Part shown: positions 1 through 64,000 of the stretch, piece after piece
Layout of the letters: the number at the start of each line of letters is the position of its first letter
Position numbering within the stretch: position 1 is the first letter of the stretch
Origin: Escherichia coli
GTDB taxonomy: Bacteria > Pseudomonadota > Gammaproteobacteria > Enterobacterales > Enterobacteriaceae
Reading direction: 5' to 3' (one strand)
DNA: 64,000 bases
Assembly (NCBI RefSeq): GCF_011045215.1
Contig: NZ_CP049201.1
Made by a program: the position numbers and the translations under genes
The notes under the pieces: generated by a model
Database searches by the model: none
Told to the model about the DNA's origin: nothing
The model's input: only the letters and a program-made list of their open reading frames with translations

Positions 1-9707: not shown

Positions 9708-11058
9708 AAACCGTGCTCCGCGTCATTCGGAAAATGCCATACAGTACCAGGGCGATAACCGGCACCAGACCAATGGCGATGATATTGCCGTTGAAGATTT
9801 CCAGCAGCCAGAAGCGGAACGGGTTACCGCCATCAAGGAAACTGGAAACCTGGCCGCTGGAGCCTTCGGCAAATTTGAAGTTAACGTCTTTCGCCATGCC
9901 GGTAATAAACGGTGCGATTTTAGTCGCAATCCACAGGTCGGCAATAATCACCGGGATCGCCGCCAGAACGGTGCGGAAAATATTGCCACGGCTGGCTAAA
10001 GCAATCATCGACGCCATTACCGCCAGGTTGGCAAGGTCGCCAAGCGGCAGGACTTCATTACCTGGGAGGACAAACGCGATAAAGACCGAGATTGGCGTTA
10101 GCAGCAGGGCGGTGGAGATAATCGCCGGATTACCTACGGCAACGGCGATATCCAGTCCGATATAGAGATCGTCACGGTCAGGGTATTTGGCATTGAGATA
10201 CTTTTTAATGGCTTCAGACAGCGGTAATAAACCTTCCATCAGGATGCGAACCATGCGTGGCAGGATGAACATCACACCGCCAATGCTGATGCCAAGCAGC
10301 AACACTTTTTTGAAATCGTATCCTGCAATCACGCCGAGCAGTATGCCCAGAATAGTGCCAACCATCATCGGTTCGCCGAAGATGCCAAACTTTTTCTGTA
10401 CGGTTTCCGGGTCGATATGAATACGATTGAGGCCGGGGATATGGTCGATGATTTTGTCGACCAGCAGACCGACCGGGAAGAACACCACCGAAGAGAGCGT
10501 CGGCAATGAGATCCCTTCCAGTCCAAAGTATTTTTGTACCAGTGGCGCAGACCAGTCGGCGAGTTTAAGTACTACCACCGCAGCAATCGCCGCCGCCAGC
10601 AAACCAAAGAACAGGCTGCCGGTGCTGTAATAAACCAACGTACCAGCAAGGGCAAAATGCCAGTAGTTCCACATATCTACGTCAACGGTACGGGTTTTAT
10701 TTAACGCCAGCATCGCCACGTTAATCAGAATGGTCAGGGGAATAACAAACGGGGCAATTGGCGAACCCCATGTAATAGCGGAAAGCGGCGGCCAGCCTAA
10801 ATCTACCACCGGTAAATTAATTCCGGTGCGTTCAACCATCGCCTGGGCCGCTGGCCCGACATTGCTGGTCAGAATATCGAAAATGGCATAAATACCGACA
10901 AAACCAATGCCGACTGTTAATGACGAACGTAAGGCTTTAGCGGGTTTTACTTTAAAACAGAGAGCAAGAATAAATAACACCAACGGCAACATTACCGTCG
11001 GGCCAAATCCCAATATATATTGCACAATATTATAGAGGGTATGCGCGATATCGTTCAT
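9700..11058 (-). CDS. PTS EIIC permease, galactitol (GatC)-type
   Basis: Polytopic membrane protein with GatC-like blocks. Start placed at the ATG (MNDIAH...) that sits 7 bp after an AAGAGG ribosome-binding site; the ORF track extends 10 codons further upstream to 11088. Confidence 0.8.
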   Translation of the reverse strand: MNDIAHTLYNIVQYILGFGPTVMLPLVLFILALCFKVKPAKALRSSLTVGIGFVGIYAIFDILTSNVGPAAQAMVERTGINLPVVDLGWPPLSAITWGSPIAPFVIPLTILINVAMLALNKTRTVDVDMWNYWHFALAGTLVYYSTGSLFFGLLAAAIAAVVVLKLADWSAPLVQKYFGLEGISLPTLSSVVFFPVGLLVDKIIDHIPGLNRIHIDPETVQKKFGIFGEPMMVGTILGILLGVIAGYDFKKVLLLGISIGGVMFILPRMVRILMEGLLPLSEAIKKYLNAKYPDRDDLYIGLDIAVAVGNPAIISTALLLTPISVFIAFVLPGNEVLPLGDLANLAVMASMIALASRGNIFRTVLAAIPVIIADLWIATKIAPFITGMAKDVNFKFAEGSSGQVSSFLDGGNPFRFWLLEIFNGNIIAIGLVPVIALVLYGIFRMTRSTVYA

Positions 11059-11134
11059 AATAAACCTCTTTTTCAGGCGAGAGCGCACCTCGCGTTAGCG
11101 CCTGATGGAGTGGGTTGAAATTAATTATTATTAA

Positions 11135-11416
11135 TTAATTTTTAAGGATCGAAACAATTTGCGCCAGTACTTTCTCTTCGCCAATACCGGTAATAATCGG
11201 CAAGCCGTTAACTACCGGGACGTCGAGTTCATAAGGCACTTTAGTCGTTGAGACTACCAGTGCTACGCCATCAGTATTTCCAGGTAAAGAGGCAACGTTG
11301 GTTTGGGAATAATTGACGTTAAGACCGTGCTCTTTACAATATTCCATGACTTTTTCTGTTACCGCCGTGGATGTGGCAATACCCGTGGCGCAGACAAATA
11401 AAATGGTTTGACTCAT
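11135..11416 (-). CDS. PTS EIIB component, GatB-type
   Basis: 93-aa ORF with N-terminal phospho-Cys motif (FVCATGIATS). Confidence 0.8.
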   Translation of the reverse strand: MSQTILFVCATGIATSTAVTEKVMEYCKEHGLNVNYSQTNVASLPGNTDGVALVVSTTKVPYELDVPVVNGLPIITGIGEEKVLAQIVSILKN

Positions 11417-11886
11417 ATTTCACCTCGTTCTTTCATTTTGTTTAAGATTACTGTGTGTATTTCTGTTGTTTCCATCGCAAGCAGGGCTTGCATAAAGGGC
11501 GTATCCTGAATCATTTCCATAATCCAGCCCAGGGCATTTAATTGTTTATTACTTTCGCTTAAGGCGAGCAAAAAAATCACCCTGACAGGTACGGGGTCAG
11601 GATCGCCGCCCATATCGGCAAACTCTACCGATTCCGGCAGGATGCCGACGGCAATTGCATTGTGCCTGACATGTTTATGGTCCGTGTGCGGAATAGCGAC
11701 GCACGGTGGTTCGGTAGGCAGCCCCGTTGGGTACGTCGCCTCACGTTTCAGTACGTGATCGGCAAAATCAGGGACGACCAGCTCGGCGGCAACCAACGGT
11801 TGCGCTAACTGACGGATGATCTGTTCAACGCTTAACCCTGCCGGAAGTCGTTGAATATAATTTTCCTGAAAATGTATGCCTTGCAT
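11413..11886 (-). CDS. PTS EIIA component (type 2; mannitol/fructose/galactitol family)
   Basis: 157-aa ORF; active-site His context (AIPHTD); ATGA overlap with the EIIB gene. Confidence 0.8.
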   Translation of the reverse strand: MQGIHFQENYIQRLPAGLSVEQIIRQLAQPLVAAELVVPDFADHVLKREATYPTGLPTEPPCVAIPHTDHKHVRHNAIAVGILPESVEFADMGGDPDPVPVRVIFLLALSESNKQLNALGWIMEMIQDTPFMQALLAMETTEIHTVILNKMKERGEI

Positions 11887-11910
11887 TTTATTCCTCTTAA
11901 AAAAGTGTAC

Positions 11911-12666
11911 TTAACTCACTTCCCGCCGTTGCAGTACGGTGCCAAGATAATATTTATTTCCTTTTAACCAGACGTTGCCAAACTCAATGGGTAATCCTCG
12001 GGAGAAAAAGACTAACTGCTCCAGATGCAAAACGGGTGCGTCTTCACTGATATCTAAAAAATGACCACGTTCATTACCAATTAATCGCGCGGCATAGCGA
12101 CTTTCCGAGTAACGAATTTTTCTTTGCGACAAACTTTCTATTGTTGGAAATAAATTGTGTTGATTAAAATCGATTTCCGCAATACCAGGGCATAGCTCAA
12201 TATTGATACGGTTCTCTATCAGCATCGCTTTTTCATCACCAATTGAGCGTAAGCGTTCAAGGTAAAGAATATCCTGACCGGGCGTTATTCTTAATTTCTC
12301 TGCCACATAACGATTAGCCGGTTCAATCCGTGACGTAATAACTTCAGTGGTAAAATGTATTTTCTGGCTTTCCAGCGATTCCGCGAATGACAATAATCCT
12401 TCACCTAACGGATATGCCACGTTCTCTTTTTTGACAAATGTTCCCTTACCCTGGACCTGTATTAACACGCCTTCTTTTACCAGTTGGGCGACCGCTTTTT
12501 TAACGGTTCCCCGACTCACTTCCAGCATATCCATAATCTGGTATTCCGAAGGAATGCGATCGTCTTCCACCAGATCTCCGGTATAAATACTTTCTCTTAT
12601 CCACTCCACCACTTGTTGATAGAGCGGTATTTGTGACGACTTACTTAATGATTTCATGGCGCGCAC
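11911..12666 (-). CDS. GntR/HutC-family transcriptional regulator (winged-helix plus UTRA effector domain)
   Basis: 251-aa ORF; N-terminal GntR-type HTH (SEYQIMDMLEVSRGTVKKAVAQLVKEGVL) and UTRA-like C-terminal domain; first gene of the PTS operon. Confidence 0.8.
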   Translation of the reverse strand: MRAMKSLSKSSQIPLYQQVVEWIRESIYTGDLVEDDRIPSEYQIMDMLEVSRGTVKKAVAQLVKEGVLIQVQGKGTFVKKENVAYPLGEGLLSFAESLESQKIHFTTEVITSRIEPANRYVAEKLRITPGQDILYLERLRSIGDEKAMLIENRINIELCPGIAEIDFNQHNLFPTIESLSQRKIRYSESRYAARLIGNERGHFLDISEDAPVLHLEQLVFFSRGLPIEFGNVWLKGNKYYLGTVLQRREVS

Positions 12667-12680
12667 CTGAACATTTACAG

Positions 12681-12704
12681 TTGTCTATGGACAATCATGG
12701 ACAA
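12681..12704 (-). promoter_or_regulatory. Candidate operator of the GntR-family regulator
   Basis: TTGTC-tatg-GACAA inverted repeat plus a third GGACAA half-site (ttgtctatggacaatcatggacaa), 15-38 bp upstream of the regulator start. Confidence 0.45.
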
Positions 12705-12821
12705 CTTCAAGCGTATAGTAGGTGAACGGGAGAAAAAGAGGATCGAAGCGTCTCACATTTTGAGGGACCAAATCGTGATCAAAAAAATGTGACGTGAGTC
12801 GATATTTGTCAGAAGTTTACT

Positions 12822-12845
12822 GCGCCGTAAGGAAATAACGGCGCG
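12822..12845 (-). terminator. Hairpin just downstream of nikR (candidate terminator)
   Basis: Inverted repeat CGCCGT / ACGGCG with 9-nt loop immediately after the nikR stop; weak U-tract. Confidence 0.35.
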
Positions 12846-12855
12846 TTGGTAGGTG

Positions 12856-15659
<2,804 letters not shown>

Positions 15660-15663
<4 letters not shown>

Positions 15664-16604
15664 GCGTGCGCTCCTTCATGACGACGAATGCGCGGGTCCA
15701 GCGCGGCGTTGAGCAAATCGACAATCAAATTACAGACCACAAAAACCACCACCATCATCAGCGTAAAGCACTGGATCACCGGATAGTCACGGTTAAAAAT
15801 CGCCGACACCGCATAGCGCCCGACGCCAGGCCAGGCAAAGATGTTTTCGATAATCATCGTCCCGCCAATCAGTTCGCCAATGTGCATCCCCACGGCGGTG
15901 ATCATCGGCAGCGAGGCATTGCGCAGGATGTGGCGACGTTCGGTCTGTTTGTCGTTCAGGCCGCGCAGACGCGCCCAGGTGACGTGACGCTGACCGGCGA
16001 CGTCCAGCATACTGGCGCGCAGCAGCCGTGCGTTAATCGCCAGCGACATAAAGGCAATGGAAACCGCAGGCAAAATGATGTGCTGCCAGCCGCCGTAGCC
16101 CATCGCGGGTAGCCATTGCAGATACACCGAAAACGCCATCACCAGTAAAAATGCCAGCCAGAAGTTAGGCATCGACACGCCAAGAAACGCGATGAAACGT
16201 ACGGCGAAATCCGGCAGACGGTCACGATGGCGCGCCGCCCAGATACCGAGCGGTACGGAAGTGAGCAGAATTAATACCAGCGCCGCACCTGCAAGTTCCA
16301 GCGTGGCGGGCAGGAAGTTCAGCATATCGTCCAGTACCGGGCGTTGGCTGGCGAATGAGATACCAAAGTCAAGATGCAGCGCCTTCCACAACCAGGTGCC
16401 GTACTGGACGTACAGCGGCTGATCCAGTCCCAGCATGGAGCGGGTAGAGGCCAGCATCTCCGGCGTCGGCGGCAGGTTAGACAGACGCAAATAATCGAGC
16501 GCCGGGTCGCCGGTACCGAGGCGCAGCATCAGAAAAATGATCACCGAGGCGGCGAGCACCATCGGGATCAGCAGCAGAAAGCGGCGTAATACGTAACGCA
16601 ACAT
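15660..16604 (-). CDS. nikB: Nickel ABC transporter permease
   Basis: 314-aa polytopic ORF; overlaps nikC and nikA. Confidence 0.9.
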
Positions 16605-18178
16605 TAAGGTTTCACCGGTTTAATCTGTTCGAACGGAATTTCGGTGGCGATCGGCGCGTAGGGGATGTTACCCAGCTCCGGTTTTGATACCACCATCATT
16701 GAGATGTAACTGATAGGCAGATAAACCGCCTCGTCATGCAGACGGGTCAGAATGTCGCGATACAGTGCCTGACGTTGTGCTTCGTCATGGGTCGCCAGCA
16801 CTTCGCCGATCTCTTTATCAATCAGCGGCTTGTCGGCTAATCCTTGCTGTGCCTGGAAGTCAGCGTGCGACGGTACGCGCATTGAACTCAGGAAGGCGTG
16901 TGGATCGTATGGCGCGCCCCAGGTGCGGTGGAAAATCATGCCAAAACGACCGTCGCGCTGACGAGCATAGATACTGCTCTCTTCTTCGCCAATCAGCGAG
17001 ACATCTGCGCCAATCTGGCGCATATCAGCCTGAATGATTTCCGCCATCGATTTGCTTAACGCATCGGTGCCGATGAACGACAGTTCAATGCGCAGCGGCT
17101 GACCATTTTTCTCGCGGATGTCTTTGCCCGCAGGCAGCGTCCAACCGGCTTTTTCCAGCAACGCTTTCGCTTTCTGCGGATCGTACTGGCGCGGTTTCAG
17201 GCCGAGATTAGCGTAAGGCACAGAAGGGGCAAACAGGGTGTCGGCGACCTGCTGGGTGCCATATAACGCGTTATCAATCAGCGATTTTTTGTTTACCGCG
17301 TAATTAAGAGCTTCACGTACTGCCAGCTCGTTGGTGGGGGCTTTGGCGGTATTGAGCGCCAGCATCACGGTTTCGATCGGCTGTGACAGTTGGGTGTGGT
17401 AAGCCGGATTCTGGCTAAAGCGGGCGAAGGTATCGAGCGGTAATAACCCTTCGTTTCCGTACAGCAGGTCGATATCGCCAGTTTCAAACGCTACCGCGCG
17501 GGTCGTCGGGTCCGGGATGACGTTAAAAGTGATCTTCTTAATCGCCGGCTTTTCGCCCCAGTAGTTTTCGTTACGGACGAAGACATCGTACTGATTCAGT
17601 TTCGATTCCTGCAAAACCCACGGCCCGGTGCCAATCGGCGCTTTAATCCCGTTCATGGTTTCATGGTTTTTAAACTGCGAGGGGGCGATAAAGCGGAAAG
17701 GGCGCGGCAGGGCCAGTTCTTGCAGGAAAGGATAGTAGGCGCTTTTCAGGGTGATTTGCAGCTCTGTTTTACTGAGTGCTTTGACATCAACAATCTGGTT
17801 TGCCAGCTCCAGCCAGGCGTGACGTTGACGGTTATCGAGCACTGCGCGGAAGTTTTCTGCCGCCGCCTCTGCATCAAACGGTTCGCCGTTAGAGAATTTC
17901 ACGTCATCACGCAGGGTGAAGGTCCAGGTTTTACCATCTTCTGAATGAGTCCAGCTTTTTGCCAGCCACGGGATCACCGAACCATCAGCCTGATATTTCA
18001 CCAGCGGTTCATAAACCATGCTCTGGGCGAACATCTGGTTAGGCGTGTAAAGGTGCGGGTTTAGTGGCCCGACATTCACCGGCCAGGCGGTGGTGATTTC
18101 ATCTGGTGCAGCGGCATGGACGATAAAAGACGCACAAGCCAGCAGCGCAAATAGAGTGCGGCGGAGTGTGGAGAGCAT
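16604..18178 (-). CDS. nikA: Periplasmic nickel-binding protein
   Basis: 524-aa ORF with signal peptide and family 5 solute-binding fold. Confidence 0.9.
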
Positions 18179-18215
18179 GGTAACCCCAATGGATTAAAAT
18201 AGATGGCGGAAATAA

Positions 18216-18243
18216 GTATGACGATTTTAAGTATTCGTCATAC
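18216..18243 (-). promoter_or_regulatory. NikR operator in the nikA promoter
   Basis: GTATGA-N16-TCATAC read directly (gtatgacgattttaagtattcgtcatac), about 40 bp upstream of the nikA start. Confidence 0.8.
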
Positions 18244-18288
18244 TGATTACCTGTTCTGGATCAATAGATGGGCAGTCGGGTGGGCGGA

Positions 18289-18876
18289 TCAGTTAACTGA
18301 ATCGATCCATTGCACACTGTCGGCGGTGAGCGTAAAGGGAGTAGGGGTGCAGATCGCCAGGCTTAAATTTTCTAGCTGACAATGGCTGACTGACAGCGAG
18401 GAGTGATAGGTGCTGTCTACGCTGACGATTTGCCAGGCGCTGCCACCACGCTGTTTAACGATGGCTTCTTTGCGCGTCCAGATGCGCCAGAACATTTCCA
18501 GTTGCTGATCAGGATGCACGGCGTCCATCTCAGCGTGTTCCCCGAGGCTGAATACGGCGTTCGCCAGCCAGCGCCAGTTGGCGCGCGGGCGAATCACTTC
18601 GATATCGCAGCCGACTTCGCCTTCATCACTCAACAGCAGAGCGATATCGTCACCGCTATGGCTTAAGTTGAACCATAGCGGCGTTTCCGGCGCGAATGCA
18701 GGTTTGCCTTGTTCGCCATAGATGATCTCCGGTAGCGGGGAAAGCGTGTGCGAAAGCAATGCACGCCCCGCCAGCCAGCGTTCGCGTCGTGGACCTTGCG
18801 GTGCTTGCTCGCGTAAACCCGGTGGCAGTGGAGCTGCGCTTAAGGTCGAAACTTTCCCCAGAACTATCCGATACAT
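18289..18876 (-). CDS. acpT: 4'-phosphopantetheinyl transferase AcpT
   Basis: 195-aa product starting MYRIVLGK (the ORF-track extension to 18996 is probably spurious). Its start codon lies 1 bp after the stop of the last ketosynthase gene of the upstream cluster. Confidence 0.85.
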   Translation of the reverse strand: MYRIVLGKVSTLSAAPLPPGLREQAPQGPRRERWLAGRALLSHTLSPLPEIIYGEQGKPAFAPETPLWFNLSHSGDDIALLLSDEGEVGCDIEVIRPRANWRWLANAVFSLGEHAEMDAVHPDQQLEMFWRIWTRKEAIVKQRGGSAWQIVSVDSTYHSSLSVSHCQLENLSLAICTPTPFTLTADSVQWIDSVN

Positions 18877-18877
18877 A

Positions 18878-20107
18878 TCAGGGCCAACGTTTAATGATGA
18901 TGGATGTATTAATGCCGCCAAAGGCAAAGTTGTTACTCTGCAAAAACTCACAATCAACCTTGCGGGCTTCATGCATGATGTAATCCAGCGCGCCACAATT
19001 CGGGTCTGGTTTATTCAGGTTTAGCGTAGGCGCAAACCAACCTTCGCGCATCATTTGCAGACTCATCCAGGCTTCGAGCGCGCCACAGGCACCAAGCGTA
19101 TGACCAAAATAACTTTTCAGCGAGGAGAGCGGCACATTATCACCGTAAATGGTTGCTGTCGCCAGACTTTCTGCCATATCACCGCGATCGGTCGCCGTAC
19201 CATGCGCTGAAATATAGCCGATATCTTGTGCGCTTAACCCGGCGATTTTCAGCGATTGCTCCATACAATACTGCATGGTTTCGCTCTGCGGCTGGGTAAT
19301 ATGTGCCGCGTCGCAGTTAGTCGCAAAGCCGACGATTTCACCGTAAATGGTCGCGCCGCGCGCTTTGGCGTGCTCCAGTTCTTCGAGAATGAGCGTACCT
19401 GCGCCTTCACCAATCACCAGCCCGTCGCGGTTTTCATCGAACGGTGAAGGTGTGGTTTTCGGCGCATCATTGTGCTGGCTGGTGGCGAAAAGCGTATCAA
19501 ATACCGCTGCTTCTGAAGGACATAACTCTTCGGCACCACCAGCAACCATCACCGTTTGATAACCGTGGCGAATGGCTTCCCACGCATAACCGATTGCCTG
19601 GCTGCCGGAAGTACAGGCGCTGGAGGTTGGGATCACCCGCCCGCGCAGGCCGAAAAAGAGGCCAGTATTAACGGCGGTGGTGTGCGGCATCATCTGCACA
19701 TAGGTGGTGCCAGTGATGTTATTGGTGTGCTTTTCCGTCAGCATGGTGGCGAACTCGCTTACCGGGCCGGTACTGCCGGTCGATGAACCGTACGCAATGC
19801 CCGTTTCGCCGCTGGTTAATATCGGATCGCCAATCAACCCTGCCTGCTCTAACGCCAGCTCGCTGGCACGGGTCGACATTTGCGACACGCGGCCCATCGC
19901 ACGGATACGCTTGCGGGTGTAGTGCTCCGGTAGCGTGAAATCATCAACAGGCGCGCCAAGCAGGGTGTGCAGCCCATCGTAGACCTGCCACTCCGGCATT
20001 TTGCGCACCGCATTTTCATATGCCAGTAAGCGTGCAGAAACGTCCTGCCAGTTTTCACCAAAGGCAGTCACGCCGCCCATTCCTGTAATCACTACGCGAC
20101 GTGTCAT
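18878..20107 (-). CDS. Beta-ketoacyl-ACP synthase (KAS I/II type), last biosynthetic gene of the APE-type cluster
   Basis: 409 aa; Cys-His-His triad contexts (SSACTSG, HGTAT, GHTLGA). By cluster order this would be apeR in the Xenorhabdus nomenclature as I recall it (unverified). Confidence 0.85.
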   Translation of the reverse strand: MTRRVVITGMGGVTAFGENWQDVSARLLAYENAVRKMPEWQVYDGLHTLLGAPVDDFTLPEHYTRKRIRAMGRVSQMSTRASELALEQAGLIGDPILTSGETGIAYGSSTGSTGPVSEFATMLTEKHTNNITGTTYVQMMPHTTAVNTGLFFGLRGRVIPTSSACTSGSQAIGYAWEAIRHGYQTVMVAGGAEELCPSEAAVFDTLFATSQHNDAPKTTPSPFDENRDGLVIGEGAGTLILEELEHAKARGATIYGEIVGFATNCDAAHITQPQSETMQYCMEQSLKIAGLSAQDIGYISAHGTATDRGDMAESLATATIYGDNVPLSSLKSYFGHTLGACGALEAWMSLQMMREGWFAPTLNLNKPDPNCGALDYIMHEARKVDCEFLQSNNFAFGGINTSIIIKRWP

Positions 20108-20835
20108 AACATCCCTCCGTTGATGGAAATAACCTGGCGGGTGACGTAACCCGCAATATCAGACATTAAATAACTGGCAAGCCCGGCAACTTCTTCCGCC
20201 TGGCCCATACGTTTCATGGGGATCATCGACATTGCCTCTTTCAGAGCGCTCTCTTCCATTTCGATCATCCCGGTATCAATAAGCCCCGGCGCGATGCAGT
20301 TGACGGTGATTTTGCGCTTCGCGAGTTCGATAGCCAGCGCTTTTGTTGCGCCGATAATTCCGGCTTTGGCAGCGCTGTAATTCACCTGGCCGCGATTGCC
20401 CATTACGCCGGAAACCGAGGATAGCGTGATGATGCGCCCACCCTGGCGTGCGCCGATCATCGGCATAATGCACGGCTGAATGACGTTGTAGAAACTGTCG
20501 AGGTTGGTGTGGATCACCGCATCCCAGTCGTCATCGCTTAAAGCCGGAAAAGCGGCATCGCGGGCGATCCCGGCGTTACTGACCACGCCGTACCAGGCAC
20601 CGTGTTGCGCGATCTCATGCTCCAGCACTTCCCGACACTGTTCGCGGTTTGCGACGTCGAAACTGAGCAAACGCCCGTTACCCCCATTGGCGACAATGGC
20701 ATTCAGCGTTTCCTGAGCGCCTGTGGCGTCACGGTGATAGTGAACGCCAATGTTAAAGCCGTCTGCCGCCAGTTGGCAGGCGATGGCGCGACCAATGCCT
20801 TTGCTGGCACCAGTAACCAGAACTGAACGACTCAT
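20104..20835 (-). CDS. 3-oxoacyl-ACP reductase (SDR, FabG-like)
   Basis: 243 aa; TGASKGIGRAIA cofactor motif, NAG, YSAAK catalytic motif. Would be apeQ by order (unverified). Confidence 0.85.
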   Translation of the reverse strand: MSRSVLVTGASKGIGRAIACQLAADGFNIGVHYHRDATGAQETLNAIVANGGNGRLLSFDVANREQCREVLEHEIAQHGAWYGVVSNAGIARDAAFPALSDDDWDAVIHTNLDSFYNVIQPCIMPMIGARQGGRIITLSSVSGVMGNRGQVNYSAAKAGIIGATKALAIELAKRKITVNCIAPGLIDTGMIEMEESALKEAMSMIPMKRMGQAEEVAGLASYLMSDIAGYVTRQVISINGGML

Positions 20836-21299
20836 CAGGACGCTCCTTGTTGAAACAGGGTGGTAAGTTCTTCCGCGGTCGGCTGGAAGGTGTTAATGCG
20901 GCCCGTCGCCTCGCCGTCGTTGATGCTGCACTCAAAACTGCCGAAGCGATCGTCCTGCATCAGCAGTTTGACGGTAATGGTCAGCGTCTGGCCTGCGGGC
21001 AGAATGCCAGTGGTGCAAAGCAATTCACGCGCGCCCAGTATCATCCCTAACTCAATACTGTTTTTGCCTTGCTGGTGGCGATGCCAGCCAGACCAGACGC
21101 CGACGGTTTGCGCCATCAGTTCAAGGGCAAACCAGCCAGGGAGATTGCCGTCCGGGTCGAGAAACGGTGCCAGTACGCCACTGGGCGAAACCGTCACGCG
21201 GCACACCGCGCTGTCATCGCTGACGCTCACCACGTCTTCCAGCAGTAACATGGGCGCGTCGTGGGGCAGATAAGCGCCGGGGGATAAATAGTGGCTCAC
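20835..21299 (-). CDS. Hot-dog fold 3-hydroxyacyl-ACP dehydratase (FabA/FabZ-like)
   Basis: 154 aa, hot-dog-fold size and composition; sits between KR and KS genes. Would be apeP by order (unverified). Confidence 0.7.
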   Translation of the reverse strand: MSHYLSPGAYLPHDAPMLLLEDVVSVSDDSAVCRVTVSPSGVLAPFLDPDGNLPGWFALELMAQTVGVWSGWHRHQQGKNSIELGMILGARELLCTTGILPAGQTLTITVKLLMQDDRFGSFECSINDGEATGRINTFQPTAEELTTLFQQGAS

Positions 21300-22474
21300 G
21301 AAACCCTCCCGAGCAGAATGCTGGCGTTATTGCCGCCAAAGGCGAAGGAATTGGACAGGATCACCGGACGTGCCAGCGGCTGTGGTTTTTCGATAATGCC
21401 GCACGGTGGCAGCGTGGGATCGCACGGCGACAGGCTGAAGTCCTGAGCGGGCAGCGGTAAATCACGCTGTAAAATCAACATGCTGATTGCCGCCTCGGTA
21501 ATGCCCGCCGCGCCCAGCGTGTGGCCGGTCAAATGTTTGGTGGAACTGCACGGTACGCGTTCGCCAAACAGGGCGTTAACCACCATTGATTCAATCTGAT
21601 CGTTGAGTTGTGTGGCGGTGCCGTGCAGGTTGATATAGCCGACGTCATCTGGCGTAAGCTGTGCATCGTTCAGCGCCTGATTAATAGCGCGGATCGCTCC
21701 TTCGCCCTGCGGATGCGGGGCTGAAATATGGTAAGCGTCGCTCGATTCACCAACGCCCAGCAACGCGATGGGCTGCGGTTCCCGGGTCAGCAGCATTAGC
21801 CCCGCCCCTTCACCAATGGTGATACCTGCGCGGTCACGACCAAACGGCTGACATAAGGTTGGCGACAGCGATTCGAGGCTGTGAAAACCGTTAATCGGCA
21901 TCCGGCTCAGGGTGTCTGCGCCACCCACAATGGCGGCATCGACCAGCCCCGCTTCGATAAGCCTGCGCCCGCTGATTATCGCTCTGGCGCTGGAAGAGCA
22001 GGCGGTTGAAAGGGTATAGGCCGGGCCGTCGAGCGCCAGCCAGTGGCTGAGAAAACGCGACGGATCGCCGAGTTCCTGTTGCGCGTAGTGCCATGTGGTG
22101 CTCGGCTGCCCGTGGGTGCGCAGGTTAACGTGCGTGTCGCCTTCATGCAGGCCGGAGGTGCTGGTGCCAAGTACAATCGCGATGCGCTCGCGACCATATT
22201 TCGCGATAGCGTCATCAACCTGCGGCTGGATCTGCGCCAGCGCCGCCAGCAGGATCTGATTGTTGCGCGAGCGGTGCGCAGCGAATTTTTCCGGGATAAG
22301 CGGAAGCTCGCCATCCACGCCAGCCAGGACCGCCTGCGGATGCCCCTGCAACCAGCCTGCGCGCGGGCGCATGCCGGGAGCAACACCGCGAGTCAGGTTG
22401 GTTGCGATTTCGTCAAGGTTATTTCCCAGGGCGTTGATCATGCCGACGGCGGAAATATAAATCATATCAGTCAC
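21296..22474 (-). CDS. Beta-ketoacyl synthase (elongating KS)
   Basis: 392 aa; active-site contexts STACSSS, HGTATQ, GHTLGA. Would be apeO by order (unverified). Confidence 0.85.
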   Translation of the reverse strand: MTDMIYISAVGMINALGNNLDEIATNLTRGVAPGMRPRAGWLQGHPQAVLAGVDGELPLIPEKFAAHRSRNNQILLAALAQIQPQVDDAIAKYGRERIAIVLGTSTSGLHEGDTHVNLRTHGQPSTTWHYAQQELGDPSRFLSHWLALDGPAYTLSTACSSSARAIISGRRLIEAGLVDAAIVGGADTLSRMPINGFHSLESLSPTLCQPFGRDRAGITIGEGAGLMLLTREPQPIALLGVGESSDAYHISAPHPQGEGAIRAINQALNDAQLTPDDVGYINLHGTATQLNDQIESMVVNALFGERVPCSSTKHLTGHTLGAAGITEAAISMLILQRDLPLPAQDFSLSPCDPTLPPCGIIEKPQPLARPVILSNSFAFGGNNASILLGRVS

Positions 22475-23051
22475 CTAAGTATTGAATGGTGATGTGGTAT
22501 TTAAAGACATGCTGCTCAATGCTGATTGGCACGCGTTTTCCCTGGCGATTCAGATAGGTGATTTCCGTGACCAGTTTGCCGCTGGCGTTACGCAGCTCGC
22601 GTTTGTCACCGTTGTCGCGAAGTGTCCATCCTGCGGGAAGTTGCGGTTGCCAGGCGCTAATCGGCCAGTGGCTGAGCATCACGTCAGCCAGTACCTGACT
22701 TGCGGGCGGTAACTGTGGGACGACGATGGATTGCTCGGCGCGTAGCCCTTGCGCATCGTAGGTCACCAGAAACAGGCGAATGCCGACCGACGACAGCCCG
22801 GCAAGGGTGATTTTCTGATCGTCGGCGTTAAGCATTACTAGCAGCGACTGGGTGTTGCCGTTGAAGCTGCCGGTTAACAGTTGCTGGGAATTGACGGCGG
22901 GTGAAATCCCCGGTGCCGGCAGCGTGATGCGCGTGCCAGGTTGCAGCCACGCCTGCGGGCGGCCTTCCTGTTCCGGTTGCGAGTGGCTACAGCCGGTGAG
23001 GATAAGCGTAGCGGTCAGGGCGAACGCTCGCCAGAAGGTAGGTTTGATCAT
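22467..23051 (-). CDS. Lipoprotein (DUF3261-like)
   Basis: 194 aa; signal peptide with lipobox (LTGC). Confidence 0.7.
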   Translation of the reverse strand: MIKPTFWRAFALTATLILTGCSHSQPEQEGRPQAWLQPGTRITLPAPGISPAVNSQQLLTGSFNGNTQSLLVMLNADDQKITLAGLSSVGIRLFLVTYDAQGLRAEQSIVVPQLPPASQVLADVMLSHWPISAWQPQLPAGWTLRDNGDKRELRNASGKLVTEITYLNRQGKRVPISIEQHVFKYHITIQYLGD

Positions 23052-25366
23052 TTTTTTGTTCTCTTTTTATCGGGCATAGCCAGCGGCGAAAGCAGGAAGG
23101 CGGTGAAAATACCGCTCACCAGCACAATGCCAAAACTGCTGATGGCCTGGGTGGCGCTGAATACCAGCATTCCCAGCGTCAGCAAGGTGGTGAGCATTGC
23201 CAGTGTGATCGCCAGTAGCGAAGTTAACGGCGTACCGCGCGGATTACTGAAAAACAACGTGTAGTTGATACCGATGCCAAGTACCAGCACCAGCGCCAGC
23301 AGCGAAAAGAGATTCACCGCCTGCCCGCTCATCGCCAGCACCGCCAGACCACAGCCCAGCGAAAGCACCGAAGGCACCAGGCTGATAAGCCCTTTGCGCC
23401 AGCCGAGACGGGCCACTGCGCCGCAGGCAATCACTGCCAGCGCCACCAGCAACAAGCCGGTTAAGACGTAGCGGTAAAGTGCGAACAATTCATCAAAGGT
23501 GCTTTTGCGATCAACCCAGGCAATGCCGCAAGGGTAATATGTGGCGATTTCCTGCATCAACGCGCTACTTTTAACCCCTTCAACCGGCACCAGTACGCCG
23601 CTTTCGCCATTTTCCAGCGTCAGCCACAGCAGACGCCAGCCTTCACTGGCGGGGCTTGCCAGCCATTCATCAACGTTCACTGGCATGGCGTTGAGATCTG
23701 GTTTCACCGCCGTCAGCCCGGCGTTTTGCAGTGCTTTTGTTACCGTCGGGGCCGCCGTTTTCAGCAGGTCTAAATCTTCCTCCTGTCGCGCCAGAGAGTT
23801 CAGCGGAATAGTGCGGTAATTGCTGATAAGACCGTCTTTTTTCGCCTTCTCCAGCGAGGAGGTAAATGTCTCCAGCCGTCCCAATGTTTGCTGTGGGGAG
23901 TCGCCGTAAACCACAAACCATTTTTGATCGACGCTTTGCCCGGTCAGGGCGGTAATGGCTTTCTCCTGGGTCAGAATATGCTGCGGTAGCGCCTGTAACT
24001 GCGAGATATCGTCATCGACGCGCAGCATTGACATCCCCGCCAGCGAAAACAGCGCCAGCGCGACGGGCAGACCCAGCGACAGTTTTTTATTACGCCGCCA
24101 CGCTGCCAGCCAGCGTAGCATCAGCGCCATCGCCGGAACCGGACGCACCGGCAGGCCACGGCACAGCCACGGATGCCAGAACAGGACGGTCAGACAAGAG
24201 GCGCTCAACCCGACGGCGGCAAAAATCGCCATCTGGCGAATGCCTGGGAAGGGGGCGAGCATCATAATCAGATACGCCGCCACGGTGGTGAGCAGCGCCA
24301 GTAGCAAGGCATTGCGTACTTTCGCCAGGCTTTGCCACGGCGAAACGTCGTTGCCGTGCACCATCCGCTCGGTGAGATAATAGAGCGTGTAGTCAGCGGA
24401 AATGCCGATAACGCTCATGCTCATTACCAGCGTCATCAGGTGTAATTCACCGAAAATCAATAAAGTGGCGACCGTTCCCGCCAGCGCGCCGATGCCGATG
24501 GAAATCACGCAAAGCAGCAACGGGCGCAAAGAGCGGAACACCGCCACAATCAGCAATATCACCCCCAGCAGCGTTGCCACGCCCAGGGTTGAGATATCCT
24601 GCTTCGCCTGTTGGCTGGCGTAATCGCTGTAAAACACCGTGCCGCGCGAAAGCAGCTGCGCCTGCGGGTAACGCGTTTTCAGATCCTTTTCCAGCGTATT
24701 CAGGGTCGTGATGAGCTGGTGGGTTTGCTGCATATCAAACGACGATCCCGCCAGTTCACCGTGCAGCAGATACCAGTAGTTGCCCTGGGGATCCTGCGTC
24801 ACCAGCCAGCCGTCCATCAGCCGCAAACGCTGGCCGTTTTTCGCCATCGCCAGCTGCGAGCCGCGCATTAACATCAGCGGATCGTTTTGCAGCTCCTTGC
24901 CGCTTACCCCGGAGAACGCAGAATAAAGCTGGGAGAGGATCCACTGCGCCTGCGCTTCGCCGCCGTTTTGCAGGCGCGCGCGGGTGTCGGGGTCAATCAG
25001 GCCGTTGCGGTGCTGCCAGAAAAACGCTCCCCACGCTTGCTGGCTGGCGGCATCCATTGGCCCTTTAACGTCGCCGAGCGCAGCGGATTTTTGCAGCAGC
25101 GTCAGCCACTCCTGAGCGACCAAAGGATTAGCCTCTTTACCGGGGCTGACCAGCCACACCAGTTGGCGGTCAAGACGCTGCATAAAGCCGTCATTCAGCG
25201 CCGGAGGAATATCGCCCATCGTCTGTTTGGGTAACATAGCCAGCACGCTACTGTTCAGCCGTGATTGCGGCAGCAGGATCAGCAACGCCGCCGCCATGAC
25301 CAGGCAGACTAGCCCCCATAACAGCGCGGGGCGTTTACTGGGCGGCAAAACGTTGGCGTTCGTCAT
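23048..25366 (-). CDS. MMPL/RND-superfamily membrane exporter
   Basis: 772 aa; two blocks of transmembrane helices each following an extracytoplasmic domain, typical of MMPL-type lipid exporters. Confidence 0.75.
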   Translation of the reverse strand: MTNANVLPPSKRPALLWGLVCLVMAAALLILLPQSRLNSSVLAMLPKQTMGDIPPALNDGFMQRLDRQLVWLVSPGKEANPLVAQEWLTLLQKSAALGDVKGPMDAASQQAWGAFFWQHRNGLIDPDTRARLQNGGEAQAQWILSQLYSAFSGVSGKELQNDPLMLMRGSQLAMAKNGQRLRLMDGWLVTQDPQGNYWYLLHGELAGSSFDMQQTHQLITTLNTLEKDLKTRYPQAQLLSRGTVFYSDYASQQAKQDISTLGVATLLGVILLIVAVFRSLRPLLLCVISIGIGALAGTVATLLIFGELHLMTLVMSMSVIGISADYTLYYLTERMVHGNDVSPWQSLAKVRNALLLALLTTVAAYLIMMLAPFPGIRQMAIFAAVGLSASCLTVLFWHPWLCRGLPVRPVPAMALMLRWLAAWRRNKKLSLGLPVALALFSLAGMSMLRVDDDISQLQALPQHILTQEKAITALTGQSVDQKWFVVYGDSPQQTLGRLETFTSSLEKAKKDGLISNYRTIPLNSLARQEEDLDLLKTAAPTVTKALQNAGLTAVKPDLNAMPVNVDEWLASPASEGWRLLWLTLENGESGVLVPVEGVKSSALMQEIATYYPCGIAWVDRKSTFDELFALYRYVLTGLLLVALAVIACGAVARLGWRKGLISLVPSVLSLGCGLAVLAMSGQAVNLFSLLALVLVLGIGINYTLFFSNPRGTPLTSLLAITLAMLTTLLTLGMLVFSATQAISSFGIVLVSGIFTAFLLSPLAMPDKKRTKK

Positions 25367-25940
25367 CGGTCAGTTGCGCTGGCGTCAGTTGATGTTGGGT
25401 AAGAGCAATATCGGTGCGATCGCCCTGTTTATCATTAAGTTGAATGCTCTCCAGATAGGTTTTCCCGGCGAGATCGATGGTGTTGAAAATTTTATCCAGC
25501 GGCGTGGTGGTCGGCGTCAGGCGCAGCGTCCAGCGGCCTTCGCCTTTGTCAGCAAATTCGACGCGGAAGTTTTGTTCCAGCACTTTGCGATCGGCCTGGA
25601 ACAGCGCGCGCAGCAGGTGGTTAAACTGGAACATCTGCGGGTTGTTTTCTGCCGTGATGATTTGCGGCGGCTGACCGTTGATCACCTGCACCATGCGTTT
25701 ATCGTCCAGTAATAGCTGCATGGGGAATGGTGAGGTTTGATCCCACAACAGCCCCTGGTCGCGGGCGATCAACATCTGGCCCTGAGATCGCAGCGGCTGC
25801 GGCAGATCTTTAATCGTCCGGGTTTGATCGAAATGGGCGCGGATCACCGGTTGTTCGGTAAAGCGTTGCTGAAGATCGTCCAGGGTCAGGGCGCTCACAA
25901 ACGGGCTAATCAGCAGCGCCAGCAGCGGTAAAAATTTCAT
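25335..25940 (-). CDS. LolA-like outer-membrane lipoprotein carrier
   Basis: 201 aa with signal peptide; LolA-family length and composition; 32-bp overlap with the MMPL gene. Confidence 0.65.
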   Translation of the reverse strand: MKFLPLLALLISPFVSALTLDDLQQRFTEQPVIRAHFDQTRTIKDLPQPLRSQGQMLIARDQGLLWDQTSPFPMQLLLDDKRMVQVINGQPPQIITAENNPQMFQFNHLLRALFQADRKVLEQNFRVEFADKGEGRWTLRLTPTTTPLDKIFNTIDLAGKTYLESIQLNDKQGDRTDIALTQHQLTPAQLTDDERQRFAAQ

Positions 25941-26359
25941 GGTTTGACTCCCATGCGTTCAAACAGAATATCGGGGCTGACAAAGCACAGTTCGCGACTT
26001 TGCTCGTCGACCGCGACCTGAATGGTGTATCCGGTGGTGGCGCGTTTGCCCGTTTCGGCATCGAAAATCTGATAGCCAATCCGCAGACGGTTTTCGAACT
26101 CTTCGATATGCGCACGCACGCGGATGCGTTGCTCAAAGGTGAGGGCGTGGCGATATTTCACCCGCGCATCGACCACTGGCCACAAATAACCGGACTCTTT
26201 CATCTGCCGATAGCCGTAATTGAACTGGTTGAGCAGCGCCTCGCGAGCCACTTCAAAGTAGCGAAAATAGTTACCGTGCCAGGCCACGCCCATCATATCG
26301 ACGTCGTGAAAGGGAATGGTCAGCTCGACTTCAGCGGTAAATCGGGGATCGTTAAGCAC
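25937..26359 (-). CDS. Acyl-CoA/acyl-ACP thioesterase (4HBT / YbgC-like hot-dog)
   Basis: 140 aa; 4HBT-type N-terminal motif (IPFHDVDMMGVAWHGNYFRYFE). Confidence 0.8.
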   Translation of the reverse strand: MLNDPRFTAEVELTIPFHDVDMMGVAWHGNYFRYFEVAREALLNQFNYGYRQMKESGYLWPVVDARVKYRHALTFEQRIRVRAHIEEFENRLRIGYQIFDAETGKRATTGYTIQVAVDEQSRELCFVSPDILFERMGVKP

Positions 26360-26362
26360 CCT

Positions 26363-28039
26363 TTACTCCTTGTCCTGAATTTCCGGCAGTTGCCAGAAAT
26401 CGAAAAAATTAAACCAGTCGAGGGGCGACTGGAGCGCGTAATGTTCCAGACGCGCGGCGTAGTGGTCGATAGCGTTTTGCAGCGCCTGCTGGCGTTCGCC
26501 ACGCGGCAGTTGCAGCGGGTCGGCAAAGCTTTCGCAGTGAATATGCAGCTTGCCGTGCTGGCGTAGGGCGAAAATCAGATTCACCGGGCAGCGCAAAATA
26601 GACGCGAGAATAAACGGTCCCTGTGGGAAAGGCGCAGGCTGGCCCATAAACGAACTCCAGCAGACGCGCCAGTCGCCGCCGCGTTGCGGGGTGACGGCGA
26701 TACGGTCACCGACAATCGCCACCCATTCCCCGTTATCCAGCTTCTCTTTCAGCAGGATGGCGGTTTCTGGGCCGATATCTGTTACCGGCATCAGGTTAAT
26801 GCCTGCCTGAGGAGCCATCTCCTGCATTATCTGTTTAAAGCGTTGGGCGTTTTCGCTAAACACCAGCGCGTTAATGGTTTTGTAGCCCTGAATTTTTGCC
26901 AGCGCCCGGCACACTTCCACATCGCCAAGATGCGAGGCCAGCAGCAATTTGCCGCGCGGATCGCGGACGTCAAGCGCCGCTTCTGCGCCTGGCGCAAACA
27001 GCACATCACGCCCCAGTTGTAGCTCGCCGCGCCAGCTGGCGATTTTGTCGAGCATGGCATTACCGAAACGTAGAAAGTGCTGATAGCTGTTGAGTTTTGC
27101 CGCCTGTGGTTGATGCTGTCGTACACGGGCGAGCCAGTCTTGCGACGCTTTGCGCGCACGAGAAGCAGTGAGCCAGTAGACGCCCACCACCGGGTAAAGC
27201 AGCGCGCTAAACGCCGTTCTTCCCAGCAGACGCCAGACCAGCAGCATCAGGCGCATTCCCCATAACCCTTTCACCTCACTCTGCCGCGCCCAGTGGCTGG
27301 AAGAACGGCGCATCAGCAGTGAAGGAATACGCGGCAACATGCCGAAAAATAGACGCGTGTGCATGAGCGAGATGCGGACGTTATCTTTCAGGGCATCAAA
27401 ATGCGAAAGCCCGTCCAGCGGATAGGTGACGCGGGTCGGCACGAAATAACTGGTGTTTCCCTGCCAGTAGAGGCGCACCATCACTTCGGTGTCGAAATCC
27501 ATCCGCTTGCCGATGGTGGCGTGTTTTGCCAGTTGCAGCGTTGGCGCAACCGGATAAACGCGAAAGCCGCACATGCTGTCTTTCAGTTGCAGGGAGAGCG
27601 TTTCGATCCATACCCAGACGTGAGTGACCCAGCGCCCATACAGCCGTGAGCGGGGGATGGAGTCATCGTAAATTGGCTGGCCGGAGATCAACGCCGCAGG
27701 GTGTTGTTCAGCGAGTGCCAGCAGTTTGGGGATATCTTCAATCGCATGTTGACCATCAGCATCTACCTGCACCGCATGGCTGAACCCCGCGTCTGCCGCT
27801 GCCTGTAAGCCGCGCATCACCGCCGCGCCTTTACCTGCGTTTTCTGCCAGGCGGATTAAGGTCACGCCAGGCTGTTCGCTAATCAGATTATCCAGTTGCT
27901 GTTGCGTGGCGGCATCGCTGCCGTCGTCCACCACAATACAAGGCAGATTAAATGGCTTAAGACGCGCCAGCACGCCCGGCATCATCGCGCCGTGGTTGTA
28001 GCAGGGGATCAACACGCAGGGAGAAAAGTTTACCGACAT
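26363..28039 (-). CDS. Two-domain protein: N-terminal family 2 glycosyltransferase fused to a C-terminal acyltransferase-like domain
   Basis: 558 aa; GT2 motifs (VVDDGSD, DxD-type VQVDADGQH) in the first ~230 aa, followed by membrane-associated and acyltransferase-like segments. Confidence 0.7.
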   Translation of the reverse strand: MSVNFSPCVLIPCYNHGAMMPGVLARLKPFNLPCIVVDDGSDAATQQQLDNLISEQPGVTLIRLAENAGKGAAVMRGLQAAADAGFSHAVQVDADGQHAIEDIPKLLALAEQHPAALISGQPIYDDSIPRSRLYGRWVTHVWVWIETLSLQLKDSMCGFRVYPVAPTLQLAKHATIGKRMDFDTEVMVRLYWQGNTSYFVPTRVTYPLDGLSHFDALKDNVRISLMHTRLFFGMLPRIPSLLMRRSSSHWARQSEVKGLWGMRLMLLVWRLLGRTAFSALLYPVVGVYWLTASRARKASQDWLARVRQHQPQAAKLNSYQHFLRFGNAMLDKIASWRGELQLGRDVLFAPGAEAALDVRDPRGKLLLASHLGDVEVCRALAKIQGYKTINALVFSENAQRFKQIMQEMAPQAGINLMPVTDIGPETAILLKEKLDNGEWVAIVGDRIAVTPQRGGDWRVCWSSFMGQPAPFPQGPFILASILRCPVNLIFALRQHGKLHIHCESFADPLQLPRGERQQALQNAIDHYAARLEHYALQSPLDWFNFFDFWQLPEIQDKE

Positions 28040-28413
28040 AGGCGGATCTTCCCGCTACTGGCGGTGTGGCGGGCGTCACCGTCGTGACGCTGATAGCTAA
28101 AGCTCAGAATCTGGCGATCTTCCTGCCAGTTAAGCGTGAGCGTGACGCGGTTTTCCGGCAGCAACGGAGACTGGAATTTTATGTTCTGAATGGAGTGAAA
28201 ACGCCAGCCAGGCGCGAGCAGGGCAAGCGCGTAACTCATGGCCCAGTCGATTTGCGCAACTCCTGGGAGTAATGGTTGCACGGCAAAATGGCCGCGAAAC
28301 CAGAACAGATCTGCCCTGAGATGCAAAACAATCTCAAGGTGATTCGCTTGTGCCTGATGGCGCTCGATTTCATGGGGCTTCATGAAATAACTCCTGTAAT
28401 TGCGCATAGACAC
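28030..28413 (-). CDS. FabZ/FabA-like hot-dog dehydratase
   Basis: 127 aa; FabZ-type motif (FRGHFAVQPLLPGV). The start may lie at an internal Met (MKPHE...). Confidence 0.75.
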   Translation of the reverse strand: MSMRNYRSYFMKPHEIERHQAQANHLEIVLHLRADLFWFRGHFAVQPLLPGVAQIDWAMSYALALLAPGWRFHSIQNIKFQSPLLPENRVTLTLNWQEDRQILSFSYQRHDGDARHTASSGKIRLCR

Positions 28414-29731
28414 GCTTGTTCATACTGTTTACTGGCATTTCATCAATAACGCGCCAGTAACGCGGAATGGCAACCGGCTCCAGCATCGGGCGCAGTAATC
28501 GCCGCCAGGCTATTTCCTGGCTATGCCCGCCGCCGTGCTGCCATTGCAGGCGAGCTTCGTCATCCAGCACCAGCAAAACGCCAATGCACTGACGCCCGCC
28601 GCGTGTAACAGGAACTGCCGCCGCCTCGCGAATACCGTCCAGTGCCAGCAGACGTTGTTCCACTTCCTGGAGTGAAATGCGTTTTTCTTCAATTTTAACG
28701 ATGCGTCCGCGACGCCCCATCAGATGGAACTGGCCGTCTTCGCTAAACTGTAAGATATCGTCGAGTAACAGGCCGTTATCTTCCGCCATCAGCGGTGAAA
28801 AGAGACGAAAAGAATCACCTTCGGCCTGGAACTGCATACCTGGGAGGGGTAGCCAGCGGCGTTGCTCTTGTTCGCGGTAGCGCCAGGCGATGACGCCGGT
28901 TTCCGTGCTGCCGTAGATTTCATCAGGCCAGACGCGCAGCCAGCTTGCGGTGTGTTGTACATCCTGCCACGGCAGCTCACCGCCAGCAGAGAGAAGCACC
29001 TGAACGGGTGGCGGAGAAAGCTGGGTATCCAGGCGCTTCAAAAATGCCGGGCTGCTGATGAAGATATAGCGATGCTGATGACTCAACGCGGCAAACTGTT
29101 CGACATACCAGAGCATGGCGGCGTGCAGCGGTAATCCCAACGCCATGGGCAGGAAAACGCGAAAAGTCAGGCCGTACAAATGCTGCGGCAATACGGAACC
29201 GACGACACGACAACCCGCCAGACGTGCGCCTAATCGTTCAGCCAGCAGTTCTGCTTCACGATCCAGCAAATGAACAGGTTTAATCACCCGTTTCGGCTGT
29301 CCCGTGGAACCGGAGGTAAACAGCTCGATAAAAGCCTCTGGCGCTATAGCGGAAAAGGTGAAGGATTGTGTCGCGATTTGTGGAGAACTTGCTACCAACA
29401 GCAATGAACCTTGCCAGTTAAGTTCGCTGTCGCTAAGCACACCATCAAAAAGTTCACGTTGCTCGTTAAGCTGGATAACACGGTTATGCCCCGGAAGCAC
29501 CGGCGTTTTTCCGGCGTGTAGCGTGGCGAGCAGGGCAACGATAAACAGATAGCTGTTCTCAAAGCACAGCGCCCAGCGTTCACCTGGCTGTTGCTGCAAG
29601 CGGCAGATAAGTTGCGCGACATCGTGACGCAAATCGCCCAGCGTCCAGGTGCTTTCGTCCAGCCACGCAATGGGCGTGTCATCAGGGCGTGGCGCAGTCA
29701 GCCAGCGTGCAAGCGGTAAGGTCTGCTTCAT
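28370..29731 (-). CDS. AMP-dependent synthetase/ligase (adenylating enzyme; candidate aryl starter-unit activator)
   Basis: AMP-binding motif TSGSTGQPK. Start placed at the Met that forms an ATGA overlap with the upstream gene's stop (plus strand 29728-29731 reads tcat); the ORF track extends to 29770. Confidence 0.8.
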   Translation of the reverse strand: MKQTLPLARWLTAPRPDDTPIAWLDESTWTLGDLRHDVAQLICRLQQQPGERWALCFENSYLFIVALLATLHAGKTPVLPGHNRVIQLNEQRELFDGVLSDSELNWQGSLLLVASSPQIATQSFTFSAIAPEAFIELFTSGSTGQPKRVIKPVHLLDREAELLAERLGARLAGCRVVGSVLPQHLYGLTFRVFLPMALGLPLHAAMLWYVEQFAALSHQHRYIFISSPAFLKRLDTQLSPPPVQVLLSAGGELPWQDVQHTASWLRVWPDEIYGSTETGVIAWRYREQEQRRWLPLPGMQFQAEGDSFRLFSPLMAEDNGLLLDDILQFSEDGQFHLMGRRGRIVKIEEKRISLQEVEQRLLALDGIREAAAVPVTRGGRQCIGVLLVLDDEARLQWQHGGGHSQEIAWRRLLRPMLEPVAIPRYWRVIDEMPVNSMNKRVYAQLQELFHEAP

Positions 29732-30309
29732 GCGCGATCTCTTTTCATCACCTGACGGCGCACCAGCCATTCACCAGCCATTAATGTTCCCATCAACAAA
29801 TAAGCAATCATGCCGTTCCAGGCGGTCCATAACGACATATCGGCATAAAGCGCGGTAAAGAGGGCAATTCCACCGTTGATGATGAAAAAGCCGCACCAGA
29901 TTTGCGTGACGCGGCGGGTATAGCGCATGCCCTTTTCCGGCAGATCTGGCTCCTGCAAACGCGCCAGCCGCTCAACTATCGGCATTGCCGACCACAGCGA
30001 ACCGCCAAAAACCGCCAGCATGACCGCGTTAACCACTACCGGGTAAAACAGCAGTAGCTGGTGTGTTTTCAACAGAACGCTGGCGACACATAATGCGATG
30101 CCCACGACAGCGACGATTTGTGTGACGACCTGGAGCGGCCCCGCCTGGCGACGGGTCTGGCGCAGGCGCAACAAAAGCAGCAACGCTATTAGCGGCAACA
30201 GCCAGTGCAGGCCGTTATGCGCTAAGCCAAACCAAATCACAAACGGCCAGGCGAGCAGCAATAATCCAGTCAGCAGCTTAATCATCGGTAGCGAGCGAAT
30301 GCCCGACAT
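29728..30309 (-). CDS. Small polytopic membrane protein of unknown function
   Basis: 193 aa, about 5 predicted hydrophobic helices; embedded in the operon with coupled stop/start. Confidence 0.6.
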   Translation of the reverse strand: MSGIRSLPMIKLLTGLLLLAWPFVIWFGLAHNGLHWLLPLIALLLLLRLRQTRRQAGPLQVVTQIVAVVGIALCVASVLLKTHQLLLFYPVVVNAVMLAVFGGSLWSAMPIVERLARLQEPDLPEKGMRYTRRVTQIWCGFFIINGGIALFTALYADMSLWTAWNGMIAYLLMGTLMAGEWLVRRQVMKRDRA

Positions 30310-30313
30310 CAGA

Positions 30314-30565
30314 TCAGGCTTCTTGTAGCAGGCGTTCTACAGCCTCGACGACATCCTGGACTGTACGCACTGCTTTAAACTCTTCCGGCTTGATTTTCTT
30401 ACCGGTTTTCTTTTGCAGGTGCACAATCATGTCAACGGCGTCGATGCTGTCCAGTTCCAGATCTTCGTACAGGCGCGCTTCAGGTTTGATGTCCTGCGGA
30501 TCGATTTCAAACAGCTTAACCAGCAGGGCTGAGACTTCCTGATAGACGGTTTGTTGTTCTGTCAT
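30314..30565 (-). CDS. Acyl carrier protein
   Basis: 83 aa; phosphopantetheine attachment motif (LELDSIDAVD). Confidence 0.85.
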   Translation of the reverse strand: MTEQQTVYQEVSALLVKLFEIDPQDIKPEARLYEDLELDSIDAVDMIVHLQKKTGKKIKPEEFKAVRTVQDVVEAVERLLQEA

Positions 30566-30576
30566 GATGGCTTTCC

Positions 30577-30834
30577 TCAGGCACGTTGCGCAGCAATGAA
30601 AGAGGCCAGAGTGGCGACGGAGAAAAAGTGCTGACGCATCTCTTCGCTTTCCGCAGAGAGCACGATGCCGTACTCATTTTTTACTGCCAGTCCCAGTTCC
30701 AGGGCATCGATAGAGTCCAGCCCTAAACCGTCGCCAAACAGCGGCGCGTCGGTATCGATATCATCAGGCGTCAACTCGTCCAGATTGAGGGTGCTGATGA
30801 TGAGGTTTTTAATTTCCAGATAAAGCGCTTGCAT
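30577..30834 (-). CDS. Acyl carrier protein (second, divergent copy)
   Basis: 85 aa; attachment motif (LGLDSIDALE). Confidence 0.85.
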   Translation of the reverse strand: MQALYLEIKNLIISTLNLDELTPDDIDTDAPLFGDGLGLDSIDALELGLAVKNEYGIVLSAESEEMRQHFFSVATLASFIAAQRA

Positions 30835-31630
30835 TATTTATTCCTGAGAGAGGTAAACAACCTTGTTGTAATTGAAGCAAAAGATGCCGGTTTAACTGCC
30901 TTGCTGCCAGCGCCGGTTCTTGTGAAGTTGCATCGTAAAATTTATTGATTTCAACCCGACCATGGACTGCAACCGTAAAAAACGGCCGGTCAGGTGGAAC
31001 GTCATACCATTTACTTTGTTTATCCAGCAGATGCTCGCTACAGCCGATCGTCACGATGCGTAAATCGCTGGCACAGCGCACGGCAATATTCGCCGCCCCG
31101 CGCTGCAGCGTCATTTTTTCACCGGGCTTCGTTCGCGTGCCTTCGGGGAAAATCAGGATAGTGTCACCCTGTGCCAGTCGCTGTTGGCAGCGGGGTAACA
31201 GGGTTTCAGCTTCGCTGTTGATTAAATAATCTGCCGCCCGCACGACGCCGCCAAGAAAAGGATTTTTTAACAGCGCGCTTTTCACCAGGCAGTCAGTTTC
31301 TGGCATGACTGACGCCAGCAGCACGTAATCGATCAGCGTGGGATGATTGGCTACGACGAGGCAACCGCGTTCCTGACGTAAAATTTCAGCGCCATCAATA
31401 CGATAATCCAGCACGCCAAGCCCTTTCGCGACAGTTAAAAACAGGCGAAAACTGGCGGCAATGCTGCGACGCGCCAAACGACGGCGGCGGGAAGTATCCC
31501 ACACCAAAACTAACAATATGTTAAACCACACGACAGAAAGCAGCAGGCCGCCGAGACCAAACAGGGCAAAACATAACCCGGTCATGACCAGTCGCCAGGT
31601 CCACTCCAGACGTGACATCAGCTTACTCAT
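30809..31630 (-). CDS. Lysophospholipid acyltransferase (PlsC-like)
   Basis: HX4D acyltransferase motif (NHPTLID). Start placed at the Met giving an ATGA overlap with the upstream gene (plus strand 31627-31630 reads tcat); the ORF track extends to 31648. Confidence 0.8.
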   Translation of the reverse strand: MSKLMSRLEWTWRLVMTGLCFALFGLGGLLLSVVWFNILLVLVWDTSRRRRLARRSIAASFRLFLTVAKGLGVLDYRIDGAEILRQERGCLVVANHPTLIDYVLLASVMPETDCLVKSALLKNPFLGGVVRAADYLINSEAETLLPRCQQRLAQGDTILIFPEGTRTKPGEKMTLQRGAANIAVRCASDLRIVTIGCSEHLLDKQSKWYDVPPDRPFFTVAVHGRVEINKFYDATSQEPALAARQLNRHLLLQLQQGCLPLSGINNASALSGN

Positions 31631-32352
31631 CTGTGGCTCCAGCGCCATTGCACGCGCTCGCCAGGCAGTGAAAATGTGTCTACATTTTGTAAATAGTGCT
31701 GTAAAAACAACATGCTTTGCGGCAGTGTTGTTTCATTGCCCGCAATGGCTGACTGCGTTTCACATTGCCAGTCATCGCCAGCTTCAATCACCAGCGCGAC
31801 GGCGTACGGCCAGGTCGGCATTTCTGCAGGCAGTTGTGGGTGATAAAACTCGGGCAGAAAACCGTCAAAATCGACCATCAGCACGCGCTGGTATCCCGCT
31901 TGTAACAGGCTAAGCACTTCACACAAACCTTGCTGGAAAGTGTCGCGACCAGCAGAAAGCGATGACGAAACGATCGGCTGTTTGGCCGCAATGGTCAGGT
32001 TACCCACGGAAGAGTTGTGTACTGAAAGTGCAAAGTCGGTCGGAGAAAGCGCCTGTTCGGTTGCCAGTGCATGAACAATGCGGTAATTGCGCTCCAGTTC
32101 GCCATGACGACTGGTATACAAAACGGCGTCTGGCTGATGGCGGCGTAGCATTGCCAGACCGCATTCAACAGCCAGTTTGCTGCCTGAACTGAGGCGGCGG
32201 GCGGTCATCATTGGCAGTTCACTTAATTTTGCCAACGGCGCGGCAGGGTCAATCGCCCACGGCTGGCGCGACCATGCTTGCCATTGCTGCGCTTCGCTAA
32301 GTCCAGGCGCCAGTGCCTGCCAGTCGGTAATATTTAATGTAAATTTCATCAA
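31627..32352 (-). CDS. Short ketosynthase-like protein (chain-length-factor-like KS partner)
   Basis: 241 aa with KS-like sequence but much shorter than a full KS and no clear Cys-His-His triad (SVHNSSVG where the active-site Cys block would be). Confidence 0.65.
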   Translation of the reverse strand: MMKFTLNITDWQALAPGLSEAQQWQAWSRQPWAIDPAAPLAKLSELPMMTARRLSSGSKLAVECGLAMLRRHQPDAVLYTSRHGELERNYRIVHALATEQALSPTDFALSVHNSSVGNLTIAAKQPIVSSSLSAGRDTFQQGLCEVLSLLQAGYQRVLMVDFDGFLPEFYHPQLPAEMPTWPYAVALVIEAGDDWQCETQSAIAGNETTLPQSMLFLQHYLQNVDTFSLPGERVQWRWSHR

Positions 32353-32389
32353 CGCGCGCCCGCGGTAAACCCAAATTATTAAGTGACGA

Positions 32390-33457
32390 TTATTTCTTTT
32401 GGCATATCAAAAGTGTATGCCCAACGCCTAAATTATCGTGGCGCTCTGCTACCTGGAATCCTGCTTTATTCAGATAGTCGTAAAATTTCTCTGCACTATA
32501 GAAACGGCTGTTACCGTTTGCCATGCAGGTAAAATAAAGTGAGGACGCGTTCAGGCTAAACGATGCTGCTTCAAACCGCTGCGCATCCCAGAACAACTCC
32601 ATGATGCAAACTTTTGCGCCAGGCTTCATTACGCTGGCAATTTTGCTGAGTATGCTAATTATTTGTTCGGGTGAAAAACAGTCTAAAAATTGGCTCATCC
32701 ACCAGATATCAGCCTCGCCCGGTAATGGGGCATCGCTTAGCATATCCACCGCATGGAAATCTATGCGATCAGAAAAACCTGCATTCGCGATATTTTCTTT
32801 CGCTAGTACGATTTGTTGTGGCAGATCTAATAACGTCACGGCGATGTTTTCATTGTATTTGCAGCAACGCAAAGCCCACTTACCCGTATTGCCGCCTACA
32901 TCGTACAATGTTGTGGGGTTGTTGGCGAATACATAAGGCAGTGCGGCGTTAAATGCGCCATCTGAATAGTAATGATCAAACGCAAACCAGCTTTCACGAG
33001 CGGCGTCTGGTAATTGCGAAAGTGCCGGATATATCGTCGACCAGTCGCCAAATACTTTTAACCCGGAAGGTTTTCCTTCATTGAGTGAATCGGCGAGGAA
33101 GAAGAGCCCCTGGTAACAGACATCCTGGGTGAAATCCATATTCACGCGAGTCATAGTGTCATGCAGGAGGTAATGACCGATTTTCGCCAGGTAATAAATT
33201 CCCTCTTTACAGGTAATAATTCGCCCGCTTAAGCCCATATCTAACAGAACGCTGGCAGCATATTCGTTGATATGGCTATGTTCGGTGATATCAGCCAGCG
33301 TTGCGCCATGTTTGCCTTGCCGATCCAGATATGAAAGTACACCCGCATTACGTAGGCAGAGTGCTGTTTGAAAAAGCATAGGGGCAAAGGCAATGCGTTG
33401 AGCTTCGGTAATCGCATCCAGTGCGCTAAGAGAATCCTGTTCGTACATGTTGGGCAC
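32390..33457 (-). CDS. SAM-dependent O-methyltransferase (class I)
   Basis: 355 aa; SAM-binding motif (LYDVGGNTGKWA) within a C-terminal Rossmann-like domain. Would be apeB by order (unverified). Confidence 0.8.
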   Translation of the reverse strand: MPNMYEQDSLSALDAITEAQRIAFAPMLFQTALCLRNAGVLSYLDRQGKHGATLADITEHSHINEYAASVLLDMGLSGRIITCKEGIYYLAKIGHYLLHDTMTRVNMDFTQDVCYQGLFFLADSLNEGKPSGLKVFGDWSTIYPALSQLPDAARESWFAFDHYYSDGAFNAALPYVFANNPTTLYDVGGNTGKWALRCCKYNENIAVTLLDLPQQIVLAKENIANAGFSDRIDFHAVDMLSDAPLPGEADIWWMSQFLDCFSPEQIISILSKIASVMKPGAKVCIMELFWDAQRFEAASFSLNASSLYFTCMANGNSRFYSAEKFYDYLNKAGFQVAERHDNLGVGHTLLICQKK

Positions 33458-33516
33458 AACCTGTTAAGAGGGAATTAAATTATTATCGGACCGCAACGGC
33501 CCGACTTTAGGAAGAA

Positions 33517-33906
33517 TTATAAATCTGCGCCCGCTGACAAATTCAGTTGAATATCTTTGTCGAGATTGCGGACCCAGCGATTGTAGTTTTTATGAATTTG
33601 TCCGCCTGACGCTTGTAGGTTCTGGCTATTTTCATAATTGATATCGTAGCTGGATGCCGTGTAGTTAATGCGTATTTCCGCTGAATGATCGCGTGACTGT
33701 TGACGTGCTTTAATTATGCCTTGTCCGGCTTCGGACATAATCCATTTGCGTTCAACGCCAGCTTTCAGAATCGCTTTTTTCACTTGTTCCTGGGTATGAC
33801 CAGCGCTGACGGTTGAGTGAACCTGATCAATTGGCGCAGTACGCGCGCAACCTGCTAAAGCACCCACAACAGCAATAGCCGCAAACCATTTCATGTAATG
33901 TCTCAT
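33517..33906 (-). CDS. Small lipoprotein of unknown function leading the cluster
   Basis: 129 aa; signal peptide plus lipobox (LAGC); the real start may be the internal Met at MKWFAAI. Confidence 0.6.
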   Translation of the reverse strand: MRHYMKWFAAIAVVGALAGCARTAPIDQVHSTVSAGHTQEQVKKAILKAGVERKWIMSEAGQGIIKARQQSRDHSAEIRINYTASSYDINYENSQNLQASGGQIHKNYNRWVRNLDKDIQLNLSAGADL

Positions 33907-34236
33907 TAGAACCCCATTAAAGTATTGTTTTTACGAGTAAAGCAAGATTTAACTGTAATTGCTGGCATCACTATTCTTTATTTAGAGAAAAAATTACTTG
34001 TGAGATAAGTCAGTAAGTGCACATCAGAGTAAAAATCTCTGAAATGACTAAATTACTGCCAGCAGGGACCAACTATAAGTGAGTGAGAAAAATGAGGCAA
34101 TAAAAATAACACAATGTTATCAGTGCATTCTTTGAGAAGGATTTAATCGCTATTCGGCGTTTATATATATTTGACTTAAGGAATGGTTTTTTTAAATTAA
34201 TTTTCTGAATAATGTTTCATCATTTCCTCAAATCAA

Positions 34237-34265
34237 ATGGCCACTGTTAGATAAACGGTGGCCAT
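34237..34265 (-). terminator. Hairpin downstream of yhhT (candidate terminator)
   Basis: 8-bp inverted repeat ATGGCCAC / GTGGCCAT with 13-nt loop, 20 bp after the yhhT stop. Confidence 0.4.
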
Positions 34266-34285
34266 TGCCTGCTCAGGAGGTGCTA

Positions 34286-35335
34286 TTAACCCGGTAACCG
34301 ACTTTTCGGTCTGCCCGGCCCCAGTAAAATCGCCAGTTTGCTACCGCCTTTGGTGGTTTCCATCCAGATTTTACACACGCTGGTTAATGGCACCGAAAGT
34401 AGCATCCCTACCGGGCCGAGCAGCCATCCCCAAATTAACAATGAAAGAAATACCACCATGGTGGACATCCCCAGGCGATGGCCCATCATCCGTGGTTCTA
34501 AAATATTGCCGATAACCATATGGACAACTAAAAACAATGCGCCGACCAGAATACATTCGTAAACACCATTAAACAGCAGCACCTGAATCATTGGCGGTAC
34601 GGCGGAAATTACCGCGCCGATATTGGGCACGTAGTTGAGCAAAAACGCCAGTACTGCCCACATCAGCGCAAACTGCACCCCCATCAGCTCCAGCCCCAGC
34701 CAGACGATGACACCTGTCCATAAACTGAGTAGCGTCTTCAATGCAAGATAGTGCGAAACACCTTTTAAGGCGCGGTGTAGTCCGGCGATATGAATCTGTG
34801 GATTATTCAATGCAAAACGCATTTTGTAAGGGACGTGGCGCACTTCAAACAGCATAAAAACTACGGTCATCACCAGCAAAAGCACGCTCGCCATTGCCCC
34901 GGAAAGCCCGGTCATTAGCGCTGTGGTGAAGGTAACCACTTTTTCCGAGTCCATCCGCTGCAGCATTCGCTCCGGCGACATATGCAAATTAAGAAAAGGC
35001 AACATCTCCTGCAATTTAAAAAGTTTGCGCGTCAGCTCCTTATTAAACTTCGGCAGCATAGAGATAAATTCGTTAAACGATGCCGCCAGTACGCCGACCA
35101 GCGCGGTTAGTGTGATCAGCATCACCACCACCACAATCGTAATGGCAACGGGGCGTTTTACTCCCCGTCGAATAAACCAGGTAACGAGCGGGTTGAGGAC
35201 GATGGCAAAAAACAGCGCCAGTAACAGCTGCACAATGATATCTGCCGCTGCGTGAATGCCCGCGAGGATCACTACCAGCGAGGCCAGCTTGAGCAGAATG
35301 TGCATGCCCGTTTTATCGGGTTGAGGGGTTTCCAT
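34286..35335 (-). CDS. yhhT: AI-2E/PerM-family membrane transporter
   Basis: 349-aa product starting METPQPDKTG; the ORF track adds a 27-codon upstream extension. Confidence 0.88.
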   Translation of the reverse strand: METPQPDKTGMHILLKLASLVVILAGIHAAADIIVQLLLALFFAIVLNPLVTWFIRRGVKRPVAITIVVVVMLITLTALVGVLAASFNEFISMLPKFNKELTRKLFKLQEMLPFLNLHMSPERMLQRMDSEKVVTFTTALMTGLSGAMASVLLLVMTVVFMLFEVRHVPYKMRFALNNPQIHIAGLHRALKGVSHYLALKTLLSLWTGVIVWLGLELMGVQFALMWAVLAFLLNYVPNIGAVISAVPPMIQVLLFNGVYECILVGALFLVVHMVIGNILEPRMMGHRLGMSTMVVFLSLLIWGWLLGPVGMLLSVPLTSVCKIWMETTKGGSKLAILLGPGRPKSRLPG

Positions 35336-35466
35336 TGGGGCTTCCTTGTGACTTTTTGTATTAAGTGTAGCGGGAGTCACGCCAGCAATATTCTGATTCT
35401 TACTGCTGATTTTCACGTCAGCACGTGGTAAAAATGAAACACTGTTGTAAAAATGTGGTGATCCTC

Positions 35467-36684
35467 ATGCCCGAACCCGTAGCCGAACCCGCGCTAAACG
35501 GATTGCGCCTGAATTTGCGCATTGTCTCCATTGTCATGTTTAACTTCGCCAGCTACCTCACCATCGGGTTGCCGCTCGCTGTATTACCGGGCTATGTCCA
35601 TGATGTGATGGGCTTTAGCGCTTTCTGGGCAGGATTGGTTATCAGCCTGCAATATTTTGCCACCTTGCTGAGCCGTCCTCATGCCGGACGTTACGCCGAT
35701 TTGCTGGGCCCCAAAAAGATTGTCGTCTTCGGTTTATGCGGCTGCTTTTTGAGCGGTCTGGGATATCTGACGGCAGGATTAACCGCCAGTCTGCCCGTCA
35801 TCAGCCTGTTATTACTTTGCCTGGGACGCGTCATCCTTGGGATTGGGCAAAGTTTTGCCGGAACGGGATCGACCCTGTGGGGCGTTGGCGTGGTTGGCTC
35901 GCTGCATATCGGGCGGGTGATTTCGTGGAACGGCATTGTCACTTATGGGGCGATGGCGATGGGTGCGCCGTTAGGCGTCGTGTTTTATCACTGGGGCGGC
36001 TTGCAGGCGTTAGCGTTAATCATTATGGCCGTGGCGCTGGTGGCCATTTTGTTGGCGCTCCCGCGTCCGACGGTAAAAGCCAGTAAAGGCAAACCGCTGC
36101 CGTTTCGCGCGGTGCTTGGGCGCGTCTGGCTGTACGGTATGGCGCTGGCACTGGCTTCCGCCGGATTTGGCGTCATCGCCACCTTTATCACGCTGTTTTA
36201 TGACGCTAAAGGTTGGGACGGTGCGGCTTTCGCGCTGACGCTGTTTAGCTGTGCGTTTGTCGGTACGCGTTTGTTATTCCCTAACGGCATTAACCGTATC
36301 GGCGGCTTAAACGTAGCGATGATTTGCTTTAGCGTTGAGATAATCGGCCTGCTACTGGTTGGCGTGGCGACTATGCCGTGGATGGCGAAAATCGGCGTCT
36401 TACTGGCGGGGGCCGGGTTTTCGCTGGTGTTCCCGGCATTGGGTGTAGTGGCGGTAAAAGCGGTTCCGCAGCAAAATCAGGGGGCGGCGCTGGCAACTTA
36501 CACCGTATTTATGGATTTATCGCTTGGCGTGACTGGACCACTGGCTGGGCTGGTGATGAGCTGGGCGGGCGTACCGGTGATTTATCTGGCGGCGGCGGGA
36601 CTGGTCGCAATCGCGTTATTACTGACGTGGCGATTAAAAAAACGGCCTCCGGAACACGTCCCTGAGGCCGCCTCATCATCTTAA
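35467..36684 (+). CDS. yhhS: MFS transporter
   Basis: 405-aa product starting MPEPVAEPALNG; 12 predicted TM helices. Confidence 0.88.
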   Translation: MPEPVAEPALNGLRLNLRIVSIVMFNFASYLTIGLPLAVLPGYVHDVMGFSAFWAGLVISLQYFATLLSRPHAGRYADLLGPKKIVVFGLCGCFLSGLGYLTAGLTASLPVISLLLLCLGRVILGIGQSFAGTGSTLWGVGVVGSLHIGRVISWNGIVTYGAMAMGAPLGVVFYHWGGLQALALIIMAVALVAILLALPRPTVKASKGKPLPFRAVLGRVWLYGMALALASAGFGVIATFITLFYDAKGWDGAAFALTLFSCAFVGTRLLFPNGINRIGGLNVAMICFSVEIIGLLLVGVATMPWMAKIGVLLAGAGFSLVFPALGVVAVKAVPQQNQGAALATYTVFMDLSLGVTGPLAGLVMSWAGVPVIYLAAAGLVAIALLLTWRLKKRPPEHVPEAASSS

Positions 36685-36687
36685 AAC

Positions 36688-37245
36688 TTACTGAATAACC
36701 AGCGTATTAATGATGTTTTCTGCGGTGGTCTGCGCTTTTTGCTGATCGTCAGCTGGCAGAGTAATTTGCATGGTCAGCAGTTGATTACCCACGTTACCCA
36801 GAATAACGGAAGAGTACGCCGTCTGGCCTTTCGCGGAGATAATACTGTCTAACTGCTGCATTTTGTGACCTTTCAGCTCAATGGCTTTATTGGTTACCAC
36901 TTGCAGCTGCGGATCGCGGCTACGTTGCTGATCTTCCAGACGCTTCGCCAGCACCGCCAGATCTTCTTTCGGATCATCGCCCATGATGACGATGACTGCT
37001 TTCTGCCCGGTGGCGTCGGACCAGACATGCATGTTATTGGCCTGCGTTCCCAGCTTACCGCTCTGGTCGGTCATATCCGCTGGCAGCGAGAAACTTAACT
37101 TGCCATCAAGCAGGTTGACGGGATTCCCGGTAGCGTTACTTTCCGCGACCGAACCCTGCGCCGTAGCGTTAGTGTCTTTATCATCACAGGCCGCAAGCCC
37201 CATAACCAGCAGGCCAATTCCGACATATTTAACCAGATTGCGCAT
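36688..37245 (-). CDS. dcrB: Periplasmic lipoprotein DcrB
   Basis: 185-aa product starting [20 protein letters not shown] (lipobox). Confidence 0.88.
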
Positions 37246-37317
37246 TGACTTCTTCCTTTCGATAAACGGCCATAACGGCTCATTCATCCATCTTATCACA
37301 ACTCTGATAACGAACCT

Positions 37318-37983
37318 TTAACTCGCCTGCAAAGCGTTGATTTCGGATTTATCTGCCAGTCTTTTCAACAGCATATTGAGTAATACGCCATACATTGGCA
37401 GGAAGAAAACGATACTGATTAACACTTTGAAACAGTAATCGACCAGCGCGATTTCCATCCAGTGTTCAGCCATAAAGGCATCCGGGCTACGCCAGAAGGC
37501 AATGAAGAAAAAGGCCAGCGTGTCGCTGACGTTACCGAACAGTGTGGACGCTGTCGGTGCCAGCCACCAGCGGCGACTCTGACGCAGGCGGTTAAAAACG
37601 TGCACGTCGAGGATCTGTCCCAGCGCGTAGGCCATGAAACTGGCGGTGGCGATACGGGCGACAAACAGGTTGAAGTGGGCGAGTGCGCCGAATCCCTGCC
37701 ATGAACCCATATAGAATAGCGACGAGATGACGTAGGAGATCAGCAATGCCGGGATCATCACCGCAAAGATGATACGACGGGCCAGTGGTGCGCCAAAAAT
37801 ACGTACGGTCAGGTCGGTAGCGAGAAAGATAAACGGAAAGCTAAACGCGCCCCAGGTGGTATGGAAACCAAAAATGGAGACGGGAAGCTGAACCAGATAG
37901 TTACTGGAGGTGATCACCAGCAGGTGAAATAACGATAACCAGAACAACGCCTTATAGCGTTGCGTTTGCGAGAAAACGTTCAT
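37318..37983 (-). CDS. yhhQ: Queuosine-precursor transporter family inner-membrane protein
   Basis: 221-aa polytopic ORF in the conserved position. Confidence 0.88.
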   Translation of the reverse strand: MNVFSQTQRYKALFWLSLFHLLVITSSNYLVQLPVSIFGFHTTWGAFSFPFIFLATDLTVRIFGAPLARRIIFAVMIPALLISYVISSLFYMGSWQGFGALAHFNLFVARIATASFMAYALGQILDVHVFNRLRQSRRWWLAPTASTLFGNVSDTLAFFFIAFWRSPDAFMAEHWMEIALVDYCFKVLISIVFFLPMYGVLLNMLLKRLADKSEINALQAS

Positions 37984-38203
37984 ATTGTACCTTTTTGATT
38001 AACCATTGGGGTGAGGGAACCCAATACGTACGACACGTCTGTTACCTTAACATAATAACGTGCTTACCCTTTTTTCGAGCCGCCGCATGATACTGCTTTA
38101 CGTTGACAATGCAATGGTTAATTTTCACGCAATCGTTAACCTGGTTTGCTTACGGACTCACAGGGCGTAAACTAGCGCCGTTTTTTTATGTGATGAGAAG
38201 AAA

Positions 38204-38449
38204 ATGACCGATCTCTTTTCCAGCCCTGACCACACACTCGACGCACTTGGCCTGCGCTGCCCGGAACCCGTAATGATGGTGCGCAAAACAGTGCGCAATA
38301 TGCAGCCAGGTGAAACGTTGCTGATTATTGCTGACGATCCGGCGACGACCCGCGATATTCCTGGGTTTTGTACCTTTATGGAACACGAACTGGTTGCTAA
38401 AGAGACGGATGGACTGCCTTATCGTTATTTGATTCGTAAAGGCGGTTGA
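38204..38449 (+). CDS. tusA: Sulfur carrier protein TusA
   Basis: 81 aa; CPxP motif (LRCPEPV). Confidence 0.92.
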
Positions 38450-38518
38450 TGGGGGCAGATTGGCTTCGATGCCGCCTTTTCCCCTCACCCTAACCCTCTC
38501 CCCAGAGGAGCGAGGGGA

Positions 38519-38544
38519 CCGATCGCGCTCAATGTTGCGATCGG
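38519..38544. terminator. Palindromic hairpin between convergent tusA and zntA
   Basis: 8-bp inverted repeat CCGATCGC / GCGATCGG with 9-nt loop, followed by TTTG on the plus strand. Confidence 0.45.
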
Positions 38545-38550
38545 TTTGCC

Positions 38551-40749
38551 TTATCTCCTGCGCAACAATCTTAACGCATTCGCTGTCACCAGCACCGTCG
38601 CACCCGTATCTGCCAGCACCGCCAGCCATAGTCCGGTCATTCCTAACAGCGTGGTGACGAGGAAGATCCCTTTCAGCCCCAGCGCAATAGTGATGTTCTG
38701 GCGGATATTGGCGTGAGTGGCGCGTGCCAGTTCAATCATTTGCACCAGACCGCGCAGGTGGTTATGGGTTAATGCTGCGTCGGCGGTTTCCAGCGCCACG
38801 TCTGTGCCGCTGCCCATTGCAATCCCGATGGCGGCAGCTTTCATCGCTGGCGCGTCGTTAATACCGTCACCGACCATCGCCAGCGGCGCATGTTGATTCA
38901 GCTCGGTCACCGCTTTGACTTTATCTTCCGGCAACAGGCCCGCTTTAAACTCCAGCCCCAGCTCCCCGGCGATTGCCGCCGCAGCGCGTGGATTATCGCC
39001 GGTGAGGATCACTCCTTTAACCCCCAGCGCGTTCAGTTCACTGATGGCAGTTGCAGCGTCGGCGCGCAGGGTATCCTGTAACGCAATGACACCAAGCACG
39101 TCATCGTTACGTACTACCAGCACTACCGTTTGCCCGGCGCTTTCCAGTTCGTTAATTAAACCAGCAAATGCATCAGCGGGATGTTTCCCGGCAGCGCAAA
39201 TCAATACGCGCTCACCGTTAACCTGCGCTTCAATGCCAGACCCGACCAGCGCCCGCTGTGATTCGGCGGCGGGAATGGCGAGTGCAGCAACCTGTGCTTC
39301 GCGCACGATGGCCTGCGCCAGTGGATGCGTCGCGCCTTGCTCGACCGCCGCCGCCAGTGTCAGCAGTTCAGATTCACTAATACCCGTTGCCGGATGAATC
39401 GCGGTAACGCGCGGTTTACCGACGGTCAGCGTACCGGTTTTATCAAACGCCACCTGGGTAACACGACCTAGCTGCTCCAGCGCCGCACCGCCTTTAATTA
39501 ACGCCCCACGACGTGCCGCTGCTGCCAGCCCGGAGGTAATCGCCGCGGGCGTGGAGATAACTAACGCACACGGGCAGCCAATCAGCAGCAGCGTCAGGCC
39601 TTTATAAATCCACTCTTGCCAGCTGGCGGCAAACAGCAGCGGCGGCACCAGCGTTACCAGCAGGGCGACGGCCATAATCGCTGGCGTATAAATACGGCTG
39701 AAACGGTCGATAAACCGCTCAATGGGAGCGCGACGCTCTTCGGCTTCTTCGATCAGTTTCAGAATCCGGTCAATGGCGCTGGCTCCCGGTTCGGACAATA
39801 CTTCCAACGTCACCAGACGGTCTACGCTGGTGGCGCCTGCAGGAACTTTATCGCCCGTCGCACGCTCCACCGGAATGGATTCGCCGGTCAGGGCGCTTTC
39901 ATCAAAACTGGCAAAGGGTGAGAGCAGTTTACCGTCGGCAGGCAAACGCCCACCCGCCGCAACTTCAATCACATCGCCAGGGCGCAGGCTGTTAATTGCC
40001 ACCTCTTCACGCTCACCGTTACGCAGGCGCGTGGCGTTTTCTGGTTTCAGCGCCATTAACGCGCTGACGCCCTGACGCGCGCGGCTGGCGGCCCAACCTT
40101 CTAGTCGTTCACCAATCAAAAACAGCAGCAACACCATCGCAGCTTCAGCCGTTGCGCCAATAAACAGCGCACCAATAGCGGCTACGCTCATTAACGTTTC
40201 AATGGCGAAGTAACTGCCTGATTTGATCAGCCGTAATGCCTGACGAGCAATCGGGTACAGCCCAACCAGCGTGGTCGCGATAAACGCCAGTTGCCCGAAC
40301 GGATGATTGAACTGCTCCAGACCCCAGCTGATTGCCATCATCACGATTAGCGTAATCAGCGGCAGATTCTCTTTCAGGCGCGATTCTTGTTGTTCTTCGG
40401 CGGCCTGTTCATCGCGTAGGGAATAGCCCGCTTTTTGCACCGCAGATTCAACCTGGGCACGGATGTCATTGTCGGCATCCACCACCAGTTTTTCGGTGGC
40501 GAACAACACCTGCACCTGATTCACGCCTGCAAGCTGGCGCACGGCGTTTTCTACCTTGCGCGCACAGGCGGCGCAGTCCATGCCGCTGACTTTCCAGCTA
40601 TAGCGGGTGCCGGAGACGTTTTCAGAGAGCGTTGGCGTGCTGGAACATGCGCCGTCGCAGCAACAGTCGTTGGCGTTCTGTACCGTGGTTAGCGGTTTGA
40701 ACGCAGCAAATTGAGGGGCTTTCTTGCCGTGATTGTCAGGAGTCGACAT
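38551..40749 (-). CDS. zntA: Zn/Cd/Pb-exporting P1B-type ATPase
   Basis: 732 aa; N-terminal Cys-rich stretch and GMDCAAC metal-binding motif, CPC motif, DKTGT phosphorylation site. Confidence 0.92.
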   Translation of the reverse strand: MSTPDNHGKKAPQFAAFKPLTTVQNANDCCCDGACSSTPTLSENVSGTRYSWKVSGMDCAACARKVENAVRQLAGVNQVQVLFATEKLVVDADNDIRAQVESAVQKAGYSLRDEQAAEEQQESRLKENLPLITLIVMMAISWGLEQFNHPFGQLAFIATTLVGLYPIARQALRLIKSGSYFAIETLMSVAAIGALFIGATAEAAMVLLLFLIGERLEGWAASRARQGVSALMALKPENATRLRNGEREEVAINSLRPGDVIEVAAGGRLPADGKLLSPFASFDESALTGESIPVERATGDKVPAGATSVDRLVTLEVLSEPGASAIDRILKLIEEAEERRAPIERFIDRFSRIYTPAIMAVALLVTLVPPLLFAASWQEWIYKGLTLLLIGCPCALVISTPAAITSGLAAAARRGALIKGGAALEQLGRVTQVAFDKTGTLTVGKPRVTAIHPATGISESELLTLAAAVEQGATHPLAQAIVREAQVAALAIPAAESQRALVGSGIEAQVNGERVLICAAGKHPADAFAGLINELESAGQTVVLVVRNDDVLGVIALQDTLRADAATAISELNALGVKGVILTGDNPRAAAAIAGELGLEFKAGLLPEDKVKAVTELNQHAPLAMVGDGINDAPAMKAAAIGIAMGSGTDVALETADAALTHNHLRGLVQMIELARATHANIRQNITIALGLKGIFLVTTLLGMTGLWLAVLADTGATVLVTANALRLLRRR

Positions 40750-40791
40750 GGCATCCTCCGGTTAAGTTTTTTCTCATTAACCGAAGGATAC

Positions 40792-40813
40792 ACTCTGGAG
40801 TCGACTCCAGAGT
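40792..40813 (-). promoter_or_regulatory. ZntR (MerR-family) operator within the zntA promoter
   Basis: Perfect 22-bp palindrome ACTCTGGAGTCGACTCCAGAGT, 43 bp upstream of the zntA start. Confidence 0.8.
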
Positions 40814-40822
40814 CAAGTTTTA

Positions 40823-41449
40823 TCAGAGATACAGCGAGCGGACGATGAGGAAGTGACCGGCAAAGTAGCAGGCCGCAGCAATCGCGTTATCCGCACGGAA
40901 GCGTCGGCGATAGTGGCTACCCAGCCAGACAAAGTTACTGATAAACAGCAACGAAGCGCCGACAAACGCAGAGAGTGCCGGAGCGGTCGGACGGAAGAAC
41001 CACAGTTCACCTGCCAGCCACACCATCACCAGCGTCATGCCGATAAACGTGCAGATAGGCCAACGATACTCTTCCAGCCGCGTCCAGATAATCGCCAGTA
41101 ACAGCGCGCCCAGAACCAGCAGTACCAACGGCAGAGGCCAGAAGAAAGAGAGCGTCATCTGACTGGCGAAATAGATGGTGTACAGCAGGTGCGAGAGGAA
41201 AAACGCGCCGATGGCGTACATCAGACGTTGACGTGGCAACAGGGTTAGCGCATCGCCCAGCAGTGAGGCGCACAGCCCTGCCAGCACCAGATAGCTAATG
41301 GCGTCGAACATCGGCGCTTGCCAGGCCAGTAACAACAGGAGAAGAAGGGTTAACGGTTTAAACACCCAGCGTTGCCAGGTTGGCCCACGATACGATGCAT
41401 CCACAGATAGCCATGCGGAAAGACAGACAGCGATAAACGACCAAAGCAT
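40823..41449 (-). CDS. yhhN: YhhN-family membrane protein
   Basis: 208-aa polytopic ORF in the conserved position. Confidence 0.85.
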
Positions 41450-41589
41450 CTTAGTTCCTTGAATTCGTTATTTTTTCGTAAGCGGAATGCCTACGGTCTT
41501 GCTTCCAGTTTAGTGGCGAGGGTGGACGGATGACAACACCATAACTGGCAGGGTATGCTTAATTCCGCATTTTCCGATGAGGGATAAAG

Positions 41590-41949
41590 ATGAGCAAACC
41601 ACCTCTTTTCTTTATTGTTATCATTGGCTTAATCATCGTCGCCGCATCGTTTCGTTTTATGCAACAGCGACGGGAAAAAGCTGATAATGATATGGCACCG
41701 CTCCAGCAAAAGCTGGTGGTGGTGAGCAACAAGCGGGAAAAACCGATTAACGATCGCCGTTCGCGCCAGCAGGAAGTGACTCCGGCAGGCACCAGTATAC
41801 GCTATGAGGCAAGCTTCAAACCGCAAAGCGGAGGAATGGAGCAGACGTTTCGCCTCGACGCCCAGCAGTACCACGCCCTGACAGTGGGCGATAAAGGTAC
41901 GCTGAGCTATAAAGGAACGCGCTTTGTTAGCTTTGTTGGCGAACAATAA
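41590..41949 (+). CDS. yhhM: DUF2500 protein
   Basis: 119 aa with N-terminal TM helix. Confidence 0.85.
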   Translation: MSKPPLFFIVIIGLIIVAASFRFMQQRREKADNDMAPLQQKLVVVSNKREKPINDRRSRQQEVTPAGTSIRYEASFKPQSGGMEQTFRLDAQQYHALTVGDKGTLSYKGTRFVSFVGEQ

Positions 41950-41951
41950 GG

Positions 41952-42221
41952 TTATTTTTTAACTTTAAATTTCTTCTGCCAGACCAGCAGTTCAAACACG
42001 CCGAAAAGGAAAATCCGCACCTTTTCGGCGGTGGTCATCTGCGGGCCATCTTTCGGTAAAGTGGATTTCAATAGCGCCAGCTGCATACCATGCATCAGCA
42101 CGGTAAAAATCAGCGCCACGTTAACGAAAATATTCAGCGGGCGCGGGAAGGGATGCACCAGGTTGAGGATTAAAAATCCCCAAACGCAGAGCATTAACAA
42201 ACGTCCAATATTAATCAGCAT
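41952..42221 (-). CDS. yhhL: Small inner-membrane protein (DUF1145)
   Basis: 89-aa product starting MLINIGRLLML; the ORF-track N-terminal extension was discarded. Confidence 0.8.
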   Translation of the reverse strand: MLINIGRLLMLCVWGFLILNLVHPFPRPLNIFVNVALIFTVLMHGMQLALLKSTLPKDGPQMTTAEKVRIFLFGVFELLVWQKKFKVKK

Positions 42222-42807
42222 CACTTTCTCCTTGTGCTTCGCGTTGATACAGCCGATAAGCCACCTGACCCGCCACTTTTTCCCGATGCAATGACCAGTT
42301 TGCCGGAACAGTGGGCAGACCGTTTTCGACTTCGCTTTCGACATAAATCAGGGCTTCGTCAGCCAGCCAGCCGTTATCTTCCAGTAAATTTATCGTCTCT
42401 TCTAACAAGCCACGGCGGAACGGTGGATCGACAAACACGATATTATGCGGTGTGCCTTTTTGCGCCAGGAATGACATCGCGTTGCTGTTCACCACGCGTG
42501 CATTGCCTGCTTTTAGTGTCGCCAGATTCTTAATTAACTGCTGAGAAACCGCGCGATCCATCTCAATCAACGTGGCCCCCGCAGCGTAGCGCGATAACGC
42601 TTCCAGTCCCAGCGCGCCGCTTCCGGCGAAGCAATCCAGACATTGGGCGTCAACAATGACCGGAGCCAGCCAGTTAAACAACGTTTCGCGTACGCGGTCG
42701 GTGGTGGGGCGCAGACCTGGGCTATCAGGAACCGGGAGTTTACGGCCTCGCCACTGCCCGCCAATAATGCGGATTTGGCCGCTGCCGGAATGATTCGGTT
42801 TTTTCAT
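42211..42807 (-). CDS. rsmD: 16S rRNA m2G966 methyltransferase
   Basis: 198 aa; SAM-MTase motifs (LDCFAGSGALGLE, VFVDPPF). Confidence 0.9.
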   Translation of the reverse strand: MKKPNHSGSGQIRIIGGQWRGRKLPVPDSPGLRPTTDRVRETLFNWLAPVIVDAQCLDCFAGSGALGLEALSRYAAGATLIEMDRAVSQQLIKNLATLKAGNARVVNSNAMSFLAQKGTPHNIVFVDPPFRRGLLEETINLLEDNGWLADEALIYVESEVENGLPTVPANWSLHREKVAGQVAYRLYQREAQGESDAD

Positions 42808-42956
42808 GATAAATTGCTCAATCCGCCAGATAACACATACTTGCAGGCGGTGATGTGAATTAAGTTAAGTGATAGACTATTTCATCATTTTTTTAGCTGC
42901 TATGTACATAGCGTTAACGCTGTGCCATGAAGCAACAGCGAGGAGTGTAGTCGCAA

Positions 42957-44453
42957 ATGGCGAAAGAAAAAAAACGTGGCTTTTTTTCCTGGCTGGGCTT
43001 TGGTCAAAAAGAGCAGACCCCGGAAAAAGAGACAGAAGTTCAGAATGAACAACCGGTTGTAGAAGAAATCGTTCAGGCGCAAGAGCCTGCGAAGGCTTCG
43101 GAACAAGCCGTTGAAGAGCAGCCGCAGGCGCATACTGAAGCCGAGGCGGAAACTTTTGCTGCCGACGTTGTGGAAGTCACTGAACAGGTAGCTGAAAGTG
43201 AAAAAGCGCAGCCTGAAGCGGAAGTCGTTGCACAGCCGGAACCGGTCGTAGAAGAAACGCCGGAGCCAGTGGCTATCGAGCGTGAAGAACTGCCGTTGCC
43301 GGAAGACGTCAACGCCGAAGAGGTTTCGCCAGAAGAGTGGCAGGCTGAAGCGGAAACCGTAGAGATTGTCGAAGCGGCGGAAGAAGAAGCGGCTAAAGAA
43401 GAAATCACCGACGAAGAGCTGGAAGCACAGGCGCTGGCAGCCGAAGCGGCAGAAGAGGCGGTGATGGTGGTTCCTCCGGCAGAAGAAGAGCAGCCGGTGG
43501 AAGAAATCGCTCAGGAGCAGGAAAAACCAACCAAAGAAGGTTTCTTCGCGCGCCTGAAACGCAGCCTGTTAAAAACCAAAGAAAATCTCGGTTCCGGATT
43601 TATCAGCCTGTTCCGCGGTAAAAAAATCGACGATGATCTTTTTGAAGAGCTGGAAGAACAGCTGTTGATCGCCGATGTGGGCGTGGAAACCACACGTAAA
43701 ATTATCACCAATCTGACGGAAGGCGCATCCCGCAAGCAGCTTCGTGATGCCGAGGCGCTCTATGGCCTGCTGAAAGAAGAGATGGGCGAGATTCTGGCGA
43801 AAGTCGATGAGCCGCTGAATGTTGAAGGTAAAACGCCGTTCGTGATCCTGATGGTGGGCGTCAACGGTGTGGGTAAAACCACGACGATTGGTAAGCTGGC
43901 ACGTCAGTTTGAGCAGCAGGGTAAATCGGTGATGCTGGCGGCGGGCGATACTTTCCGTGCAGCAGCGGTTGAACAGCTTCAGGTCTGGGGTCAGCGCAAC
44001 AATATTCCGGTGATTGCCCAGCATACCGGTGCGGATTCCGCCTCTGTTATCTTCGACGCCATTCAGGCAGCTAAAGCGCGTAATATCGACGTCCTGATTG
44101 CCGATACCGCCGGACGTCTGCAGAACAAATCGCATCTGATGGAAGAGTTGAAGAAAATCGTCCGCGTGATGAAGAAACTCGACGTTGAAGCGCCGCATGA
44201 AGTTATGCTGACTATTGATGCCAGCACCGGGCAGAACGCGGTAAGCCAGGCCAAACTGTTCCACGAAGCTGTTGGCTTAACCGGCATCACGCTAACGAAA
44301 CTGGACGGCACGGCGAAAGGCGGGGTAATTTTCTCGGTGGCTGACCAGTTTGGTATCCCTATCCGCTACATTGGTGTCGGCGAACGTATTGAGGATTTGC
44401 GTCCGTTTAAGGCGGACGACTTTATAGAGGCACTTTTTGCCCGAGAGGATTAA
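42957..44453 (+). CDS. ftsY: Signal recognition particle receptor FtsY
   Basis: Acidic low-complexity A domain followed by NG domain with GTPase motifs (GVNGVGKTT, DTAGR, TKLD). Confidence 0.92.
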   Translation: MAKEKKRGFFSWLGFGQKEQTPEKETEVQNEQPVVEEIVQAQEPAKASEQAVEEQPQAHTEAEAETFAADVVEVTEQVAESEKAQPEAEVVAQPEPVVEETPEPVAIEREELPLPEDVNAEEVSPEEWQAEAETVEIVEAAEEEAAKEEITDEELEAQALAAEAAEEAVMVVPPAEEEQPVEEIAQEQEKPTKEGFFARLKRSLLKTKENLGSGFISLFRGKKIDDDLFEELEEQLLIADVGVETTRKIITNLTEGASRKQLRDAEALYGLLKEEMGEILAKVDEPLNVEGKTPFVILMVGVNGVGKTTTIGKLARQFEQQGKSVMLAAGDTFRAAAVEQLQVWGQRNNIPVIAQHTGADSASVIFDAIQAAKARNIDVLIADTAGRLQNKSHLMEELKKIVRVMKKLDVEAPHEVMLTIDASTGQNAVSQAKLFHEAVGLTGITLTKLDGTAKGGVIFSVADQFGIPIRYIGVGERIEDLRPFKADDFIEALFARED

Positions 44454-44455
44454 CA

Positions 44456-45124
44456 ATGATTCGCTTTGAACATGTCAGCAAGGCTTATCTCGGTGGGAGA
44501 CAGGCGCTGCAGGGCGTTACGTTCCATATGCAGCCGGGTGAGATGGCGTTTCTGACCGGTCATTCCGGCGCAGGGAAAAGTACCCTCCTGAAGCTGATCT
44601 GTGGGATTGAGCGGCCCAGCGCCGGGAAAATCTGGTTTAGCGGCCATGACATCACGCGTCTGAAAAACCGTGAAGTTCCGTTTCTGCGCCGCCAGATTGG
44701 CATGATTTTCCAGGATCACCATCTACTGATGGACCGTACTGTCTACGATAACGTGGCGATCCCGCTGATTATCGCCGGTGCCAGCGGTGACGATATTCGT
44801 CGCCGGGTGTCGGCGGCGCTGGATAAAGTCGGGCTACTGGACAAAGCGAAGAACTTCCCTATTCAGCTTTCCGGCGGTGAACAACAGCGTGTTGGCATTG
44901 CCCGCGCGGTGGTGAACAAGCCCGCTGTACTGCTGGCGGACGAACCGACCGGTAACCTGGACGACGCGTTGTCGGAAGGGATTCTACGTCTGTTTGAAGA
45001 GTTTAACCGCGTTGGGGTAACCGTATTGATGGCAACGCACGACATCAACCTGATTTCACGGCGTTCCTATCGCATGCTCACCCTGAGCGATGGTCACTTG
45101 CATGGAGGCGTGGGCCATGAATAA
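44456..45124 (+). CDS. ftsE: Cell-division ABC ATPase FtsE
   Basis: 222 aa; Walker A (GHSGAGKST), signature (LSGGEQQRV). Confidence 0.92.
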
Positions 45125-46175
45125 GCGCGATGCAATCAATCATATCCGGCAGTTTGGCGGGCGTCTGGATCGCTTCCGTAAATCGGTCGGCGGCTCTGGC
45201 GACGGCGGTCGTAACGCACCGAAACGCGCGAAATCCTCGCCAAAACCGGTAAATCGCAAAACCAACGTTTTCAACGAACAGGTGCGCTATGCCTTCCACG
45301 GCGCATTGCAGGATCTGAAAAGCAAACCGTTCGCCACGTTTTTAACGGTGATGGTTATCGCCATCTCTCTGACGCTGCCCAGCGTCTGTTATATGGTGTA
45401 CAAAAACGTTAACCAGGCGGCGACGCAGTATTATCCGTCACCGCAAATCACTGTTTATCTGCAAAAAACGCTGGACGATGACGCTGCTGCGGGCGTGGTG
45501 GCACAGTTGCAGGCCGAGCAAGGCGTGGAGAAAGTGAATTATCTTTCTCGTGAAGACGCACTGGGTGAGTTCCGTAACTGGTCTGGTTTTGGTGGTGCGC
45601 TGGATATGCTGGAAGAAAACCCGCTTCCGGCAGTGGCGGTGGTGATCCCGAAACTCGATTTTCAGGGGACGGAATCACTGAATACGCTGCGCGATCGTAT
45701 CACGCAGATTAACGGCATTGACGAAGTGCGGATGGATGACAGCTGGTTTGCCCGTCTGGCGGCGTTGACCGGGCTGGTCGGGCGCGTTTCGGCGATGATC
45801 GGCGTGTTGATGGTGGCGGCAGTGTTCCTCGTCATCGGTAACAGTGTACGCCTGAGTATCTTTGCTCGTCGTGACTCCATTAACGTGCAGAAACTGATTG
45901 GTGCAACGGATGGTTTCATCCTGCGCCCGTTCCTGTACGGTGGCGCATTGCTGGGGTTTTCTGGCGCATTGTTGTCACTAATTTTGTCAGAAATTCTGGT
46001 ACTGCGATTGTCATCGGCGGTTGCGGAAGTGGCACAGGTTTTCGGAACGAAGTTTGATATCAATGGATTATCGTTCGATGAATGCCTGCTATTGCTGCTG
46101 GTATGCTCGATGATTGGCTGGGTGGCAGCGTGGCTTGCCACGGTACAACATTTACGCCACTTTACGCCTGAATAA
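45117..46175 (+). CDS. ftsX: Cell-division ABC-like permease FtsX
   Basis: 352-aa product starting [10 protein letters not shown]; start overlaps the ftsE stop by 8 bp. Confidence 0.9.
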
Positions 46176-46299
46176 TAAAAGCGTGTTATACTCTTTCCCT
46201 GCAATGGGTTCCGTAGCAGGGAAAGAGACCCCGTTGTCTCTTCCCGGTATTTCATCTCTATGTCACATTTTGTGCGTAATTTATTCACAAGCTTGCATT

Positions 46300-46326
46300 G
46301 AACTTGTGGATAAAATCACGGTCTGA
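46300..46326 (+). promoter_or_regulatory. Sigma-E-dependent rpoH promoter (P3) with overlapping DnaA box
   Basis: GAACTT at 46300-46305, 16-bp spacer, TCTGA at 46322-46326; TGTGGATAA (DnaA box, reverse strand) at 46306-46314. Confidence 0.7.
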
Positions 46327-46419
46327 TAAAACAGTGAATGATAACCTCGTTGCTCTTAAGCTCTGGCACAGTTGTTGCTACCACTGAAGCGCCAGAAGAT
46401 ATCGATTGAGAGGATTTGA

Positions 46420-47274
46420 ATGACTGACAAAATGCAAAGTTTAGCTTTAGCCCCAGTTGGCAACCTGGATTCCTACATCCGGGCAGCTAACGCGTGGCCG
46501 ATGTTGTCGGCTGACGAGGAGCGGGCGCTGGCTGAAAAGCTGCATTACCATGGCGATCTGGAAGCAGCTAAAACGCTGATCCTGTCTCACCTGCGGTTTG
46601 TTGTTCATATTGCTCGTAATTATGCGGGCTATGGCCTGCCACAGGCGGATTTGATTCAGGAAGGTAACATCGGCCTGATGAAAGCAGTGCGCCGTTTTAA
46701 CCCGGAAGTGGGTGTGCGCCTGGTCTCCTTCGCCGTTCACTGGATCAAAGCAGAGATCCACGAATACGTCCTGCGTAACTGGCGTATTGTCAAAGTTGCG
46801 ACCACCAAAGCGCAGCGCAAACTGTTCTTCAACCTGCGTAAAACCAAGCAGCGTCTGGGCTGGTTTAACCAGGATGAAGTCGAAATGGTGGCCCGTGAAC
46901 TGGGCGTAACCAGCAAAGACGTACGTGAGATGGAATCACGTATGGCGGCACAGGACATGACCTTTGACCTGTCTTCCGACGACGATTCCGATAGCCAACC
47001 GATGGCACCGGTGCTCTATCTGCAGGATAAATCATCTAACTTTGCCGACGGCATTGAAGATGATAACTGGGAAGAGCAGGCAGCAAACCGTCTGACCGAT
47101 GCGATGCAGGGGCTGGACGAACGCAGCCAGGACATCATCCGCGCGCGCTGGCTGGACGAAGACAACAAGTCCACGTTGCAGGAACTGGCTGACCGTTACG
47201 GTGTTTCCGCTGAACGTGTACGCCAGCTGGAAAAGAACGCGATGAAAAAACTGCGCGCTGCTATAGAAGCGTAA
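46420..47274 (+). CDS. rpoH: RNA polymerase heat-shock sigma factor sigma-32
   Basis: 284-aa ORF starting [15 protein letters not shown] with sigma-70-family regions 2 and 4. Confidence 0.95.
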
Positions 47275-47295
47275 TTTCCGCTATTAAGCAGAGAA

Positions 47296-47328
47296 CCCTG
47301 GATGCGAGTCCGGGGTTTTTGTTTTTTG
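47296..47328 (+). terminator. rpoH intrinsic terminator
   Basis: GC-rich hairpin (ccctggatgcgagtccgggg) followed by TTTTTGTTTTTT. Confidence 0.7.
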
Positions 47329-47544
47329 GGCCTCTACAATAATCAATTTCCCCTCCGGCAAAACGCCAATCCCCACGCAGATTGTTAATAAACTGTCAAA
47401 ATAGCTATTCCAATATCATAAAAATCGGGTATGTTTTAGCAGAGTATGCTGCTAAAGCACGGGTAGTCATGCATAAAACGAAATAAAGTGCTGAACAACA
47501 ACATCACAACACACGTAATAACCAGAAGAATGGGGATTCTCAGG

Positions 47545-48648
47545 ATGAACATAAAGGGTAAAGCGTTACTGGCAGGATGTATCGCGCTGGCATTCAGCAA
47601 TATGGCTCTGGCAGAAGATATTAAAGTCGCGGTCGTGGGCGCAATGTCCGGTCCGGTTGCGCAGTACGGTGACCAGGAGTTTACCGGCGCAGAGCAGGCG
47701 GTTGCGGATATCAACGCTAAAGGCGGCATTAAAGGCAACAAACTGCAAATAGTAAAATATGACGATGCCTGTGACCCGAAACAGGCGGTTGCGGTGGCGA
47801 ACAAAGTCGTTAACGACGGCATTAAATATGTGATTGGTCACCTCTGTTCTTCATCAACGCAGCCTGCGTCTGACATCTACGAAGACGAAGGCATTTTAAT
47901 GATCACCCCAGCGGCAACCGCGCCGGAGCTGACCGCCCGTGGCTATCAGCTGATCCTGCGCACCACCGGCCTGGACTCCGACCAGGGGCCGACGGCGGCG
48001 AAATATATTCTTGAGAAAGTGAAACCGCAGCGTATTGCTATCGTTCACGACAAACAGCAATACGGCGAAGGTCTGGCGCGAGCGGTGCAGGACGGCCTGA
48101 AGAAAGGCAATGCTAACGTGGTGTTCTTTGATGGTATCACCGCCGGGGAAAAAGATTTCTCAACGCTGGTGGCGCGTCTGAAAAAAGAGAATATCGACTT
48201 CGTTTACTACGGCGGTTATCACCCGGAAATGGGGCAAATCCTGCGTCAGGCACGCGCGGCAGGGTTGAAAACTCAGTTTATGGGGCCGGAAGGCGTGGCT
48301 AACGTCTCGCTGTCTAACATTGCGGGCGAATCAGCGGAAGGGCTGCTGGTGACCAAGCCGAAGAACTACGATCAGGTTCCGGCGAACAAACCCATTGTTG
48401 ACGCCATCAAAGCGAAAAAACAGGACCCAAGCGGCGCATTCGTCTGGACCACCTACGCCGCGCTGCAATCTTTGCAGGCGGGCCTGAATCAGTCTGACGA
48501 TCCGGCTGAAATCGCCAAATACCTGAAAGCGAACTCCGTGGATACCGTAATGGGACCGCTGACGTGGGATGAGAAAGGTGATCTGAAAGGCTTTGAGTTC
48601 GGTGTGTTTGACTGGCACGCCAACGGCACAGCGACCGATGCGAAGTAA
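47545..48648 (+). CDS. livJ: Periplasmic Leu/Ile/Val-binding protein
   Basis: 367-aa product starting [23 protein letters not shown] (signal peptide); close paralog of the livK product in this window. Confidence 0.9.
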
Positions 48649-48705
48649 TCATTAATCGGCAACTTTGGGTTGCCGCCAAATTGCTAATATCGAGTACGTT
48701 GCTTC

Positions 48706-48807
<102 letters not shown>

Positions 48808-48847
48808 ATTTCTCGTTGGTCATCACTTTTGAAATCAAACTTGACGA

Positions 48848-49231
48848 TTAACGCTTTTCCCAGCCGCCCTGTTGTGCCGTAAATCCCAGTGCCTGCATAA
48901 ACGCCGTCATCACACCGCGATCTTCCACGCCTGCATCCGCCATCCACCAGGATGAAACGCTGGGATTATCACGCAAAACCTCTTCCAGTAGATATTGCCC
49001 CACGCCGCGACGTCGGGTGACTTCCCGCACGCGCAGGGAATCCAGTGTTCCCCCAATGCCGCTCAAGGTTACGCGTACAGCCGCAAGCAGGCGCTCGTTA
49101 AAACGCGCGGCGTAGATGCGGTGGTTATCGTCAACCTGTAAAGAGGAAGGGGAATACTCCGGCCAGATCTTTTGCAGGTCAATCCGGTCCTGGTCGCTAA
49201 AGTTTTCTAATCGAATGATGGTCAGCTTCAT
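48848..49231 (-). CDS. panM: PanD maturation factor (GNAT-like)
   Basis: 127-aa ORF starting MKLTIIRLENFSDQD; conserved position between livJ and livK. Confidence 0.88.
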   Translation of the reverse strand: MKLTIIRLENFSDQDRIDLQKIWPEYSPSSLQVDDNHRIYAARFNERLLAAVRVTLSGIGGTLDSLRVREVTRRRGVGQYLLEEVLRDNPSVSSWWMADAGVEDRGVMTAFMQALGFTAQQGGWEKR

Positions 49232-49654
49232 GGGTAACCCGTGTAAATCACAAAAGTGGAACCAGTGTAGCGAAATAATTTAATCGGAGGCTTTCTCTTT
49301 TTTATTTCTTTTGGCAGGTGATTAATTTTTTAACAGCAATAATTGCAAAGTTAAAACATTAGAGAATGAAAAATACCCAGCATAATCCCCTGAATGGTAG
49401 TGAATTATTCCGCCCTTTGTGCCGTTATTTTATGCTGACAAAGGCACTTTTTTCTGTTTATCTATCAATAAATTCAGAATATTATCTGTTCTTAATCGAC
49501 TGAAAAATAGGGACTTTAATCGCTATTATCACAAAATACTGCGCTAAACCCTTAATCAGACAGGCAAAAACAGTGCAGTATAAAAAAAGAACAGTCTGAT
49601 TTGTTAACACATAAAAACAAAGCAACACAACATCACGAATGGGGATTTTTGACT

Positions 49655-50764
49655 ATGAAACGGAATGCGAAAACTATCATCGCAGGGATGATTGCACTGG
49701 CAATTTCACACACCGCTTTAGCCGACGATATTAAAGTTGCCGTTGTCGGCGCGATGTCCGGCCCGATTGCCCAGTGGGGCGATATGGAATTTAACGGCGC
49801 GCGTCAGGCGATTAAAGACATTAATGCCAAAGGGGGAATTAAGGGCGACAAGCTGGTTGGCGTGGAATATGACGACGCCTGCGACCCGAAACAAGCCGTT
49901 GCGGTCGCCAACAAAATCGTTAATGACGGCATTAAATACGTTATTGGTCATCTGTGTTCTTCTTCTACCCAGCCTGCGTCAGATATCTATGAAGACGAAG
50001 GTATTCTGATGATCTCGCCGGGGGCGACCAACCCGGAGCTGACCCAACGCGGTTATCAACACATCATGCGTACTGCCGGGCTGGACTCTTCCCAGGGGCC
50101 AACGGCGGCAAAATACATTCTTGAGACGGTGAAGCCCCAGCGCATCGCCATCATTCACGACAAACAACAGTATGGCGAAGGGCTGGCGCGTTCGGTGCAG
50201 GACGGGCTGAAAGCGGCTAACGCCAACGTCGTCTTCTTCGACGGTATTACCGCCGGGGAGAAAGATTTCTCCGCGCTGATCGCCCGCCTGAAAAAAGAAA
50301 ACATCGACTTCGTTTACTACGGCGGTTACTACCCGGAAATGGGGCAGATGCTGCGCCAGGCCCGTTCCGTTGGCCTGAAAACCCAGTTTATGGGGCCGGA
50401 AGGTGTGGGTAATGCGTCGTTGTCGAACATTGCCGGTGATGCCGCCGAAGGCATGTTGGTCACTATGCCAAAACGCTATGACCAGGATCCGGCAAACCAG
50501 GGCATCGTTGATGCGCTGAAAGCAGACAAGAAAGATCCGTCCGGGCCTTATGTCTGGATCACTTACGCGGCGGTGCAATCTCTGGCAACTGCCCTTGAAC
50601 GTACCGGCAGCGATGAGCCGCTGGCGCTGGTGAAAGATTTAAAAGCAAACGGTGCAAACACCGTGATTGGGCCGCTGAACTGGGATGAAAAAGGCGATCT
50701 TAAGGGATTTGATTTTGGTGTCTTCCAGTGGCACGCCGACGGTTCATCCACGGCAGCCAAGTGA
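49655..50764 (+). CDS. livK: Periplasmic leucine-specific binding protein
   Basis: 369-aa product starting [23 protein letters not shown]. Confidence 0.9.
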
Positions 50765-50811
50765 AAATCCCACCGCCCGTGAAATGCGGGCGGGTTTAGA
50801 AAGGTTACCTT

Positions 50812-51738
50812 ATGTCTGAGCAGTTTTTATATTTCTTGCAGCAGATGTTTAACGGCGTCACGCTGGGCAGTACCTACGCGCTGATAGCCATCGGCTACAC
50901 CATGGTTTACGGCATTATCGGCATGATCAACTTCGCCCACGGCGAGGTTTACATGATTGGCAGCTACGTCTCTTTTATGATCATCGCCGCGCTGATGATG
51001 CTGGGCATTGATACCGGCTGGCTGCTGGTAGCGGCGGGATTCGTCGGCGCAATCGTCATTGCCAGCGCCTACGGCTGGAGTATCGAACGGGTGGCTTACC
51101 GCCCGGTGCGTAACTCTAAGCGCCTGATTGCACTCATCTCGGCAATCGGTATGTCCATCTTCCTGCAAAACTACGTCAGCCTGACTGAAGGTTCGCGCGA
51201 CGTGGCGCTGCCCAGCTTGTTTAATGGTCAGTGGGTAGTGGGTCATAGCGAAAACTTCTCTGCCTCTATTACCACCATGCAGGCGGTGATCTGGATTGTC
51301 ACCTTCCTCGCCATGCTGGCGCTGACGATTTTCATTCGTTATTCCCGTATGGGGCGCGCCTGCCGTGCCTGCGCCGAAGATCTGAAAATGGCGAGCCTGC
51401 TTGGCATTAACACCGACCGGGTGATTGCTTTGACCTTTGTGATTGGCGCGGCGATGGCGGCGGTGGCGGGCGTACTGCTCGGTCAGTTCTACGGCGTCAT
51501 TAACCCCTATATCGGCTTTATGGCCGGGATGAAAGCCTTTACCGCTGCGGTGCTCGGTGGGATTGGCAGCATTCCGGGAGCGATGATTGGCGGGCTGATT
51601 CTGGGGATTGCGGAGGCGCTCTCTTCTGCCTATCTGAGTACGGAATATAAAGATGTGGTCTCATTCGCCCTGCTGATTCTGGTGCTGCTGGTGATGCCGA
51701 CCGGTATTCTGGGTCGCCCGGAGGTAGAGAAAGTATGA
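50812..51738 (+). CDS. livH: Branched-chain amino-acid ABC permease
   Basis: 308-aa polytopic ORF. Confidence 0.9.
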
Positions 51739-53012
51739 AACCGATGCATATTGCAATGGCGTTGCTCTCTGCCGCGATGTTTTTTGTCCTGGCGGGCGTC
51801 TTTATGGGCGTACAACTGGAGCTGGATGGCACCAAACTGGTGGTCGACACGGCTTCAGACATCCGTTGGCAGTGGGTGTTTATCGGCACGGCGGTGGTCT
51901 TTTTCTTCCAGCTTTTGCGACCGGCTTTCCAGAAAGGGTTGAAAAGCGTTTCCGGACCGAAGTTTATTCTGCCCGCCATTGATGGCTCCACGGTGAAGCA
52001 AAAGCTGTTTCTCGTGGCGCTGCTGGTGCTTGCGGTGGCGTGGCCGTTTATGGTCTCACGCGGGACGGTGGATATCGCCACCCTGACCATGATCTACATT
52101 ATCCTCGGCCTCGGGCTGAACGTGGTTGTAGGGCTTTCTGGCCTGCTGGTGCTGGGTTACGGCGGCTTTTACGCCATCGGCGCTTACACCTTTGCGCTGC
52201 TCAATCACTATTACGGTCTGGGGTTCTGGACCTGTTTGCCGATTGCCGGGTTAATGGCAGCGGCGGCGGGCTTCCTGCTCGGCTTCCCGGTGTTGCGTTT
52301 ACGTGGCGACTATCTGGCGATCGTTACCCTCGGTTTCGGCGAAATTGTGCGCATATTGCTGCTCAATAACACTGAAATCACCGGTGGCCCGAACGGAATT
52401 AGTCAGATCCCGAAACCGACTTTCTTCGGCCTCGAGTTCAGCCGTACCGCCCGCGAAGGCGGCTGGGACACGTTCAGTAATTTCTTTGGCCTGAAATACG
52501 ATCCCTCCGATCGCGTCATCTTCCTCTACCTGGTGGCGTTGCTGCTGGTGGTGCTAAGCCTGTTTGTCATTAACCGCCTGCTGCGGATGCCGCTGGGGCG
52601 TGCGTGGGAAGCGTTGCGTGAAGACGAGATCGCCTGCCGTTCGCTGGGCTTAAGCCCGCGTCGTATCAAGCTGACTGCCTTTACCATCAGCGCCGCGTTT
52701 GCCGGTTTTGCCGGAACGCTGTTTGCTGCGCGTCAGGGCTTTGTCAGCCCGGAATCCTTCACCTTTGCCGAATCGGCGTTTGTGCTGGCGATAGTGGTGC
52801 TCGGCGGTATGGGCTCGCAATTTGCGGTAATTCTGGCGGCAATTTTGCTGGTGGTGTCGCGCGAGTTGATGCGTGATTTCAACGAATACAGCATGTTAAT
52901 GCTCGGTGGTTTGATGGTGCTGATGATGATCTGGCGTCCGCAGGGCTTGCTGCCCATGATGCGCCCGCAACTGAAGCTGAAAAACGGCGCAGCGAAAGGA
53001 GAGCAGGCATGA
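51735..53012 (+). CDS. livM: Branched-chain amino-acid ABC permease
   Basis: 425-aa polytopic ORF; ATGA overlaps at both ends. Confidence 0.9.
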
Positions 53013-53776
53013 GTCAGCCATTATTATCTGTTAACGGCCTGATGATGCGCTTCGGCGGCCTGCTGGCGGTGAACAACGTCAATCTTGAACTGTACCCGCA
53101 GGAGATCGTCTCGTTAATCGGCCCTAACGGTGCCGGAAAAACCACGGTCTTCAACTGCCTGACCGGTTTCTACAAACCCACCGGCGGCACCATTTTACTG
53201 CGCGATCAGCATCTGGAAGGTTTGCCGGGGCAGCAAATCGCCCGCATGGGCGTGGTGCGTACCTTCCAGCATGTGCGTCTGTTCCGTGAAATGACGGTAA
53301 TTGAAAACCTGCTGGTGGCGCAGCATCAGCAACTGAAAACCGGGCTGTTCTCAGGCCTGTTGAAAACGCCGTCTTTCCGTCGCGCCCAAAGTGAAGCGCT
53401 CGACCGCGCCGCCACCTGGCTTGAGCGCATTGGTTTGCTGGAACACGCCAACCGTCAGGCGAGTAACCTGGCCTACGGTGACCAGCGCCGTCTGGAGATC
53501 GCCCGCTGCATGGTGACGCAGCCGGAGATTTTAATGCTCGACGAACCTGCGGCAGGTCTTAACCCGAAAGAAACGAAAGAGCTGGATGAGCTGATTGCCG
53601 AACTGCGCAATCATCACAACACCACTATCTTGTTGATTGAACACGATATGAAGCTGGTGATGGGAATTTCGGACCGAATTTACGTGGTCAATCAGGGGAC
53701 GCCGCTGGCAAACGGTACGCCGGAGCAAATCCGTAATAACCCGGACGTGATCCGTGCCTATTTAGGTGAGGCATAA
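53009..53776 (+). CDS. livG: Branched-chain amino-acid ABC ATPase
   Basis: 255 aa; Walker A (GPNGAGKTT). Confidence 0.9.
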
Positions 53777-53777
53777 G

Positions 53778-54491
53778 ATGGAAAAAGTCATGTTGTCCTT
53801 TGACAAAGTCAGCGCCCACTACGGCAAAATCCAGGCGCTGCATGAGGTGAGCCTGCATATCAATCAGGGCGAGATTGTCACGCTGATTGGCGCGAACGGG
53901 GCGGGGAAAACCACCTTGCTCGGCACGTTATGCGGCGATCCGCGCGCCACCAGCGGGCGAATTGTGTTTGATGATAAAGACATTACCGACTGGCAGACGG
54001 CGAAAATCATGCGCGAAGCGGTAGCGATTGTCCCGGAAGGGCGTCGTGTCTTCTCGCGGATGACGGTGGAAGAGAACCTGGCGATGGGCGGCTTTTTTGC
54101 CGAACGTGATCAGTTTCAGGAGCGCATAAAGTGGGTGTATGAGCTGTTTCCACGTCTTCATGAGCGTCGTGTTCAGCGGGCGGGCACCATGTCCGGCGGT
54201 GAACAGCAGATGCTGGCGATTGGTCGTGCGCTGATGAGCAACCCGCGTTTGTTGTTGCTTGATGAGCCATCGCTCGGTCTTGCGCCGATTATCATCCAGC
54301 AAATTTTCGACACCATCGAGCAGCTGCGCGAGCAGGGGATGACTATCTTCCTCGTCGAGCAGAACGCCAACCAGGCGCTGAAGCTCGCTGATCGCGGCTA
54401 CGTGCTGGAAAACGGTCATGTGGTGCTCTCCGATACTGGTGATGCGCTACTGGCGAATGAAGCGGTGAGAAGTGCGTATTTAGGCGGGTAA
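53778..54491 (+). CDS. livF: Branched-chain amino-acid ABC ATPase
   Basis: 237-aa product starting MEKVMLSF; Walker A (GANGAGKTT), signature (MSGGEQQM). Confidence 0.9.
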   Translation: MEKVMLSFDKVSAHYGKIQALHEVSLHINQGEIVTLIGANGAGKTTLLGTLCGDPRATSGRIVFDDKDITDWQTAKIMREAVAIVPEGRRVFSRMTVEENLAMGGFFAERDQFQERIKWVYELFPRLHERRVQRAGTMSGGEQQMLAIGRALMSNPRLLLLDEPSLGLAPIIIQQIFDTIEQLREQGMTIFLVEQNANQALKLADRGYVLENGHVVLSDTGDALLANEAVRSAYLGG

Positions 54492-54500
54492 ATTATCAAT

Positions 54501-54535
54501 AACCCGGCAGCTAAGTTCTGCCGGGTTATTCGTCC
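54501..54535 (+). terminator. Hairpin after livF (candidate terminator)
   Basis: 8-bp stem CCCGGCAG / CTGCCGGG with 7-nt loop, followed by TTATT. Confidence 0.5.
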
Positions 54536-54609
54536 GTATACAGACTTGTTTCAACTGACCGGGAGGATTAAAACCAGACCACTTATTTGCCACGGAAAGG
54601 TTCCCTCCC

Positions 54610-55356
54610 ATGCATTATGCCGTTGTCGCCATGCTTGAAATGCTTTGCTGTATCCACGCTTACCGTACCGGACAAGAGCGATATTGGTTTTTTATCATCT
54701 TCTGTTTTCCGGTGATTGGTTGCGTGGCGTATTTTGTCATGGTGATGCTGCCAGAAACGGGCGCTGACCGTCACGGGCGTACCTTTCTGATGCGCCTGCA
54801 GGACAAACTCAACCCTGAGCGCCACCTGCGCAAATTAACCGAAGAACTGGCGATTGCCGAGACGAATCAAAACCATTATGCGTTGGCTAATGAACTGGCG
54901 CGTCTGGGGCGTTATCACGAAGCTGTTCCCCATTATCAGCAGGCGTTAAGCGGGATATTCGCCCATGAAGCGGCAATGATGCTAAGCCTGGCGCAGGCAC
55001 AGTTTGCTATTCAGGAGTTCGCCGCCTGTCAGCAGACGCTGGAAGATGTGATGCGTTATAACCCTGATTTTCATTCGGCAGACGGGCATTTGTTATTTGC
55101 CAGAACGTTAGCCGCACAAGAAAAATACGCTGATGCGGAAAGCGAGTTTGAAGTATTGATTTCTTATTACCCCGGCCCGCAGGCGCGTATTTACTATGCG
55201 GAAATGTTGGCGAAAATGAGTCGGTTACGTGAAGCCAACGAGCAGTATGTTGCCGTAGTTGATACGGCTAAACGCTCAAGACCTCATTATAGAAAACACC
55301 ACCGGGAATGGATTAAGACCGCCAATGAACGGCTGAAGCAGAGTGTGGTGCAATGA
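54610..55356 (+). CDS. Hypothetical membrane-anchored TPR-like protein
   Basis: 248-aa ORF with E. coli-like codon usage; hydrophobic N-terminal ~45 aa (two likely TM helices) then helical repeat-like sequence rich in Ala/Leu/Tyr/Gln; hairpins with T-runs follow at 55366-55400 and 55486-55519. Confidence 0.6.
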   Translation: MHYAVVAMLEMLCCIHAYRTGQERYWFFIIFCFPVIGCVAYFVMVMLPETGADRHGRTFLMRLQDKLNPERHLRKLTEELAIAETNQNHYALANELARLGRYHEAVPHYQQALSGIFAHEAAMMLSLAQAQFAIQEFAACQQTLEDVMRYNPDFHSADGHLLFARTLAAQEKYADAESEFEVLISYYPGPQARIYYAEMLAKMSRLREANEQYVAVVDTAKRSRPHYRKHHREWIKTANERLKQSVVQ

Positions 55357-55365
55357 AAATCTTCT

Positions 55366-55400
55366 TTGCCGTTAGACCAGTGTCGCGGCAATCTTTTGTT
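55366..55400 (+). terminator. Hairpin plus T-run immediately after the TPR-like ORF
   Basis: TTGCCG / CGGCAA stem with 14-nt loop, followed by TCTTTTGTT. Confidence 0.4.
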
Positions 55401-55485
55401 AAAATTGAAAAATGTAGCTCTCATCGGGCAGCAAAACTGGACGCAGAATTTGCTGCCATTTTTGCTCTTCATGGTAAGGAGTTCT

Positions 55486-55519
55486 GGCGATTAGCTGGCC
55501 GTTAATCGCCTCTTTTCAG
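55486..55519 (+). terminator. Second hairpin plus T-run upstream of the ugpB promoter
   Basis: 8-bp stem GGCGATTA / TAATCGCC with 9-nt loop, followed by TCTTTTC. Confidence 0.45.
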
Positions 55520-55568
55520 TGCATTCTCGGGATATCCGTGCCCCATCTCCCATTTTCCCTCACCCACG

Positions 55569-55598
55569 CCGTCACCGCCTTGTCATCTTTCTGACACC
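55569..55598 (+). promoter_or_regulatory. Pho box array (PhoB binding) in the ugpB promoter
   Basis: Three 7-mers at 11-bp phase (ccgtcac, ttgtcat, ctgacac) approximating CTGTCAT direct repeats, about 120-150 bp upstream of ugpB. Confidence 0.5.
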
Positions 55599-55715
55599 TT
55601 ACTATCTTACAAATGTAACAAAAAAGTTATTTTTCTGTAATTCGAGCATGTCATGTTACCCCGCGAGCATAAAACGCGTGAATTCGCGCATTCGGTACAA
55701 CAAGAGAGATAAACG

Positions 55716-57032
55716 ATGAAACCGTTACATTATACAGCTTCAGCACTGGCGCTCGGACTGGCGTTAATGGGGAATGCACAGGCAGTGACGACCATTCCGT
55801 TCTGGCATTCTATGGAAGGGGAACTGGGTAAAGAGGTGGATTCTCTGGCCCAACGTTTTAACGCCGAAAACCCGGATTACAAAATTGTACCGACCTATAA
55901 AGGCAACTACGAACAGAATTTAAGCGCGGGGATTGCCGCATTTCGTACCGGCAACGCGCCGGCTATTTTGCAGGTTTATGAAGTTGGCACCGCCACCATG
56001 ATGGCGTCTAAGGCCATTAAACCGGTATATGACGTGTTTAAAGAGGCGGGGATTCAATTCGATGAGTCGCAGTTTGTGCCGACGGTTTCCGGTTACTACT
56101 CCGACAGCAAAACGGGCCACTTACTCTCCCAGCCATTCAACAGCTCGACCCCCGTTCTCTATTACAACAAAGACGCCTTCAAGAAAGCAGGATTAGACCC
56201 GGAACAGCCGCCGAAAACCTGGCAGGATCTGGCGGACTATTCTGCAAAACTGAAAGCCTCCGGTATGAAGTGCGGCTACGCCAGCGGCTGGCAGGGCTGG
56301 ATCCAACTGGAAAACTTTAGCGCCTGGAACGGTCTGCCGTTTGCCAGCAAAAACAACGGCTTTGACGGCACGGATGCGGTGCTGGAGTTCAACAAGCCGG
56401 AGCAGGTGAAACACATCGCCATGCTCGAAGAGATGAACAAGAAGGGCGATTTCAGCTACGTCGGGCGTAAGGATGAATCCACCGAGAAGTTCTATAACGG
56501 TGATTGCGCGATGACCACCGCCTCTTCCGGTTCTCTCGCTAATATTCGTGAGTACGCCAAATTTAACTATGGCGTAGGCATGATGCCTTACGACGCCGAT
56601 GCGAAAGATGCACCGCAAAACGCCATTATCGGCGGGGCCAGCCTGTGGGTGATGCAGGGCAAAGATAAAGAAACGTATACCGGCGTGGCGAAGTTCCTCG
56701 ACTTCCTCGCGAAGCCAGAAAACGCTGCCGAGTGGCATCAGAAAACCGGTTATCTGCCAATCACCAAAGCAGCGTATGACCTGACCCGTGAGCAGGGCTT
56801 TTATGAGAAAAACCCAGGGGCGGATACCGCGACGCGTCAGATGCTGAATAAGCCGCCGTTGCCGTTCACCAAAGGGCTGCGTCTGGGCAACATGCCGCAG
56901 ATCCGCGTGATTGTGGATGAAGAGCTGGAGAGCGTGTGGACCGGTAAGAAGACACCACAGCAGGCACTGGATACCGCCGTTGAGCGTGGAAATCAGTTGC
57001 TGCGCCGCTTTGAGAAATCGACGAAGTCTTAA
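55716..57032 (+). CDS. ugpB: Periplasmic sn-glycerol-3-phosphate-binding protein
   Basis: 438-aa ORF with signal peptide ([23 protein letters not shown]). Confidence 0.92.
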
Positions 57033-57043
57033 TCAGTGTAATG

Positions 57044-57110
57044 TCGGATGCGTTTCGCTTATCTGACCTGGCATCGCGTGTAGGCCGGATAAGCGAAGCG
57101 CATCCGGCAC
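57044..57110. repeat. REP/BIME-type element between ugpB and ugpA
   Basis: tgtaggccggataagcgaagcgcatccggcac preceded by a partial inverted copy (tcggatgcgtttcgcttatctgacctg). Confidence 0.7.
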
Positions 57111-57129
57111 AGTTCAGGAATTAACCGTA

Positions 57130-58017
57130 ATGTCATCATCCCGTCCGGTGTTCCGCTCGCGCTGGCTGCCTTATCTGCTGGTCGCGCCGCAGCTCATCAT
57201 CACCGTTATCTTTTTTATCTGGCCTGCGGGCGAAGCGTTGTGGTACTCGCTGCAAAGCGTCGATCCGTTTGGTTTCTCCAGCCAGTTTGTCGGCCTGGAT
57301 AACTTCGTCGCGCTGTTTCATGACAGCTACTATCTCGACTCCTTCTGGACGACGATAAAATTCAGCACCTTTGTCACCGTCAGCGGTTTGCTGGTATCGC
57401 TGTTCTTTGCGGCGCTGGTGGAGTACATCGTGCGCGGCAGTCGTTTCTATCAAACCTTGATGCTGCTGCCGTATGCCGTGGCTCCCGCTGTTGCCGCCGT
57501 ATTGTGGATCTTCCTGTTTAACCCCGGTCGCGGGCTGATCACCCATTTTCTCGCTGAGTTCGGCTACGACTGGAACCACGCGCAAAACAGCGGTCAGGCA
57601 ATGTTTCTGGTGGTGTTTGCCTCAGTATGGAAGCAAATCAGCTACAACTTCCTGTTCTTCTATGCCGCGCTGCAATCCATTCCCCGTTCGTTGATCGAAG
57701 CCGCAGCCATCGACGGTGCAGGGCCGATTCGCCGCTTCTTTAAGATTGCGCTGCCGCTTATCGCCCCAGTGAGCTTCTTCCTGCTGGTAGTGAACCTGGT
57801 GTATGCCTTCTTCGACACCTTCCCGGTGATCGACGCCGCCACGTCCGGCGGGCCGGTTCAGGCCACCACGACGCTGATTTATAAGATCTACCGCGAAGGC
57901 TTTACCGGACTGGATCTGGCTTCGTCTGCCGCACAGTCGGTGGTGTTGATGTTCCTCGTCATCGTGCTGACGGTGGTGCAGTTCCGCTATGTTGAAAGCA
58001 AGGTGCGTTACCAATGA
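57130..58017 (+). CDS. ugpA: G3P ABC permease
   Basis: 295-aa polytopic ORF. Confidence 0.9.
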
Positions 58018-58859
58018 TTGAGAACCGTCCGTGGCTGACGATATTCAGCCATACCATGCTGATCCTCGGGATCGCGGTGATCCTATTCCCGCTGTACGTG
58101 GCGTTTGTCGCGGCGACGCTGGATAAACAGGCCGTCTACGCCGCGCCGATGACGCTCATCCCCGGCACGCATCTGCTGGAAAACATCCACAACATCTGGG
58201 TAAACGGGGTAGGCACAAATAGTGCGCCGTTCTGGCGGATGTTGCTTAACAGCTTCGTGATGGCGTTCAGCATTACGCTCGGCAAAATTACCGTCTCGAT
58301 GCTCTCGGCATTCGCCATTGTCTGGTTTCGTTTTCCGCTGCGTAACCTCTTTTTCTGGATGATTTTTATCACCCTGATGTTGCCGGTTGAAGTACGTATC
58401 TTCCCGACGGTGGAAGTCATCGCCAACCTGAAGATGCTCGACAGCTACGCCGGTTTAACGCTGCCGCTGATGGCCTCGGCGACCGCGACGTTTCTTTTCC
58501 GCCAGTTCTTTATGACCCTACCGGATGAACTGGTGGAAGCCGCGCGGATCGACGGCGCGTCGCCAATGCGCTTCTTTTGCGACATCGTTTTTCCGTTGTC
58601 CAAAACTAATCTGGCGGCGTTGTTTGTGATCACCTTTATTTACGGCTGGAACCAGTATTTGTGGCCGTTGTTGATTATTACCGACGTGGATCTCGGCACC
58701 ACCGTGGCAGGGATCAAAGGGATGATCGCCACTGGCGAAGGCACCACAGAATGGAACTCGGTGATGGCTGCGATGTTGTTAACCCTGATCCCACCAGTAG
58801 TGATTGTTTTAGTGATGCAGCGTGCCTTCGTGCGCGGCCTGGTCGATAGTGAGAAATAA
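58014..58859 (+). CDS. ugpE: G3P ABC permease
   Basis: 281-aa polytopic ORF; ATGA overlap with ugpA. Confidence 0.9.
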
Positions 58860-58860
58860 G

Positions 58861-59931
58861 ATGGCAGGACTGAAATTACAGGCAGTAACTAAAAGCTGGG
58901 ATGGCAAAACCCAGGTGATTAAACCGCTGACCCTTGATGTGGCGGATGGCGAATTTATCGTGATGGTCGGCCCGTCAGGCTGCGGGAAATCGACGCTGCT
59001 GCGCATGGTTGCCGGGCTGGAGCGGGTGACGGAAGGCGATATCTGGATCAACGACCAGCGGGTGACCGAAATGGAGCCGAAAGATCGCGGGATTGCGATG
59101 GTGTTCCAGAACTACGCGCTTTATCCGCATATGAGTGTTGAAGAAAACATGGCGTGGGGGCTGAAAATTCGCGGCATGGGCAAGCAGCAAATTGCCGAGC
59201 GCGTTAAAGAAGCGGCGCGCATTCTGGAGCTGGACGGTCTGCTTAAGCGCCGCCCGCGCGAGCTTTCCGGCGGTCAGCGTCAGCGTGTGGCGATGGGCCG
59301 CGCGATTGTGCGCGATCCGGCGGTGTTCCTGTTTGATGAGCCACTCTCTAACCTCGATGCCAAGCTGCGCGTACAGATGCGTCTTGAACTGCAACAGCTG
59401 CACCGTCGCCTGAAAACGACTTCACTCTACGTTACTCACGATCAGGTTGAGGCGATGACCCTCGCCCAGCGAGTAATGGTGATGAACGGCGGCGTTGCTG
59501 AACAGATTGGCACGCCAGTTGAAGTCTACGAAAAGCCCGCCAGCCTGTTTGTGGCGAGTTTTATTGGCAGTCCGGCGATGAATCTGCTGACAGGCCGCGT
59601 GAATAATGAAGGCACGCATTTCGAACTGGACGGCGGTATTGAGCTGCCGCTAAACGGTGGCTACCGTCAGTATGCCGGGCGTAAAATGACTCTCGGCATT
59701 CGCCCGGAACATATTGCGCTAAGCTCGCAAGCAGAAGGTGGCGTACCGCTGGTGATGGATACGCTGGAGATCCTCGGCGCAGATAACCTGGCGCACGGAC
59801 GCTGGGGCGAACAGAAGCTGGTGGTGCGACTGGCGCATCAGGAGCGCCCGACGGCAGGCAGCACGCTGTGGCTGCATCTGGCGGAAAATCAGCTGCATCT
59901 TTTTGATGGTGAAACAGGACAACGAGTATGA
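58861..59931 (+). CDS. ugpC: G3P ABC ATPase
   Basis: 356-aa product starting MAGLKLQAV; Walker A (GPSGCGKST), signature (LSGGQRQRV). Confidence 0.9.
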
Positions 59932-60671
59932 GTAACTGGCCTTATCCCCGCATCGTCGCTCATCGTGGCGGCGGTAAGCTGGCCCCGGAAAACACCCTGG
60001 CGGCAATCGACGTCGGGGCAAAATACGGTCATAAGATGATCGAATTTGACGCGAAGTTATCGAAAGATGGCGAGATCTTTCTGCTCCATGACGACAATCT
60101 CGAACGTACCAGCAACGGCTGGGGCGTCGCGGGTGAACTGAACTGGCAGGATTTACTACGTGTGGATGCAGGCAGTTGGTACGGCAAAGCGTTTAAAGGT
60201 GAGCCGCTGCCGTTGCTTTCGCAGGTGGCGGAACGCTGTCGCGAACATGGGATGATGGCGAATATCGAAATCAAACCCACCACTGGCACTGGGCCATTAA
60301 CGGGCAAAATGGTGGCGCTGGCGGCACGCGAGCTGTGGGCCGGTATGACGCCGCCGCTACTGTCATCGTTTGAGATTGATGCTTTAGAAGCCGCACAACA
60401 GGCAGTACCAGAACTGCCGCGCGGTTTGTTGCTGGATGAGTGGCGCGACGACTGGCGAGAACTGACCGCGCGGCTGGGCTGCGTCTCTATTCATCTCAAT
60501 CATAAGTTGCTCGATAAAGCGCGAGTGATGCAGTTGAAAGACGCCGGATTACGGATTCTGGTTTATACCGTCAATAAACCCCAGCGCGCGGCAGAGTTGC
60601 TGCGCTGGGGCGTGGATTGCATCTGTACCGATGCGATTGATGTGATTGGTCCGAACTTTACGGCCCAATAG
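59928..60671 (+). CDS. ugpQ: Glycerophosphodiester phosphodiesterase
   Basis: 247-aa ORF starting [15 protein letters not shown] (GDPD-family HR(G)G motif). Confidence 0.9.
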
Positions 60672-61098
60672 TTTTCAACGGTATATCAGGCTGCGGCGTG
60701 CCGGGCTGATTCAGCATGTCGCCGTTTCTCCTCTCCGGCAACATATGCTGCTGATTCAACGAACTATCCGGATTACGGTTGCTGTTTAACATCCCGCCAT
60801 TGGTGTTGGGCAGCATTTGCTGCCGGGCGGGATTTCGCTCCCCCGGCTGTGACTGCAACACCCGCTGAGAATTATTGTTTATCTGGTTTTCTAAATGCTG
60901 TTGTTGCAACTGAGTTTGCGTTTTCAGTTGCTGATTCAGCATCCCTTTTTGCTGGATTTGCTGAGTCTGCATCTGGGTTTGCATCCGCTGCTGACTGGGG
61001 ATCTGATACCCCGGCTGGTTAGGGTTGTTCAGAGTATTAATGGGCTGTGCAAAGCCGACAAACGGCAGGAGTGCCGTAAGAATCAGAAGTCGTTTCAT
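60658..61098 (-). CDS. yhhA: Secreted Gln-rich low-complexity protein (DUF2756)
   Basis: 146 aa; signal peptide then Q/N-rich repeats; 3' end overlaps ugpQ convergently by 14 bp. Confidence 0.85.
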
Positions 61099-61217
61099 CG
61101 CGTATCCTCCTCTGAAGATATTCTTTAAGTTTACTCCTTTCCTGCAATCATCAGGATTAATTCAGAGTTATATACCAGGCTTAGCTGGGGTTGCCCCTTA
61201 ATCTCTGGAGAATAACG

Positions 61218-62963
61218 ATGATAAAACCGACGTTTTTACGCCGGGTGGCCATTGCTGCTCTGTTCACAGGAAGTTGTTTTAGTACGGTAGCCGCGCCACC
61301 TGCGCCGTCTCCTGTTTCTTACGGCGTGGAGGAAGATGTCTTTCATCCGGTACGCGCGAAACAGGGGATGGTGGCATCTGTAGATGCTACTGCCACTCAG
61401 GTGGGGGTGGATATCCTCAAGGAGGGCGGGAATGCCGTTGATGCCGCCGTGGCTGTGGGCTACGCGCTGGCGGTAACGCATCCGCAGGCAGGGAATCTGG
61501 GCGGTGGTGGTTTTATGCTGATCCGCTCGAAAAATGGCAATACCACCGCTATCGATTTCCGCGAAATGGCACCCGCCAAAGCGACCCGCGATATGTTCCT
61601 TGATGACCAGGGCAACCCGGACAGCAAAAAATCACTCACTTCGCATCTGGCTTCCGGCACGCCCGGTACGGTCGCTGGTTTCTCGCTGGCGTTGGATAAA
61701 TACGGCACAATGCCGTTGAACAAAGTGGTGCAGCCAGCGTTTAAACTGGCACGCGATGGTTTTATCGTTAACGACGCGCTGGCTGACGATCTCAAAACCT
61801 ACGGGAGCGAAGTGCTGCCGAATCACGAAAACAGCAAGGCTATCTTCTGGAAAGAGGGCGAGCCGCTGAAAAAGGGCGACAAGCTGGTGCAGGCGAACCT
61901 GGCAAAGAGCCTGGAGATGATTGCCGAAAACGGCCCGGACGAATTCTACAAAGGCACGATAGCGGAACAGATTGCCCAGGAGATGCAGAAAAACGGTGGC
62001 CTGATCACTAAAGAAGATTTAGCGGCGTATAAAGCGGTCGAACGCACACCGATAAGCGGCGATTATCGCGGGTATCAGGTTTACTCCATGCCACCGCCAT
62101 CCTCCGGCGGGATCCATATCGTACAAATCCTCAATATTCTGGAAAACTTCGATATGAAGAAATACGGTTTTGGCAGCGCCGACGCGATGCAGATCATGGC
62201 AGAAGCGGAGAAATATGCCTACGCTGACCGCTCGGAATATCTTGGCGACCCGGATTTTGTGAAAGTCCCGTGGCAGGCGCTGAACAATAAAGCCTATGCC
62301 AAATCTATTGCCGAGCAAATCGATATCAATAAAGCGAAACCGTCCAGCGAGATTCGCCCTGGCAAGCTTGCGCCTTATGAGAGTAATCAAACTACCCATT
62401 ACTCAGTGGTGGATAAAGACGGTAACGCCGTGGCGGTGACCTATACGCTGAACACCACCTTCGGTACGGGTATTGTCGCGGGCGAGAGCGGTATTCTGCT
62501 TAATAACCAGATGGATGATTTCTCCGCCAAACCGGGCGTACCGAACGTTTACGGGCTGGTGGGCGGTGATGCCAACGCGGTCGGGCCGAATAAACGCCCA
62601 CTGTCGTCGATGTCACCAACCATTGTGGTGAAAGACGGTAAAACCTGGCTGGTTACCGGTAGCCCTGGCGGGAGCCGGATTATTACCACCGTGCTGCAAA
62701 TGGTGGTGAATAGCATCGATTATGGCATGAACGTCGCCGAAGCGACCAATGCGCCGCGTTTCCAACATCAGTGGTTGCCGGACGAGCTGCGTGTCGAAAA
62801 AGGGTTTAGCCCGGATACGCTCAAGCTGCTGGAAGCAAAAGGTCAGAAAGTGGCGCTGAAAGAGGCGATGGGCAGTACACAAAGCATTATGGTTGGGCCG
62901 GACGGTGAGTTGTACGGCGCATCCGACCCGCGCTCGGTGGATGATTTAACGGCGGGGTACTAA
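61218..62963 (+). CDS. ggt: Gamma-glutamyltranspeptidase
   Basis: 580-aa product starting MIKPTFLRRVAIAALF (signal peptide); Ntn-hydrolase family (the autocatalytic Thr is expected within QTTHYSVVD). Confidence 0.92.
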   Translation: MIKPTFLRRVAIAALFTGSCFSTVAAPPAPSPVSYGVEEDVFHPVRAKQGMVASVDATATQVGVDILKEGGNAVDAAVAVGYALAVTHPQAGNLGGGGFMLIRSKNGNTTAIDFREMAPAKATRDMFLDDQGNPDSKKSLTSHLASGTPGTVAGFSLALDKYGTMPLNKVVQPAFKLARDGFIVNDALADDLKTYGSEVLPNHENSKAIFWKEGEPLKKGDKLVQANLAKSLEMIAENGPDEFYKGTIAEQIAQEMQKNGGLITKEDLAAYKAVERTPISGDYRGYQVYSMPPPSSGGIHIVQILNILENFDMKKYGFGSADAMQIMAEAEKYAYADRSEYLGDPDFVKVPWQALNNKAYAKSIAEQIDINKAKPSSEIRPGKLAPYESNQTTHYSVVDKDGNAVAVTYTLNTTFGTGIVAGESGILLNNQMDDFSAKPGVPNVYGLVGGDANAVGPNKRPLSSMSPTIVVKDGKTWLVTGSPGGSRIITTVLQMVVNSIDYGMNVAEATNAPRFQHQWLPDELRVEKGFSPDTLKLLEAKGQKVALKEAMGSTQSIMVGPDGELYGASDPRSVDDLTAGY

Positions 62964-62970
62964 GGTTAGT

Positions 62971-63000
62971 GGCCCTCTTCGTGGGAAGAGGGCTATTTTG
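62971..63000. terminator. Bidirectional hairpin terminator between ggt and yrhB
   Basis: 9-bp stem GCCCTCTTC / GAAGAGGGC with 4-nt loop, followed by TATTTTG. Confidence 0.7.
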
Positions 63001-63285
63001 TCAGGGCAAGCCGAAGGTAGCCTTTTTTATTTCGTAATCCTGTAGATATTCTTCCAGCGGCTTTGCCGTTCCCAGAGAATGAATTTCACCACTGTCTTTA
63101 TCAATAATAAAAGGTGCGTTACCAGCTAAGCGCGCGGCCTCATCTCCAGTTTCGAGAAATTCTCGTGCTTCGAAACAGAAATACCAGCCCTGGCTAAAGC
63201 GTCCATGTAGAGTAATGACGACCGGGAGATCTGCATCATCAAGGTAATGGTTCGCTTTCGCGAATGCGTCGTGATAAGTAATCAT
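63001..63285 (-). CDS. yrhB: Small heat-stable chaperone-like protein
   Basis: 94-aa ORF starting MITYHDAFAKANHYLDD in the conserved position next to ggt. Confidence 0.75.
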   Translation of the reverse strand: MITYHDAFAKANHYLDDADLPVVITLHGRFSQGWYFCFEAREFLETGDEAARLAGNAPFIIDKDSGEIHSLGTAKPLEEYLQDYEIKKATFGLP

Positions 63286-63734
63286 AATTATAATAAATAT
63301 TATTGTTGAGTGTTATATTATTATTCCTGTGTGATACCTTGAGCAAAGGTGCATTCATCTTCGTCAAAGATATTATTAAATGCTGGTTTTGAAAAAAGTT
63401 CATCGGATAAGATATAGTCACGAAATAAGTATCTGCTAATATTTTGTGATTTCTTTTTCAGAACGTCGAACGGGATTTTCTTATTTAAGATATCAGAATC
63501 TTATGATTTGGGTAAAATTCTAAATAAATAAACATGTCACTAAAATCATCATAGCCATTAGCTATTTCGGCTAAAATAGAGACTACATGTCTTCGGTCCA
63601 TCTCACTTAAGGAGTGTAGTTCCGTTGTAAGTTTTTCCATAGCTTGCATTGCTAAATTTCGAACAAGGAATTTTCTGGTGGTAATCTCTAAAAAGATGGC
63701 ATGGTTTACAATGATTTTTGTTTCCTTTTGATTA

Positions 63735-63998
63735 TTATGAACAACTGTCCATGATTTCGTTTAAGAATGAAGAGAAATCACTAAACGAACTGAATATATT
63801 TTCTGTGCCAATATTATCTCTAATTTCAAAAAAGTTACTTTTAATGTCATAAGTAAATATTGAAATGCTATCATCCCCGATCACTAACCGTTCTTGTAGA
63901 TCAGGGTTTATGAAATCATCATTATTTCTATAAAATTCATTTACGGCAAAAAGGTTTTTAACTGAAGGTTCTGGAATCGAGAGGCTAAATAATCGTAA
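63735..63998 (-). CDS. 3'-terminal 87 codons of an unidentified AT-rich gene that continues beyond the window end
   Basis: Manual reverse-strand translation gives an open frame from the window edge to a TAA at 63735-63737 (...IGTENIFSSFSDFSSFLNEIMDSCS*); absent from the ORF track because its start codon lies outside the window. Confidence 0.35.
   Translation of the reverse strand, partial: LRLFSLSIPEPSVKNLFAVNEFYRNNDDFINPDLQERLVIGDDSISIFTYDIKSNFFEIRDNIGTENIFSSFSDFSSFLNEIMDSCS

Positions 63999-64000: not shown

Follow-up and report, generated by a model that had tools for sequence, protein, structure and literature searches.

ApeC of an Escherichia coli aryl-polyene cluster is a half-size, catalytically dead ketosynthase relative and the predicted partner of ApeO

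The window, a stretch of 64,000 nucleotides, is part of an E. coli chromosome and is 98.5–99.9% identical to NZ_OZ282453. Between acpT and yhhT it carries the aryl-polyene (APE) biosynthesis cluster, 18 co-oriented genes running from apeR to apeA on the minus strand (18878–33894). Gene-by-gene translation reveals no internal stop codon in any of the 18, and the gene list from apeA to apeR agrees gene for gene with Table 1 of Johnston et al. (2021; PMC8253772). Aryl polyenes are outer-membrane pigments whose gene clusters are among the most widespread bacterial families, and in E. coli they are associated with protection from oxidative stress and with biofilm formation (PMC8253772, PMC12871727). 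In strain K-12 yhhT and acpT are adjacent, 54 bp apart, with no ape cluster; relative to K-12 the ∼15-kb cluster is an insertion/deletion polymorphism placed exactly between acpT (18289–18876) and yhhT, with the second flank at 33894–34286. The AcpT protein, a phosphopantetheinyl transferase, activates the O157:H7 homologues of ApeE and ApeF in vitro (PMC8253772).

The third gene of the cluster, apeC, lies between apeB and apeD and is the subject of this analysis. It occupies an uninterrupted open reading frame on the minus strand, 31627–32352, which encodes 241 residues if translation starts at the TTG at 32352; an ATG follows directly, at 32349. The ATG is the better start, because RefSeq places the start there (240 residues) in a genome with an apeC of 100% identical DNA sequence, because ApeC of Xenorhabdus doucetiae begins at the equivalent Met (N-terminus MKLTL), and because nearly all of the 72 aligned family members keep Met1. 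The open reading frame is real, and the true coordinates of apeC, encoding a half-size ketosynthase-like chain length factor of 240 residues, are better given as 31627–32349. Directly upstream is apeB (32390–33448, minus strand), encoding a SAM-dependent methyltransferase (PF00891 and PF21212). On the other side is apeD (30809–31630, minus strand), encoding a lysophospholipid acyltransferase (PF01553, E 1e-19), the ATG of which overlaps the apeC stop codon by 4 nt (ATGA, 31627–31630), an arrangement that suggests translational coupling of the two genes. Other neighbors in the cluster overlap as well (apeR/apeQ, apeP/apeO, and apeM/apeL), consistent with coupling in a polycistronic operon. Next come apeF and apeE (together 30314–30834, minus strand), which have intact open reading frames and encode two acyl carrier proteins (ACPs), as annotated by RefSeq at a locus with 98.5% identity; ApeE and ApeF bring substrates to ApeO–ApeC (roles in PMC12624758).

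Two full ketosynthase genes, located at 18878–20107 and 21296–22474 by an earlier note on this DNA, are indeed present in the cluster. The open reading frame first called at 21296–22474, with 392 residues, is apeO; its RefSeq start is at 22465, giving 389 residues and coordinates 21296–22465 on the minus strand. The encoded protein matches chain A of PDB 6QSP with E 9e-176 and NCBIfam NF006618 with 558 bits, and its Cys (in STACSSS) and two His residues (in LHGTAT and TGHTLG) align with the FabF triad. ApeO is thus a competent ketosynthase, and the suggestion that the 392-residue enzyme is the partner of the short protein agrees with its orthology to 6QSP chain A and with the predicted ApeO–ApeC heterodimer. 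The second gene, apeR (18878–20107, minus strand), encodes a FabB/FabF-like ketosynthase of 409 residues with both PF00109 and PF02801 and a score of 778 bits to NF006587. In both ApeO and ApeR the FabF Cys, both His, the Lys, and the gating Phe are all kept, in invariant alignment columns. ApeR of Acinetobacter baumannii is homodimeric (PMC8358021). With orthologues in vitro, full-length polyene is obtained from ApeO–ApeC alone, and ApeR gives shorter species and raises throughput. Whereas apeC is near the start of the cluster, apeO is ∼9.2 kb and 11 genes away, a separation also remarked on by Johnston et al. (PMC8253772).

The ApeC sequence matches Pfam family PF13723 (Ketoacyl-synt_2, 'Beta-ketoacyl synthase, N-terminal domain') with E 1.1e-66 over the complete profile (1–223 of 223) and a score of 225 bits against a curated cut-off of 25, far beyond chance, so that the earlier description of a ketosynthase-like open reading frame of 241 residues holds, with 240 residues from the preferred ATG. 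PF13723 is the sole Pfam match; the same search finds neither PF00109 nor PF02801 in ApeC, and a search of NCBIfam returns no matching family. Among solved structures the best match is PDB 6QSP chain B (E 2.7e-92, ApeC residues 2–239), deposited under the title 'Ketosynthase (ApeO) in Complex with its Chain Length Factor (ApeC) from Xenorhabdus doucetiae'. ApeC of A. baumannii (PDB 7F28 chain A, E 1.5e-14), from the ApeO–ApeC structure of that organism (PMC8358021), is also retrieved. AlphaFold prediction from the single ApeC sequence is unusable (pLDDT 38), and the AF2 model used here was instead built on the 72-sequence alignment; it is compact, with pLDDT 95.7 and pTM 0.92. Foldseek again places 6QSP chain B first (TM 0.94/0.95, rmsd 1.5 Å over 238 columns), followed by A. 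baumannii ApeC, the ishigamide chain length factor Iga12, FabF enzymes, and the actinorhodin chain length factor.

The initial homologue search returned only relatives of at least 72% identity, too close for an assessment of conservation, and diversity was obtained from a search of a representative library, which contains 2,106 clusters of ApeC relatives at 50% identity (E up to 1e-3). Nearly all relatives among the clusters listed have ∼240 residues, and the 72 aligned family members range from 233 to 259, compared with 389–413 for ApeO, ApeR, and FabF. The half-size architecture is accordingly the norm of the family rather than a truncation. ApeC is 95% identical to the protein encoded by the copy in strain Nissle 1917, and the dN/dS value of 0.175 between the two genes is consistent with purifying selection on apeC. 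On every point open to test, ApeC is a member of the PF13723 family, and nothing was found in this analysis that contradicts the identification of the gene as apeC of the E. coli APE cluster, an identification that is already published and is rightly reflected in the RefSeq product name, 'beta-ketoacyl synthase chain length factor'. Less secure is the name 'chain length factor' itself, which is taken up below.

The finding that ApeC lacks the catalytic residues of a ketosynthase comes from alignments with E. coli FabF, ApeR, and ApeO. In a MAFFT alignment the nucleophilic Cys163 of FabF falls opposite Arg135 of ApeC, in the sequence SAGRDTF. A profile–profile alignment of the 72 diverse relatives with FabF/ApeR/ApeO, weak by itself (probability 8%, E 0.004), again places the FabF Cys opposite Arg135 and pairs ApeC residues 75–165 with FabF residues 102–194. 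The equivalence of the two positions is accepted because the two methods agree and the fold is shared. Direct comparison is less informative: a BLASTP match of ApeC to the neighboring ApeO is not significant (E 0.22) and does not allow the active-site position to be placed, indicating that kinship to true ketosynthases is remote. The Arg135 column is hypervariable, with 17 different residues, Gln in 5 of the 72 relatives, and Cys in none. The Cys residues that ApeC does have (63, 143, and 196) are not conserved, each being shared by no more than 14 of the 72 sequences. Of the His residues only His111 is invariant, and its FabF counterpart is a Val that lies in a structural helix upstream of the active site; in the MAFFT alignment ApeC ends before the second thiolase half, which bears both catalytic His residues. 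The absence of the Cys-His-His triad from ApeC is thus confirmed, in agreement with the earlier observation that no clear context for it could be seen: the FabF Cys has its counterpart in Arg135, and the His-bearing half is missing. The alignment with FabF that the earlier note had proposed as a check has now been made, and it recovers neither an intact Cys nor the two His residues.

Residues that are conserved lie elsewhere. Arg51, Arg52, Ser102, Pro103, Phe106, Val110, His111, and Asn112 are invariant in all 72 relatives and Ser109 is nearly so, which defines a motif S-P-x-x-F-x-x-S-V-H-N at residues 102–112 that is invariant or nearly invariant among sequences sharing ∼30–50% identity. There is in addition a conserved stretch S-R-H-G-E-L at residues 80–85. 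Together, residues 102–112 and 80–85 are the best candidate for a surface directed toward the ApeO pocket or the subunit interface. In the profile–profile alignment the SPxxF..VHN stretch pairs with the FabF structural helix ISPFFVPSTIVN. In A. baumannii ApeC the conserved surface residues Arg30, Arg31, and Thr83 are positioned for ACP docking (PMC8358021), and in alignments these correspond to Arg51, Arg52, and Thr104 of E. coli ApeC.

The earlier comparison of the short protein with catalytically dead partner subunits that set chain length is borne out by X. doucetiae ApeC, of which E. coli ApeC is an orthologue (6QSP chain B; E 3e-92 in round figures). The two proteins have 239–240 residues, share 59% identity in the Foldseek alignment, and adopt the same fold (TM 0.94). 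With both the X. doucetiae protein and ApeC of strain CFT073 (c1202), E. coli ApeC shares its gene position between apeB and apeD, the loss of catalytic residues, and, by prediction, an ApeO partner. The residue equivalent to the catalytic Cys is Ile in X. doucetiae and Arg in E. coli, and the differences from the Nissle/CFT073-type protein, to which E. coli ApeC is 95% identical, are only allelic. A. baumannii ApeC belongs to the same family (E 1.5e-14 in sequence, 4e-14 in Foldseek) and likewise has a single thiolase fold and keeps the Arg-Arg pair and the Ser-Pro-Thr sequence; it forms the heterodimer with ApeO that is predicted for E. coli ApeC, although its identity to E. coli ApeC is only ∼25%. 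It has been described as half-size, with the second thiolase half lost, and it lacks ∼20 residues at the N-terminus, which in X. doucetiae ApeC make up the first helix (PMC8358021); E. coli ApeC keeps this segment, as X. doucetiae ApeC does.

The relationship to FabF and FabB is that of a common ancestral fold. The shared region, ApeC 75–165 and FabF 102–194, includes the helix preceding the active site together with the nucleophile-bearing strand-turn-helix, but FabF is a homodimer of 413-residue subunits with a Cys-His-His triad, whereas ApeC has half the fold and none of the triad residues. ApeC therefore does not belong with the active elongating ketosynthases of the FabF/FabB type, which carry the triad. 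The likeness to the actinorhodin chain length factor (PDB 1TQY chain B) and to Iga12 of the ishigamide system (PDB 6KXF chain B) is of another kind, in that each is a dead ketosynthase paralogue that forms a heterodimer with an active ketosynthase, the pair having one shaped pocket; for ApeC the heterodimer and its pocket are predicted. With ApeC as the query, Foldseek finds these proteins with E 2e-8 to 3e-7 and TM of ∼0.62–0.67. They are nevertheless near full length (358–402 residues in the crystals) and have both thiolase halves, whereas ApeC has essentially one, and the classical factors belong to PF00109/PF02801 and ApeC to PF13723. Classical chain length factors typically have at the Cys position a conserved Gln, which has been linked to decarboxylative priming and is the defining residue of the group; in ApeC this position is Arg135, in a hypervariable column with Gln in only 5 of 72 sequences. 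The genes of classical factors usually adjoin and often overlap the KSα gene (PMC9006962), in contrast to the ∼9.2 kb and 11 genes that separate apeC from apeO. ApeC would thus work like a classical KSβ/chain length factor, yet by size, Pfam assignment, the missing Gln, and gene adjacency it falls strictly outside that family.

What is known of the orthologues provides the basis for a functional interpretation. ApeC and ApeO form a heterocomplex in which elongation is attributed to ApeO and ApeC is called the chain length factor (PMC8253772). Crystal structures of the heterodimer exist from X. doucetiae (6QSP) and A. baumannii (7F28). The heterodimer has pseudo-two-fold symmetry and a single, asymmetric cavity lined by both subunits, the end of which is formed in A. 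baumannii by ApeO His138 and ApeC Glu142. The biochemistry of the X. doucetiae complex (Grammbitter et al., 2019) is used here as relayed by PMC8253772, PMC8358021, and PMC9006962. By analogy, E. coli ApeC can be expected to behave as its orthologues do, forming a heterodimer with ApeO that makes full-length polyene. It is highly probable that ApeC is a dead, single-thiolase-fold partner of ApeO that performs no chemistry of its own and lines the pocket of its partner. It is a ketosynthase remnant from which the nucleophilic Cys and the whole His-His half have gone and which by itself cannot condense. In a pseudo-two-fold heterodimer it would stand in for the subunit that completes a normal ketosynthase homodimer. 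ApeO would have one substrate cavity, shaped like a funnel, which residues of ApeC would help to line and to close, and the acidic carrier proteins ApeE and ApeF would dock at the invariant Arg51-Arg52. The complex would iteratively extend 4-hydroxybenzoyl-ACP with malonyl units, each round being followed by reduction by ApeQ and dehydration by ApeI/ApeP, until the rigid polyene, with about six to seven double bonds, fills the pocket and extension stops. On the same analogy, residues of ApeC itself may set the final length of the polyene.

A contribution beyond scaffolding can be imagined for the invariant Arg51-Arg52 and the conserved motif, for example one in which His111 and Asn112 would reach the ApeO pocket and discriminate or release the β-keto intermediate after each condensation. 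The Asp that performs this discrimination and release in the ishigamide synthase is absent from ApeO–ApeC (Lee et al.). Such a role is unlikely; if it were true, ApeC would actively determine 'one condensation, then release' rather than act as a passive ruler.

ApeC might alternatively be an obligatory structural partner, completing the dimer interface, stabilizing or solubilizing ApeO, and aiding ACP docking, with polyene length depending instead on the ApeO pocket, on how rigid the polyene is, or on later enzymes such as the thioesterase ApeK. In the orthologue literature, Grammbitter et al. (2019) aside, the case for length control by ApeC is built on the shape of the cavity and on docking, and no ApeC pocket mutants, and none that shift product length, were found there. 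Moreover, the invariant residues are the putative ACP-docking Arg-Arg pair and the SPxxFxxSVHN motif, among which no bulky gatekeeper is obvious, and Glu142 at the end of the A. baumannii cavity falls opposite Gly163 of E. coli ApeC, so that, within a numbering uncertainty of one residue in this alignment, that particular contact may not be kept in E. coli. On the other hand, both subunits line the cavity, and of the two residues at its end one comes from ApeC; a review has the depth of the ApeO–ApeC pocket setting chain length, and residues of the chain length factor set product length in the actinorhodin, AntDE, and Iga11–Iga12 pairs (PMC9006962). A purely structural contribution is considered very unlikely, and a dead partner that lines the ApeO pocket remains the preferred description of ApeC.

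We give almost no credence to a catalytically active ApeC, either as a cryptic condensing enzyme with another nucleophile or as a malonyl-ACP decarboxylase of the KSQ/chain length factor type that serves in priming. Ser102 and the His111-Asn112 pair, invariant in the 72 relatives, could hint at chemistry, but the alignment of SPxxF..VHN with the equivalent FabF structural helix identifies this stretch as scaffold inherited from ketosynthases and not as a newly formed active site. Where a ketosynthase has its nucleophile, the family is hypervariable, never with Cys and seldom with Gln; no Cys is conserved anywhere in the protein, and the half of the fold with the two His residues is missing. 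A decarboxylative starter is also unneeded, as ApeH primes the system by loading 4-hydroxybenzoate onto ApeE. The last candidate, that apeC is a decaying, functionless fragment of a former full-length ketosynthase gene, has next to no chance of being correct: the protein does have only ∼60% of ketosynthase length and no significant BLASTP match to the neighboring ketosynthase (E 0.22), but ∼240 residues is the family norm among the clusters listed, dN/dS is 0.175, AF2 predicts a compact fold with high confidence, two orthologues have been crystallized bound to ApeO, and in the accessible part of the CFT073 study apeC is counted among the core biosynthesis genes, most deletions of which abolish the pigment (PMC8253772). 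A fragment or pseudogene, a cryptic active ketosynthase, and a KSQ-type decarboxylase were thus all rejected.

The identity of ApeC as a dead partner subunit is established knowledge rather than a new inference, and its recovery here is an ordinary finding that leaves the published picture of the gene, the orthologue structures, and the role unchanged. Correct recognition is nonetheless of use for annotation, since ApeC is neither a broken ketosynthase nor a third active one; Table 1 of the CFT073 study lists it as '3-ketoacyl-ACP synthase' (PMC8253772). By analogy with its orthologues, it would be the subunit through which a fatty-acid-type ketosynthase becomes a polyene synthase of defined product length.

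apeC is present in 824 of 5,426 complete E. coli genomes, and the 18-gene cluster has two chromosomal sites in this species. The copy in the window is at the acpT–yhhT site, as is that of the closest RefSeq genome, and the O157 and O145 strains that carry apeC are presumed to share this site. The Nissle-type copy, in contrast, is in a genomic island; the Nissle 1917 cluster (NZ_CP007799, 1116404–1131425) lies in a degraded island with pseudogenes and IS elements on its flanks and is taken here as equivalent to the CFT073-type cluster that has been studied genetically (PMC8253772). The DNA of apeC differs by ∼5% between the two sites, and one genome has two places that match apeC. Elsewhere in the window, the gap between tusA and zntA resembles K-12: the closest RefSeq genome has ∼400 bp more there (L001, 23520–23936, encoding hypothetical protein WP_335267373), and this segment is absent at window positions 38538–38551.

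What the first reader, a model, noticed from the sequence alone, without database searches (positions are those of the whole stretch)
33517..34285. Leading lipoprotein gene and AT-rich 380-bp upstream region as the likely regulatory entry point of the cluster
The cluster begins with a small lipobox protein (LAGC), preceded by a conspicuously AT-rich intergenic region (33907-34285) containing A/T tracts. No regulator gene is encoded inside the cluster, so control probably comes from global regulators acting here; AT-rich horizontally acquired promoters are often H-NS silenced.
Basis: inference. Interest (0 to 1): 0.35.

Follow-up and report, generated by a model that had tools for sequence, protein, structure and literature searches.

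The report
apeA and aryl-polyene cluster promoter region
This is the already described first gene (apeA, a small outer-membrane lipoprotein) of the E. coli aryl-polyene pigment gene cluster plus its unmapped, AT-rich promoter region, an ordinary feature with a few new details.

Summary
ORF 33517-33906 (minus strand) encodes a 129-aa lipoprotein with lipobox LAGC. The 379-bp spacer 33907-34285 has 33% GC, against 55% for the cluster. No regulator gene lies in the cluster.

The cluster is the aryl-polyene (APE) cluster, O-island 138 of O157:H7, and the ORF is apeA. About 10% of complete E. coli genomes carry it between yhhT and acpT.

The spacer holds a terminator-like hairpin downstream of yhhT (34266-34236) and one sigma-70-type promoter candidate: -35 TTGCCT at 34100-34095 and -10 TATAGT at 34077-34072. 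That candidate is conserved as TTGATA-17-TATACT in Citrobacter and Klebsiella. It also sits in the longest invariant block within Escherichia. It predicts a leader of about 160 nt.

The long AT-rich spacer upstream of apeA recurs in about 80 Enterobacterales loci.

The locus is syntenic (yhhS-yhhT-apeA-apeB) across many genera and was deleted in K-12-type strains, so it is not a recent foreign acquisition. A conserved hairpin directly after apeA (33505-33485) partly insulates apeA from apeB-apeR.

H-NS silencing is plausible but untested. Published data show temperature, TosR and RpoS effects.

The result is ordinary and of low to moderate interest.

The parts
33517..33906 (-). apeA: a 129-aa lipoprotein and first gene of the aryl-polyene (APE) cluster, O-island 138. 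It is 65% identical to the apeA of the CFT073/NC101-type cluster.
   Evidence: PMC8253772 Table 1.
33847..33858 (-). Lipobox codons L17-A18-G19-C20. The +2 residue is Ala, which predicts sorting to the outer membrane by the Lol pathway.
   Evidence: translation. One search shows L17 and C20 invariant and A18 and G19 at least 90% conserved. The sorting rule is established knowledge.
33912..33915 (-). Shine-Dalgarno-like GGGG, 5 nt upstream of the ATG at 33906. It lies in a conserved block that reads TTGATAGGGAGTTTTAATG in other genera.
34065..34111 (-). Core promoter candidate P(apeA). It comprises the AT-rich TTATTTTTA, a -35 TTGCCT (34100-34095), a 17-nt spacer and a -10 TATAGT (34077-34072). 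The predicted start of transcription is near 34065, giving a leader of about 160 nt.
   Evidence: One search found the site. Searches show the homologous TTGATA-17-TATACT in 8 Citrobacter and Klebsiella loci. Searches show it is the longest invariant run (47 nt) among 6 divergent Escherichia. No experimental transcription start data were available.
34236..34266 (-). Terminator-like hairpin downstream of yhhT: AAUGGCCACCG-loop-CAGUGGCCAUU followed by UGAUUUG. Other genera have an analogous hairpin of different sequence at the same place.
34160..34215 (.). The most AT-rich core of the spacer, with an A7 run and (AT)4. The 100-bp window 34160-34259 is 25% GC.
33999..34014 (.). CRP-like site TGTGAgataagTCAgt, matching 8 of 10 consensus positions, inside the predicted leader and about 100 nt upstream of the ATG. 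The homologous position in Citrobacter sp. MGH106 is a perfect TGTGAAATAGATCACA. It may mark a second, proximal promoter or it may be chance.
   Evidence: This is a weak lead, not a finding.
33485..33505 (-). Conserved hairpin 12 nt after the apeA stop codon: GUCGGGCCG-UUG-CGGUCCGAU, then AAUAAUUUAAUU. It is read here as a leaky terminator or attenuator between apeA and apeB.
33449..33516 (-). The apeA-apeB spacer, 68 nt measured to the conserved apeB ATG at 33448. In 74 of the 80 loci surveyed the two genes are more than 30 nt apart, unlike most later gene junctions in the cluster, which overlap or abut.
34286..34290 (.). Right-hand junction of the indel. K-12-type genomes align only from 34290 onward, at the yhhT stop codon.
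18289..33448 (-). The rest of the unit, apeB to apeR, then acpT starting 1 nt after the apeR stop. All genes are co-directional.

Best explanation
ORF 33517-33906 is apeA, the first gene of the aryl-polyene (APE) pigment-lipid cluster, known as O-island 138. It encodes a small lipoprotein predicted to be sorted to the outer membrane.

The 379-bp AT-rich spacer upstream is the 5' control region of the cluster. A terminator-like hairpin at 34266-34236 follows yhhT. A sigma-70-type promoter then follows, with -35 at 34100-34095 and -10 at 34077-34072. It is predicted to start transcription near 34065 and to give a leader of about 160 nt.

RNA polymerase reads through apeA. It then meets a conserved, U-poor hairpin at 33505-33485 that lets only part of the transcripts continue into apeB-apeR-acpT. 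ApeA would therefore be made in excess over the enzymes.

The cluster has no regulator of its own, so promoter output would be set by global factors that act on AT-rich DNA (H-NS, IHF or PapB-type proteins) and by sigma-factor competition.

Shown here: gene identity, lipobox, AT-richness, conservation of the spacer, promoter motif and hairpin, and synteny. Inferred: the start site, promoter activity, read-through, and which factors bind.
For: Identity: homologues and cluster annotation and the published ape nomenclature.

A long AT-rich spacer upstream of apeA recurs across 80 loci, typically 260-500 bp at 30-40% GC against 50-58% GC downstream.

The promoter site was found by the scan. It aligns with TTGATA-17-TATACT in Citrobacter and Klebsiella. 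It lies in the longest invariant run within Escherichia, 34111-34065.

The scan found no other minus-strand promoter-like site between 34100 and the apeB start.

A terminator-like hairpin lies downstream of yhhT.

The hairpin after apeA has a free energy of -10 kcal/mol or better in 69 of 80 loci, against 24 of 80 shuffled controls. Dickeya, Brenneria, Xenorhabdus and others have U-tracts after it, making canonical terminators there.

In CFT073, the 37 C versus 23 C log2 fold change falls from 1.5-2.1 for apeA-apeE to 0.3 for apeQ and apeR, and ApeA protein was detected.

Seven O-island 138 genes rise 2- to 6-fold in an EDL933 rpoS mutant.

An arabinose-inducible promoter placed in front of apeB activates the otherwise silent Xenorhabdus cluster.
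Against: No experimental transcription start or reporter data exist for this sequence.

The promoter-like site scores only 9 of 12 against the consensus, and the number of such sites in the region equals chance (3 found, 2.5 expected).

The motif is conserved only in a sub-clade. C. sedlakii, C. amalonaticus, Lelliottia, Enterobacter, Serratia and Xenorhabdus show no alignable equivalent.

A 47-nt invariant run has roughly a 10% chance of occurring somewhere in the spacer at the observed divergence (my estimate).

In CFT073, apeB did not respond to H2O2 while apeD and apeO did. The authors speak of 'native promoter(s)', which suggests additional internal promoters.

The CFT073 expression data come from a paralogous cluster whose upstream DNA is not alignable with this one.
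Confidence: 0.6

Rival explanations
1. apeA is a self-contained, monocistronic gene with its own promoter and terminator. The biosynthetic genes apeB-apeR are driven by separate promoters, so the 380-bp spacer controls only the lipoprotein.
For: A hairpin directly after apeA is conserved in 69 of 80 loci, and several genera have full terminators with U-tracts there. In 74 of the 80 loci apeA and the next gene are more than 30 nt apart. [quoted passage not shown] Deleting apeA leaves pigmentation intact.
Against: Only about 36 nt lie between the hairpin and the apeB ATG, which is too little for a promoter. The scan found no promoter-like site inside apeA. In E. coli the hairpin is followed by AAUAAUUUAAUU, a poor U-tract. 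In CFT073, apeA, apeB and apeC are induced together, and the effect decays smoothly along the cluster.
Confidence: 0.25
2. One reading: the spacer is the promoter of a horizontally acquired island that H-NS silences. Expression would require an anti-silencing signal.
For: The spacer is 379 bp at 33% GC, among the 3-4 most AT-rich stretches of the window. The related CFT073 cluster is induced at 37 C relative to 23 C. It is also induced by TosR, a PapB-family protein thought to counteract H-NS and Lrp. The Xenorhabdus cluster is silent in the laboratory. Frischella needs IHF for APE production.
Against: Synteny across many genera, together with the apeR remnant in K-12, indicates an ancestral locus that was later lost rather than a recent acquisition. 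The cluster body is 55% GC. No H-NS high-affinity motif is present within 2 mismatches. EDL933 arrays show moderate signals (log2 7-10) for proximal genes in LB, so silencing is not complete. No H-NS data for the locus were found.
Confidence: 0.15
3. The active promoter is a proximal, CRP-dependent one. The CRP-like site at 33999-34014 would drive a start near 33965. The distal motif would be a relic or a secondary promoter.
For: The site matches 8 of 10 positions against 0.29 expected by chance. The homologous position in Citrobacter sp. MGH106 is a perfect CRP consensus, and in Citrobacter sp. Cu233 it matches 8 of 10. A conserved block CT(T)AAATAAA lies just downstream.
Against: The -10 candidates at the right distance are poor (AAGAAT, AATAGT; read). 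Most related loci have 3 or more mismatches in the site. Total CRP-like hits across the 81 upstream regions are below the shuffle expectation (5 against 12).
Confidence: 0.12
4. The spacer is functionless filler at an indel junction, and the cluster is transcribed by read-through from yhhT.
For: yhhT is co-directional and lies immediately upstream.
Against: A stable hairpin followed by UGAUUUG lies after yhhT, with analogues in other genera. The long AT-rich spacer and the promoter block are conserved.
Confidence: 0.04

Closest known systems
ApeA (c1204) of the E. coli CFT073 aryl-polyene cluster (Cimermancic 2014; Johnston et al. 2021, PMC8253772)
   Same: Both are 129-aa lipoproteins that form the first gene of the cluster, followed by the methyltransferase apeB and the chain-length factor apeC. 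Both clusters have 18 co-directional genes and no regulator gene.
   Different: The protein is only 65% identical, and the coding DNA about 69% identical, to the CFT073/NC101-type gene. The chromosomal site differs: yhhT-acpT here, next to cdiBA there. The upstream DNA is not alignable. The NC101-type spacer carries a much stronger consensus promoter, TTGACA-18-TATATT, about 118 nt upstream of the ATG.
[not shown]
   Same: It is the same locus. The apeA-plus-spacer DNA is 99.9% identical in O157:H7 strains. In EDL933 the gene order is the same and acpT follows apeR by 1 nt.
   Different: Nothing material differs. The window comes from a non-O157:H7 strain that is 100% identical to XH990 and Santai over 33400-34400.
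Promoters regulated by nucleoid-associated proteins through AT-rich upstream DNA (for example pap, tos, proU, LEE1; from general knowledge and PMC5956150)
   Same: The long AT-rich control region, the lack of a dedicated regulator, and the temperature and PapB-family (TosR) responsiveness reported for the sister cluster.
   Different: No binding or mutant data exist for this locus. The DNA is not recently acquired, and only the spacer is AT-rich, not the operon.
Intercistronic hairpins that set differential expression within operons (for example papBA, malEFG; from my own knowledge)
   Same: A stable GC-rich hairpin right after an abundant structural gene, followed by enzyme genes needed in smaller amounts.
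   Different: The function is untested here. In several genera the element looks like a full terminator.

Membership tests
ApeA lipoprotein of APE clusters | N-terminal signal peptide with a lipobox ending in Cys | tested here: met
   The sequence reads MRHYMKWFAAIAVVGALAG-C20. L17 and C20 are invariant in 24 homologues.
ApeA lipoprotein of APE clusters | Sequence homology to the apeA of the characterised CFT073-type cluster | tested here: met
   It is 65% identical over the full length to the NC101 copy of that cluster type, which also sits next to a cdiA (hemagglutinin-repeat) gene, as c1204-c1205 do.
ApeA lipoprotein of APE clusters | Position as the first gene, co-directional with and directly upstream of apeB or apeC | tested here: met
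   This holds in the window and in 79 of the 80 related loci, where apeB or apeC was found downstream.
Aryl-polyene biosynthetic gene cluster | Core gene set: ketosynthases apeO and apeR, chain-length factor apeC, two acyl carrier proteins, dehydratases, ketoreductase, adenylating enzyme, and the LolA-like, MMPL and DUF3261 export genes | tested here: met
   Pfam hits and RefSeq annotation cover the set. The gene order is identical to Table 1 of PMC8253772.
Sigma-70 promoter | -35 and -10 hexamers with 16-18 nt spacing | tested here: met
   TTGCCT-17-TATAGT matches 9 of 12 positions. Homologues read TTGATA-17-TATACT.
Sigma-70 promoter | A mapped transcription start or reporter activity | not testable with these tools
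   The EDL933 Cappable-seq tables (PMC10469882) are held only in truncated form and do not reach 4.42 Mb.
H-NS-silenced xenogeneic promoter | AT content well above the genome average | tested here: met
   The spacer is 33% GC against 53% for the window. Only 0.2% of 300-bp windows are as AT-rich.
H-NS-silenced xenogeneic promoter | Recent horizontal acquisition | tested here: not met
   The yhhS-yhhT-apeA synteny holds in many genera. The cluster is 55% GC. K-12 retains an apeR remnant.
H-NS-silenced xenogeneic promoter | H-NS occupancy and derepression in hns mutants | not testable with these tools
   No data were found. No TCGATAAATT-like motif is present within 2 mismatches.
Intrinsic terminator (element after apeA) | GC-rich stem-loop | tested here: met
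   A 9-bp stem forms here, and the 78-nt junction fold has a free energy of -18.5 kcal/mol. A hairpin is conserved in 69 of 80 loci.
Intrinsic terminator (element after apeA) | A U-tract immediately 3' of the stem | tested here: not met
   The E. coli tail is AAUAAUUUA. Among the 69 loci with a strong hairpin, 22 have at least 5 U in the next 9 nt. In E. coli the element is at best leaky.
Intrinsic terminator (element after yhhT) | Stem-loop plus U-rich tail | tested here: inconclusive
   The stem is stable and the tail is UGAUUUG. It did not pass the strict scan.

The most novel reading that the evidence does not exclude
The apeA control region would be an ancient, vertically inherited switch. 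It would integrate nucleoid-associated proteins (H-NS, IHF or PapB-type) and possibly CRP. The conserved hairpin after apeA would act as an attenuator that fixes a high ratio of ApeA to biosynthetic enzymes. ApeA would be a lipid-binding outer-membrane lipoprotein with a KA1/BamC-like fold that receives or anchors the aryl-polyene lipid.
Probability: 0.2. Interest if true: 0.4.

Novelty: already known. Interest (0 to 1): 0.22.

Why it matters
Aryl-polyene clusters are among the most widespread bacterial biosynthetic gene clusters. They have been linked to oxidative-stress protection and biofilm formation in pathogens. How they are regulated is an acknowledged gap, because the cluster has no regulator gene of its own.

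This work gives a concrete promoter candidate and a conserved element after apeA. It also predicts a start site for each of the two candidate promoters. Together these give experimenters precise targets for reporter fusions and for H-NS, IHF or CRP binding tests.

The analysis also corrects the common 'O-island means foreign DNA' assumption for this locus. None of this is surprising to a specialist.

Tried and rejected
- Rfam scan of 33300-34500 at the permissive threshold found only a chance snoRNA hit, so no known RNA family is present.
- Small ORFs in the spacer: only 20-27-aa chance ORFs were found.
- Folding of the predicted 182-nt leader gave z = 0.06, so there is no evidence of a structured leader.
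- Consensus scans for IHF, FNR, Fur, OxyR, ArcA, marbox, Lrp and H-NS motifs gave nothing above chance, apart from a weak CRP-like site and a weak Lrp-like site.
- Promoter-like and terminator-like site counts in the spacer and across the whole cluster equal the shuffle expectation. The promoter call therefore rests on conservation, not on the scan.
- Literature searches for O-island 138 with H-NS, and the Ler regulon paper, contain nothing on this locus.
- The EDL933 genome-wide start-site tables (PMC10469882) are stored in truncated form and cover only the first ~0.6 Mb.
- The 35-nt K-12 junction sequence has no match in the window.
- Pfam found no family for ApeA, and NCBIfam gave only sub-threshold hits to lipoprotein signal peptides.
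- One AcpT literature search returned irrelevant hits.

Full report
**What is there.** The window is E. coli chromosome. Megablast of 33400-34400 hits every complete E. coli genome through the yhhT part. Only 569 of 5,426 genomes cover the whole query. RefSeq annotation of an identical strain gives this order on the minus strand of the window: yhhT, a lipoprotein, a methyltransferase, a ketosynthase chain-length factor, an acyltransferase, two carrier proteins, a membrane protein, an AMP-binding enzyme, a dehydratase, a glycosyltransferase, a thioesterase, a LolA-like protein, an MMPL transporter, DUF3261, a ketosynthase, a dehydratase, a ketoreductase, a ketosynthase, and then acpT and nikA-E. 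Pfam hits agree. This matches, gene for gene, the aryl-polyene (APE) cluster apeA-apeR described for E. coli CFT073 (PMC8253772 Table 1). By position it is O-island 138 of O157:H7, whose carrier proteins are the substrates of AcpT. The flagged ORF is therefore apeA.

**Check of the observation.** The ORF, the LAGC lipobox and the AT-rich spacer are all real.
- The spacer is 33.2% GC, against 55.4% for the cluster and 53.3% for the window.
- It is the lowest-GC intergenic region in the window, tied with the livK upstream region. Only 0.2% of 300-bp windows are as AT-rich.
- The A/T tracts are no more frequent than composition predicts: 7 observed against 6.1 expected.
Homologues in more than 20 genera are 129 aa, begin MK-x-x-x-K, and have no Met at position 5.
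- No regulator gene is present, as the field also states.

**Origin of the locus.** Cluster-less genomes align only from 34290, the yhhT stop codon. On the other side, K-12 keeps the last 19 nt of apeR directly upstream of acpT. That indicates a deletion in K-12-type strains.

I fetched 80 related loci with the ApeA alignment. The order yhhS-yhhT-apeA-apeB-apeC recurs in Citrobacter (many species), Klebsiella indica and K. michiganensis, Superficieibacter, Lelliottia, Leclercia, Huaxiibacter, Enterobacter, Kosakonia and Pluralibacter. Protein identities of YhhT and ApeB/ApeC decline roughly in parallel across these genera. The locus is therefore ancestral to Enterobacteriaceae and has been lost from most E. 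coli. 'Horizontally acquired' is not supported.

A second, divergent version of the cluster is present in 256 genomes, including NC101. Its apeA coding DNA is about 69% identical to this one, and CFT073's reported c1204-c1205 arrangement matches it. It sits next to cdiBA and has unrelated upstream DNA.

**Anatomy of the spacer, read 5' to 3' on the minus strand.**
- The yhhT stop codon is followed by a stable hairpin at 34266-34236 and then UGAUUUG. Other genera have a hairpin of different sequence at the same place.
- A very AT-rich tract lies at 34215-34160.
- Next comes the only minus-strand promoter-like site in the region, TTGCCT-17-TATAGT at 34100-34072.
- A stretch of about 160 nt follows, with no significant predicted fold, no Rfam match and no credible small ORF.
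- A conserved block containing the ribosome-binding site ends at the ATG.

**Is the promoter real?** The scan alone means nothing, because it found 3 sites against 2.5 expected. Conservation is the evidence.
- In alignments anchored on apeA, the site corresponds to a block TTATTT(t/c)(c/t)ATTGATA-N17-TATACTT.
- Five Citrobacter loci, K. indica and K. michiganensis carry TTGATA-17-TATACT, or TTGATG in C. gillenii, about 230 nt upstream of the ATG. A C. amalonaticus locus carries TTGATA-17-TATAGT further upstream, at about 330 nt.
- Among six divergent Escherichia, including cryptic-clade E1V33 (90.5% identical to the window over the spacer), the longest invariant run of the spacer is 47 nt. It covers exactly 34111-34065, from the AT-rich stretch through the -35 and -10 to the predicted start.
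- More distant genera show no alignable equivalent, so the promoter position is not universal.
- What is universal is a long, AT-rich spacer upstream of apeA, typically 260-500 bp at 30-40% GC.

I rate the distal promoter as likely (about 0.55-0.6) but unproven. A CRP-like site at 33999-34014 matches 8 of 10 positions and is perfect at the homologous position in Citrobacter sp. MGH106. It leaves room for a second, proximal promoter.

Twelve nucleotides after the apeA stop codon lies a 9-bp GC-rich hairpin at 33505-33485.
- A hairpin of -10 kcal/mol or better occurs within 70 nt of the apeA stop in 69 of 80 loci, against 24 of 80 shuffled controls.
- In Enterobacteriaceae the stem sequence GTCGGGCC...GGCCCGAT is itself conserved, with variable loops and a few compensatory changes.
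- In Dickeya, Brenneria, Xenorhabdus, a C. freundii locus (L053) and others the sequence differs and is followed by U-tracts, making canonical terminators.
- In 74 of the 80 loci apeA and the next gene are more than 30 nt apart, whereas most later genes of the cluster overlap or abut.
- In E. coli the tail is U-poor. Only about 36 nt remain before the apeB ATG, and no promoter-like site lies within apeA.

I therefore read the hairpin as a leaky terminator or attenuator, or a 3' stabiliser of an apeA transcript, rather than a full stop.

**Published expression data.**
- In CFT073, which carries the sister cluster, a shift from 23 C to 37 C induces apeA-apeI by log2 1.15-2.1. The effect decays to 0.3 at apeQ and apeR. 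ApeA protein was detected. A regulated promoter at the head of the cluster, with polarity or constitutive internal promoters downstream, would give this gradient.
- TosR, a PapB-family protein thought to antagonise H-NS and Lrp, induces that cluster.
- Chronic H2O2 raises apeD and apeO but not apeB.
- In EDL933, which carries this same locus, seven O-island 138 genes are 2- to 6-fold higher in an rpoS mutant in stationary phase. Their signals in LB are moderate. apeB is 2-fold RpoS-dependent in exponential phase.
- The Xenorhabdus cluster is silent until an inducible promoter is placed in front of apeB.
- Frischella needs IHF for APE production.

Together these data fit control by global, DNA-architecture-type factors and sigma-factor competition. 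None of them demonstrates H-NS binding here.

**What ApeA may be.** An AlphaFold model has mean pLDDT 81. The signal peptide is low-confidence and the mature domain scores mostly 75-97. It gives a beta-alpha-beta4-alpha fold.
- Foldseek hits are weak and include the Francisella lipoprotein Flpp3.
- KA1 domains bind acidic phospholipids and helix-grip proteins bind lipids (general knowledge).
- The published apeA deletion phenotype is normal pigmentation with loss of the mature APE lipid.

A lipid-handling role at the outer membrane is plausible, but it is an inference.

**Verdict.** The finding is a correct description of a known gene and of the unmapped promoter region of a known cluster. The 'regulatory entry point' idea is reasonable and now has a specific candidate promoter. 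The 'foreign, H-NS-silenced' framing is half wrong on origin and half untested on H-NS. The conserved hairpin after apeA qualifies the claim that this is the single control point. The novelty is low, because the gene, the cluster and the absence of a regulator are all published. The conserved promoter block, the conserved attenuator-like hairpin and the cross-genus synteny are small additions.

Noticed in passing
window 18870-18900; L003 1440-1500: K-12-type genomes keep the last 19 nt of apeR (tcagggccaacgtttaatg) next to acpT, followed by 35 nt of unmatched sequence before the yhhT stop codon. Every cluster-less genome sampled shares the same junction at window 34290. That fits a single deletion event.
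   Followed up: partly
window 18289-18880: acpT starts 1 nt after the apeR stop codon, so the phosphopantetheinyl transferase looks like the nineteenth gene of the ape transcription unit. The published CFT073 cluster description counts 18 genes and no dedicated transferase.
   Followed up: partly
window 33894-33906: RefSeq (PGAP) calls apeA 4 codons short (125 aa) in many E. coli genomes, and some label it 'hypothetical protein'. Cross-genus conservation supports the 129-aa start.
   Followed up: yes
[not shown]
   Followed up: partly
L002 4360-4874 (E. coli NC101): The second, CFT073/NC101-type APE cluster has a 515-bp spacer between apeA and the divergently oriented cdiB. It carries a near-consensus promoter, TTGACA-18-TATATT, about 118 nt upstream of apeA. 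That is far stronger than the TTGCCT/TATAGT of the yhhT-linked cluster.
   Followed up: partly
window 34106-34120: The palindrome ATAACAttgtGTTAT lies immediately upstream of the -35. It is present in Escherichia but not conserved in Citrobacter. It could be a binding site for an unknown factor.
   Followed up: no
window 33960-33967 and 34059-34066: An 8-bp inverted repeat (TGCTGGCA / TGCCAGCA) brackets most of the predicted leader and could pair in the RNA. The overall fold is not better than shuffled sequence.
   Followed up: partly
window 34171-34198 (+ strand): A promoter-like site, TTGACT-16-TAAATT, points towards yhhT in antisense. It is probably a chance match in AT-rich DNA.
   Followed up: no
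window 63280-63960, 49240-49620 and 90-780: Three other stretches are as AT-rich as the flagged spacer, or more so, at 27-34% GC. The one at 49.2-49.6 kb is the panM-livK intergenic region. The other two were not identified.
   Followed up: no
L026, L029, L033, L043, L046, L047, L050-L052, L054-L056, L069, L072, L079, L081-L083: In a subset of genera, including Raoultella, some Enterobacter, Pluralibacter, Cedecea, Erwinia, Mixta and Pantoea, apeB is missing. There apeA is followed, after a longer gap of roughly 130-500 nt, by apeC.
   Followed up: no

Follow-up and report, generated by a model that had tools for sequence, protein, structure and literature searches.

The intergenic repeat BoxC was first described beside envM (now fabI) in Bergler et al. 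1992 (cited in PMC4666352), and the survey of Bachellier et al. 1999 assigned to it a length of 56 bp and about 32 copies, the published counts ranging from 22 to 32. Holder et al. 2015 listed 23 'TM_ECO' motifs of MG1655 in their Table 1 and identified this motif with both the BoxC described in 1992 by Bergler et al. and Hoyne & Maher's PIT element (PMC4666352). In Kaplan et al. 2016, the motif HPG1, with the consensus dGGGAGAGGGTTAGGGTGAGGG, was reported to switch between a G-quadruplex and a hairpin in a K+-dependent manner, as followed by CD (PMC5100583). A triplex was observed by CD and NMR for the consensus oligonucleotide and was not seen for the duplex form (PMC4666352), and DMS footprinting in vivo yielded no support for a stable triplex. 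The sequences surrounding the TM_ECO loci were more variable among 56 strains, and the motif was reported in more than 260 genomes. As related in PMC4666352, the PIT elements showed neither promoter nor terminator activity in the reporter tests of Hoyne & Maher 2002, RNA polymerase was reported to be unaffected, and an earlier study found no in vivo effect on replication. After three decades BoxC is without an accepted function, and the published proposals (triplex, G-quadruplex switch, source of instability) are all placed at the DNA level.

The window studied here, a stretch of 64,000 nucleotides, comes from Escherichia coli and contains the convergent genes tusA and zntA, with 101 nt between the stop of tusA (38449) and the stop of zntA (38551). 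The tract lying between them is already known, since the repeat has been described since 1992 and is catalogued at the exact tusA-zntA site under four names. Row 16 of the TM_ECO table (CCCTCGCCCCTCTGGGGAGAGGGTTAGGGTGAGGGG, 3,608,684-3,608,719, type 'A mm') is the K-12 orthologue, with zntA 33 nt and tusA 31 nt away (PMC4666352), and the zntA/tusA site is also HPG1 #40 (zntA>>> 48 nt, <<<tusA 32 nt; PMC5100583). The preliminary description of this DNA, made from its letters alone, had proposed 'a small repetitive element', and the presence of a BoxC/PIT/TM_ECO copy at a locus listed in two published catalogues confirms that proposal. The features of the locus are the following.

38204..38449, + strand: tusA coding sequence, 81 aa (ORF list; annotation in matching E. 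coli records).
38461..38480, + strand: weak 4-bp hairpin (38461-64/38471-74) then CCTTTT, directly after the tusA stop (gap fold).
38476..38537, - strand: unit assigned to BoxC, type A, with the G-rich strand in the zntA sense: 5' flank CAACATTGAGCGCGATCGGT, 36-nt core and 3' flank AAAAG (nhmmer).
38481..38516, - strand: 36-nt triplex-motif core CCCTCGCTCC-TCT-GGGGAGAGGG-TTA-GGGTGAGGGG (Holder et al. 2015 Table 1 row 16; sequence parsing).
38481..38503, - strand: canonical G-quadruplex motif GGGGAGAGGGTTAGGGTGAGGGG, four G3+ tracts with 3-nt loops (regex scan).
38518..38545, no strand assigned: perfect 9-bp hairpin with a 10-nt loop, arms 38518-38526 and 38537-38545.
38546..38556, + strand: U-rich tail TTGCCTTATCT after the hairpin, overlapping the last zntA codons; candidate weak intrinsic terminator of tusA (sequence).
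38551..40749, - strand: zntA coding sequence, 732 aa, P-type Zn/Cd/Pb ATPase (ORF list; RefSeq annotation of matching records).

The C/T-rich tract, the purine-rich stretch and the perfect 8-bp hairpin first noted in the gap are all present, close to where they had been placed. The pyrimidine tract TTTTCCCCTCACCCTAACCCTCTCCCC extends over 38477-38503 and contains 24 pyrimidines in 27 positions, being C/T-rich and not strictly polypyrimidine, and the purine tract AGAGGAGCGAGGGGA follows at 38504-38518. The arms of the hairpin, CCGATCGC (38519-38526) and GCGATCGG (38537-38544), form 8 bp and reach 9 bp when A38518-T38545 is included. The folding of the entire gap gave -45.0 and -46.7 kcal/mol on the two strands, which is more stable than shuffled sequences on both (z about -3), and the 9-bp hairpin alone gave -18.1 kcal/mol as RNA (z = -3.95) and -10.5 as DNA (z = -3.93). 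A longer imperfect structure built from the C-rich and G-rich parts had also been suggested, and the pairing of the C tract with the purine tract indeed folds as RNA, at -17.5 kcal/mol on the + strand and -24.4 on the - strand (z = -2.3 and -2.6). For the 22-mer CCCTCACCCTAACCCTCTCCCC, shuffling the window gives 0 expected matches, also when 3 mismatches are tolerated, and this shuffle control, together with the copy number, led us to reject a chance low-complexity sequence.

The check by BLAST that had been proposed gave a clear answer: the gap was matched in 5,425 of 5,426 complete E. coli genomes, at a median of 17 places per genome (range 1-32), and is therefore a dispersed repeat. A nhmmer profile built from 14 non-orthologous type-A copies of K-12 gave one match in the window (61.9 bits, E=1.6e-18), with 62 nt aligned from 38537 to 38476 on the - strand and an envelope of 38464-38539. 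The interval 38476-38521 is identical at 45 of 46 positions to the copy beside fabI/envM, and this common 46-nt core is delimited by that copy together with a plasmid match. Thus 38476-38537 is almost certainly one BoxC copy of type A. Neither the shuffle-controlled motif search nor the profile search found a second copy in the 64-kb window. The K-12 orthologue differs at 2 of 99 nt across the gap. The RefSeq annotation of K-12 carries no feature in the gap; the 50-kb K-12 listing is likewise devoid of repeat features, so that this absence has little weight.

To the BoxC family as described, the window copy shows nothing essentially different: it belongs to the same sequence family and is extragenic, GC-rich and an imperfect palindrome, the strain of the window having one additional C>T in the C block relative to K-12. 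All the 18 K-12 loci that were fetched and aligned, which hold 23 copies, are intergenic, and the alignment gives for the G-rich strand of the type-A unit (A)AAAnGnGCnCGnaCGG-TCCCCTCGCCCC-TYTG-GGGAGAGGG-TTA-GGGTGAGGGG-AACAG, with a conservation that continues 5' beyond the published 36-nt core for about 20 nt. This extended conservation bears on the status of the hairpin, treated in the preliminary description as a feature distinct from the repeat. The claim does not hold for the 5' arm, which lies within the conserved BoxC flank as delimited by the profile, and it does hold for the 3' arm, which is locus-specific and gives way to other sequence where a BIME has been inserted; the '8-bp hairpin' forms locally, from conserved BoxC flank on one side and 9 nt of unique sequence on the other. 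Thirteen K-12 copies carry the same G x A mismatch (PMC4666352), which suggests that the copies derive from a master sequence, and not that a perfect stem was selected for. As BoxC is an imperfect palindrome in which the C block can pair with either of the two G blocks, a stable stem-loop is expected in the 3' UTR of both the tusA and zntA mRNAs. Two further observations were made on the K-12 alignment. Five loci (L125, L130, L131, L132, L135) pair a type-A BoxC with a type-B one, inverted relative to each other and separated by about 60-90 nt; the large composite palindrome that results has been reported before. The type-B copies possess a conserved 5' flank of their own, TTTTCTCCCTCTCCC.

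With the PIT/TM_ECO elements (Hoyne & Maher 2000, 2002; PMC4666352) the window copy shares the three 10-nt blocks (block 1 at 38507-38516, block 2 at 38494-38503 and block 3 at 38481-38490), the 3-nt loops TCT and TTA and the G x A mismatch. The first is a pyrimidine block, the second its purine complement and the third a purine block mirror-symmetric to the second, with loops inside the allowed 1-6 nt; in a direct reading of the sequence with block 3 antiparallel to block 2, every third-strand contact is G·G, A·A or T·A. The single difference between the window core and the K-12 TM_ECO #16 is one C>T in block 1, the C block, which adds a T.G pair to the duplex part, predicts a weaker triplex and corresponds to the 'TM_ECO mutated' class. 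Against the ITxF limit of one mismatch, the stem irregularities are G x A in K-12 and this same mismatch plus the T.G wobble in the window copy, which, read from its letters, may fail the strict one-mismatch rule and would pass it with a shorter stem. With regard to HPG1, the four G tracts of at least 3 nt and the loops of 1-7 nt are found at 38481-38503 on the - strand, where the window contains the identical 21-mer GGGAGAGGGTTAGGGTGAGGG and the conserved C-rich 5' flank; the G-quadruplex part is without differences, its formation in vivo being putative, and the + strand carries the matching C-rich tract. The regex scan found two such motifs in 64 kb. The sole other one, GGGTGAGGGAAAATGGGAGATGGGG at 55541-55565 (-), is not BoxC and lies within a 359-nt gap between ORFs ending at 55356 and starting at 55716.

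Outside this strain, the tusA-zntA spacer exists as three structural alleles among the 5,426 complete E. coli genomes, as established by comparing 38450-38550 of the window with L003 450-720 and L004 450-1005. The first allele, of the window type with BoxC and the short hairpin, accounts for about 84% of the genomes. In the second (526 genomes) BoxC is present and an inserted BIME/REP pair replaces the 3' arm of the hairpin, and in the third (265 genomes) about 50 nt including most of the core are missing, with REPs and an extra 102-aa ORF in the spacer. The BoxC-bearing alleles examined each carry a different point change in the C block. This three-allele pattern is in line with the unusual variability claimed for TM_ECO loci in the literature. 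The ORF of the BoxC-less allele (L004 665-973, +) encodes a hydrophobic product annotated by RefSeq as the hypothetical protein WP_000385056.1, and the Pfam search with it found no family.

The 3' flank of tusA was also inspected at four outgroup loci reached through TusA homologues, two of which belong to fragmented long-read assemblies. At L141 (1850-1925), the tusA stop is followed by a BoxC type-B-like element in the same orientation and then by a canonical terminator with an A-tract, a hairpin and a T-tract. Enterobacter cancerogenus (L144 1836-1885) has a degenerate BoxC-like hairpin 3' of tusA, and REP-type units occupy this position in Klebsiella pneumoniae L143 (1747-1849) and in L142 (1830-1905). 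On a larger scale, a contig scan for GGGWGAGGGYYRGGGTGAGGG gave at least 120 loci (L005-L124), with four non-enteric MAGs among the matches listed, namely those labelled Archangium, Contendobacter and Afipia and 'bacterium GL140_5', in which the exact 21-nt G motif with a paired C block occurs many times. These distant occurrences, of the form C-block/G-block/YYR/GGGTGAGGG, are in keeping with the more than 260 genomes in which the motif has been reported, and 'bacterium GL140_5' shows the same G x A stem mismatch as the E. coli 'A mm' type (CCCTCGCCC opposite GGGAGAGGG) inside longer, near-identical flanks.

The REP units found at the tusA-zntA site in the alleles L003 and L004 and in Klebsiella L143 invite a comparison, REP/BIME elements occupying this position 3' of tusA in other alleles and genera. 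Like BoxC, they are small extragenic palindromic repeats located in 3' UTRs, co-transcribed and able to form stem-loops, and like some BoxC siblings they have RNA 3' ends just downstream. However, BoxC has no similarity to the REP consensus, palindromic units of the GCCGGATG...CATCCGGC type being absent from 38450-38550, and its copies are far fewer. To our knowledge, no RAYT-type transposase exists for BoxC.

The preliminary description gave a bidirectional terminator as the other reading of the gap, in which the BoxC stem-loop and the GC hairpin would together halt both converging RNA polymerases. Bidirectional intrinsic terminators likewise have a GC-rich hairpin midway between convergent stop codons, and the short distance between the two genes, the stable structures on both strands and the partial U-rich tail of the hairpin in the tusA direction are in agreement with this reading, as is the position of 7 of the 18 K-12 BoxC loci between convergent genes (binomial P about 0.01 if 14.5% of gene pairs are convergent, and about 0.05-0.14 at 20-25%). 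However, the BoxC stem-loop is followed by ACCGAUCG (+) or AAAAGGCG (-), with no U-tract directly 3' on either strand as an intrinsic terminator would have, and the sequence after the 9-bp hairpin is UUUGCCUUAUCU for a polymerase coming from tusA and CCCCUCGC for one coming from zntA, leaving an interrupted U-tract on the tusA side only, no A-tract before the hairpin on the + strand, and no U-tract after either hairpin for zntA (CCCCUCGC, AAAAGGCG). In contrast to the window hairpin, those of L141 and of ilvC/ppiC carry flanking tracts or mapped ends, the separate hairpin beside BoxC at ilvC/ppiC bearing the mapped 3' ends of both genes. The consensus terminator scan found no site in the gap, and the Term-seq lists of Adams et al. 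2021 (PMC7815308), drawn up for three growth conditions, place no dominant 3' end within K-12 36085xx-36088xx, the absence of an end being weak evidence as they hold just 882-1,175 dominant ends per condition. A Rho termination region was reported on the tusA-sense strand at 3,607,955, ~700 nt into antisense zntA (PMC7815308), which suggests a tusA-strand read-through of the gap, an internal antisense promoter being possible instead; Rho regions of a comparable kind are found past other convergent BoxC loci (tauD, aaeR, yhfS, ilvC, ppiC). Since U-tracts are lacking, the scan is negative, the reporter assays of PIT elements are negative in the account given by PMC4666352 and no Term-seq 3' end is listed, the claim of a bidirectional intrinsic terminator very probably fails, and a joint arrest of both polymerases by the two structures appears quite improbable. 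On the + strand, the hairpin with UUUGCCUUAU is a borderline intrinsic terminator arrangement; it is plausible that this flanking hairpin ends tusA transcripts, though weakly at best and in that direction alone, and that the 9-bp hairpin is the tusA terminator is possible, if somewhat doubtful. The weak 4-bp hairpin at 38461..38480 is probably not functional, the T run after it being the start of the BoxC 3' flank, where the terminator scan calls no terminator. Separately, a terminator-like hairpin GGCGTAAACTAGCGCC followed by GTTTTTTTAT was noticed at 38164-38189 (+), ~15 nt upstream of the tusA start codon and within the divergent spacer common to tusA and the upstream gene, where a 5' leader structure or a chance match is possible.

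The remaining explanations concern a role in RNA or in DNA structure. In the first, BoxC would act as a REP-like barrier at RNA 3' ends, its stem-loop stalling 3'-5' exonucleases or pausing the polymerase and stabilising the tusA and/or zntA ends. The stability of the two stem-loops (-17.5 and -24.4 kcal/mol) is consistent with such a role, and so are the 3' ends found at sibling copies when the Term-seq table (Adams et al. 2021 supplement, PMC7815308) was searched for the BoxC sequence. Five dominant ends of K-12 (164636+, 3781065+, 4231270-, 632098+, 624567-) lie 13-21 nt 3' of a C-strand BoxC hairpin, the chance expectation being 0.2, or 0.7-2 with a 3-10-fold intergenic enrichment, and a further end, 3959467(-), falls directly after block 3 of a G-strand copy; the end 624680(-) is at the 5' edge of another copy, and the sibling loci associated with Term-seq ends are L125, L130, L135 and L137. 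This association was not found in the published BoxC or Term-seq literature consulted for this question. It suggests an ability of BoxC stem-loops, in RNA, to set 3' ends or to shield them, as REP elements do. The tusA-zntA copy itself, however, has no listed Term-seq end, the read counts are low for several of the ends at sibling copies, a tusA end set by BoxC would be masked by the second hairpin downstream, and Adams et al. 2021 make no mention of BoxC, so that we hold a barrier at this locus to be rather unlikely. In another explanation, the G strand would fold transiently, while being replicated or transcribed, into an intrastrand triplex or a G-quadruplex and cause local genome instability or variation. 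The published triplex with the higher variability of TM_ECO loci, the K+-dependent switch (PMC5100583), the three structural alleles and the three different C-block point changes are in line with it. Yet the duplex gives no triplex signal, the DMS footprinting gives no support to a stable triplex in vivo, the earlier replication study, as PMC4666352 relates it, saw no in vivo effect, REP biology alone can explain the BIME insertion here and about 84% of the genomes keep the same simple allele; such an effect is thus unlikely. A small RNA gene resembling Hrs13 of Erwinia was also considered on account of a weak Rfam match (RF02631, 38468-38551, +, 19.7 bits, E=0.0078-0.039). No Rfam family reached its gathering threshold in the gap, the best being Hrs13 (19.7 vs 52 bits) and ylbH (14 vs 50), the alignment rests on two generic hairpins and a U tail, no 3' end is mapped in the gap and the promoter scan found no promoter-like site in the 1-kb region around it. 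The Hrs13 identity was rejected as sub-threshold and generic, and a small RNA gene of this kind is extremely improbable.

Taken as a whole, the locus is very probably best explained as a BoxC copy that is selfish or near-neutral and not itself a terminator. Under this explanation BoxC would be a non-autonomous element persisting between a stop codon and the end of the transcript, where the harm it does is small. The tusA transcripts would cross BoxC and be partly halted at the flanking hairpin with its U-rich tail, the remaining ones being ended by Rho inside antisense zntA, and the zntA transcripts would meet two stable hairpins without a U-tract, causing at most a pause of RNA polymerase or a protection of the 3' end from exonucleases. 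The absence of the core in 265 of 5,426 genomes and the adjoining BIME in 526 support the dispensability of the element. On the other side, two other genera have BoxC-like elements immediately 3' of tusA, a hint that the element is retained and not purely neutral, and the five sibling copies with RNA 3' ends past the hairpin count against the explanation as a whole, an RNA 3'-end role being possible.

The tusA-zntA locus itself is of low importance, as it holds a catalogued repeat for which the idea of a bidirectional terminator fails. For the BoxC family, the RNA 3' ends at the sibling copies, together with the recurring order of stop codon, BoxC and separate terminator hairpin, offer a cheap and testable alternative at the RNA level to the proposals made so far. 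That BoxC, including the copy in the tusA/zntA 3' UTR, is an RNA-level module defining or protecting 3' ends is a tentative idea to which we give a small probability. If true, it would explain the persistence of BoxC between stop codons and terminators, and it would also explain the presence of a BoxC-like element directly 3' of tusA in other enterobacterial genera.

Follow-up and report, generated by a model that had tools for sequence, protein, structure and literature searches.

The window analysed here, a stretch of 64,000 nucleotides (64 kb), belongs to the chromosome of Escherichia coli and carries the gene order ftsY-rsmD-yhhL-yhhM-yhhN-zntA-tusA; RefSeq annotates a 100%-identical region as ftsY / rsmD-yhhL / yhhM / yhhN-zntA / tusA / yhhQ-dcrB. 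Two genes frame the site of interest:

38551..40749, minus strand: zntA, the regulated gene, encoding a Zn(II)/Cd(II)/Pb(II)-translocating P1B-type ATPase of 732 aa (ORF, NF033775, RefSeq annotation)
40823..41449, minus strand: yhhN, encoding a YhhN-family membrane protein annotated as lysoplasmalogenase (ORF, PF07947 at 160.6 bits, RefSeq annotation)

The zntA product matched the NCBIfam model NF033775 (P_type_ZntA) over its full length (732/732) with 1449.7 bits, against a cut-off of 1240. Its upstream neighbour on the same strand is yhhN, with 6 nt separating the end of the yhhN stop codon from the -35 hexamer of the zntA promoter (40817-40825). The initial annotation described a palindrome upstream of zntA, which is true on the minus strand, because zntA occupies 38551-40749 of that strand.

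The regulator proposed for this site is probably encoded elsewhere. A tblastn search of the 64-kb window revealed no ZntR-like ORF (best E = 3.2), using as query a ZntR sequence of which residues 43-141 are identical to PDB 1Q08; since the zntR gene is absent from the window, ZntR would act in trans. There were also 0 matches to Rfam families at gathering score across positions 1-64000.

A 22-bp palindrome and its probability by chance

Window positions 40792-40813 read ACTCTGGAGTCGACTCCAGAGT, a gapless palindrome of 22 bp identical to its own reverse complement, and both the sequence and the coordinates given in the initial annotation were recovered exactly. An exhaustive count of gapless palindromes in the 64-kb window yielded eleven of 12 bp, two of 14 bp and one of 22 bp, leaving ACTCTGGAGTCGACTCCAGAGT as the sole example longer than 14 bp, and no further copy of it was present in the window at up to 3 mismatches. 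Elsewhere, at 42899-42921 in the divergent rsmD/ftsY intergenic region, the perfect palindromes GCTATGTACATAGC (14 bp) and AGCGTTAACGCT (12 bp) overlap each other.

The chance expectation for gapless palindromes of at least 22 bp in 64 kb is approximately 64,000 x 4^-11 = 0.015, and 5 of 200 first-order Markov re-simulations produced one. At about 2% per window, the length of the palindrome is by itself moderately improbable, which is suggestive but not decisive. One alternative is that the symmetry arose by chance or marks an unrelated site, for example a cruciform, a recombination site, a sequence bound by a different dimeric regulator, or no more than a SalI site (GTCGAC) whose flanks happen to be symmetric. 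This explanation draws on the fact that some 2% of random 64-kb sequences hold a gapless palindrome of at least 22 bp, so that about one would be expected by chance over a 4.6-Mb genome. Length is, however, only part of the evidence: ACTCTGGAGTCGACTCCAGAGT is non-random because it sits in a promoter spacer, with the zntA ATG 43 nt downstream, and because it is conserved, and with the observations described below we consider a chance or unrelated origin extremely improbable.

Architecture of the zntA promoter

Read on the minus strand, the region from the yhhN stop codon to the zntA start codon is ...TGA TAAAAC TTGACT CTGGAGTCGACTCCAGAGTG TATCCT TCGGTTAATGAGAAAAAACTTAACC GGAGG ATGCC ATG, and contains the following elements of PzntA:

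40811..40816, minus strand: -35 hexamer TTGACT (sequence; published -35, PMC3431237; 105/106 loci among the matches listed)
40791..40810, minus strand: spacer of 20 bp (counted; PMC1526738, PMC7911910, PMC3431237)
40785..40790, minus strand: -10 hexamer TATCCT (sequence; TAnnnT in 101/106 species loci among the matches listed)
40792..40813, minus strand: ZntR operator, palindrome ACTCTGGAGTCGACTCCAGAGT, a 10-2-10 dyad with central CG (sequence; PMC1526738 consensus; cross-species core)
40755..40759, minus strand: putative Shine-Dalgarno GGAGG, 5 nt before the zntA ATG (read from the sequence)

The dyad fills the gap between a good to strong -35 (TTGACT) and a weak -10 (TATCCT), and ends 43 nt upstream of the zntA ATG at 40749. 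It shares its first three bases (ACT) with the end of the -35 hexamer and stops 1 base before the -10 hexamer. The placement of the palindrome within the -35/-10 spacer, as first proposed, is accordingly correct for 19 of its 22 bp, with the remaining 3 bp overlapping the -35 hexamer. The two hexamers do flank the palindrome (TTGACT at 40816-40811, TATCCT at 40790-40785), as opposed to the palindrome lying outside the promoter spacer. The spacing between -35 and -10 is 20 bp compared with an optimum of 17 bp, and RNA polymerase would be expected to engage both hexamers poorly because the gap exceeds the optimum by 3 bp. A generic sigma-70 promoter scan found no promoter at the zntA site, an expected and uninformative null given that the scan permits only spacers of 16-18 bp.

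Comparison with published ZntR and MerR-family promoters

The consensus of ZntR sites has been published, 'within a 20 bp promoter spacer' (Permina et al. 2006, PMC1526738), and ACTCTGGAGTCGACTCCAGAGT was identical to it at 22 of 22 bases. This letter-for-letter match, together with the full-length ZntA gene downstream, bears out the assignment of the palindrome as the ZntR binding site, and an exact match to the published consensus also argues against a chance palindrome. The comparison with the published zntA promoter that the initial annotation had proposed gave agreement in both the -35 and the spacing: Hobman and co-workers reported TTGACT as the -35 of PzntA and a spacing of 19 bp for MerR-family promoters 'except ZntR (20 bp)' (PMC3431237), and a PzntA spacer of 20 bp was also given in PMC7911910, along with the observation that E. 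coli zntR is unlinked to zntA. The literature is in conflict on this length; a study from 2022 equated the ZntR binding site with the spacer but stated 19 bp (PMC9189660), versus 20 bp in PMC1526738, PMC7911910 and PMC3431237, and our own count is 20 bp. The 2022 study measured a transition from repression at low zinc to approximately 10-fold activation at high zinc (PMC9189660). DNase I protection by ZntR resembles that by MerR and CueR (cited in PMC3431237), and a published ZntR footprint on PzntA DNA, as reported there, further weakens the case for a chance or unrelated site.

The site shares with the PzntA/ZntR operator of E. coli K-12 the 22-bp palindrome, TTGACT, the 20-bp spacer, TATCCT, zntA downstream and yhhN upstream; the two represent one locus in different E. 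coli strains, with no detectable difference. Since 1999, the ZntR site of PzntA has served as a textbook case of how MerR-type regulators activate by distorting DNA, and zinc and cadmium biosensors make use of it; the primary work is reportedly that of Brocklehurst et al. 1999 (Mol Microbiol) and Outten et al. 1999 (JBC). The zntA operator had already been described, in keeping with its labelling as known biology in the initial annotation, and the presence of a ZntR operator in the zntA promoter is an already known and ordinary finding. Its value is that of a positive control, in which sequence alone sufficed to name a regulatory element along with the corresponding regulator and target gene, with exact coordinates.

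Other MerR-family systems follow the same plan. PmerT-MerR of Tn501/Tn21 and PcopA-CueR of E. coli share with zntA a dyad operator placed between -35 and -10 hexamers that are separated by an over-long spacer, activation proceeds by DNA distortion in PmerT-MerR, PcopA-CueR and PzntA-ZntR (PMC9909328), and the -35 TTGACT of PzntA is common to PmerT and PpbrA (PMC3431237). The systems differ, however, in spacer length, zntA having 20 bp where the mer, copA and pbrA promoters have 19 bp (PMC1526738, PMC3431237), and in the operator itself, with the CueR dyad ACCTTCCC-(5)-TGGAAGGT (PMC1526738) being distinct from the ZntR dyad. They also differ in the location of the regulator gene, which is adjacent and divergent in mer and pbr, whereas E. 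coli zntR is unlinked (PMC7911910).

Proposed mechanism

We consider it almost certain that ZntR, the zinc-responsive regulator of the MerR family, uses ACTCTGGAGTCGACTCCAGAGT as its operator within the sigma-70 promoter of zntA, with a mechanism that is in part taken from the literature. None of the observations from sequence, annotation or conservation contradicted this reading. According to published work, a ZntR dimer would occupy the dyad, and in the metal-free (apo-) state the promoter would be off or weakly repressed. Once loaded with Zn(II), or also with Cd(II) or Pb(II), ZntR would underwind and kink the centre of the operator, a form of DNA distortion that has been reviewed for the MerR family (PMC9909328). 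Such a distortion would shorten the path between the -35 and -10 hexamers and re-phase them, allowing RNA polymerase to form an open complex and leading to more transcription of the zinc-export ATPase ZntA. We infer that this switch would operate unchanged in the present strain, given that it shares its core promoter with essentially all E. coli.

Conservation within E. coli

Of 5,426 complete E. coli genomes, 5,413 carry the 32-bp segment from the -35 to the -10 hexamer without a single difference (100% identity). A wider segment of 301 bp around the palindrome had a match in 5,425 of the 5,426, chromosomal every time, with the best matches (100% identity) in O157:H7 and other strains, and was merely 95-99% identical in 2,570 E. 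coli genomes. Invariance of the site in 5,413 genomes, alongside flanks that do vary, is not what would be expected of a palindrome that arose by chance.

Conservation across species

To look beyond E. coli, the pattern CTCTGGAGTNNACTCCAGAG, which corresponds to palindrome positions 2-21 with the centre left free, was scanned against one genome per species. At least 120 loci were returned, with about 4 chance matches expected in 298 Gb. Among the matches listed, most were from Enterobacteriaceae and Erwiniaceae (including Citrobacter, Enterobacter, Klebsiella, Salmonella, Kluyvera, Pantoea, Erwinia), in addition to Providencia. The dyad pointed toward a ZntA homologue at 106 loci among the matches listed, one per species, and the distance to this gene was at most 400 nt and typically 44-50 nt at these 106 loci; at six more enterobacterial loci among the matches listed, the contig ends on the zntA side. 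Because loci entered the cross-species sample by virtue of the dyad core, the comparison is a test of the promoter flanks and of gene context, not of the core; for the core to be conserved outside E. coli, the evidence is the number and taxonomic breadth of the matches and not an unbiased rate.

The promoter elements TTGAC, the 20-bp spacing and TAnnnT all lie outside the CTCTGGAGTNNACTCCAGAG search pattern. Among the matches listed, the 20-bp spacing was fixed in 106/106 oriented loci, TTGACT was present in 105/106 (TTGA columns at 99-100%), and a TAnnnT -10 was present in 101/106, with T at position 6 in 100%. Over the same 106 listed loci, the outermost palindrome bases were A1 in 100% and T22 in 93%, the base before the -10 hexamer was G in 98%, and the TA of the -10 reached 95-100%; the top base of the flanking columns averaged 44-49%. 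This fixed position of the dyad relative to the -35, the -10 and zntA in 106 species among the matches listed also speaks against chance. At the other end of the promoter, the gap from the yhhN stop codon to the zntA -35 was 4-11 nt in most of 108 species loci among the matches listed.

The centre of the site is less constrained, with 11 variants of the central dinucleotide and CG in 58/106 species among the matches listed. The perfect 22-bp form put forward initially therefore applies to E. coli and its close relatives (58/106 species among the matches listed), but the two central bases vary elsewhere, and because they vary freely across species, the functional unit is a 10-2-10 dyad. The SalI site is incidental for the same reason, as the central two bases of GTCGAC vary (11 dinucleotides among the matches listed). 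The cross-species comparison thus makes a small addition to the known biology, namely a 10-2-10 dyad kept at a constant distance from TTGACT and TAnnnT, with its central two bases free.

A possible RNA hairpin between yhhN and zntA

The palindrome could also act as an RNA hairpin, either as an intrinsic terminator or as a 3'-end stabiliser of yhhN, and this role might replace or add to that of an operator. Like a Rho-independent terminator, the site would form a G+C-containing perfect hairpin right after a stop codon: the zntA-sense RNA is predicted to fold into a 9-bp stem, which contains G+C, with a 4-nt loop, and a 71-nt segment around the hairpin gave a minimum free energy of -17.9 kcal/mol (z-score -2.44). 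There is moreover no room for another terminator between yhhN and PzntA, with a gap of 4-11 nt in most species among the matches listed, and a consensus terminator scan marked the palindrome as terminator-like. That call was, however, limited to the plus strand (tail CAAGTTTTAT), and no gene enters from that side. On the strand of yhhN and zntA the hairpin is followed by GTGTATCCTT, which lacks the U-tract of a Rho-independent terminator, and the next 10 nt after the hairpin contain only 2-3 T in 94/106 species among the matches listed. Conservation around the dyad extends to the promoter hexamers and their fixed spacing, not to a tail. A transcriptome (array) study of Y. pestis treated yhhN-zntA as one co-expressed unit (PMC2231364), which points to read-through as opposed to termination.

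A terminator of yhhN was consequently rejected, with the minus strand devoid of a U-tract and the plus-strand match devoid of an incoming gene, and we regard a hairpin function in general as very unlikely. Because no canonical terminator separates the two genes, transcription of yhhN probably continues through the operator into zntA.

Possible wider roles of the operator

The ZntR operator reading may extend further, to an operator that has a second, previously undescribed role near the yhhN stop codon and that forms, with its regulator, a pair of greater age and wider occurrence than a proteobacterial distribution would imply; we view this extended version, taken as a whole, as unlikely. The second role is suggested by the conserved position of the operator 4-11 nt after the yhhN stop codon, where bound ZntR or the transcribed hairpin might insulate zntA from yhhN read-through, or might provide a zinc-dependent coupling of the two genes.

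The second element stems from ZntR-type dyads of the form CTCTGGAGT-NN-ACTCCAGAG that were observed at five loci in metagenome-assembled genomes (MAGs) of Acidobacteria, Bryobacterales and Gemmatimonadetes among the matches listed:

L004, 102-121: dyad
L063, 5559-5578: dyad
L041, 11438-11457: dyad
L051, 4496-4515, minus strand: dyad
L011, 3868-3887, minus strand: dyad

A TTGAC -35 was present at all five, and TGTA was found on the -10 side in 4/5 (TTAG in L011). In the Acidobacteria and Gemmatimonadetes MAGs, the promoter again has a spacer of 20 bp. In each case the dyad lies directly upstream of a gene for a MerR-family regulator, and these regulators were 34-43% identical to ZntR, with residues of the DNA-binding domain, C79 and C124 kept; in L051 the regulator gene is followed by that of a MerT/HMA-domain protein. 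This layout is cis-encoded and probably autoregulated, unlike that of E. coli. That distant phyla carry the same dyad beside ZntR-like MerR genes is difficult to reconcile with an unrelated site, and suggests, at the level of sequence, that the operator-regulator pair may have a greater age and a wider range than the proteobacterial distribution given in a comparative-genomics study (PMC1526738), with autoregulation in the MAGs.

Three further matches differed in context from the enterobacterial loci. In Alkalimonas amylolytica (L029, 6034-6053), the dyad is accompanied by TTGACT, a 20-bp spacing and TATACT, and the gene downstream is not zntA; the promoter is followed by an unannotated ORF of 124 aa and an ORF with a CopC domain. 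A homologue of ZntR (49% identical) is encoded at 8246-8644, about 2.2 kb downstream. This locus may represent an additional member of a ZntR regulon. A dyad core in L094 (1871-1890) lies between T-runs (tttttttggaCTCTGGAGTGCACTCCAGAGttttttt), without TTGAC or ZntA context and with a MerR-like ORF about 3.4 kb away, and may be a terminator or a chance match. Finally, an enterobacterial or Erwinia-type PzntA (TTGACTCTGGAGTCCACTCCAGAGTGTAGCAT) was observed at 121-140 of a 257-bp low-coverage contig (L072) in the assembly of Paenarthrobacter aurescens TC1, and its presence in an actinobacterial assembly most likely reflects assembly contamination.

Follow-up and report, generated by a model that had tools for sequence, protein, structure and literature searches.

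The element at 46300-46326 of the window (the whole stretch of E. coli DNA that was analysed, 64,000 nucleotides or 64 kb) is, with a probability of about 0.93, the promoter P3 of rpoH, transcribed by sigma-E and accompanied by DnaA boxes that damp the transcription of rpoH. Compared with P3 of rpoH in E. coli K-12 it is the same promoter at the same locus, and the two do not differ. The combination of P3 and DnaA is already known; it was published in 1989 and appears both in current reviews and in ChIP-seq tables. Reportedly, it was Erickson and Gross and also Wang and Kaguni who in 1989 described P3 of K-12 as dependent on sigma-E/sigma-24. For the biology of E. coli the analysis brings nothing new, but there are three small comparative refinements: the two DnaA boxes appear to be an inverted pair and not a tandem one, position 46320 is the only tolerated variation found in P3, and the DnaA box seems to be a recent addition to an older sigma-E promoter. 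At P3 three controls meet on the master regulator of the heat-shock response: sigma-E for envelope stress, DnaA as the initiator of replication, and CRP/CytR for catabolite and nucleoside signals.

The window is a part of the E. coli chromosome with the genes ftsYEX-rpoH-livJ, all of them on the plus strand. The coding sequences of FtsY (42957-44453) and FtsE (44456-45124) are followed by that of FtsX, which ends at 46175, and LivJ starts at about 47488. The gene served by P3 is rpoH (46420-47274, ATG at 46420), encoding sigma-32 of 284 amino acids and annotated as rpoH in E. coli genomes. A 401-bp query across the P3 element was found in 5425 of 5426 complete genomes, with 100% identity to E. 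coli chromosomes, and the annotated neighbours of the matching region in E. coli genomes were ftsX and rpoH. In MG1655 rpoH lies on the complement strand at 3,599,929-3,600,783. The intergenic region between ftsX and rpoH is identical in the window and in MG1655, with no indels in the alignment, and coordinates were converted by subtracting the window position from 3,647,203. GAACTT is then found at 3,600,898-3,600,903 in MG1655, and the DnaA box TTATCCACA at 3,600,890-3,600,898.

The element itself, GAACTTGTGGATAAAATCACGGTCTGA, reads GAACTT-N16-TCTGA on the plus strand, 94-120 nt 5' of the rpoH ATG. No other match to this motif is present in the window, and none was found in any of 100 dinucleotide-preserving shuffles. 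The preliminary description had proposed a sigma-E promoter at this place, and the proposal holds, the match being exact and in agreement with the published model of Rhodius et al. 2006 (PMC1312014), for which 28 mapped sigma-E promoters of E. coli were used. In the model the -35 element is GGAACTT, and the -10 element has the form (T/C)GGTCAAAA and is of the TCAAA type, with an invariant C and with GG ahead of it. The spacer is 15-19 nt, with 16 nt strongly preferred, the discriminator is 5 or 6 nt, and the distance from the -35 to the purine at the start is 26 or 27 nt (PMC1312014). P3 has the -35, the 16-nt spacer and the -10 that place it among the sigma-E (RpoE, ECF02) promoters. Its -35 element GAACTT (46300-46305, plus strand) matches the motif exactly and shows 98-100% conservation across 58 distinct Enterobacteriaceae-like upstream regions, and the base before it (46299) is T in E. 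coli as compared to G in 41 of these 58, which read GGAACTT. The spacer GTGGATAAAATCACGG (46306-46321, plus strand) is nearly invariant save for G or T at 46320, and the -10 element TCTGA (46322-46326, plus strand) follows GG or TG and is invariant in 58/58 sequences; in the window its context is cGGTCTGAt (46319-46327). As tGAACTT-N16(...cGG)-TCTGAt conforms to the sigma-E model, A46333 is the predicted start (46332-46333, plus strand), which by the spacing rules of PMC1312014 would be 27 nt past the -35 and 87 nt 5' of the ATG.

The dependence of P3 on sigma-E is taken from the literature. It has been described as "exclusively transcribed by sigma-E", and micA is said to have the very same -10 element as P3 (PMC1851643). 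The promoter is widely used, both as the standard sigma-E reporter and as a template in vitro. An entry for rpoH was not found in the transcription start site supplements of Kim 2012.

On the minus strand, a consensus DnaA box, TTATCCACA, is located at 46305-46313, the single occurrence of this 9-mer in the window. Its 3'-terminal A pairs with T46305 at the end of the -35 hexamer, and its other eight bases make up spacer bases 1 to 8 out of 16, so that the box covers about -28 to -20 of P3. A box on this strand and overlapping the promoter had been noted in the preliminary description, which is right, but it had been placed one position too far downstream (46306-46314) and inside the spacer, whereas it in fact touches the -35 element. 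Such a consensus box is expected 0.36 times in a 64-kb window, and a lone box is thus unremarkable; the chance that one overlaps a given 27-nt element is on the other hand, by our own arithmetic, about 0.36 x 35/64000 = 2e-4. A second box, TTATTCACA, is found on the plus strand at 46281-46289, about -52 to -44 of P3. It fits TTATNCACA, is inverted relative to the first and is separated from it by 15 bp. Together with their flanks the boxes form a 12-nt inverted repeat, I2 (46280-46291 / 46303-46314), which is 92% complementary. P3 carries a 9-mer that fits TTATNCACA (consensus TTATCCACA), that overlaps the core promoter elements and that is conserved in orthologous promoters. Adjoining the second box is the upstream block TGTCACATTTTGTGCGTAAT (46261-46280, plus strand), in the zone of the P3 UP-element and regulators, which is 84-100% conserved in the 58 sequences and also conserved in Citrobacter and Enterobacter.

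Binding of DnaA in vivo and the repression of rpoH were likewise found in published work. Where three recent papers name the DnaA-repressed genes, rpoH is among them, with Wang & Kaguni 1989 as the source. A DnaA ChIP-seq study from 2024 reported 16 bound regions, including rpoH at 3,600,944, and its table quotes tTTATCCACAagTTCAATGCAa for rpoH, naming the TTATCCACA box (PMC11317965). tTTATCCACAagTTCAATGCAa is the reverse complement of window positions 46293-46314, and the peak corresponds to 46259, which puts it some 50 bp away from this box and inside the 200-bp criterion of that paper (PMC11317965). The footnote of PMC11317965 states NC_000913.2, but the coordinates are in NC_000913.3 numbering, as can be inferred from the oriC peaks, which fall within the oriC annotated in NC_000913.3. 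The signal at rpoH was the weakest of the 16 regions, 4-fold over control, and only 13 of 32 consensus boxes in the genome were bound, rpoH being one of them (PMC11317965); since so few are bound, the occupancy at rpoH is informative. The known link between the heat-shock sigma factor, envelope stress and DnaA that the preliminary description named is therefore supported, as P3 is exclusive to sigma-E in the literature and rpoH is both DnaA-repressed and bound in ChIP-seq.

Other DnaA-repressed promoters, those of dnaA, mioC and uvrB/DARS1, with nrdA as a mixed case, have the same TTATCCACA box, placed to hinder RNA polymerase and occupied in ChIP-seq. The rpoH promoter is different from the dnaA, mioC and uvrB set in that the polymerase targeted is the holoenzyme of an ECF sigma factor, plus sigma-70 at P4, and its occupancy is the lowest of the set. 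The arrangement of the boxes also differs from the "double DnaA box" model, where two tandem boxes are 2-3 bp apart (PMC11317965), as compared to the inverted second box 15 bp away at rpoH. The tandem partner proposed there, TTCAATGCA (46294-46302, minus strand), agrees with the consensus at 4 of the 8 specified positions by our own count. It falls mostly within the linker between the boxes (46290-46299, not assigned to a strand), which is polymorphic in E. coli and variable across genera and which includes most of this half-site. Because of the poor match and the location in a variable linker, the conservation appears to support a classical inverted box pair over a tandem "double box" at rpoH.

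The abundance of sigma-32 is controlled mainly at the post-transcriptional level, and for this reason proteomics is a weak test in the case of rpoH. This limit applies to a study where the level of DnaA-ATP or the titration of DnaA was perturbed and most of the DnaA regulon was unchanged at the protein level (PMC12371093). Since the proteins of the regulon were largely unresponsive there, the physiological weight of the DnaA repression at rpoH is uncertain.

To describe the variation around P3 two samples were used. A protein-anchored scan with one genome per species gave 80 rpoH loci, from Enterobacterales to beta-proteobacteria. A scan of metagenome DNA, for which the ribosome-binding site with the start codon (TTGAGAGGATTTGAATGNC) was the only anchor, gave 120 matches; 101 of these encode an RpoH-like N-terminus, and 97 of the 101 have enough upstream DNA. 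The anchor limits this sample to close enterics. TGTGGATAA is exact in 96 of the 97 metagenomic loci, and in the one remaining locus GGTGGATAA is found and the -35 is GAACTG. The TTATCCACA box is also exact in Citrobacter and Enterobacter. When the 58 distinct upstream sequences were aligned, 46300-46328 was invariant or nearly so, save for 46320. In the second box conservation is 97-100% at positions 2-4 and 6-9; at position 1, 38 sequences have T and 18 have C, and the degenerate position 5 is T in 45, A in 11 and G in 2. The linker, at 46290-46295 and at 46299, varies freely among the same relatives. The sequences of this alignment are divergent enough to reveal constraint, and it spans both boxes and both promoter elements.

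One alternative is that both the sigma-E motif and the DnaA box are chance resemblances without function. It is a fact that a consensus box is expected 0.36 times in a window of this size, and that DnaA binds no more than 13 of the 32 consensus boxes genome-wide. Against it speak the 0/100 result of the shuffles, the canonical distance to rpoH, and the near-invariance over 5425 E. coli genomes and related genera right beside a freely varying linker. A motif of the sigma-E type also recurs 5' of rpoH in distant gamma- and beta-proteobacteria, and this very promoter serves as a sigma-E reporter in an extensive literature. Chance is therefore a most improbable explanation.

The conservation is not to be credited to DnaA alone, since it extends over the whole spacer with its AAATCAC (46313-46319), a stretch that is dispensable for DnaA; an overlapping CRP-like site and P4 could account for it. 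The putative CRP site is the dyad TGTGG-N6-TCACG (46305-46320, plus strand), a pattern match which lies over both the spacer of P3 and the DnaA box and which could explain why the entire spacer is invariant. The CRP pattern in its N7 form has 3 matches in the window as compared to 1.6 expected, which is not significant alone. The start of the sigma-70 promoter P4 is presumably about 10 nt downstream of the P3 start, and that of the CRP-dependent P5, as we take it, a further 20-25 nt beyond. The dyad would then sit near -41.5 of P5, and it may be the activator site of a downstream cAMP-CRP-dependent promoter. A generic sigma-70 scan gave nothing relevant in the P3/P4 area, just a weak match across the start codon. 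In the account given by PMC3454398 rpoH is an established target of cAMP-CRP/CytR (Kallipolitis & Valentin-Hansen 1998), and the CRP/CytR cassette is conserved in Salmonella, Klebsiella, Citrobacter and Shigella. The cAMP-CRP/CytR complex is similar to DnaA at rpoH in that it acts in the same short regulatory region of the same close relatives and is also negative on rpoH transcription, but it differs in the proteins and in the signal, which is nucleosides/cAMP.

It is then conceivable that the sigma-E promoter is real, but that TGTGGATAA is kept mainly as the left half-site of CRP (46305-46320), and maybe as the -35 of P4, with DnaA incidental or marginal; the CRP site would activate the downstream cAMP-CRP-dependent promoter and form a repression complex with CytR. 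Such a role would be in line with the invariance of the entire spacer (46305-46319) with its non-DnaA AAATCAC, with a CRP-like dyad of the correct 6-bp spacing, and with the experimentally established CytR/CRP regulation of rpoH and its conserved cassette (PMC3454398). The DnaA ChIP signal is in addition weak, 4-fold, and the DnaA regulon was insensitive to perturbation of DnaA in proteomics (PMC12371093). However, a CRP half-site needs only TGTGA-like bases, and the 9-mer found here agrees perfectly with the box consensus, its overlap having a chance of about 2e-4. A second box that fits TTATNCACA lies 15 bp away and varies at the degenerate position 5, and also between T and C at position 1. 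DnaA was detected in vivo at just 13 of 32 consensus boxes, rpoH included, and repression has been reported in the literature. We consider a merely incidental DnaA box to be rather unlikely, and the roles of CRP and DnaA are mutually compatible. Structured RNA was also considered as a cause of the conservation and is unsupported; no Rfam family reached the gathering score in the whole 64-kb window, and none was found around rpoH at a relaxed threshold.

In the preferred reading of the element, as a sigma-E promoter damped by DnaA, RNA polymerase with sigma-E recognises GAACTT at 46300-46305 and TCTGA at 46322-46326, 16 nt apart, and should begin transcription at about A46333, the predicted start 87 nt 5' of the rpoH ATG. 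Envelope damage or extreme heat leads to more synthesis of sigma-32 by way of P3. DnaA at about -28 to -20 and about -52 to -44 would bracket the -35 of P3, and when bound it probably excludes region 4 of sigma-E and the C-terminal domains of the alpha subunits sterically. At P4, which closely overlaps P3, it would also block the polymerase with sigma-70. As the TTATCCACA box extends over what is likely the -35 region of P4, and over the CRP-like site too, one protein could in this way affect three promoters. The net outcome would be that the transcription of rpoH is damped by DnaA.

Variation within the species was studied with the 40-mer 46297-46336, which was searched in the 5425 genomes. 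It was exact in 4940 of them and had one mismatch in 485. In the three single-mismatch genomes that were sampled, the difference was in each case G to T at 46320 (CACGG to CACTG), a spacer position outside the DnaA box and both promoter elements, and one other E. coli genome had T to A at 46335. The G/T at 46320 was the only recurrent polymorphism found inside P3 of E. coli. T at this position is also present in Citrobacter and Enterobacter, and among the 58 relatives it is found in 48, with G in 10. Because most of the other Enterobacteriaceae have T, the G of the K-12 type appears to be the derived state, and it is nearer to the cGGTC of the -10-proximal consensus.

Upstream of the -35 hexamer, all SNPs in the sampled E. 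coli were within 46290-46296 of the linker, where the alleles AGCTTGC, GCGTTGC, GCGTTGT, AACTTGC and AGCCTGC were observed. This concentration of polymorphism explains that 1690 genomes had less than 99% identity to a 65-mer query. A loss of P3 in 478 E. coli genomes that were missed by megablast was considered and rejected, as a more sensitive search finds all 5425; the missed genomes differ by the linker SNPs and the single G/T at 46320.

Farther from E. coli the two parts of the arrangement separate. Many of the 80 genomes have the motif GAAC(T/C)N-N15-17-TCNNA 70-200 nt 5' of rpoH, with Pasteurellaceae, Vibrio, Pseudomonas/Stutzerimonas, Xanthomonadales and Burkholderiales among the carriers, and in Shewanella the variant GAACTT-N16-TCTAT is found. 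Among the 80 loci, the carriers of the spacer DnaA box are limited to E. coli, Citrobacter werkmanii (L017) and Enterobacter sp. (L002); in the same sample it is absent from Photorhabdus, Acerihabitans, the reduced Pantoea symbionts and all more distant loci (Vibrio, Pasteurellaceae, Pseudomonas and others). With the motif widespread and the box confined to close enterics, the distribution indicates that the sigma-E input to rpoH is old and that enterics gained the DnaA box recently. The sigma-E/AlgU/SigE-type rpoH promoters of other proteobacteria, for instance that of Bordetella bronchiseptica (fam), have GGAACTT-N16/17-TCnnA about 70-200 nt upstream in common with P3, and the logic is the same, from envelope stress to the heat-shock sigma factor. 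They differ in that the spacer has no DnaA box outside Escherichia, Citrobacter, Enterobacter and similar enterics, and 37 of the 80 loci instead have CIRCE. The fam promoter of B. bronchiseptica is transcribed by SigE in vitro (PMC3490749).

CIRCE, the HrcA operator (TTAGCACTC-N9-GAGTGCTAA, mostly with 0-1 mismatch; consensus confirmed in PMC545781), is located 50-180 nt 5' of rpoH in these 37 loci, all from non-enteric gamma- and beta-proteobacteria (L021, L027, L028, L031, L036, L038-L040, L046, L048-L050, L052-L054, L056, L058-L070, L072, L074-L078, L080 and L081). In about 18 of them the left arm begins 15-16 nt past GAAC, so that the final TC of the arm is also the TC of the -10 in a sigma-E-type promoter with GGAACTT-N16, and in 4 others CIRCE lies directly 3' of the -10. 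The Bordetella locus (L075) is one of the carriers, and PMC3490749, which found the fam promoter to be SigE-dependent in vitro, does not mention CIRCE. It has been predicted earlier that CIRCE occurs upstream of rpoH in some taxa, and Permina and Gelfand reportedly made such a prediction in 2003. The fusion of CIRCE with an ECF promoter parallels the overlay of DnaA and CRP in enterics. It is tentatively suggested that the sigma-E-type rpoH promoter is an ancient, conserved scaffold, where the repressor operator inserted at the spacer and -10 differs with the lineage: a DnaA box and a CRP-like site in enterics, and CIRCE in many beta-proteobacteria and non-enteric gamma-proteobacteria. This fusion, and the view of it as an "operator swap", may not have been described before. 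If the operators are functional, the availability of HrcA/GroEL chaperone would gate the envelope-stress induction of sigma-32 in the CIRCE lineages, and replication and carbon status would do so in enterics.

It was also possible to observe other features near rpoH. A perfect sigma-54 -24/-12 core, TGGCAC-N5-TTGC, is located at 46364-46378 on the plus strand, about 42-56 nt 5' of the rpoH ATG, and is the sole one in the window. Its TGGCA and TTGTTGC are conserved in the 58 relatives, and we take it to be, probably, the reported P6 of rpoH. Right after the ftsX stop there is an inverted repeat with 17-nt arms, CTCTTTCCCTGCAATGG / CCGTAGCAGGGAAAGAG (46191-46227), with no T-run behind it; in Citrobacter and Enterobacter the bases of the stem are retained and the loop is variable. 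Directly 5' of this hairpin, TGtTATACT (46184-46192) resembles an extended -10, and it would fit the distal rpoH promoter P1, with a start near 46199-46200. At the other end of the gene, 17 nt past the rpoH stop, a strong hairpin followed by a T-run (47291-47320, plus strand) looks like an intrinsic terminator and is presumably that of rpoH.

Follow-up and report, generated by a model that had tools for sequence, protein, structure and literature searches.

Results

The livF-ugpB interval holds a single long reading frame

This study analyzed a 64,000-nucleotide stretch of Escherichia coli DNA (contig NZ_CP049201.1), hereafter called the window, and focused on the interval between livF and ugpB, whose features are compiled in Table 1. 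The interval is 1224 bp long and contains a single long open reading frame (ORF). The original prediction had placed a 248-aa ORF in a gap of approximately 1.2 kb at this position, and the coordinates and content of the ORF and the size of the gap all proved correct. The same gap measures 398 bp in TOP10, a K-12 derivative, where no gene is annotated. The prediction that the ORF is missing from K-12 was likewise borne out: the TOP10 spacer lacks the gene, K-12-type genomes do not carry it either, and no identical ORF is annotated in K-12. The GC content (0.50-0.52) is host-like. A trivial ambiguity concerns the start codon of livF, which is GTG at 53766 (241 aa) in the mechanical ORF list and ATG at 53778 (237 aa) in RefSeq.

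Table 1. Features of the livF-ugpB interval and its flanks, in window coordinates.
Feature	Coordinates	Strand	Remarks
livF (left flank)	53778..54491	+	K-12 homology breaks off exactly at the TAA stop codon
Replaceable cassette, TPR haplotype	54492..55532	.	From alignment and blastn junctions and population counts
Hairpin directly 3' of livF	54498..54530	+	13-bp GC-rich stem, followed only by UUAUUCGU
ORF	54610..55356	+	ATG start, 248 aa, stop codon within coordinates; TPR protein with a very probable PLDc_N-type hairpin
N-terminal hairpin, codons 1-51	54610..54762	+	Hydrophobic helices 2-20 and 23-51, kink at P34; conserved H16, W26, P34xxG37, Y41
TPR region, codons 71-248	54820..55353	+	About 4 TPR-like helix pairs and a C-terminal capping helix
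First hairpin past the ORF stop codon	55366..55400	+	Stem-loop 55366-55391, then UCUUUUGUU; dG -11.4 kcal/mol, z -1.74
Phd/YefM antitoxin remnant	55398..55505	+	C-terminal 35 residues, within a 50-aa ORF (55353..55505)
Second hairpin past the ORF	55486..55517	+	Stem-loop 55486-55510, 10-bp stem, then UCUUUUC; terminator-like
Conserved region upstream of ugpB	55533..55715	+	Right junction of the cassette
ugpB (right flank)	55716..57032	+	

The spacer behaves as a replaceable cassette

Homology of the window to both K-12 and E. coli strain D10 ended right after the livF stop codon and returned at position 55533 (TATCCGTGCCCC...), 183 bp 5' of ugpB; from 55533 to 55800, the window is 100% identical to K-12 TOP10. 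To describe how the spacer varies, we counted three states of it (TPR gene, phd-doc pair, and K-12-type filler) in 5426 complete E. coli genomes. The results revealed that 659 genomes (12%) carry the TPR gene between livF and ugpB, always on the chromosome, as expected of the strain-specific accessory gene that had been suggested. The 248-aa ORF is intact in 658 of these 659 genomes, and all O157:H7 records among the matches listed have the TPR cassette. A phd-doc pair, the state seen in strain D10, occupies the spacer in 107 genomes (2%), and the full-length K-12-type filler of 215 bp is present in 4630 (85%). Pieces of this filler are repeated, with a median of 11 copies per genome, and the filler is therefore considered to contain REP-type repeats. 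Approximately 30 of the 5426 genomes fall outside the three counted states.

A rare form, found in at least some E. coli strains, combines the TPR gene with an SMI1/KNR4 gene. The latter is intact in E. coli JNE151685 (227 aa; locus 4385..5068). In Escherichia sp. MOD1-EC7003 (locus 5768..6435), the matches are split between two overlapping frames (residues 1-203 and 200-223), a pattern suggesting that the copy 3' of the TPR gene in this strain is frameshifted. The fullest arrangement was observed in Citrobacter freundii, in which the order is livF-TPR-orf93-orf135-phd-doc-ugpB. The two additional ORFs between the TPR gene and phd-doc encode 93 aa with a signal-peptide-like N-terminus (locus 6850..7131) and 135 aa (locus 7272..7679); neither has a Pfam match on record or a match in NCBIfam or PADLOC.

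A separate difference lies nearby in O157:H7 Sakai, in which an acetyltransferase and antitoxin pair (ECs_4307/ECs_4308; locus 16978..17778) is located between panM and livJ. The corresponding interval of the window (48648..48848) has only approximately 200 bp between ORFs and, judged by this spacing, seems to lack the Sakai-type insertion.

Hairpins and transcription signals around the ORF

The hairpin directly 3' of livF has a predicted folding energy of -21.7 kcal/mol (z -5.15), and none of 200 shuffled sequences was equally stable. The U-tract that follows it is poor. This element is probably the terminator of the liv operon, as judged from its sequence, and is possibly leaky. Its arms vary by haplotype: the window has AAUAACCCGGCAG/CUGCCGGGUUAUU, and both K-12 and D10 have GGAGTC...GACTCC followed by a T-run. 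Because the hairpin differs between haplotypes, the probable terminator of the liv operon belongs to the swapped cassette as well. The hairpin shared by K-12 and D10 also raises the idea that the K-12 filler may have descended from the phd-doc haplotype.

Two hairpin/T-run structures had been noted 3' of the ORF, and both were found there. They are only modestly more stable than shuffled sequences (z -1.7 and -1.9). A scan of positions 54492-54610 for consensus sigma-70 sites found none, and an Rfam scan of 54400-55800 at E ≤ 1 returned no matches, indicating that the spacer contains no known RNA element. The proposal that the ORF is a stand-alone gene was thus upheld in part: the two 3' hairpin/T-run structures are in keeping with it, but the stretch from the livF hairpin to the ATG yielded no promoter-like site. 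Since the consensus scan gave no such site, read-through from the liv operon is a possible alternative source of transcription.

A decayed phd gene lies 3' of the ORF

The 35 residues encoded by the antitoxin remnant are 40-46% identical to the C-terminus of the Phd antitoxins located in the same spacer of E. coli D10 and C. freundii, and the DNA from 55431 to 55474 is 84% identical to the D10 phd gene. The recognizable part corresponds to residues 39-73 of a complete protein of approximately 73 aa, and the N-terminal dimerisation/DNA-binding domain is missing. No doc gene was found downstream of the remnant in the window. We rejected the reading of this stretch as a complete Phd/YefM antitoxin on account of the missing N-terminal domain and the lack of an adjacent toxin. 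By sequence comparison, the stretch 3' of the TPR gene is a decayed piece of phd without its doc partner.

Annotation, distribution, and evolution of the gene

RefSeq (PGAP) names the gene product "tetratricopeptide repeat protein". The closest allele, WP_137567197.1 from strain OkiPb01695, is identical at 247 of 248 residues. The counterpart in O157:H7 Sakai is ECs_4300 (NP_312327.1, "hypothetical protein") and that in EC4115 is WP_000558842.1; the O157 allele shares 97.6% DNA identity with the window gene. Because livF of EDL933 is Z4824, the counterpart in that strain is presumably Z4823. The RefSeq tetratricopeptide repeat protein of O157:H7 and other strains is the same gene at the same locus, has no assigned function, and differs from the window gene only as an allele. 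A text search of a literature library for ECs4300/Z4823 found nothing on the TPR gene.

The window DNA is approximately 98% identical to E. coli genomes, 97% to Escherichia sp. E1V33, and 94% to E. whittamii, which places it in E. coli in the strict sense. The livF-TPR synteny was also found in Escherichia sp. E1V33, MOD1-EC7003, E. whittamii, E. albertii, Citrobacter sp. NCU1, a Pseudocitrobacter metagenome-assembled genome, and C. freundii. In the E. albertii type strain NBRC 107761 (locus 5001..5743), the TPR gene has a frameshift at codon 185/186, and this copy is probably a pseudogene. Pairwise dN/dS values among Escherichia alleles range from 0.08 to 0.17, and the E. coli carriers include alleles that are up to 7% apart in DNA. 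The synteny across Escherichia and Citrobacter, together with these low ratios, indicates an old gene under purifying selection that is absent from most E. coli. The data fit a history in which the TPR gene would have resided next to livF before the Escherichia/Citrobacter split, been kept by purifying selection, and been replaced in most E. coli. Any role of the gene is dispensable, since most E. coli lack it and the copy in the E. albertii type strain is frameshifted.

We also considered whether the gene is cargo of a mobile element. A search of phage sequences with the TPR protein returned no matches, and the plasmid collection yielded only megaplasmid and chromid matches at 31-32% identity. 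Cargo of a mobile element was rejected on the basis of these results.

The protein belongs to a widespread TPR family

The helical, repeat-like character that had been noted in the protein was supported by both profile and structure. Pfam matches in the query comprised TPR_19 (E 2.1e-6), TPR_2 (1.3e-4), and TPR_1 (1.4e-4), spanning residues 89-227, and TPR_19 was matched at E ≤ 1e-3 in 22 of 24 relatives. The AlphaFold2 model, for which a family alignment served as input, is all-helical (pLDDT 87) and comprises 15 helices: helix 2-20, helix 23-51 broken at residue 33, two linker helices, approximately 4 TPR pairs (86-222), and a capping helix. When the model was compared with the PDB by using Foldseek, MamA, the TPR domain of OGT, and consensus TPR proteins were matched with a probability of 1.0. 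The profiles and the predicted superhelix of helix pairs establish that the protein belongs in the TPR superfamily. Sequence and fold searches of the PDB returned generic TPR proteins only (LbcA/PA4667, consensus TPR, OGT, and MamA) and no specific, functionally known relative.

An exhaustive sequence search yielded 813 clusters (50% identity) at E < 1e-10, and nearly all of the 150 clusters listed contain proteins of 240-255 aa that align end to end. Foldseek matches in AFDB50 were likewise full-length (TM approximately 0.8), and none is characterised. Their hosts include Xenorhabdus, Pseudomonas, Xanthomonas, Gilliamella, Methylomagnum, and many more, and they are named either "Tetratricopeptide repeat protein" or "Cardiolipin synthase N-terminal domain-containing protein". 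The family is widespread in Proteobacteria and uncharacterised. Across 169 relatives, the positions that reach at least 85% conservation include H16, W26, P34, G37, Y41, and P48 of the hairpin and, within the TPR region, L161, A164, G189, and W234; in an alignment of 24 family sequences, SADGHLL(Y/F)AR and YYPGP are conspicuous motifs.

The gene neighborhood was compared at 80 proteobacterial loci, and no neighboring family was common beyond single lineages. The gene lies between accA and tilS in Xanthomonadales, follows purQ in Bradyrhizobium, and adjoins pnuC and an opposite-strand FAD monooxygenase in Pseudomonas. The neighborhood offers no functional clue. By this measure, the gene behaves as a stand-alone unit, a view that is partly supported given the possible read-through from the liv operon.

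We compared the protein with named TPR families. NCBIfam produced only sub-threshold, generic TPR matches (YbgF, PrsT, PorE, TOM70, and HemY), with none above a curated cut-off. The best of these was CpoB/YbgF, the periplasmic TPR protein of the Tol-Pal system (TIGR02795; TPR residues 87-157, E 2.3e-7); membership was rejected at 31.4 bits against a cut-off of 90.1, and in contrast to CpoB/YbgF, the ORF protein lacks a cleavable signal peptide, an N-terminal coiled coil, and a tol-pal neighborhood. HemY (TIGR00540) was also rejected (17 bits against a cut-off of 142). Neither the TPR protein nor the two Citrobacter ORFs nor the 50-aa ORF matched any PADLOC-DB model at E ≤ 0.1.

LapB (YciM) is a TPR adaptor that works in the cytoplasm, anchored to the inner membrane, and delivers LpxC to FtsH. 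It is longer (approximately 389 aa), begins with only one helix, has a larger number of TPRs, and ends in a rubredoxin-type zinc domain that bears paired CxxC motifs. One UniProt relative of the ORF protein carries the automatic name 'Lipopolysaccharide assembly protein B'. Membership of LapB was rejected: the ORF protein has 248 aa, its cysteines (C13, C14, C32, C38, and C140) form no CxxC motif, and it has no NCBIfam LapB match at E ≤ 1. The likeness to LapB that we propose is one of overall logic, in which an N-terminal membrane anchor precedes TPRs that would operate on the cytoplasmic side of the inner membrane.

The N-terminus resembles the hairpin of cardiolipin synthase

The N-terminus had been described as hydrophobic, and the 19-residue Kyte-Doolittle mean indeed peaks at 2.6 over residues 29-47, and residues 2-17 form another hydrophobic helix. 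A lipoprotein or signal-peptide reading was rejected, as there is no positive n-region and the cysteines of the MLCC start are not conserved in the family. The Pfam match of the query to PLDc_N (PF13396) is weak (E 0.0099, below the usual significance) and covers one helix only (residues 26-43). In 24 relatives, PLDc_N was matched at E ≤ 1e-3 in 5 and at E ≤ 0.1 in 13, with a best value of 3.1e-5. An hhalign comparison of the family with residues 1-80 of ClsA aligned W26..P34xxG37..Y41 with W40..P48xxG51..Y55 of ClsA (E 9e-5, probability 59%). These residues are conserved in 99% (W26), 93% (P34), 99% (G37), and 99% (Y41) of 169 relatives, and the W...PxxG...Y motif of helix 2 is present after a positively charged loop. 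Moreover, 'Cardiolipin synthase N-terminal domain-containing protein' is the UniProt name of several full-length structural matches.

On the basis of these comparisons, the protein very probably bears a PLDc_N-type hairpin. The features shared with ClsA are two hydrophobic helices, a short positive loop, W-x7-P-x2-G-x3-Y in helix 2, and a positive linker thereafter. The two proteins differ in that the ORF protein continues into a C-terminal TPR array rather than a phospholipase-D catalytic domain and has no HKD motifs; their sequences match over a short stretch, with modest significance. No phospholipase-D match outside the hairpin was found in Pfam or NCBIfam.

Charge distribution around the hairpin

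To describe the likely topology, we averaged the number of lysine and arginine residues (K+R) over 169 relatives. The mean was 0.05 in the N-tail, 2.17 in the inter-helix loop (residues 17-25, approximately 8-9 residues), and 3.12 in the 15 residues after helix 2; the sum of the N-tail and C-flank exceeded the loop in 123 of the 169 relatives. One relative has RRRR immediately after helix 2. ClsA likewise has been described with positive charge flanking helix 2 at either end. In wild-type cells, an N-terminal hairpin of two transmembrane domains holds the catalytic domain of ClsA on the cytoplasmic side; for helix 2, which contains PxxG, the proposal is that it enters the membrane without spanning it (PMC11698083). 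[quoted passage not shown] The charge pattern of the TPR family is nevertheless ambiguous, because the loop has a charge of +2.2 of its own, from which a plain two-span model would predict a cytoplasmic loop and a periplasmic TPR domain.

Discussion

This study revealed that the ORF between livF and ugpB is a real accessory gene of the chromosome on which purifying selection acts. Its full-length presence in hundreds of genomes and its low dN/dS are far beyond what chance would produce. The gene was already known, being annotated in RefSeq without an assigned function and carried by approximately 1 in 8 E. coli, including O157:H7. Its presence in the window merely reflects the familiar differences between K-12 and other lineages, an ordinary explanation of little discovery value.

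With moderate confidence, we propose that the TPR domain faces the cytoplasm, is tethered to the inner membrane, and serves as a docking surface for a partner protein, a reading that draws on the analogy with ClsA and on the charge statistics. The hairpin would fix the protein in the inner membrane, and the positive loop and the positive linker after the hairpin, as in ClsA, would keep the TPR domain of approximately 180 residues on the cytoplasmic face. The concave TPR surface, with SADGHLLYAR and YYPGP, could then bind a partner protein or peptide and hold it at the membrane, such that the protein would act as an adaptor or scaffold rather than as an enzyme. From these likenesses, we infer that the protein inserts into the membrane, that its TPR domain faces the cytoplasm, that it acts as a scaffold, and that a partner exists.

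The same architecture could also place the TPR domain in the periplasm, if helix 1 were a reverse signal anchor, the positive loop were cytoplasmic, and helix 2 were a signal anchor that escapes cleavage; in that case, the protein would be a periplasmic envelope scaffold similar to YfgM, CpoB/YbgF, or NlpI. We regard this arrangement as less likely but still a serious alternative. The uncharged N-tail and the loop with approximately 2.2 K+R form the pattern expected of an N-out, loop-in protein, and the first residues after helix 2 (LPETGAD) are acidic or neutral, whereas the 15 residues after helix 2 carry more positive charge than the loop (3.1 K+R) and one relative has its four arginines right behind the helix. 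The periplasmic protein YbgF is the top NCBIfam match, but its 31 bits against a cut-off of 90 reflect generic TPR similarity. [quoted passage not shown]

Two other explanations concern whether the gene has a present function and whether its neighbors share that function. It is unlikely that the E. coli copy is a decaying relic that has no present function and is heading for loss, as in most lineages. Approximately 88% of complete E. coli genomes lack the gene, the E. albertii type strain has a frameshifted copy, a degraded phd fragment adjoins the gene in the window, and the promoter scan upstream of the ATG was empty; however, the dN/dS values, the frame kept in all but one of the carriers despite the divergence of their alleles, and the full-length preservation of the family throughout Proteobacteria argue against decay. 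We consider it highly improbable that the gene is part of a conflict or defence island and functionally tied to phd-doc or to the immunity-like SMI1/KNR4 genes. The spacer does house phd-doc in 107 E. coli genomes as well as in C. freundii, SMI1/KNR4 in certain E. coli strains, and, in the window, the remnant of a phd gene, but PADLOC gave no matches, phage matches are absent and plasmid matches distant, and the family elsewhere stands alone among housekeeping genes, as between accA and tilS in Xanthomonadales. Because phd-doc and the TPR gene each occur at the locus without the other, such a link is already weakly refuted.

For E. coli, these findings describe the livF-ugpB spacer as a multi-state hotspot with sharp junctions, which may serve as a lineage marker. 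For the family, a cytoplasm-facing tether is the reading that we favor, and by analogy with ClsA we also note a very unlikely extension of it, in which the PLDc_N hairpin would be a portable, lipid-responsive topological switch that exposes the TPR adaptor on either face of the inner membrane according to the state of the membrane. If this were true, the hairpin switch would be a modular device reused beyond lipid synthases. A family that combines a ClsA-type hairpin with a TPR array may provide a simple test case for whether the hairpin alone can dictate or switch orientation.

Follow-up and report, generated by a model that had tools for sequence, protein, structure and literature searches.

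Three phased heptamers upstream of ugpB and the known PhoB-binding array of the Escherichia coli ugpBAECQ promoter

In the pstS and phoB promoters of Escherichia coli, direct TGTCA half-sites recur with an 11-bp phase and form more than one 18-bp box in a single helical register, as they do at ugpB, and the proximal pho box replaces the -35 element in its geometry relative to the -10. The distance from box to -10 is 10 bp in phoA, phoB, phoE, and pstS. For ugp, Kasahara et al. 1991 reportedly distinguished three pho boxes, with an upstream promoter overlapping an "upstream third pho box." A pho box is defined as two CTGTCAT-like 7-bp direct repeats with a 4-bp A/T-rich spacer, giving an 11-bp period (PMC4447250). 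The same paper describes an overlapping alternative ugp promoter, for which inhibition by PhoB~P is suggested (PMC4447250), and according to the summary of Kasahara 1991 in PMC4415409 the downstream promoter of the operon contains multiple pho boxes and the upstream one contains a cAMP-CRP consensus. Like ugpB, the psiE promoter of E. coli, which is under dual control by PhoB and cAMP-CRP, brings phosphate and carbon signals together at one regulatory region (PMC4415409).

In vivo binding of PhoB upstream of ugpB has been mapped in K-12. The ChIP-seq peak is centered at NC_000913.3:3592453, and its score of 35 is exceeded in the genome only by that of pstS (38); the MEME motif reported for it is TGTCATCTTTCTGACACC (PMC10294691). 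The RNA level of ugpB was 54,461 in the wild type versus 2,830 in a phoB deletion strain, and the site was described as broadly conserved (Fitzgerald et al. 2023, PMC10294691). By ChIP-chip, Yang et al. 2012 reported CTATCTTACAAATGTAAC as the ugpB motif (PMC3465305).

Here we examined a 64-kb stretch of DNA from another E. coli strain, referred to as the window. Its sequence is 100% identical to that of strain NRZ14408 and matches in 5,424 of 5,426 complete genomes. The genes at the locus are, in order, livM-livG-livF, a gene for a TPR protein (54610-55356), ugpB, ugpA, and ugpE. The TPR protein is a membrane-anchored protein of 248 amino acids with Pfam TPR_19 and TPR_2 matches; K-12 MG1655 lacks the gene and has a short, repeat-rich spacer after livF instead. 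From about 55533 to the ugpB ATG, a distance of roughly 183 bp, the window is identical to MG1655 at every base, so published K-12 data apply to it directly (K-12 coordinate = 3592325 + [55716 - w], where w is the window position). This is therefore the same element as the K-12 ugpBAECQ regulatory region (Fitzgerald et al. 2023), with the same sequence, gene, and PhoB motif instances, in a different strain. A first-pass annotation had placed the ugp promoter downstream of the TPR reading frame, and this is where it lies: the 183 bp 5' of the ATG are unchanged in K-12, which does not have the frame.

The difference from K-12 lies 5' of about 55533 and outside the array, where the TPR gene and a terminator-like hairpin stand in place of the K-12 spacer. 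The TPR insertion ends just 5' of the ugp regulatory region. A query spanning the 3' flank of the TPR gene was at least 80% covered in only 640 of 5,424 E. coli genomes. The hairpin, GGCGATTAGCTGGCCGTTAATCGCC followed by TCTTTT (55486-55510), lies 3' of the TPR gene and just 5' of the ugp control region, which it may insulate from read-through.

Within the intergenic region, the local sequence cacg CCGTCAC cgcc TTGTCAT cttt CTGACAC c contains three heptamers whose start-to-start distances are exactly 11 and 11 bp. The first-pass annotation had recorded this spacing, and direct reading bore it out at a level far above chance; the interval it gave, 55569-55598, holds the triplet and ends one C too far. 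A search of both strands of the 64-kb window with the degenerate pattern YYGWCAY-N4-YYGWCAY-N4-YYGWCAY gave a single match, and 100 dinucleotide shuffles gave none. Because this pattern was designed post hoc, from sequence already seen, we also applied an independent PhoB weight matrix of 18 positions, whose training set was the 58 ChIP-seq motif instances that Table 1 of Fitzgerald et al. 2023 (PMC10294691) gives for sites besides ugpB. The training sites (n = 58) have a median of 15.7 bits and a 10th percentile of 11.1 bits. Under this matrix without ugpB, the 18-mer spanning the second and third heptamers (55581-98) scores exactly the training-site median, and the one spanning the first and second (55570-87) lies just above the 10th percentile. 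The sum of the two scores ranks first among 127,944 positions in the window and was attained in 1 of 200 whole-window dinucleotide shuffles. TTGTCAT-CTTT-CTGACAC (55580-97) is a pair of 7-bp direct repeats with a 4-bp A/T-rich spacer, in agreement with the pho-box definition, and the spacer between CCGTCAC and TTGTCAT is the G/C-rich CGCC. Tandem Repeats Finder reported no 11-bp array at the locus because the units are too divergent.

The triplet belongs to a longer series. On the plus strand between 55540 and 55680, positive matrix scores occur at only six positions, and these form an 11-bp ladder of seven half-sites, H1 to H7 (55569-55641, see the table). The ladder sums to 60 bits, a value never approached in 200 shuffles, of which the highest reached 17. 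The earlier proposal that the three heptamers are pho boxes thus needs extension: they are PhoB half-sites of the ugpB promoter, and they make up only the distal three of seven. A repeat finder pairs GTCATCTTTCTG (55582-93) with GTTATTTTTCTG (55626-37), 44 bp or 4 x 11 bp apart. This pairing favors a reading of H2-H3 and H6-H7 as equivalent 18-bp boxes, and of H2H3, H4H5, and H6H7 as the boxes, with a 22-bp period. We therefore infer that the array consists of three 18-bp pho boxes plus an extra upstream half-site at 55569. The core of H3 is TGACA, versus the consensus TGTCA. In contrast to pstS and phoB, the best box of ugpB is the distal one and the proximal ones are weak (15.7 versus 9.9 and 8.5 bits), and the array is longer, with seven half-sites, and interleaved with a second, CRP-dependent promoter. 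ATGTCAT at 55648 was considered as an eighth half-site; it lies 13 bp from H7, not 11, and an extended -10 fits it better.

Features of the ugpB upstream region. H, half-site; scores are from the PhoB matrix; the conservation column gives, for species other than E. coli, the percentage of the 74-75 loci (74 for H1-H2, 75 for H6-H7) with more than 6 bits.
Feature	Position	Strand	Sequence or elements	Score (bits)	Conservation	Remarks
CRP-like site	55537-55552	+	CGTGC-N6-TCCCA			weak, speculative; 3 mismatches to TGTGA-N6-TCACA
H1	55569-55575	+	CCGTCAC			extra in-phase half-site
H2	55580-55586	+	TTGTCAT
H3	55591-55597	+	CTGACAC
H4	start 55602	+	CTATCTT
H5	start 55613	+	ATGTAAC
H6	start 55624	+	AAGTTAT
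H7	start 55635	+	CTGTAAT
18-mer, H1-H2	start 55570	+		12.0	49%
18-mer, H2-H3	start 55581	+		15.7	14%
18-mer, H3-H4	start 55592	+		7.8	44%
18-mer, H4-H5	start 55603	+		9.9	79%
18-mer, H5-H6	start 55614	+		10.9	79%
18-mer, H6-H7	start 55625	+		8.5	96%
Distal pho box (proposed pairing)	55580-55597	+	H2, spacer CTTT, H3	15.7		highest-scoring PhoB site of the region
Middle pho box (proposed pairing)	55602-55619	+	H4, spacer ACAA, H5	9.9
Proximal pho box (proposed pairing)	55624-55641	+	H6, spacer TTTT, H7	8.5		at -35 position
Candidate sigma-70 promoter P2	55580-55608	+	-35 TTGTCA (55580-85), 17-bp spacer, -10 TATCTT (55603-08)			overlaps H2 to H4
Putative extended -10	55649-55657	+	TG-t-CATGTT			starts 10 bp after H7
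ugpB CDS	55716-57032	+	ATG at 55716			regulated gene, first of ugpBAEC

The published binding data coincide with this array. The ChIP-seq peak center maps to window position 55588, and TGTCATCTTTCTGACACC, at 55581-55598, covers the second and third heptamers. CTATCTTACAAATGTAAC is window 55602-55619, the middle box, directly downstream of the triplet. H1 lies outside both published motif instances. Alignment with the K-12 ugpB promoter, proposed in the first-pass annotation as a check, thus gave identity and put the published ChIP-seq motif on two of the three heptamers. The phosphate starvation control of ugp, with which it had found the triplet to be in keeping, agrees with K-12, in which the identical DNA is occupied by PhoB in vivo and ugpB RNA depends on PhoB. 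Across E. coli, the array was found at an identity of at least 95% in 5,424 of 5,426 complete genomes.

Conservation of the array was assessed by searching a single genome of each species with the UgpB protein, which gave 80 Enterobacterales loci, each anchored on the invariant proximal half-site. Scores above 6 bits recur at the ladder positions in other species (see the table) and were found at 0 of 6,380 out-of-register positions upstream of ugpB in the 74-75 other species. Half-sites H5 to H7 are kept in nearly all loci, and the proximal box reads GTTATTTTTCTGT[A/C]AT without variation in 21 aligned Enterobacteriaceae. H4 is the consensus CTGTCA in most other genera of Enterobacterales and CTATCTT in Escherichia, Citrobacter, Pseudocitrobacter, Klebsiella pneumoniae, Kluyvera, and Pluralibacter gergoviae. 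The H2-H3 18-mer exceeds 6 bits in so few of the other species that the strong distal box is largely specific to the Escherichia lineage. H3 is kept as CTGAC(A/G), with A and not the consensus T, in about 30 Enterobacteriaceae species, including species without elements resembling P2. That a base other than the PhoB consensus is conserved here hints that the position is under an extra constraint.

The TCA core of H1 is retained across Enterobacteriaceae. One step 5' of H1, the position H0 carries the consensus CTGTCA in Citrobacter and Pseudocitrobacter and has decayed in E. coli, where the H0-H1 18-mer scores -3.7. Because H0 is intact in the first two genera and decayed in E. coli, H1 most plausibly represents the half that survives of a fourth box, of which it is probably a relic. 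With so poor an upstream partner, H1 may be nonfunctional in E. coli. Six Citrobacter and Pseudocitrobacter loci (L005, L012, L015, L017, L033, and L047) have a full extra box H0-H1 of 11-13 bits at about -158 from the ugpB ATG, so the length of the array varies between genera.

Downstream of the array, TGTCATGTTA was found with at most one mismatch in 78 of 81 upstream sequences examined. The arrangement GTTATTTTTCTGT[A/C]AT, about 6 nt, and then [A/G]TGTCATGTTA is conserved from Escherichia to Erwinia, Yersinia, Serratia, and Sodalis. TGTCATGTT consists of TG, one base, and CATGTT, in which A2 and T6 are retained, and is the likely extended -10 of the PhoB-dependent promoter. CATAAA (55668-73) was also considered as a -10, but it is lost in several more distant genera, whereas TGTCATGTTA is conserved. 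Transcription from the PhoB-dependent promoter is predicted to start near 55664, which would put the triplet at about -95 to -67. The triplet ends 54 bp 5' of the putative -10 (55652), and the position of an activating box, at -35 and about 10 bp from the -10, is occupied by the proximal box (55624-41) and not by the triplet. This distance suggests that the heptamers represent distal, auxiliary boxes of the same array and not the box that contacts sigma-70.

Taken together, the sequence architecture, the statistical excess, the in-register conservation, and the PhoB occupancy and PhoB-dependent expression published for identical K-12 DNA lead us to conclude that the triplet very probably forms the end farthest from the promoter in the known array of PhoB sites that controls ugpBAECQ in E. 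coli. During phosphate starvation, PhoB~P dimers bind the TGTCA-type half-sites head to tail, and since an 11-bp repeat is about one helical turn, the half-sites lie on one face of the DNA. The distal box, which is both the best matrix match and the center of the ChIP-seq peak, is the probable high-affinity entry site and probably nucleates or stabilizes PhoB on the weaker proximal boxes. The proximal box would stand in for the -35 element, 10 bp 5' of the extended -10 TGtCATGTT, and PhoB bound there would recruit sigma-70 RNA polymerase. On the distal box, PhoB would cover the -35 of the cAMP-CRP-dependent upstream promoter, so that this carbon starvation promoter would be shut off.

A candidate for the upstream promoter is P2, the only sigma-70-like match within 55340-55740. 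P2 is consistent with the CRP-dependent promoter of the literature, which overlaps the pho boxes and which PhoB represses, and the distal box probably overlaps the -35 of that promoter. TTG[TC]CAT at H2, CTATCTT at H4, and the CRP-like [C/T]GTG...C.CA (55537-52) occur together in the window and in 14 loci of one clade, and in 0 of 61 other loci, although this co-occurrence is weak evidence because it tracks phylogeny. Outside the clade with P2-like elements, the CRP-like site is not kept at a fixed distance. The heptamers could be, in the main, the core of an upstream sigma-70 promoter, with TTGTCA as its -35 and the likeness to pho half-sites secondary. That P2 draws its -35 from the second heptamer, and that its two hexamers co-occur in one clade, speaks for this proposal, but the co-occurrence may reflect mere shared ancestry. 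Moreover, a promoter at this position is compatible with PhoB binding and is not an alternative to it, and it leaves unexplained the first and third heptamers, the 11-bp phasing, the ChIP-seq peak at 55588, and the in-register conservation in species without P2-like elements. We regard it as a reasonable possibility that the balance of the data does not favor.

A different reading of the second and third heptamers is that they are primarily a CRP site, TGTCATCTTTCTGACA, acting as an inverted repeat for the carbon starvation promoter instead of or besides PhoB. The GTG/CAC triplets matter most in CRP-DNA recognition. TGTCATCTTTCTGACA (55581-96) is only two mismatches from the CRP core TGTGA-N6-TCACA, but both mismatches fall within these triplets. 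The palindrome TGTCA-N6-TGACA also scores 11.3 bits on the minus strand with the PhoB matrix, and TGTCA-N6-TGWCA is found nowhere else in the window; in relatives, however, H3 is CTGACG or CCTTCA and the palindrome is lost. The window holds no excess of matches to the CRP core with up to three mismatches (157 observed versus 199 expected). Published work places a CRP-dependent promoter over the pho-box region (PMC4447250, and PMC4415409 in its summary of the operon), but ChIP-seq assigns the site to PhoB (PMC10294691). The mismatches in the triplets and the loss of the palindrome in relatives make a primary role in CRP binding unlikely, and we give it little credence. Chance resemblance in a pyrimidine-rich intergenic region, for which one could cite that single 7-mers with 5/7 matches are common and that Tandem Repeats Finder called no repeat here, is already refuted by the shuffles (0/100 for the degenerate pattern, 1/200 for the summed score, and 0/200 for the full ladder), by conservation strictly in register between species, and by PhoB occupancy of the site in vivo, and has next to no probability.

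With the triplet read as the distal end of the PhoB array, the comparison between genera allows a tentative and rather doubtful joint account of H1, H4, and the distal box. The E. coli array would reach past the boxes commonly cited for it, and H1 would be the surviving half of a fourth box that is intact in Citrobacter and Pseudocitrobacter. In the lineage of Escherichia, Citrobacter, and K. pneumoniae, the ancestral consensus CTGTCA of H4 would have been converted to TATCTT, the -10 of a new, embedded CRP-dependent promoter, and strengthening of the distal box would have compensated for the change. If this account were true, a promoter would have been born inside a transcription factor array.

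The triplet is part of the textbook ugp pho-box array, already known, and the finding is correct but ordinary. It recognizes anew, and correctly, a textbook promoter of the Pho regulon in an E. coli strain other than K-12, and leaves current understanding unchanged. Only two points are mildly new: H1 looks like what is left of a fourth box, and in one clade a half-site may have been turned into the -10 of a promoter embedded in the array. The control region of ugp has stayed intact despite the insertion of a TPR gene between livF and ugpB. The half-site comparison over 80 Enterobacterales loci may be of modest use for phosphate depletion switches based on the ugpB promoter and for work on the evolution of PhoB arrays and overlapping promoters.

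The predicted ugpB leader contains a very strongly conserved CGCG-rich block, CGCGAGCATAAAACGCGTGAATTCGCGCAT (55660-55692). A search of 55340-55760 against Rfam with E values up to 1 gave no match, and RNAalifold found no consensus structure for the leader in a 66-sequence alignment. In Enterobacteriaceae, the stem of the hairpin or palindrome ACGCGTGAATTCGCGC is invariant and its loop varies; at this place, Pectobacterium carries CGCC...GGCG. The block may act as a 5' hairpin of the mRNA or as an operator.

Elsewhere in the window, ATTAACCGTAATGTCATC (57120-57137) scores 13.2 bits with the PhoB matrix in the ugpB-ugpA spacer, overlapping the ugpA start codon. As no separate published ChIP-seq peak lies at this position, the match is probably due to chance. 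The top match of the window is TTTCATCTCTATGTCACA (46250-46267) with 16.8 bits, which belonged to the training set of the matrix. It is a weak PhoB ChIP-seq site upstream of rpoH, with a ChIP score of 2 (PMC10294691).
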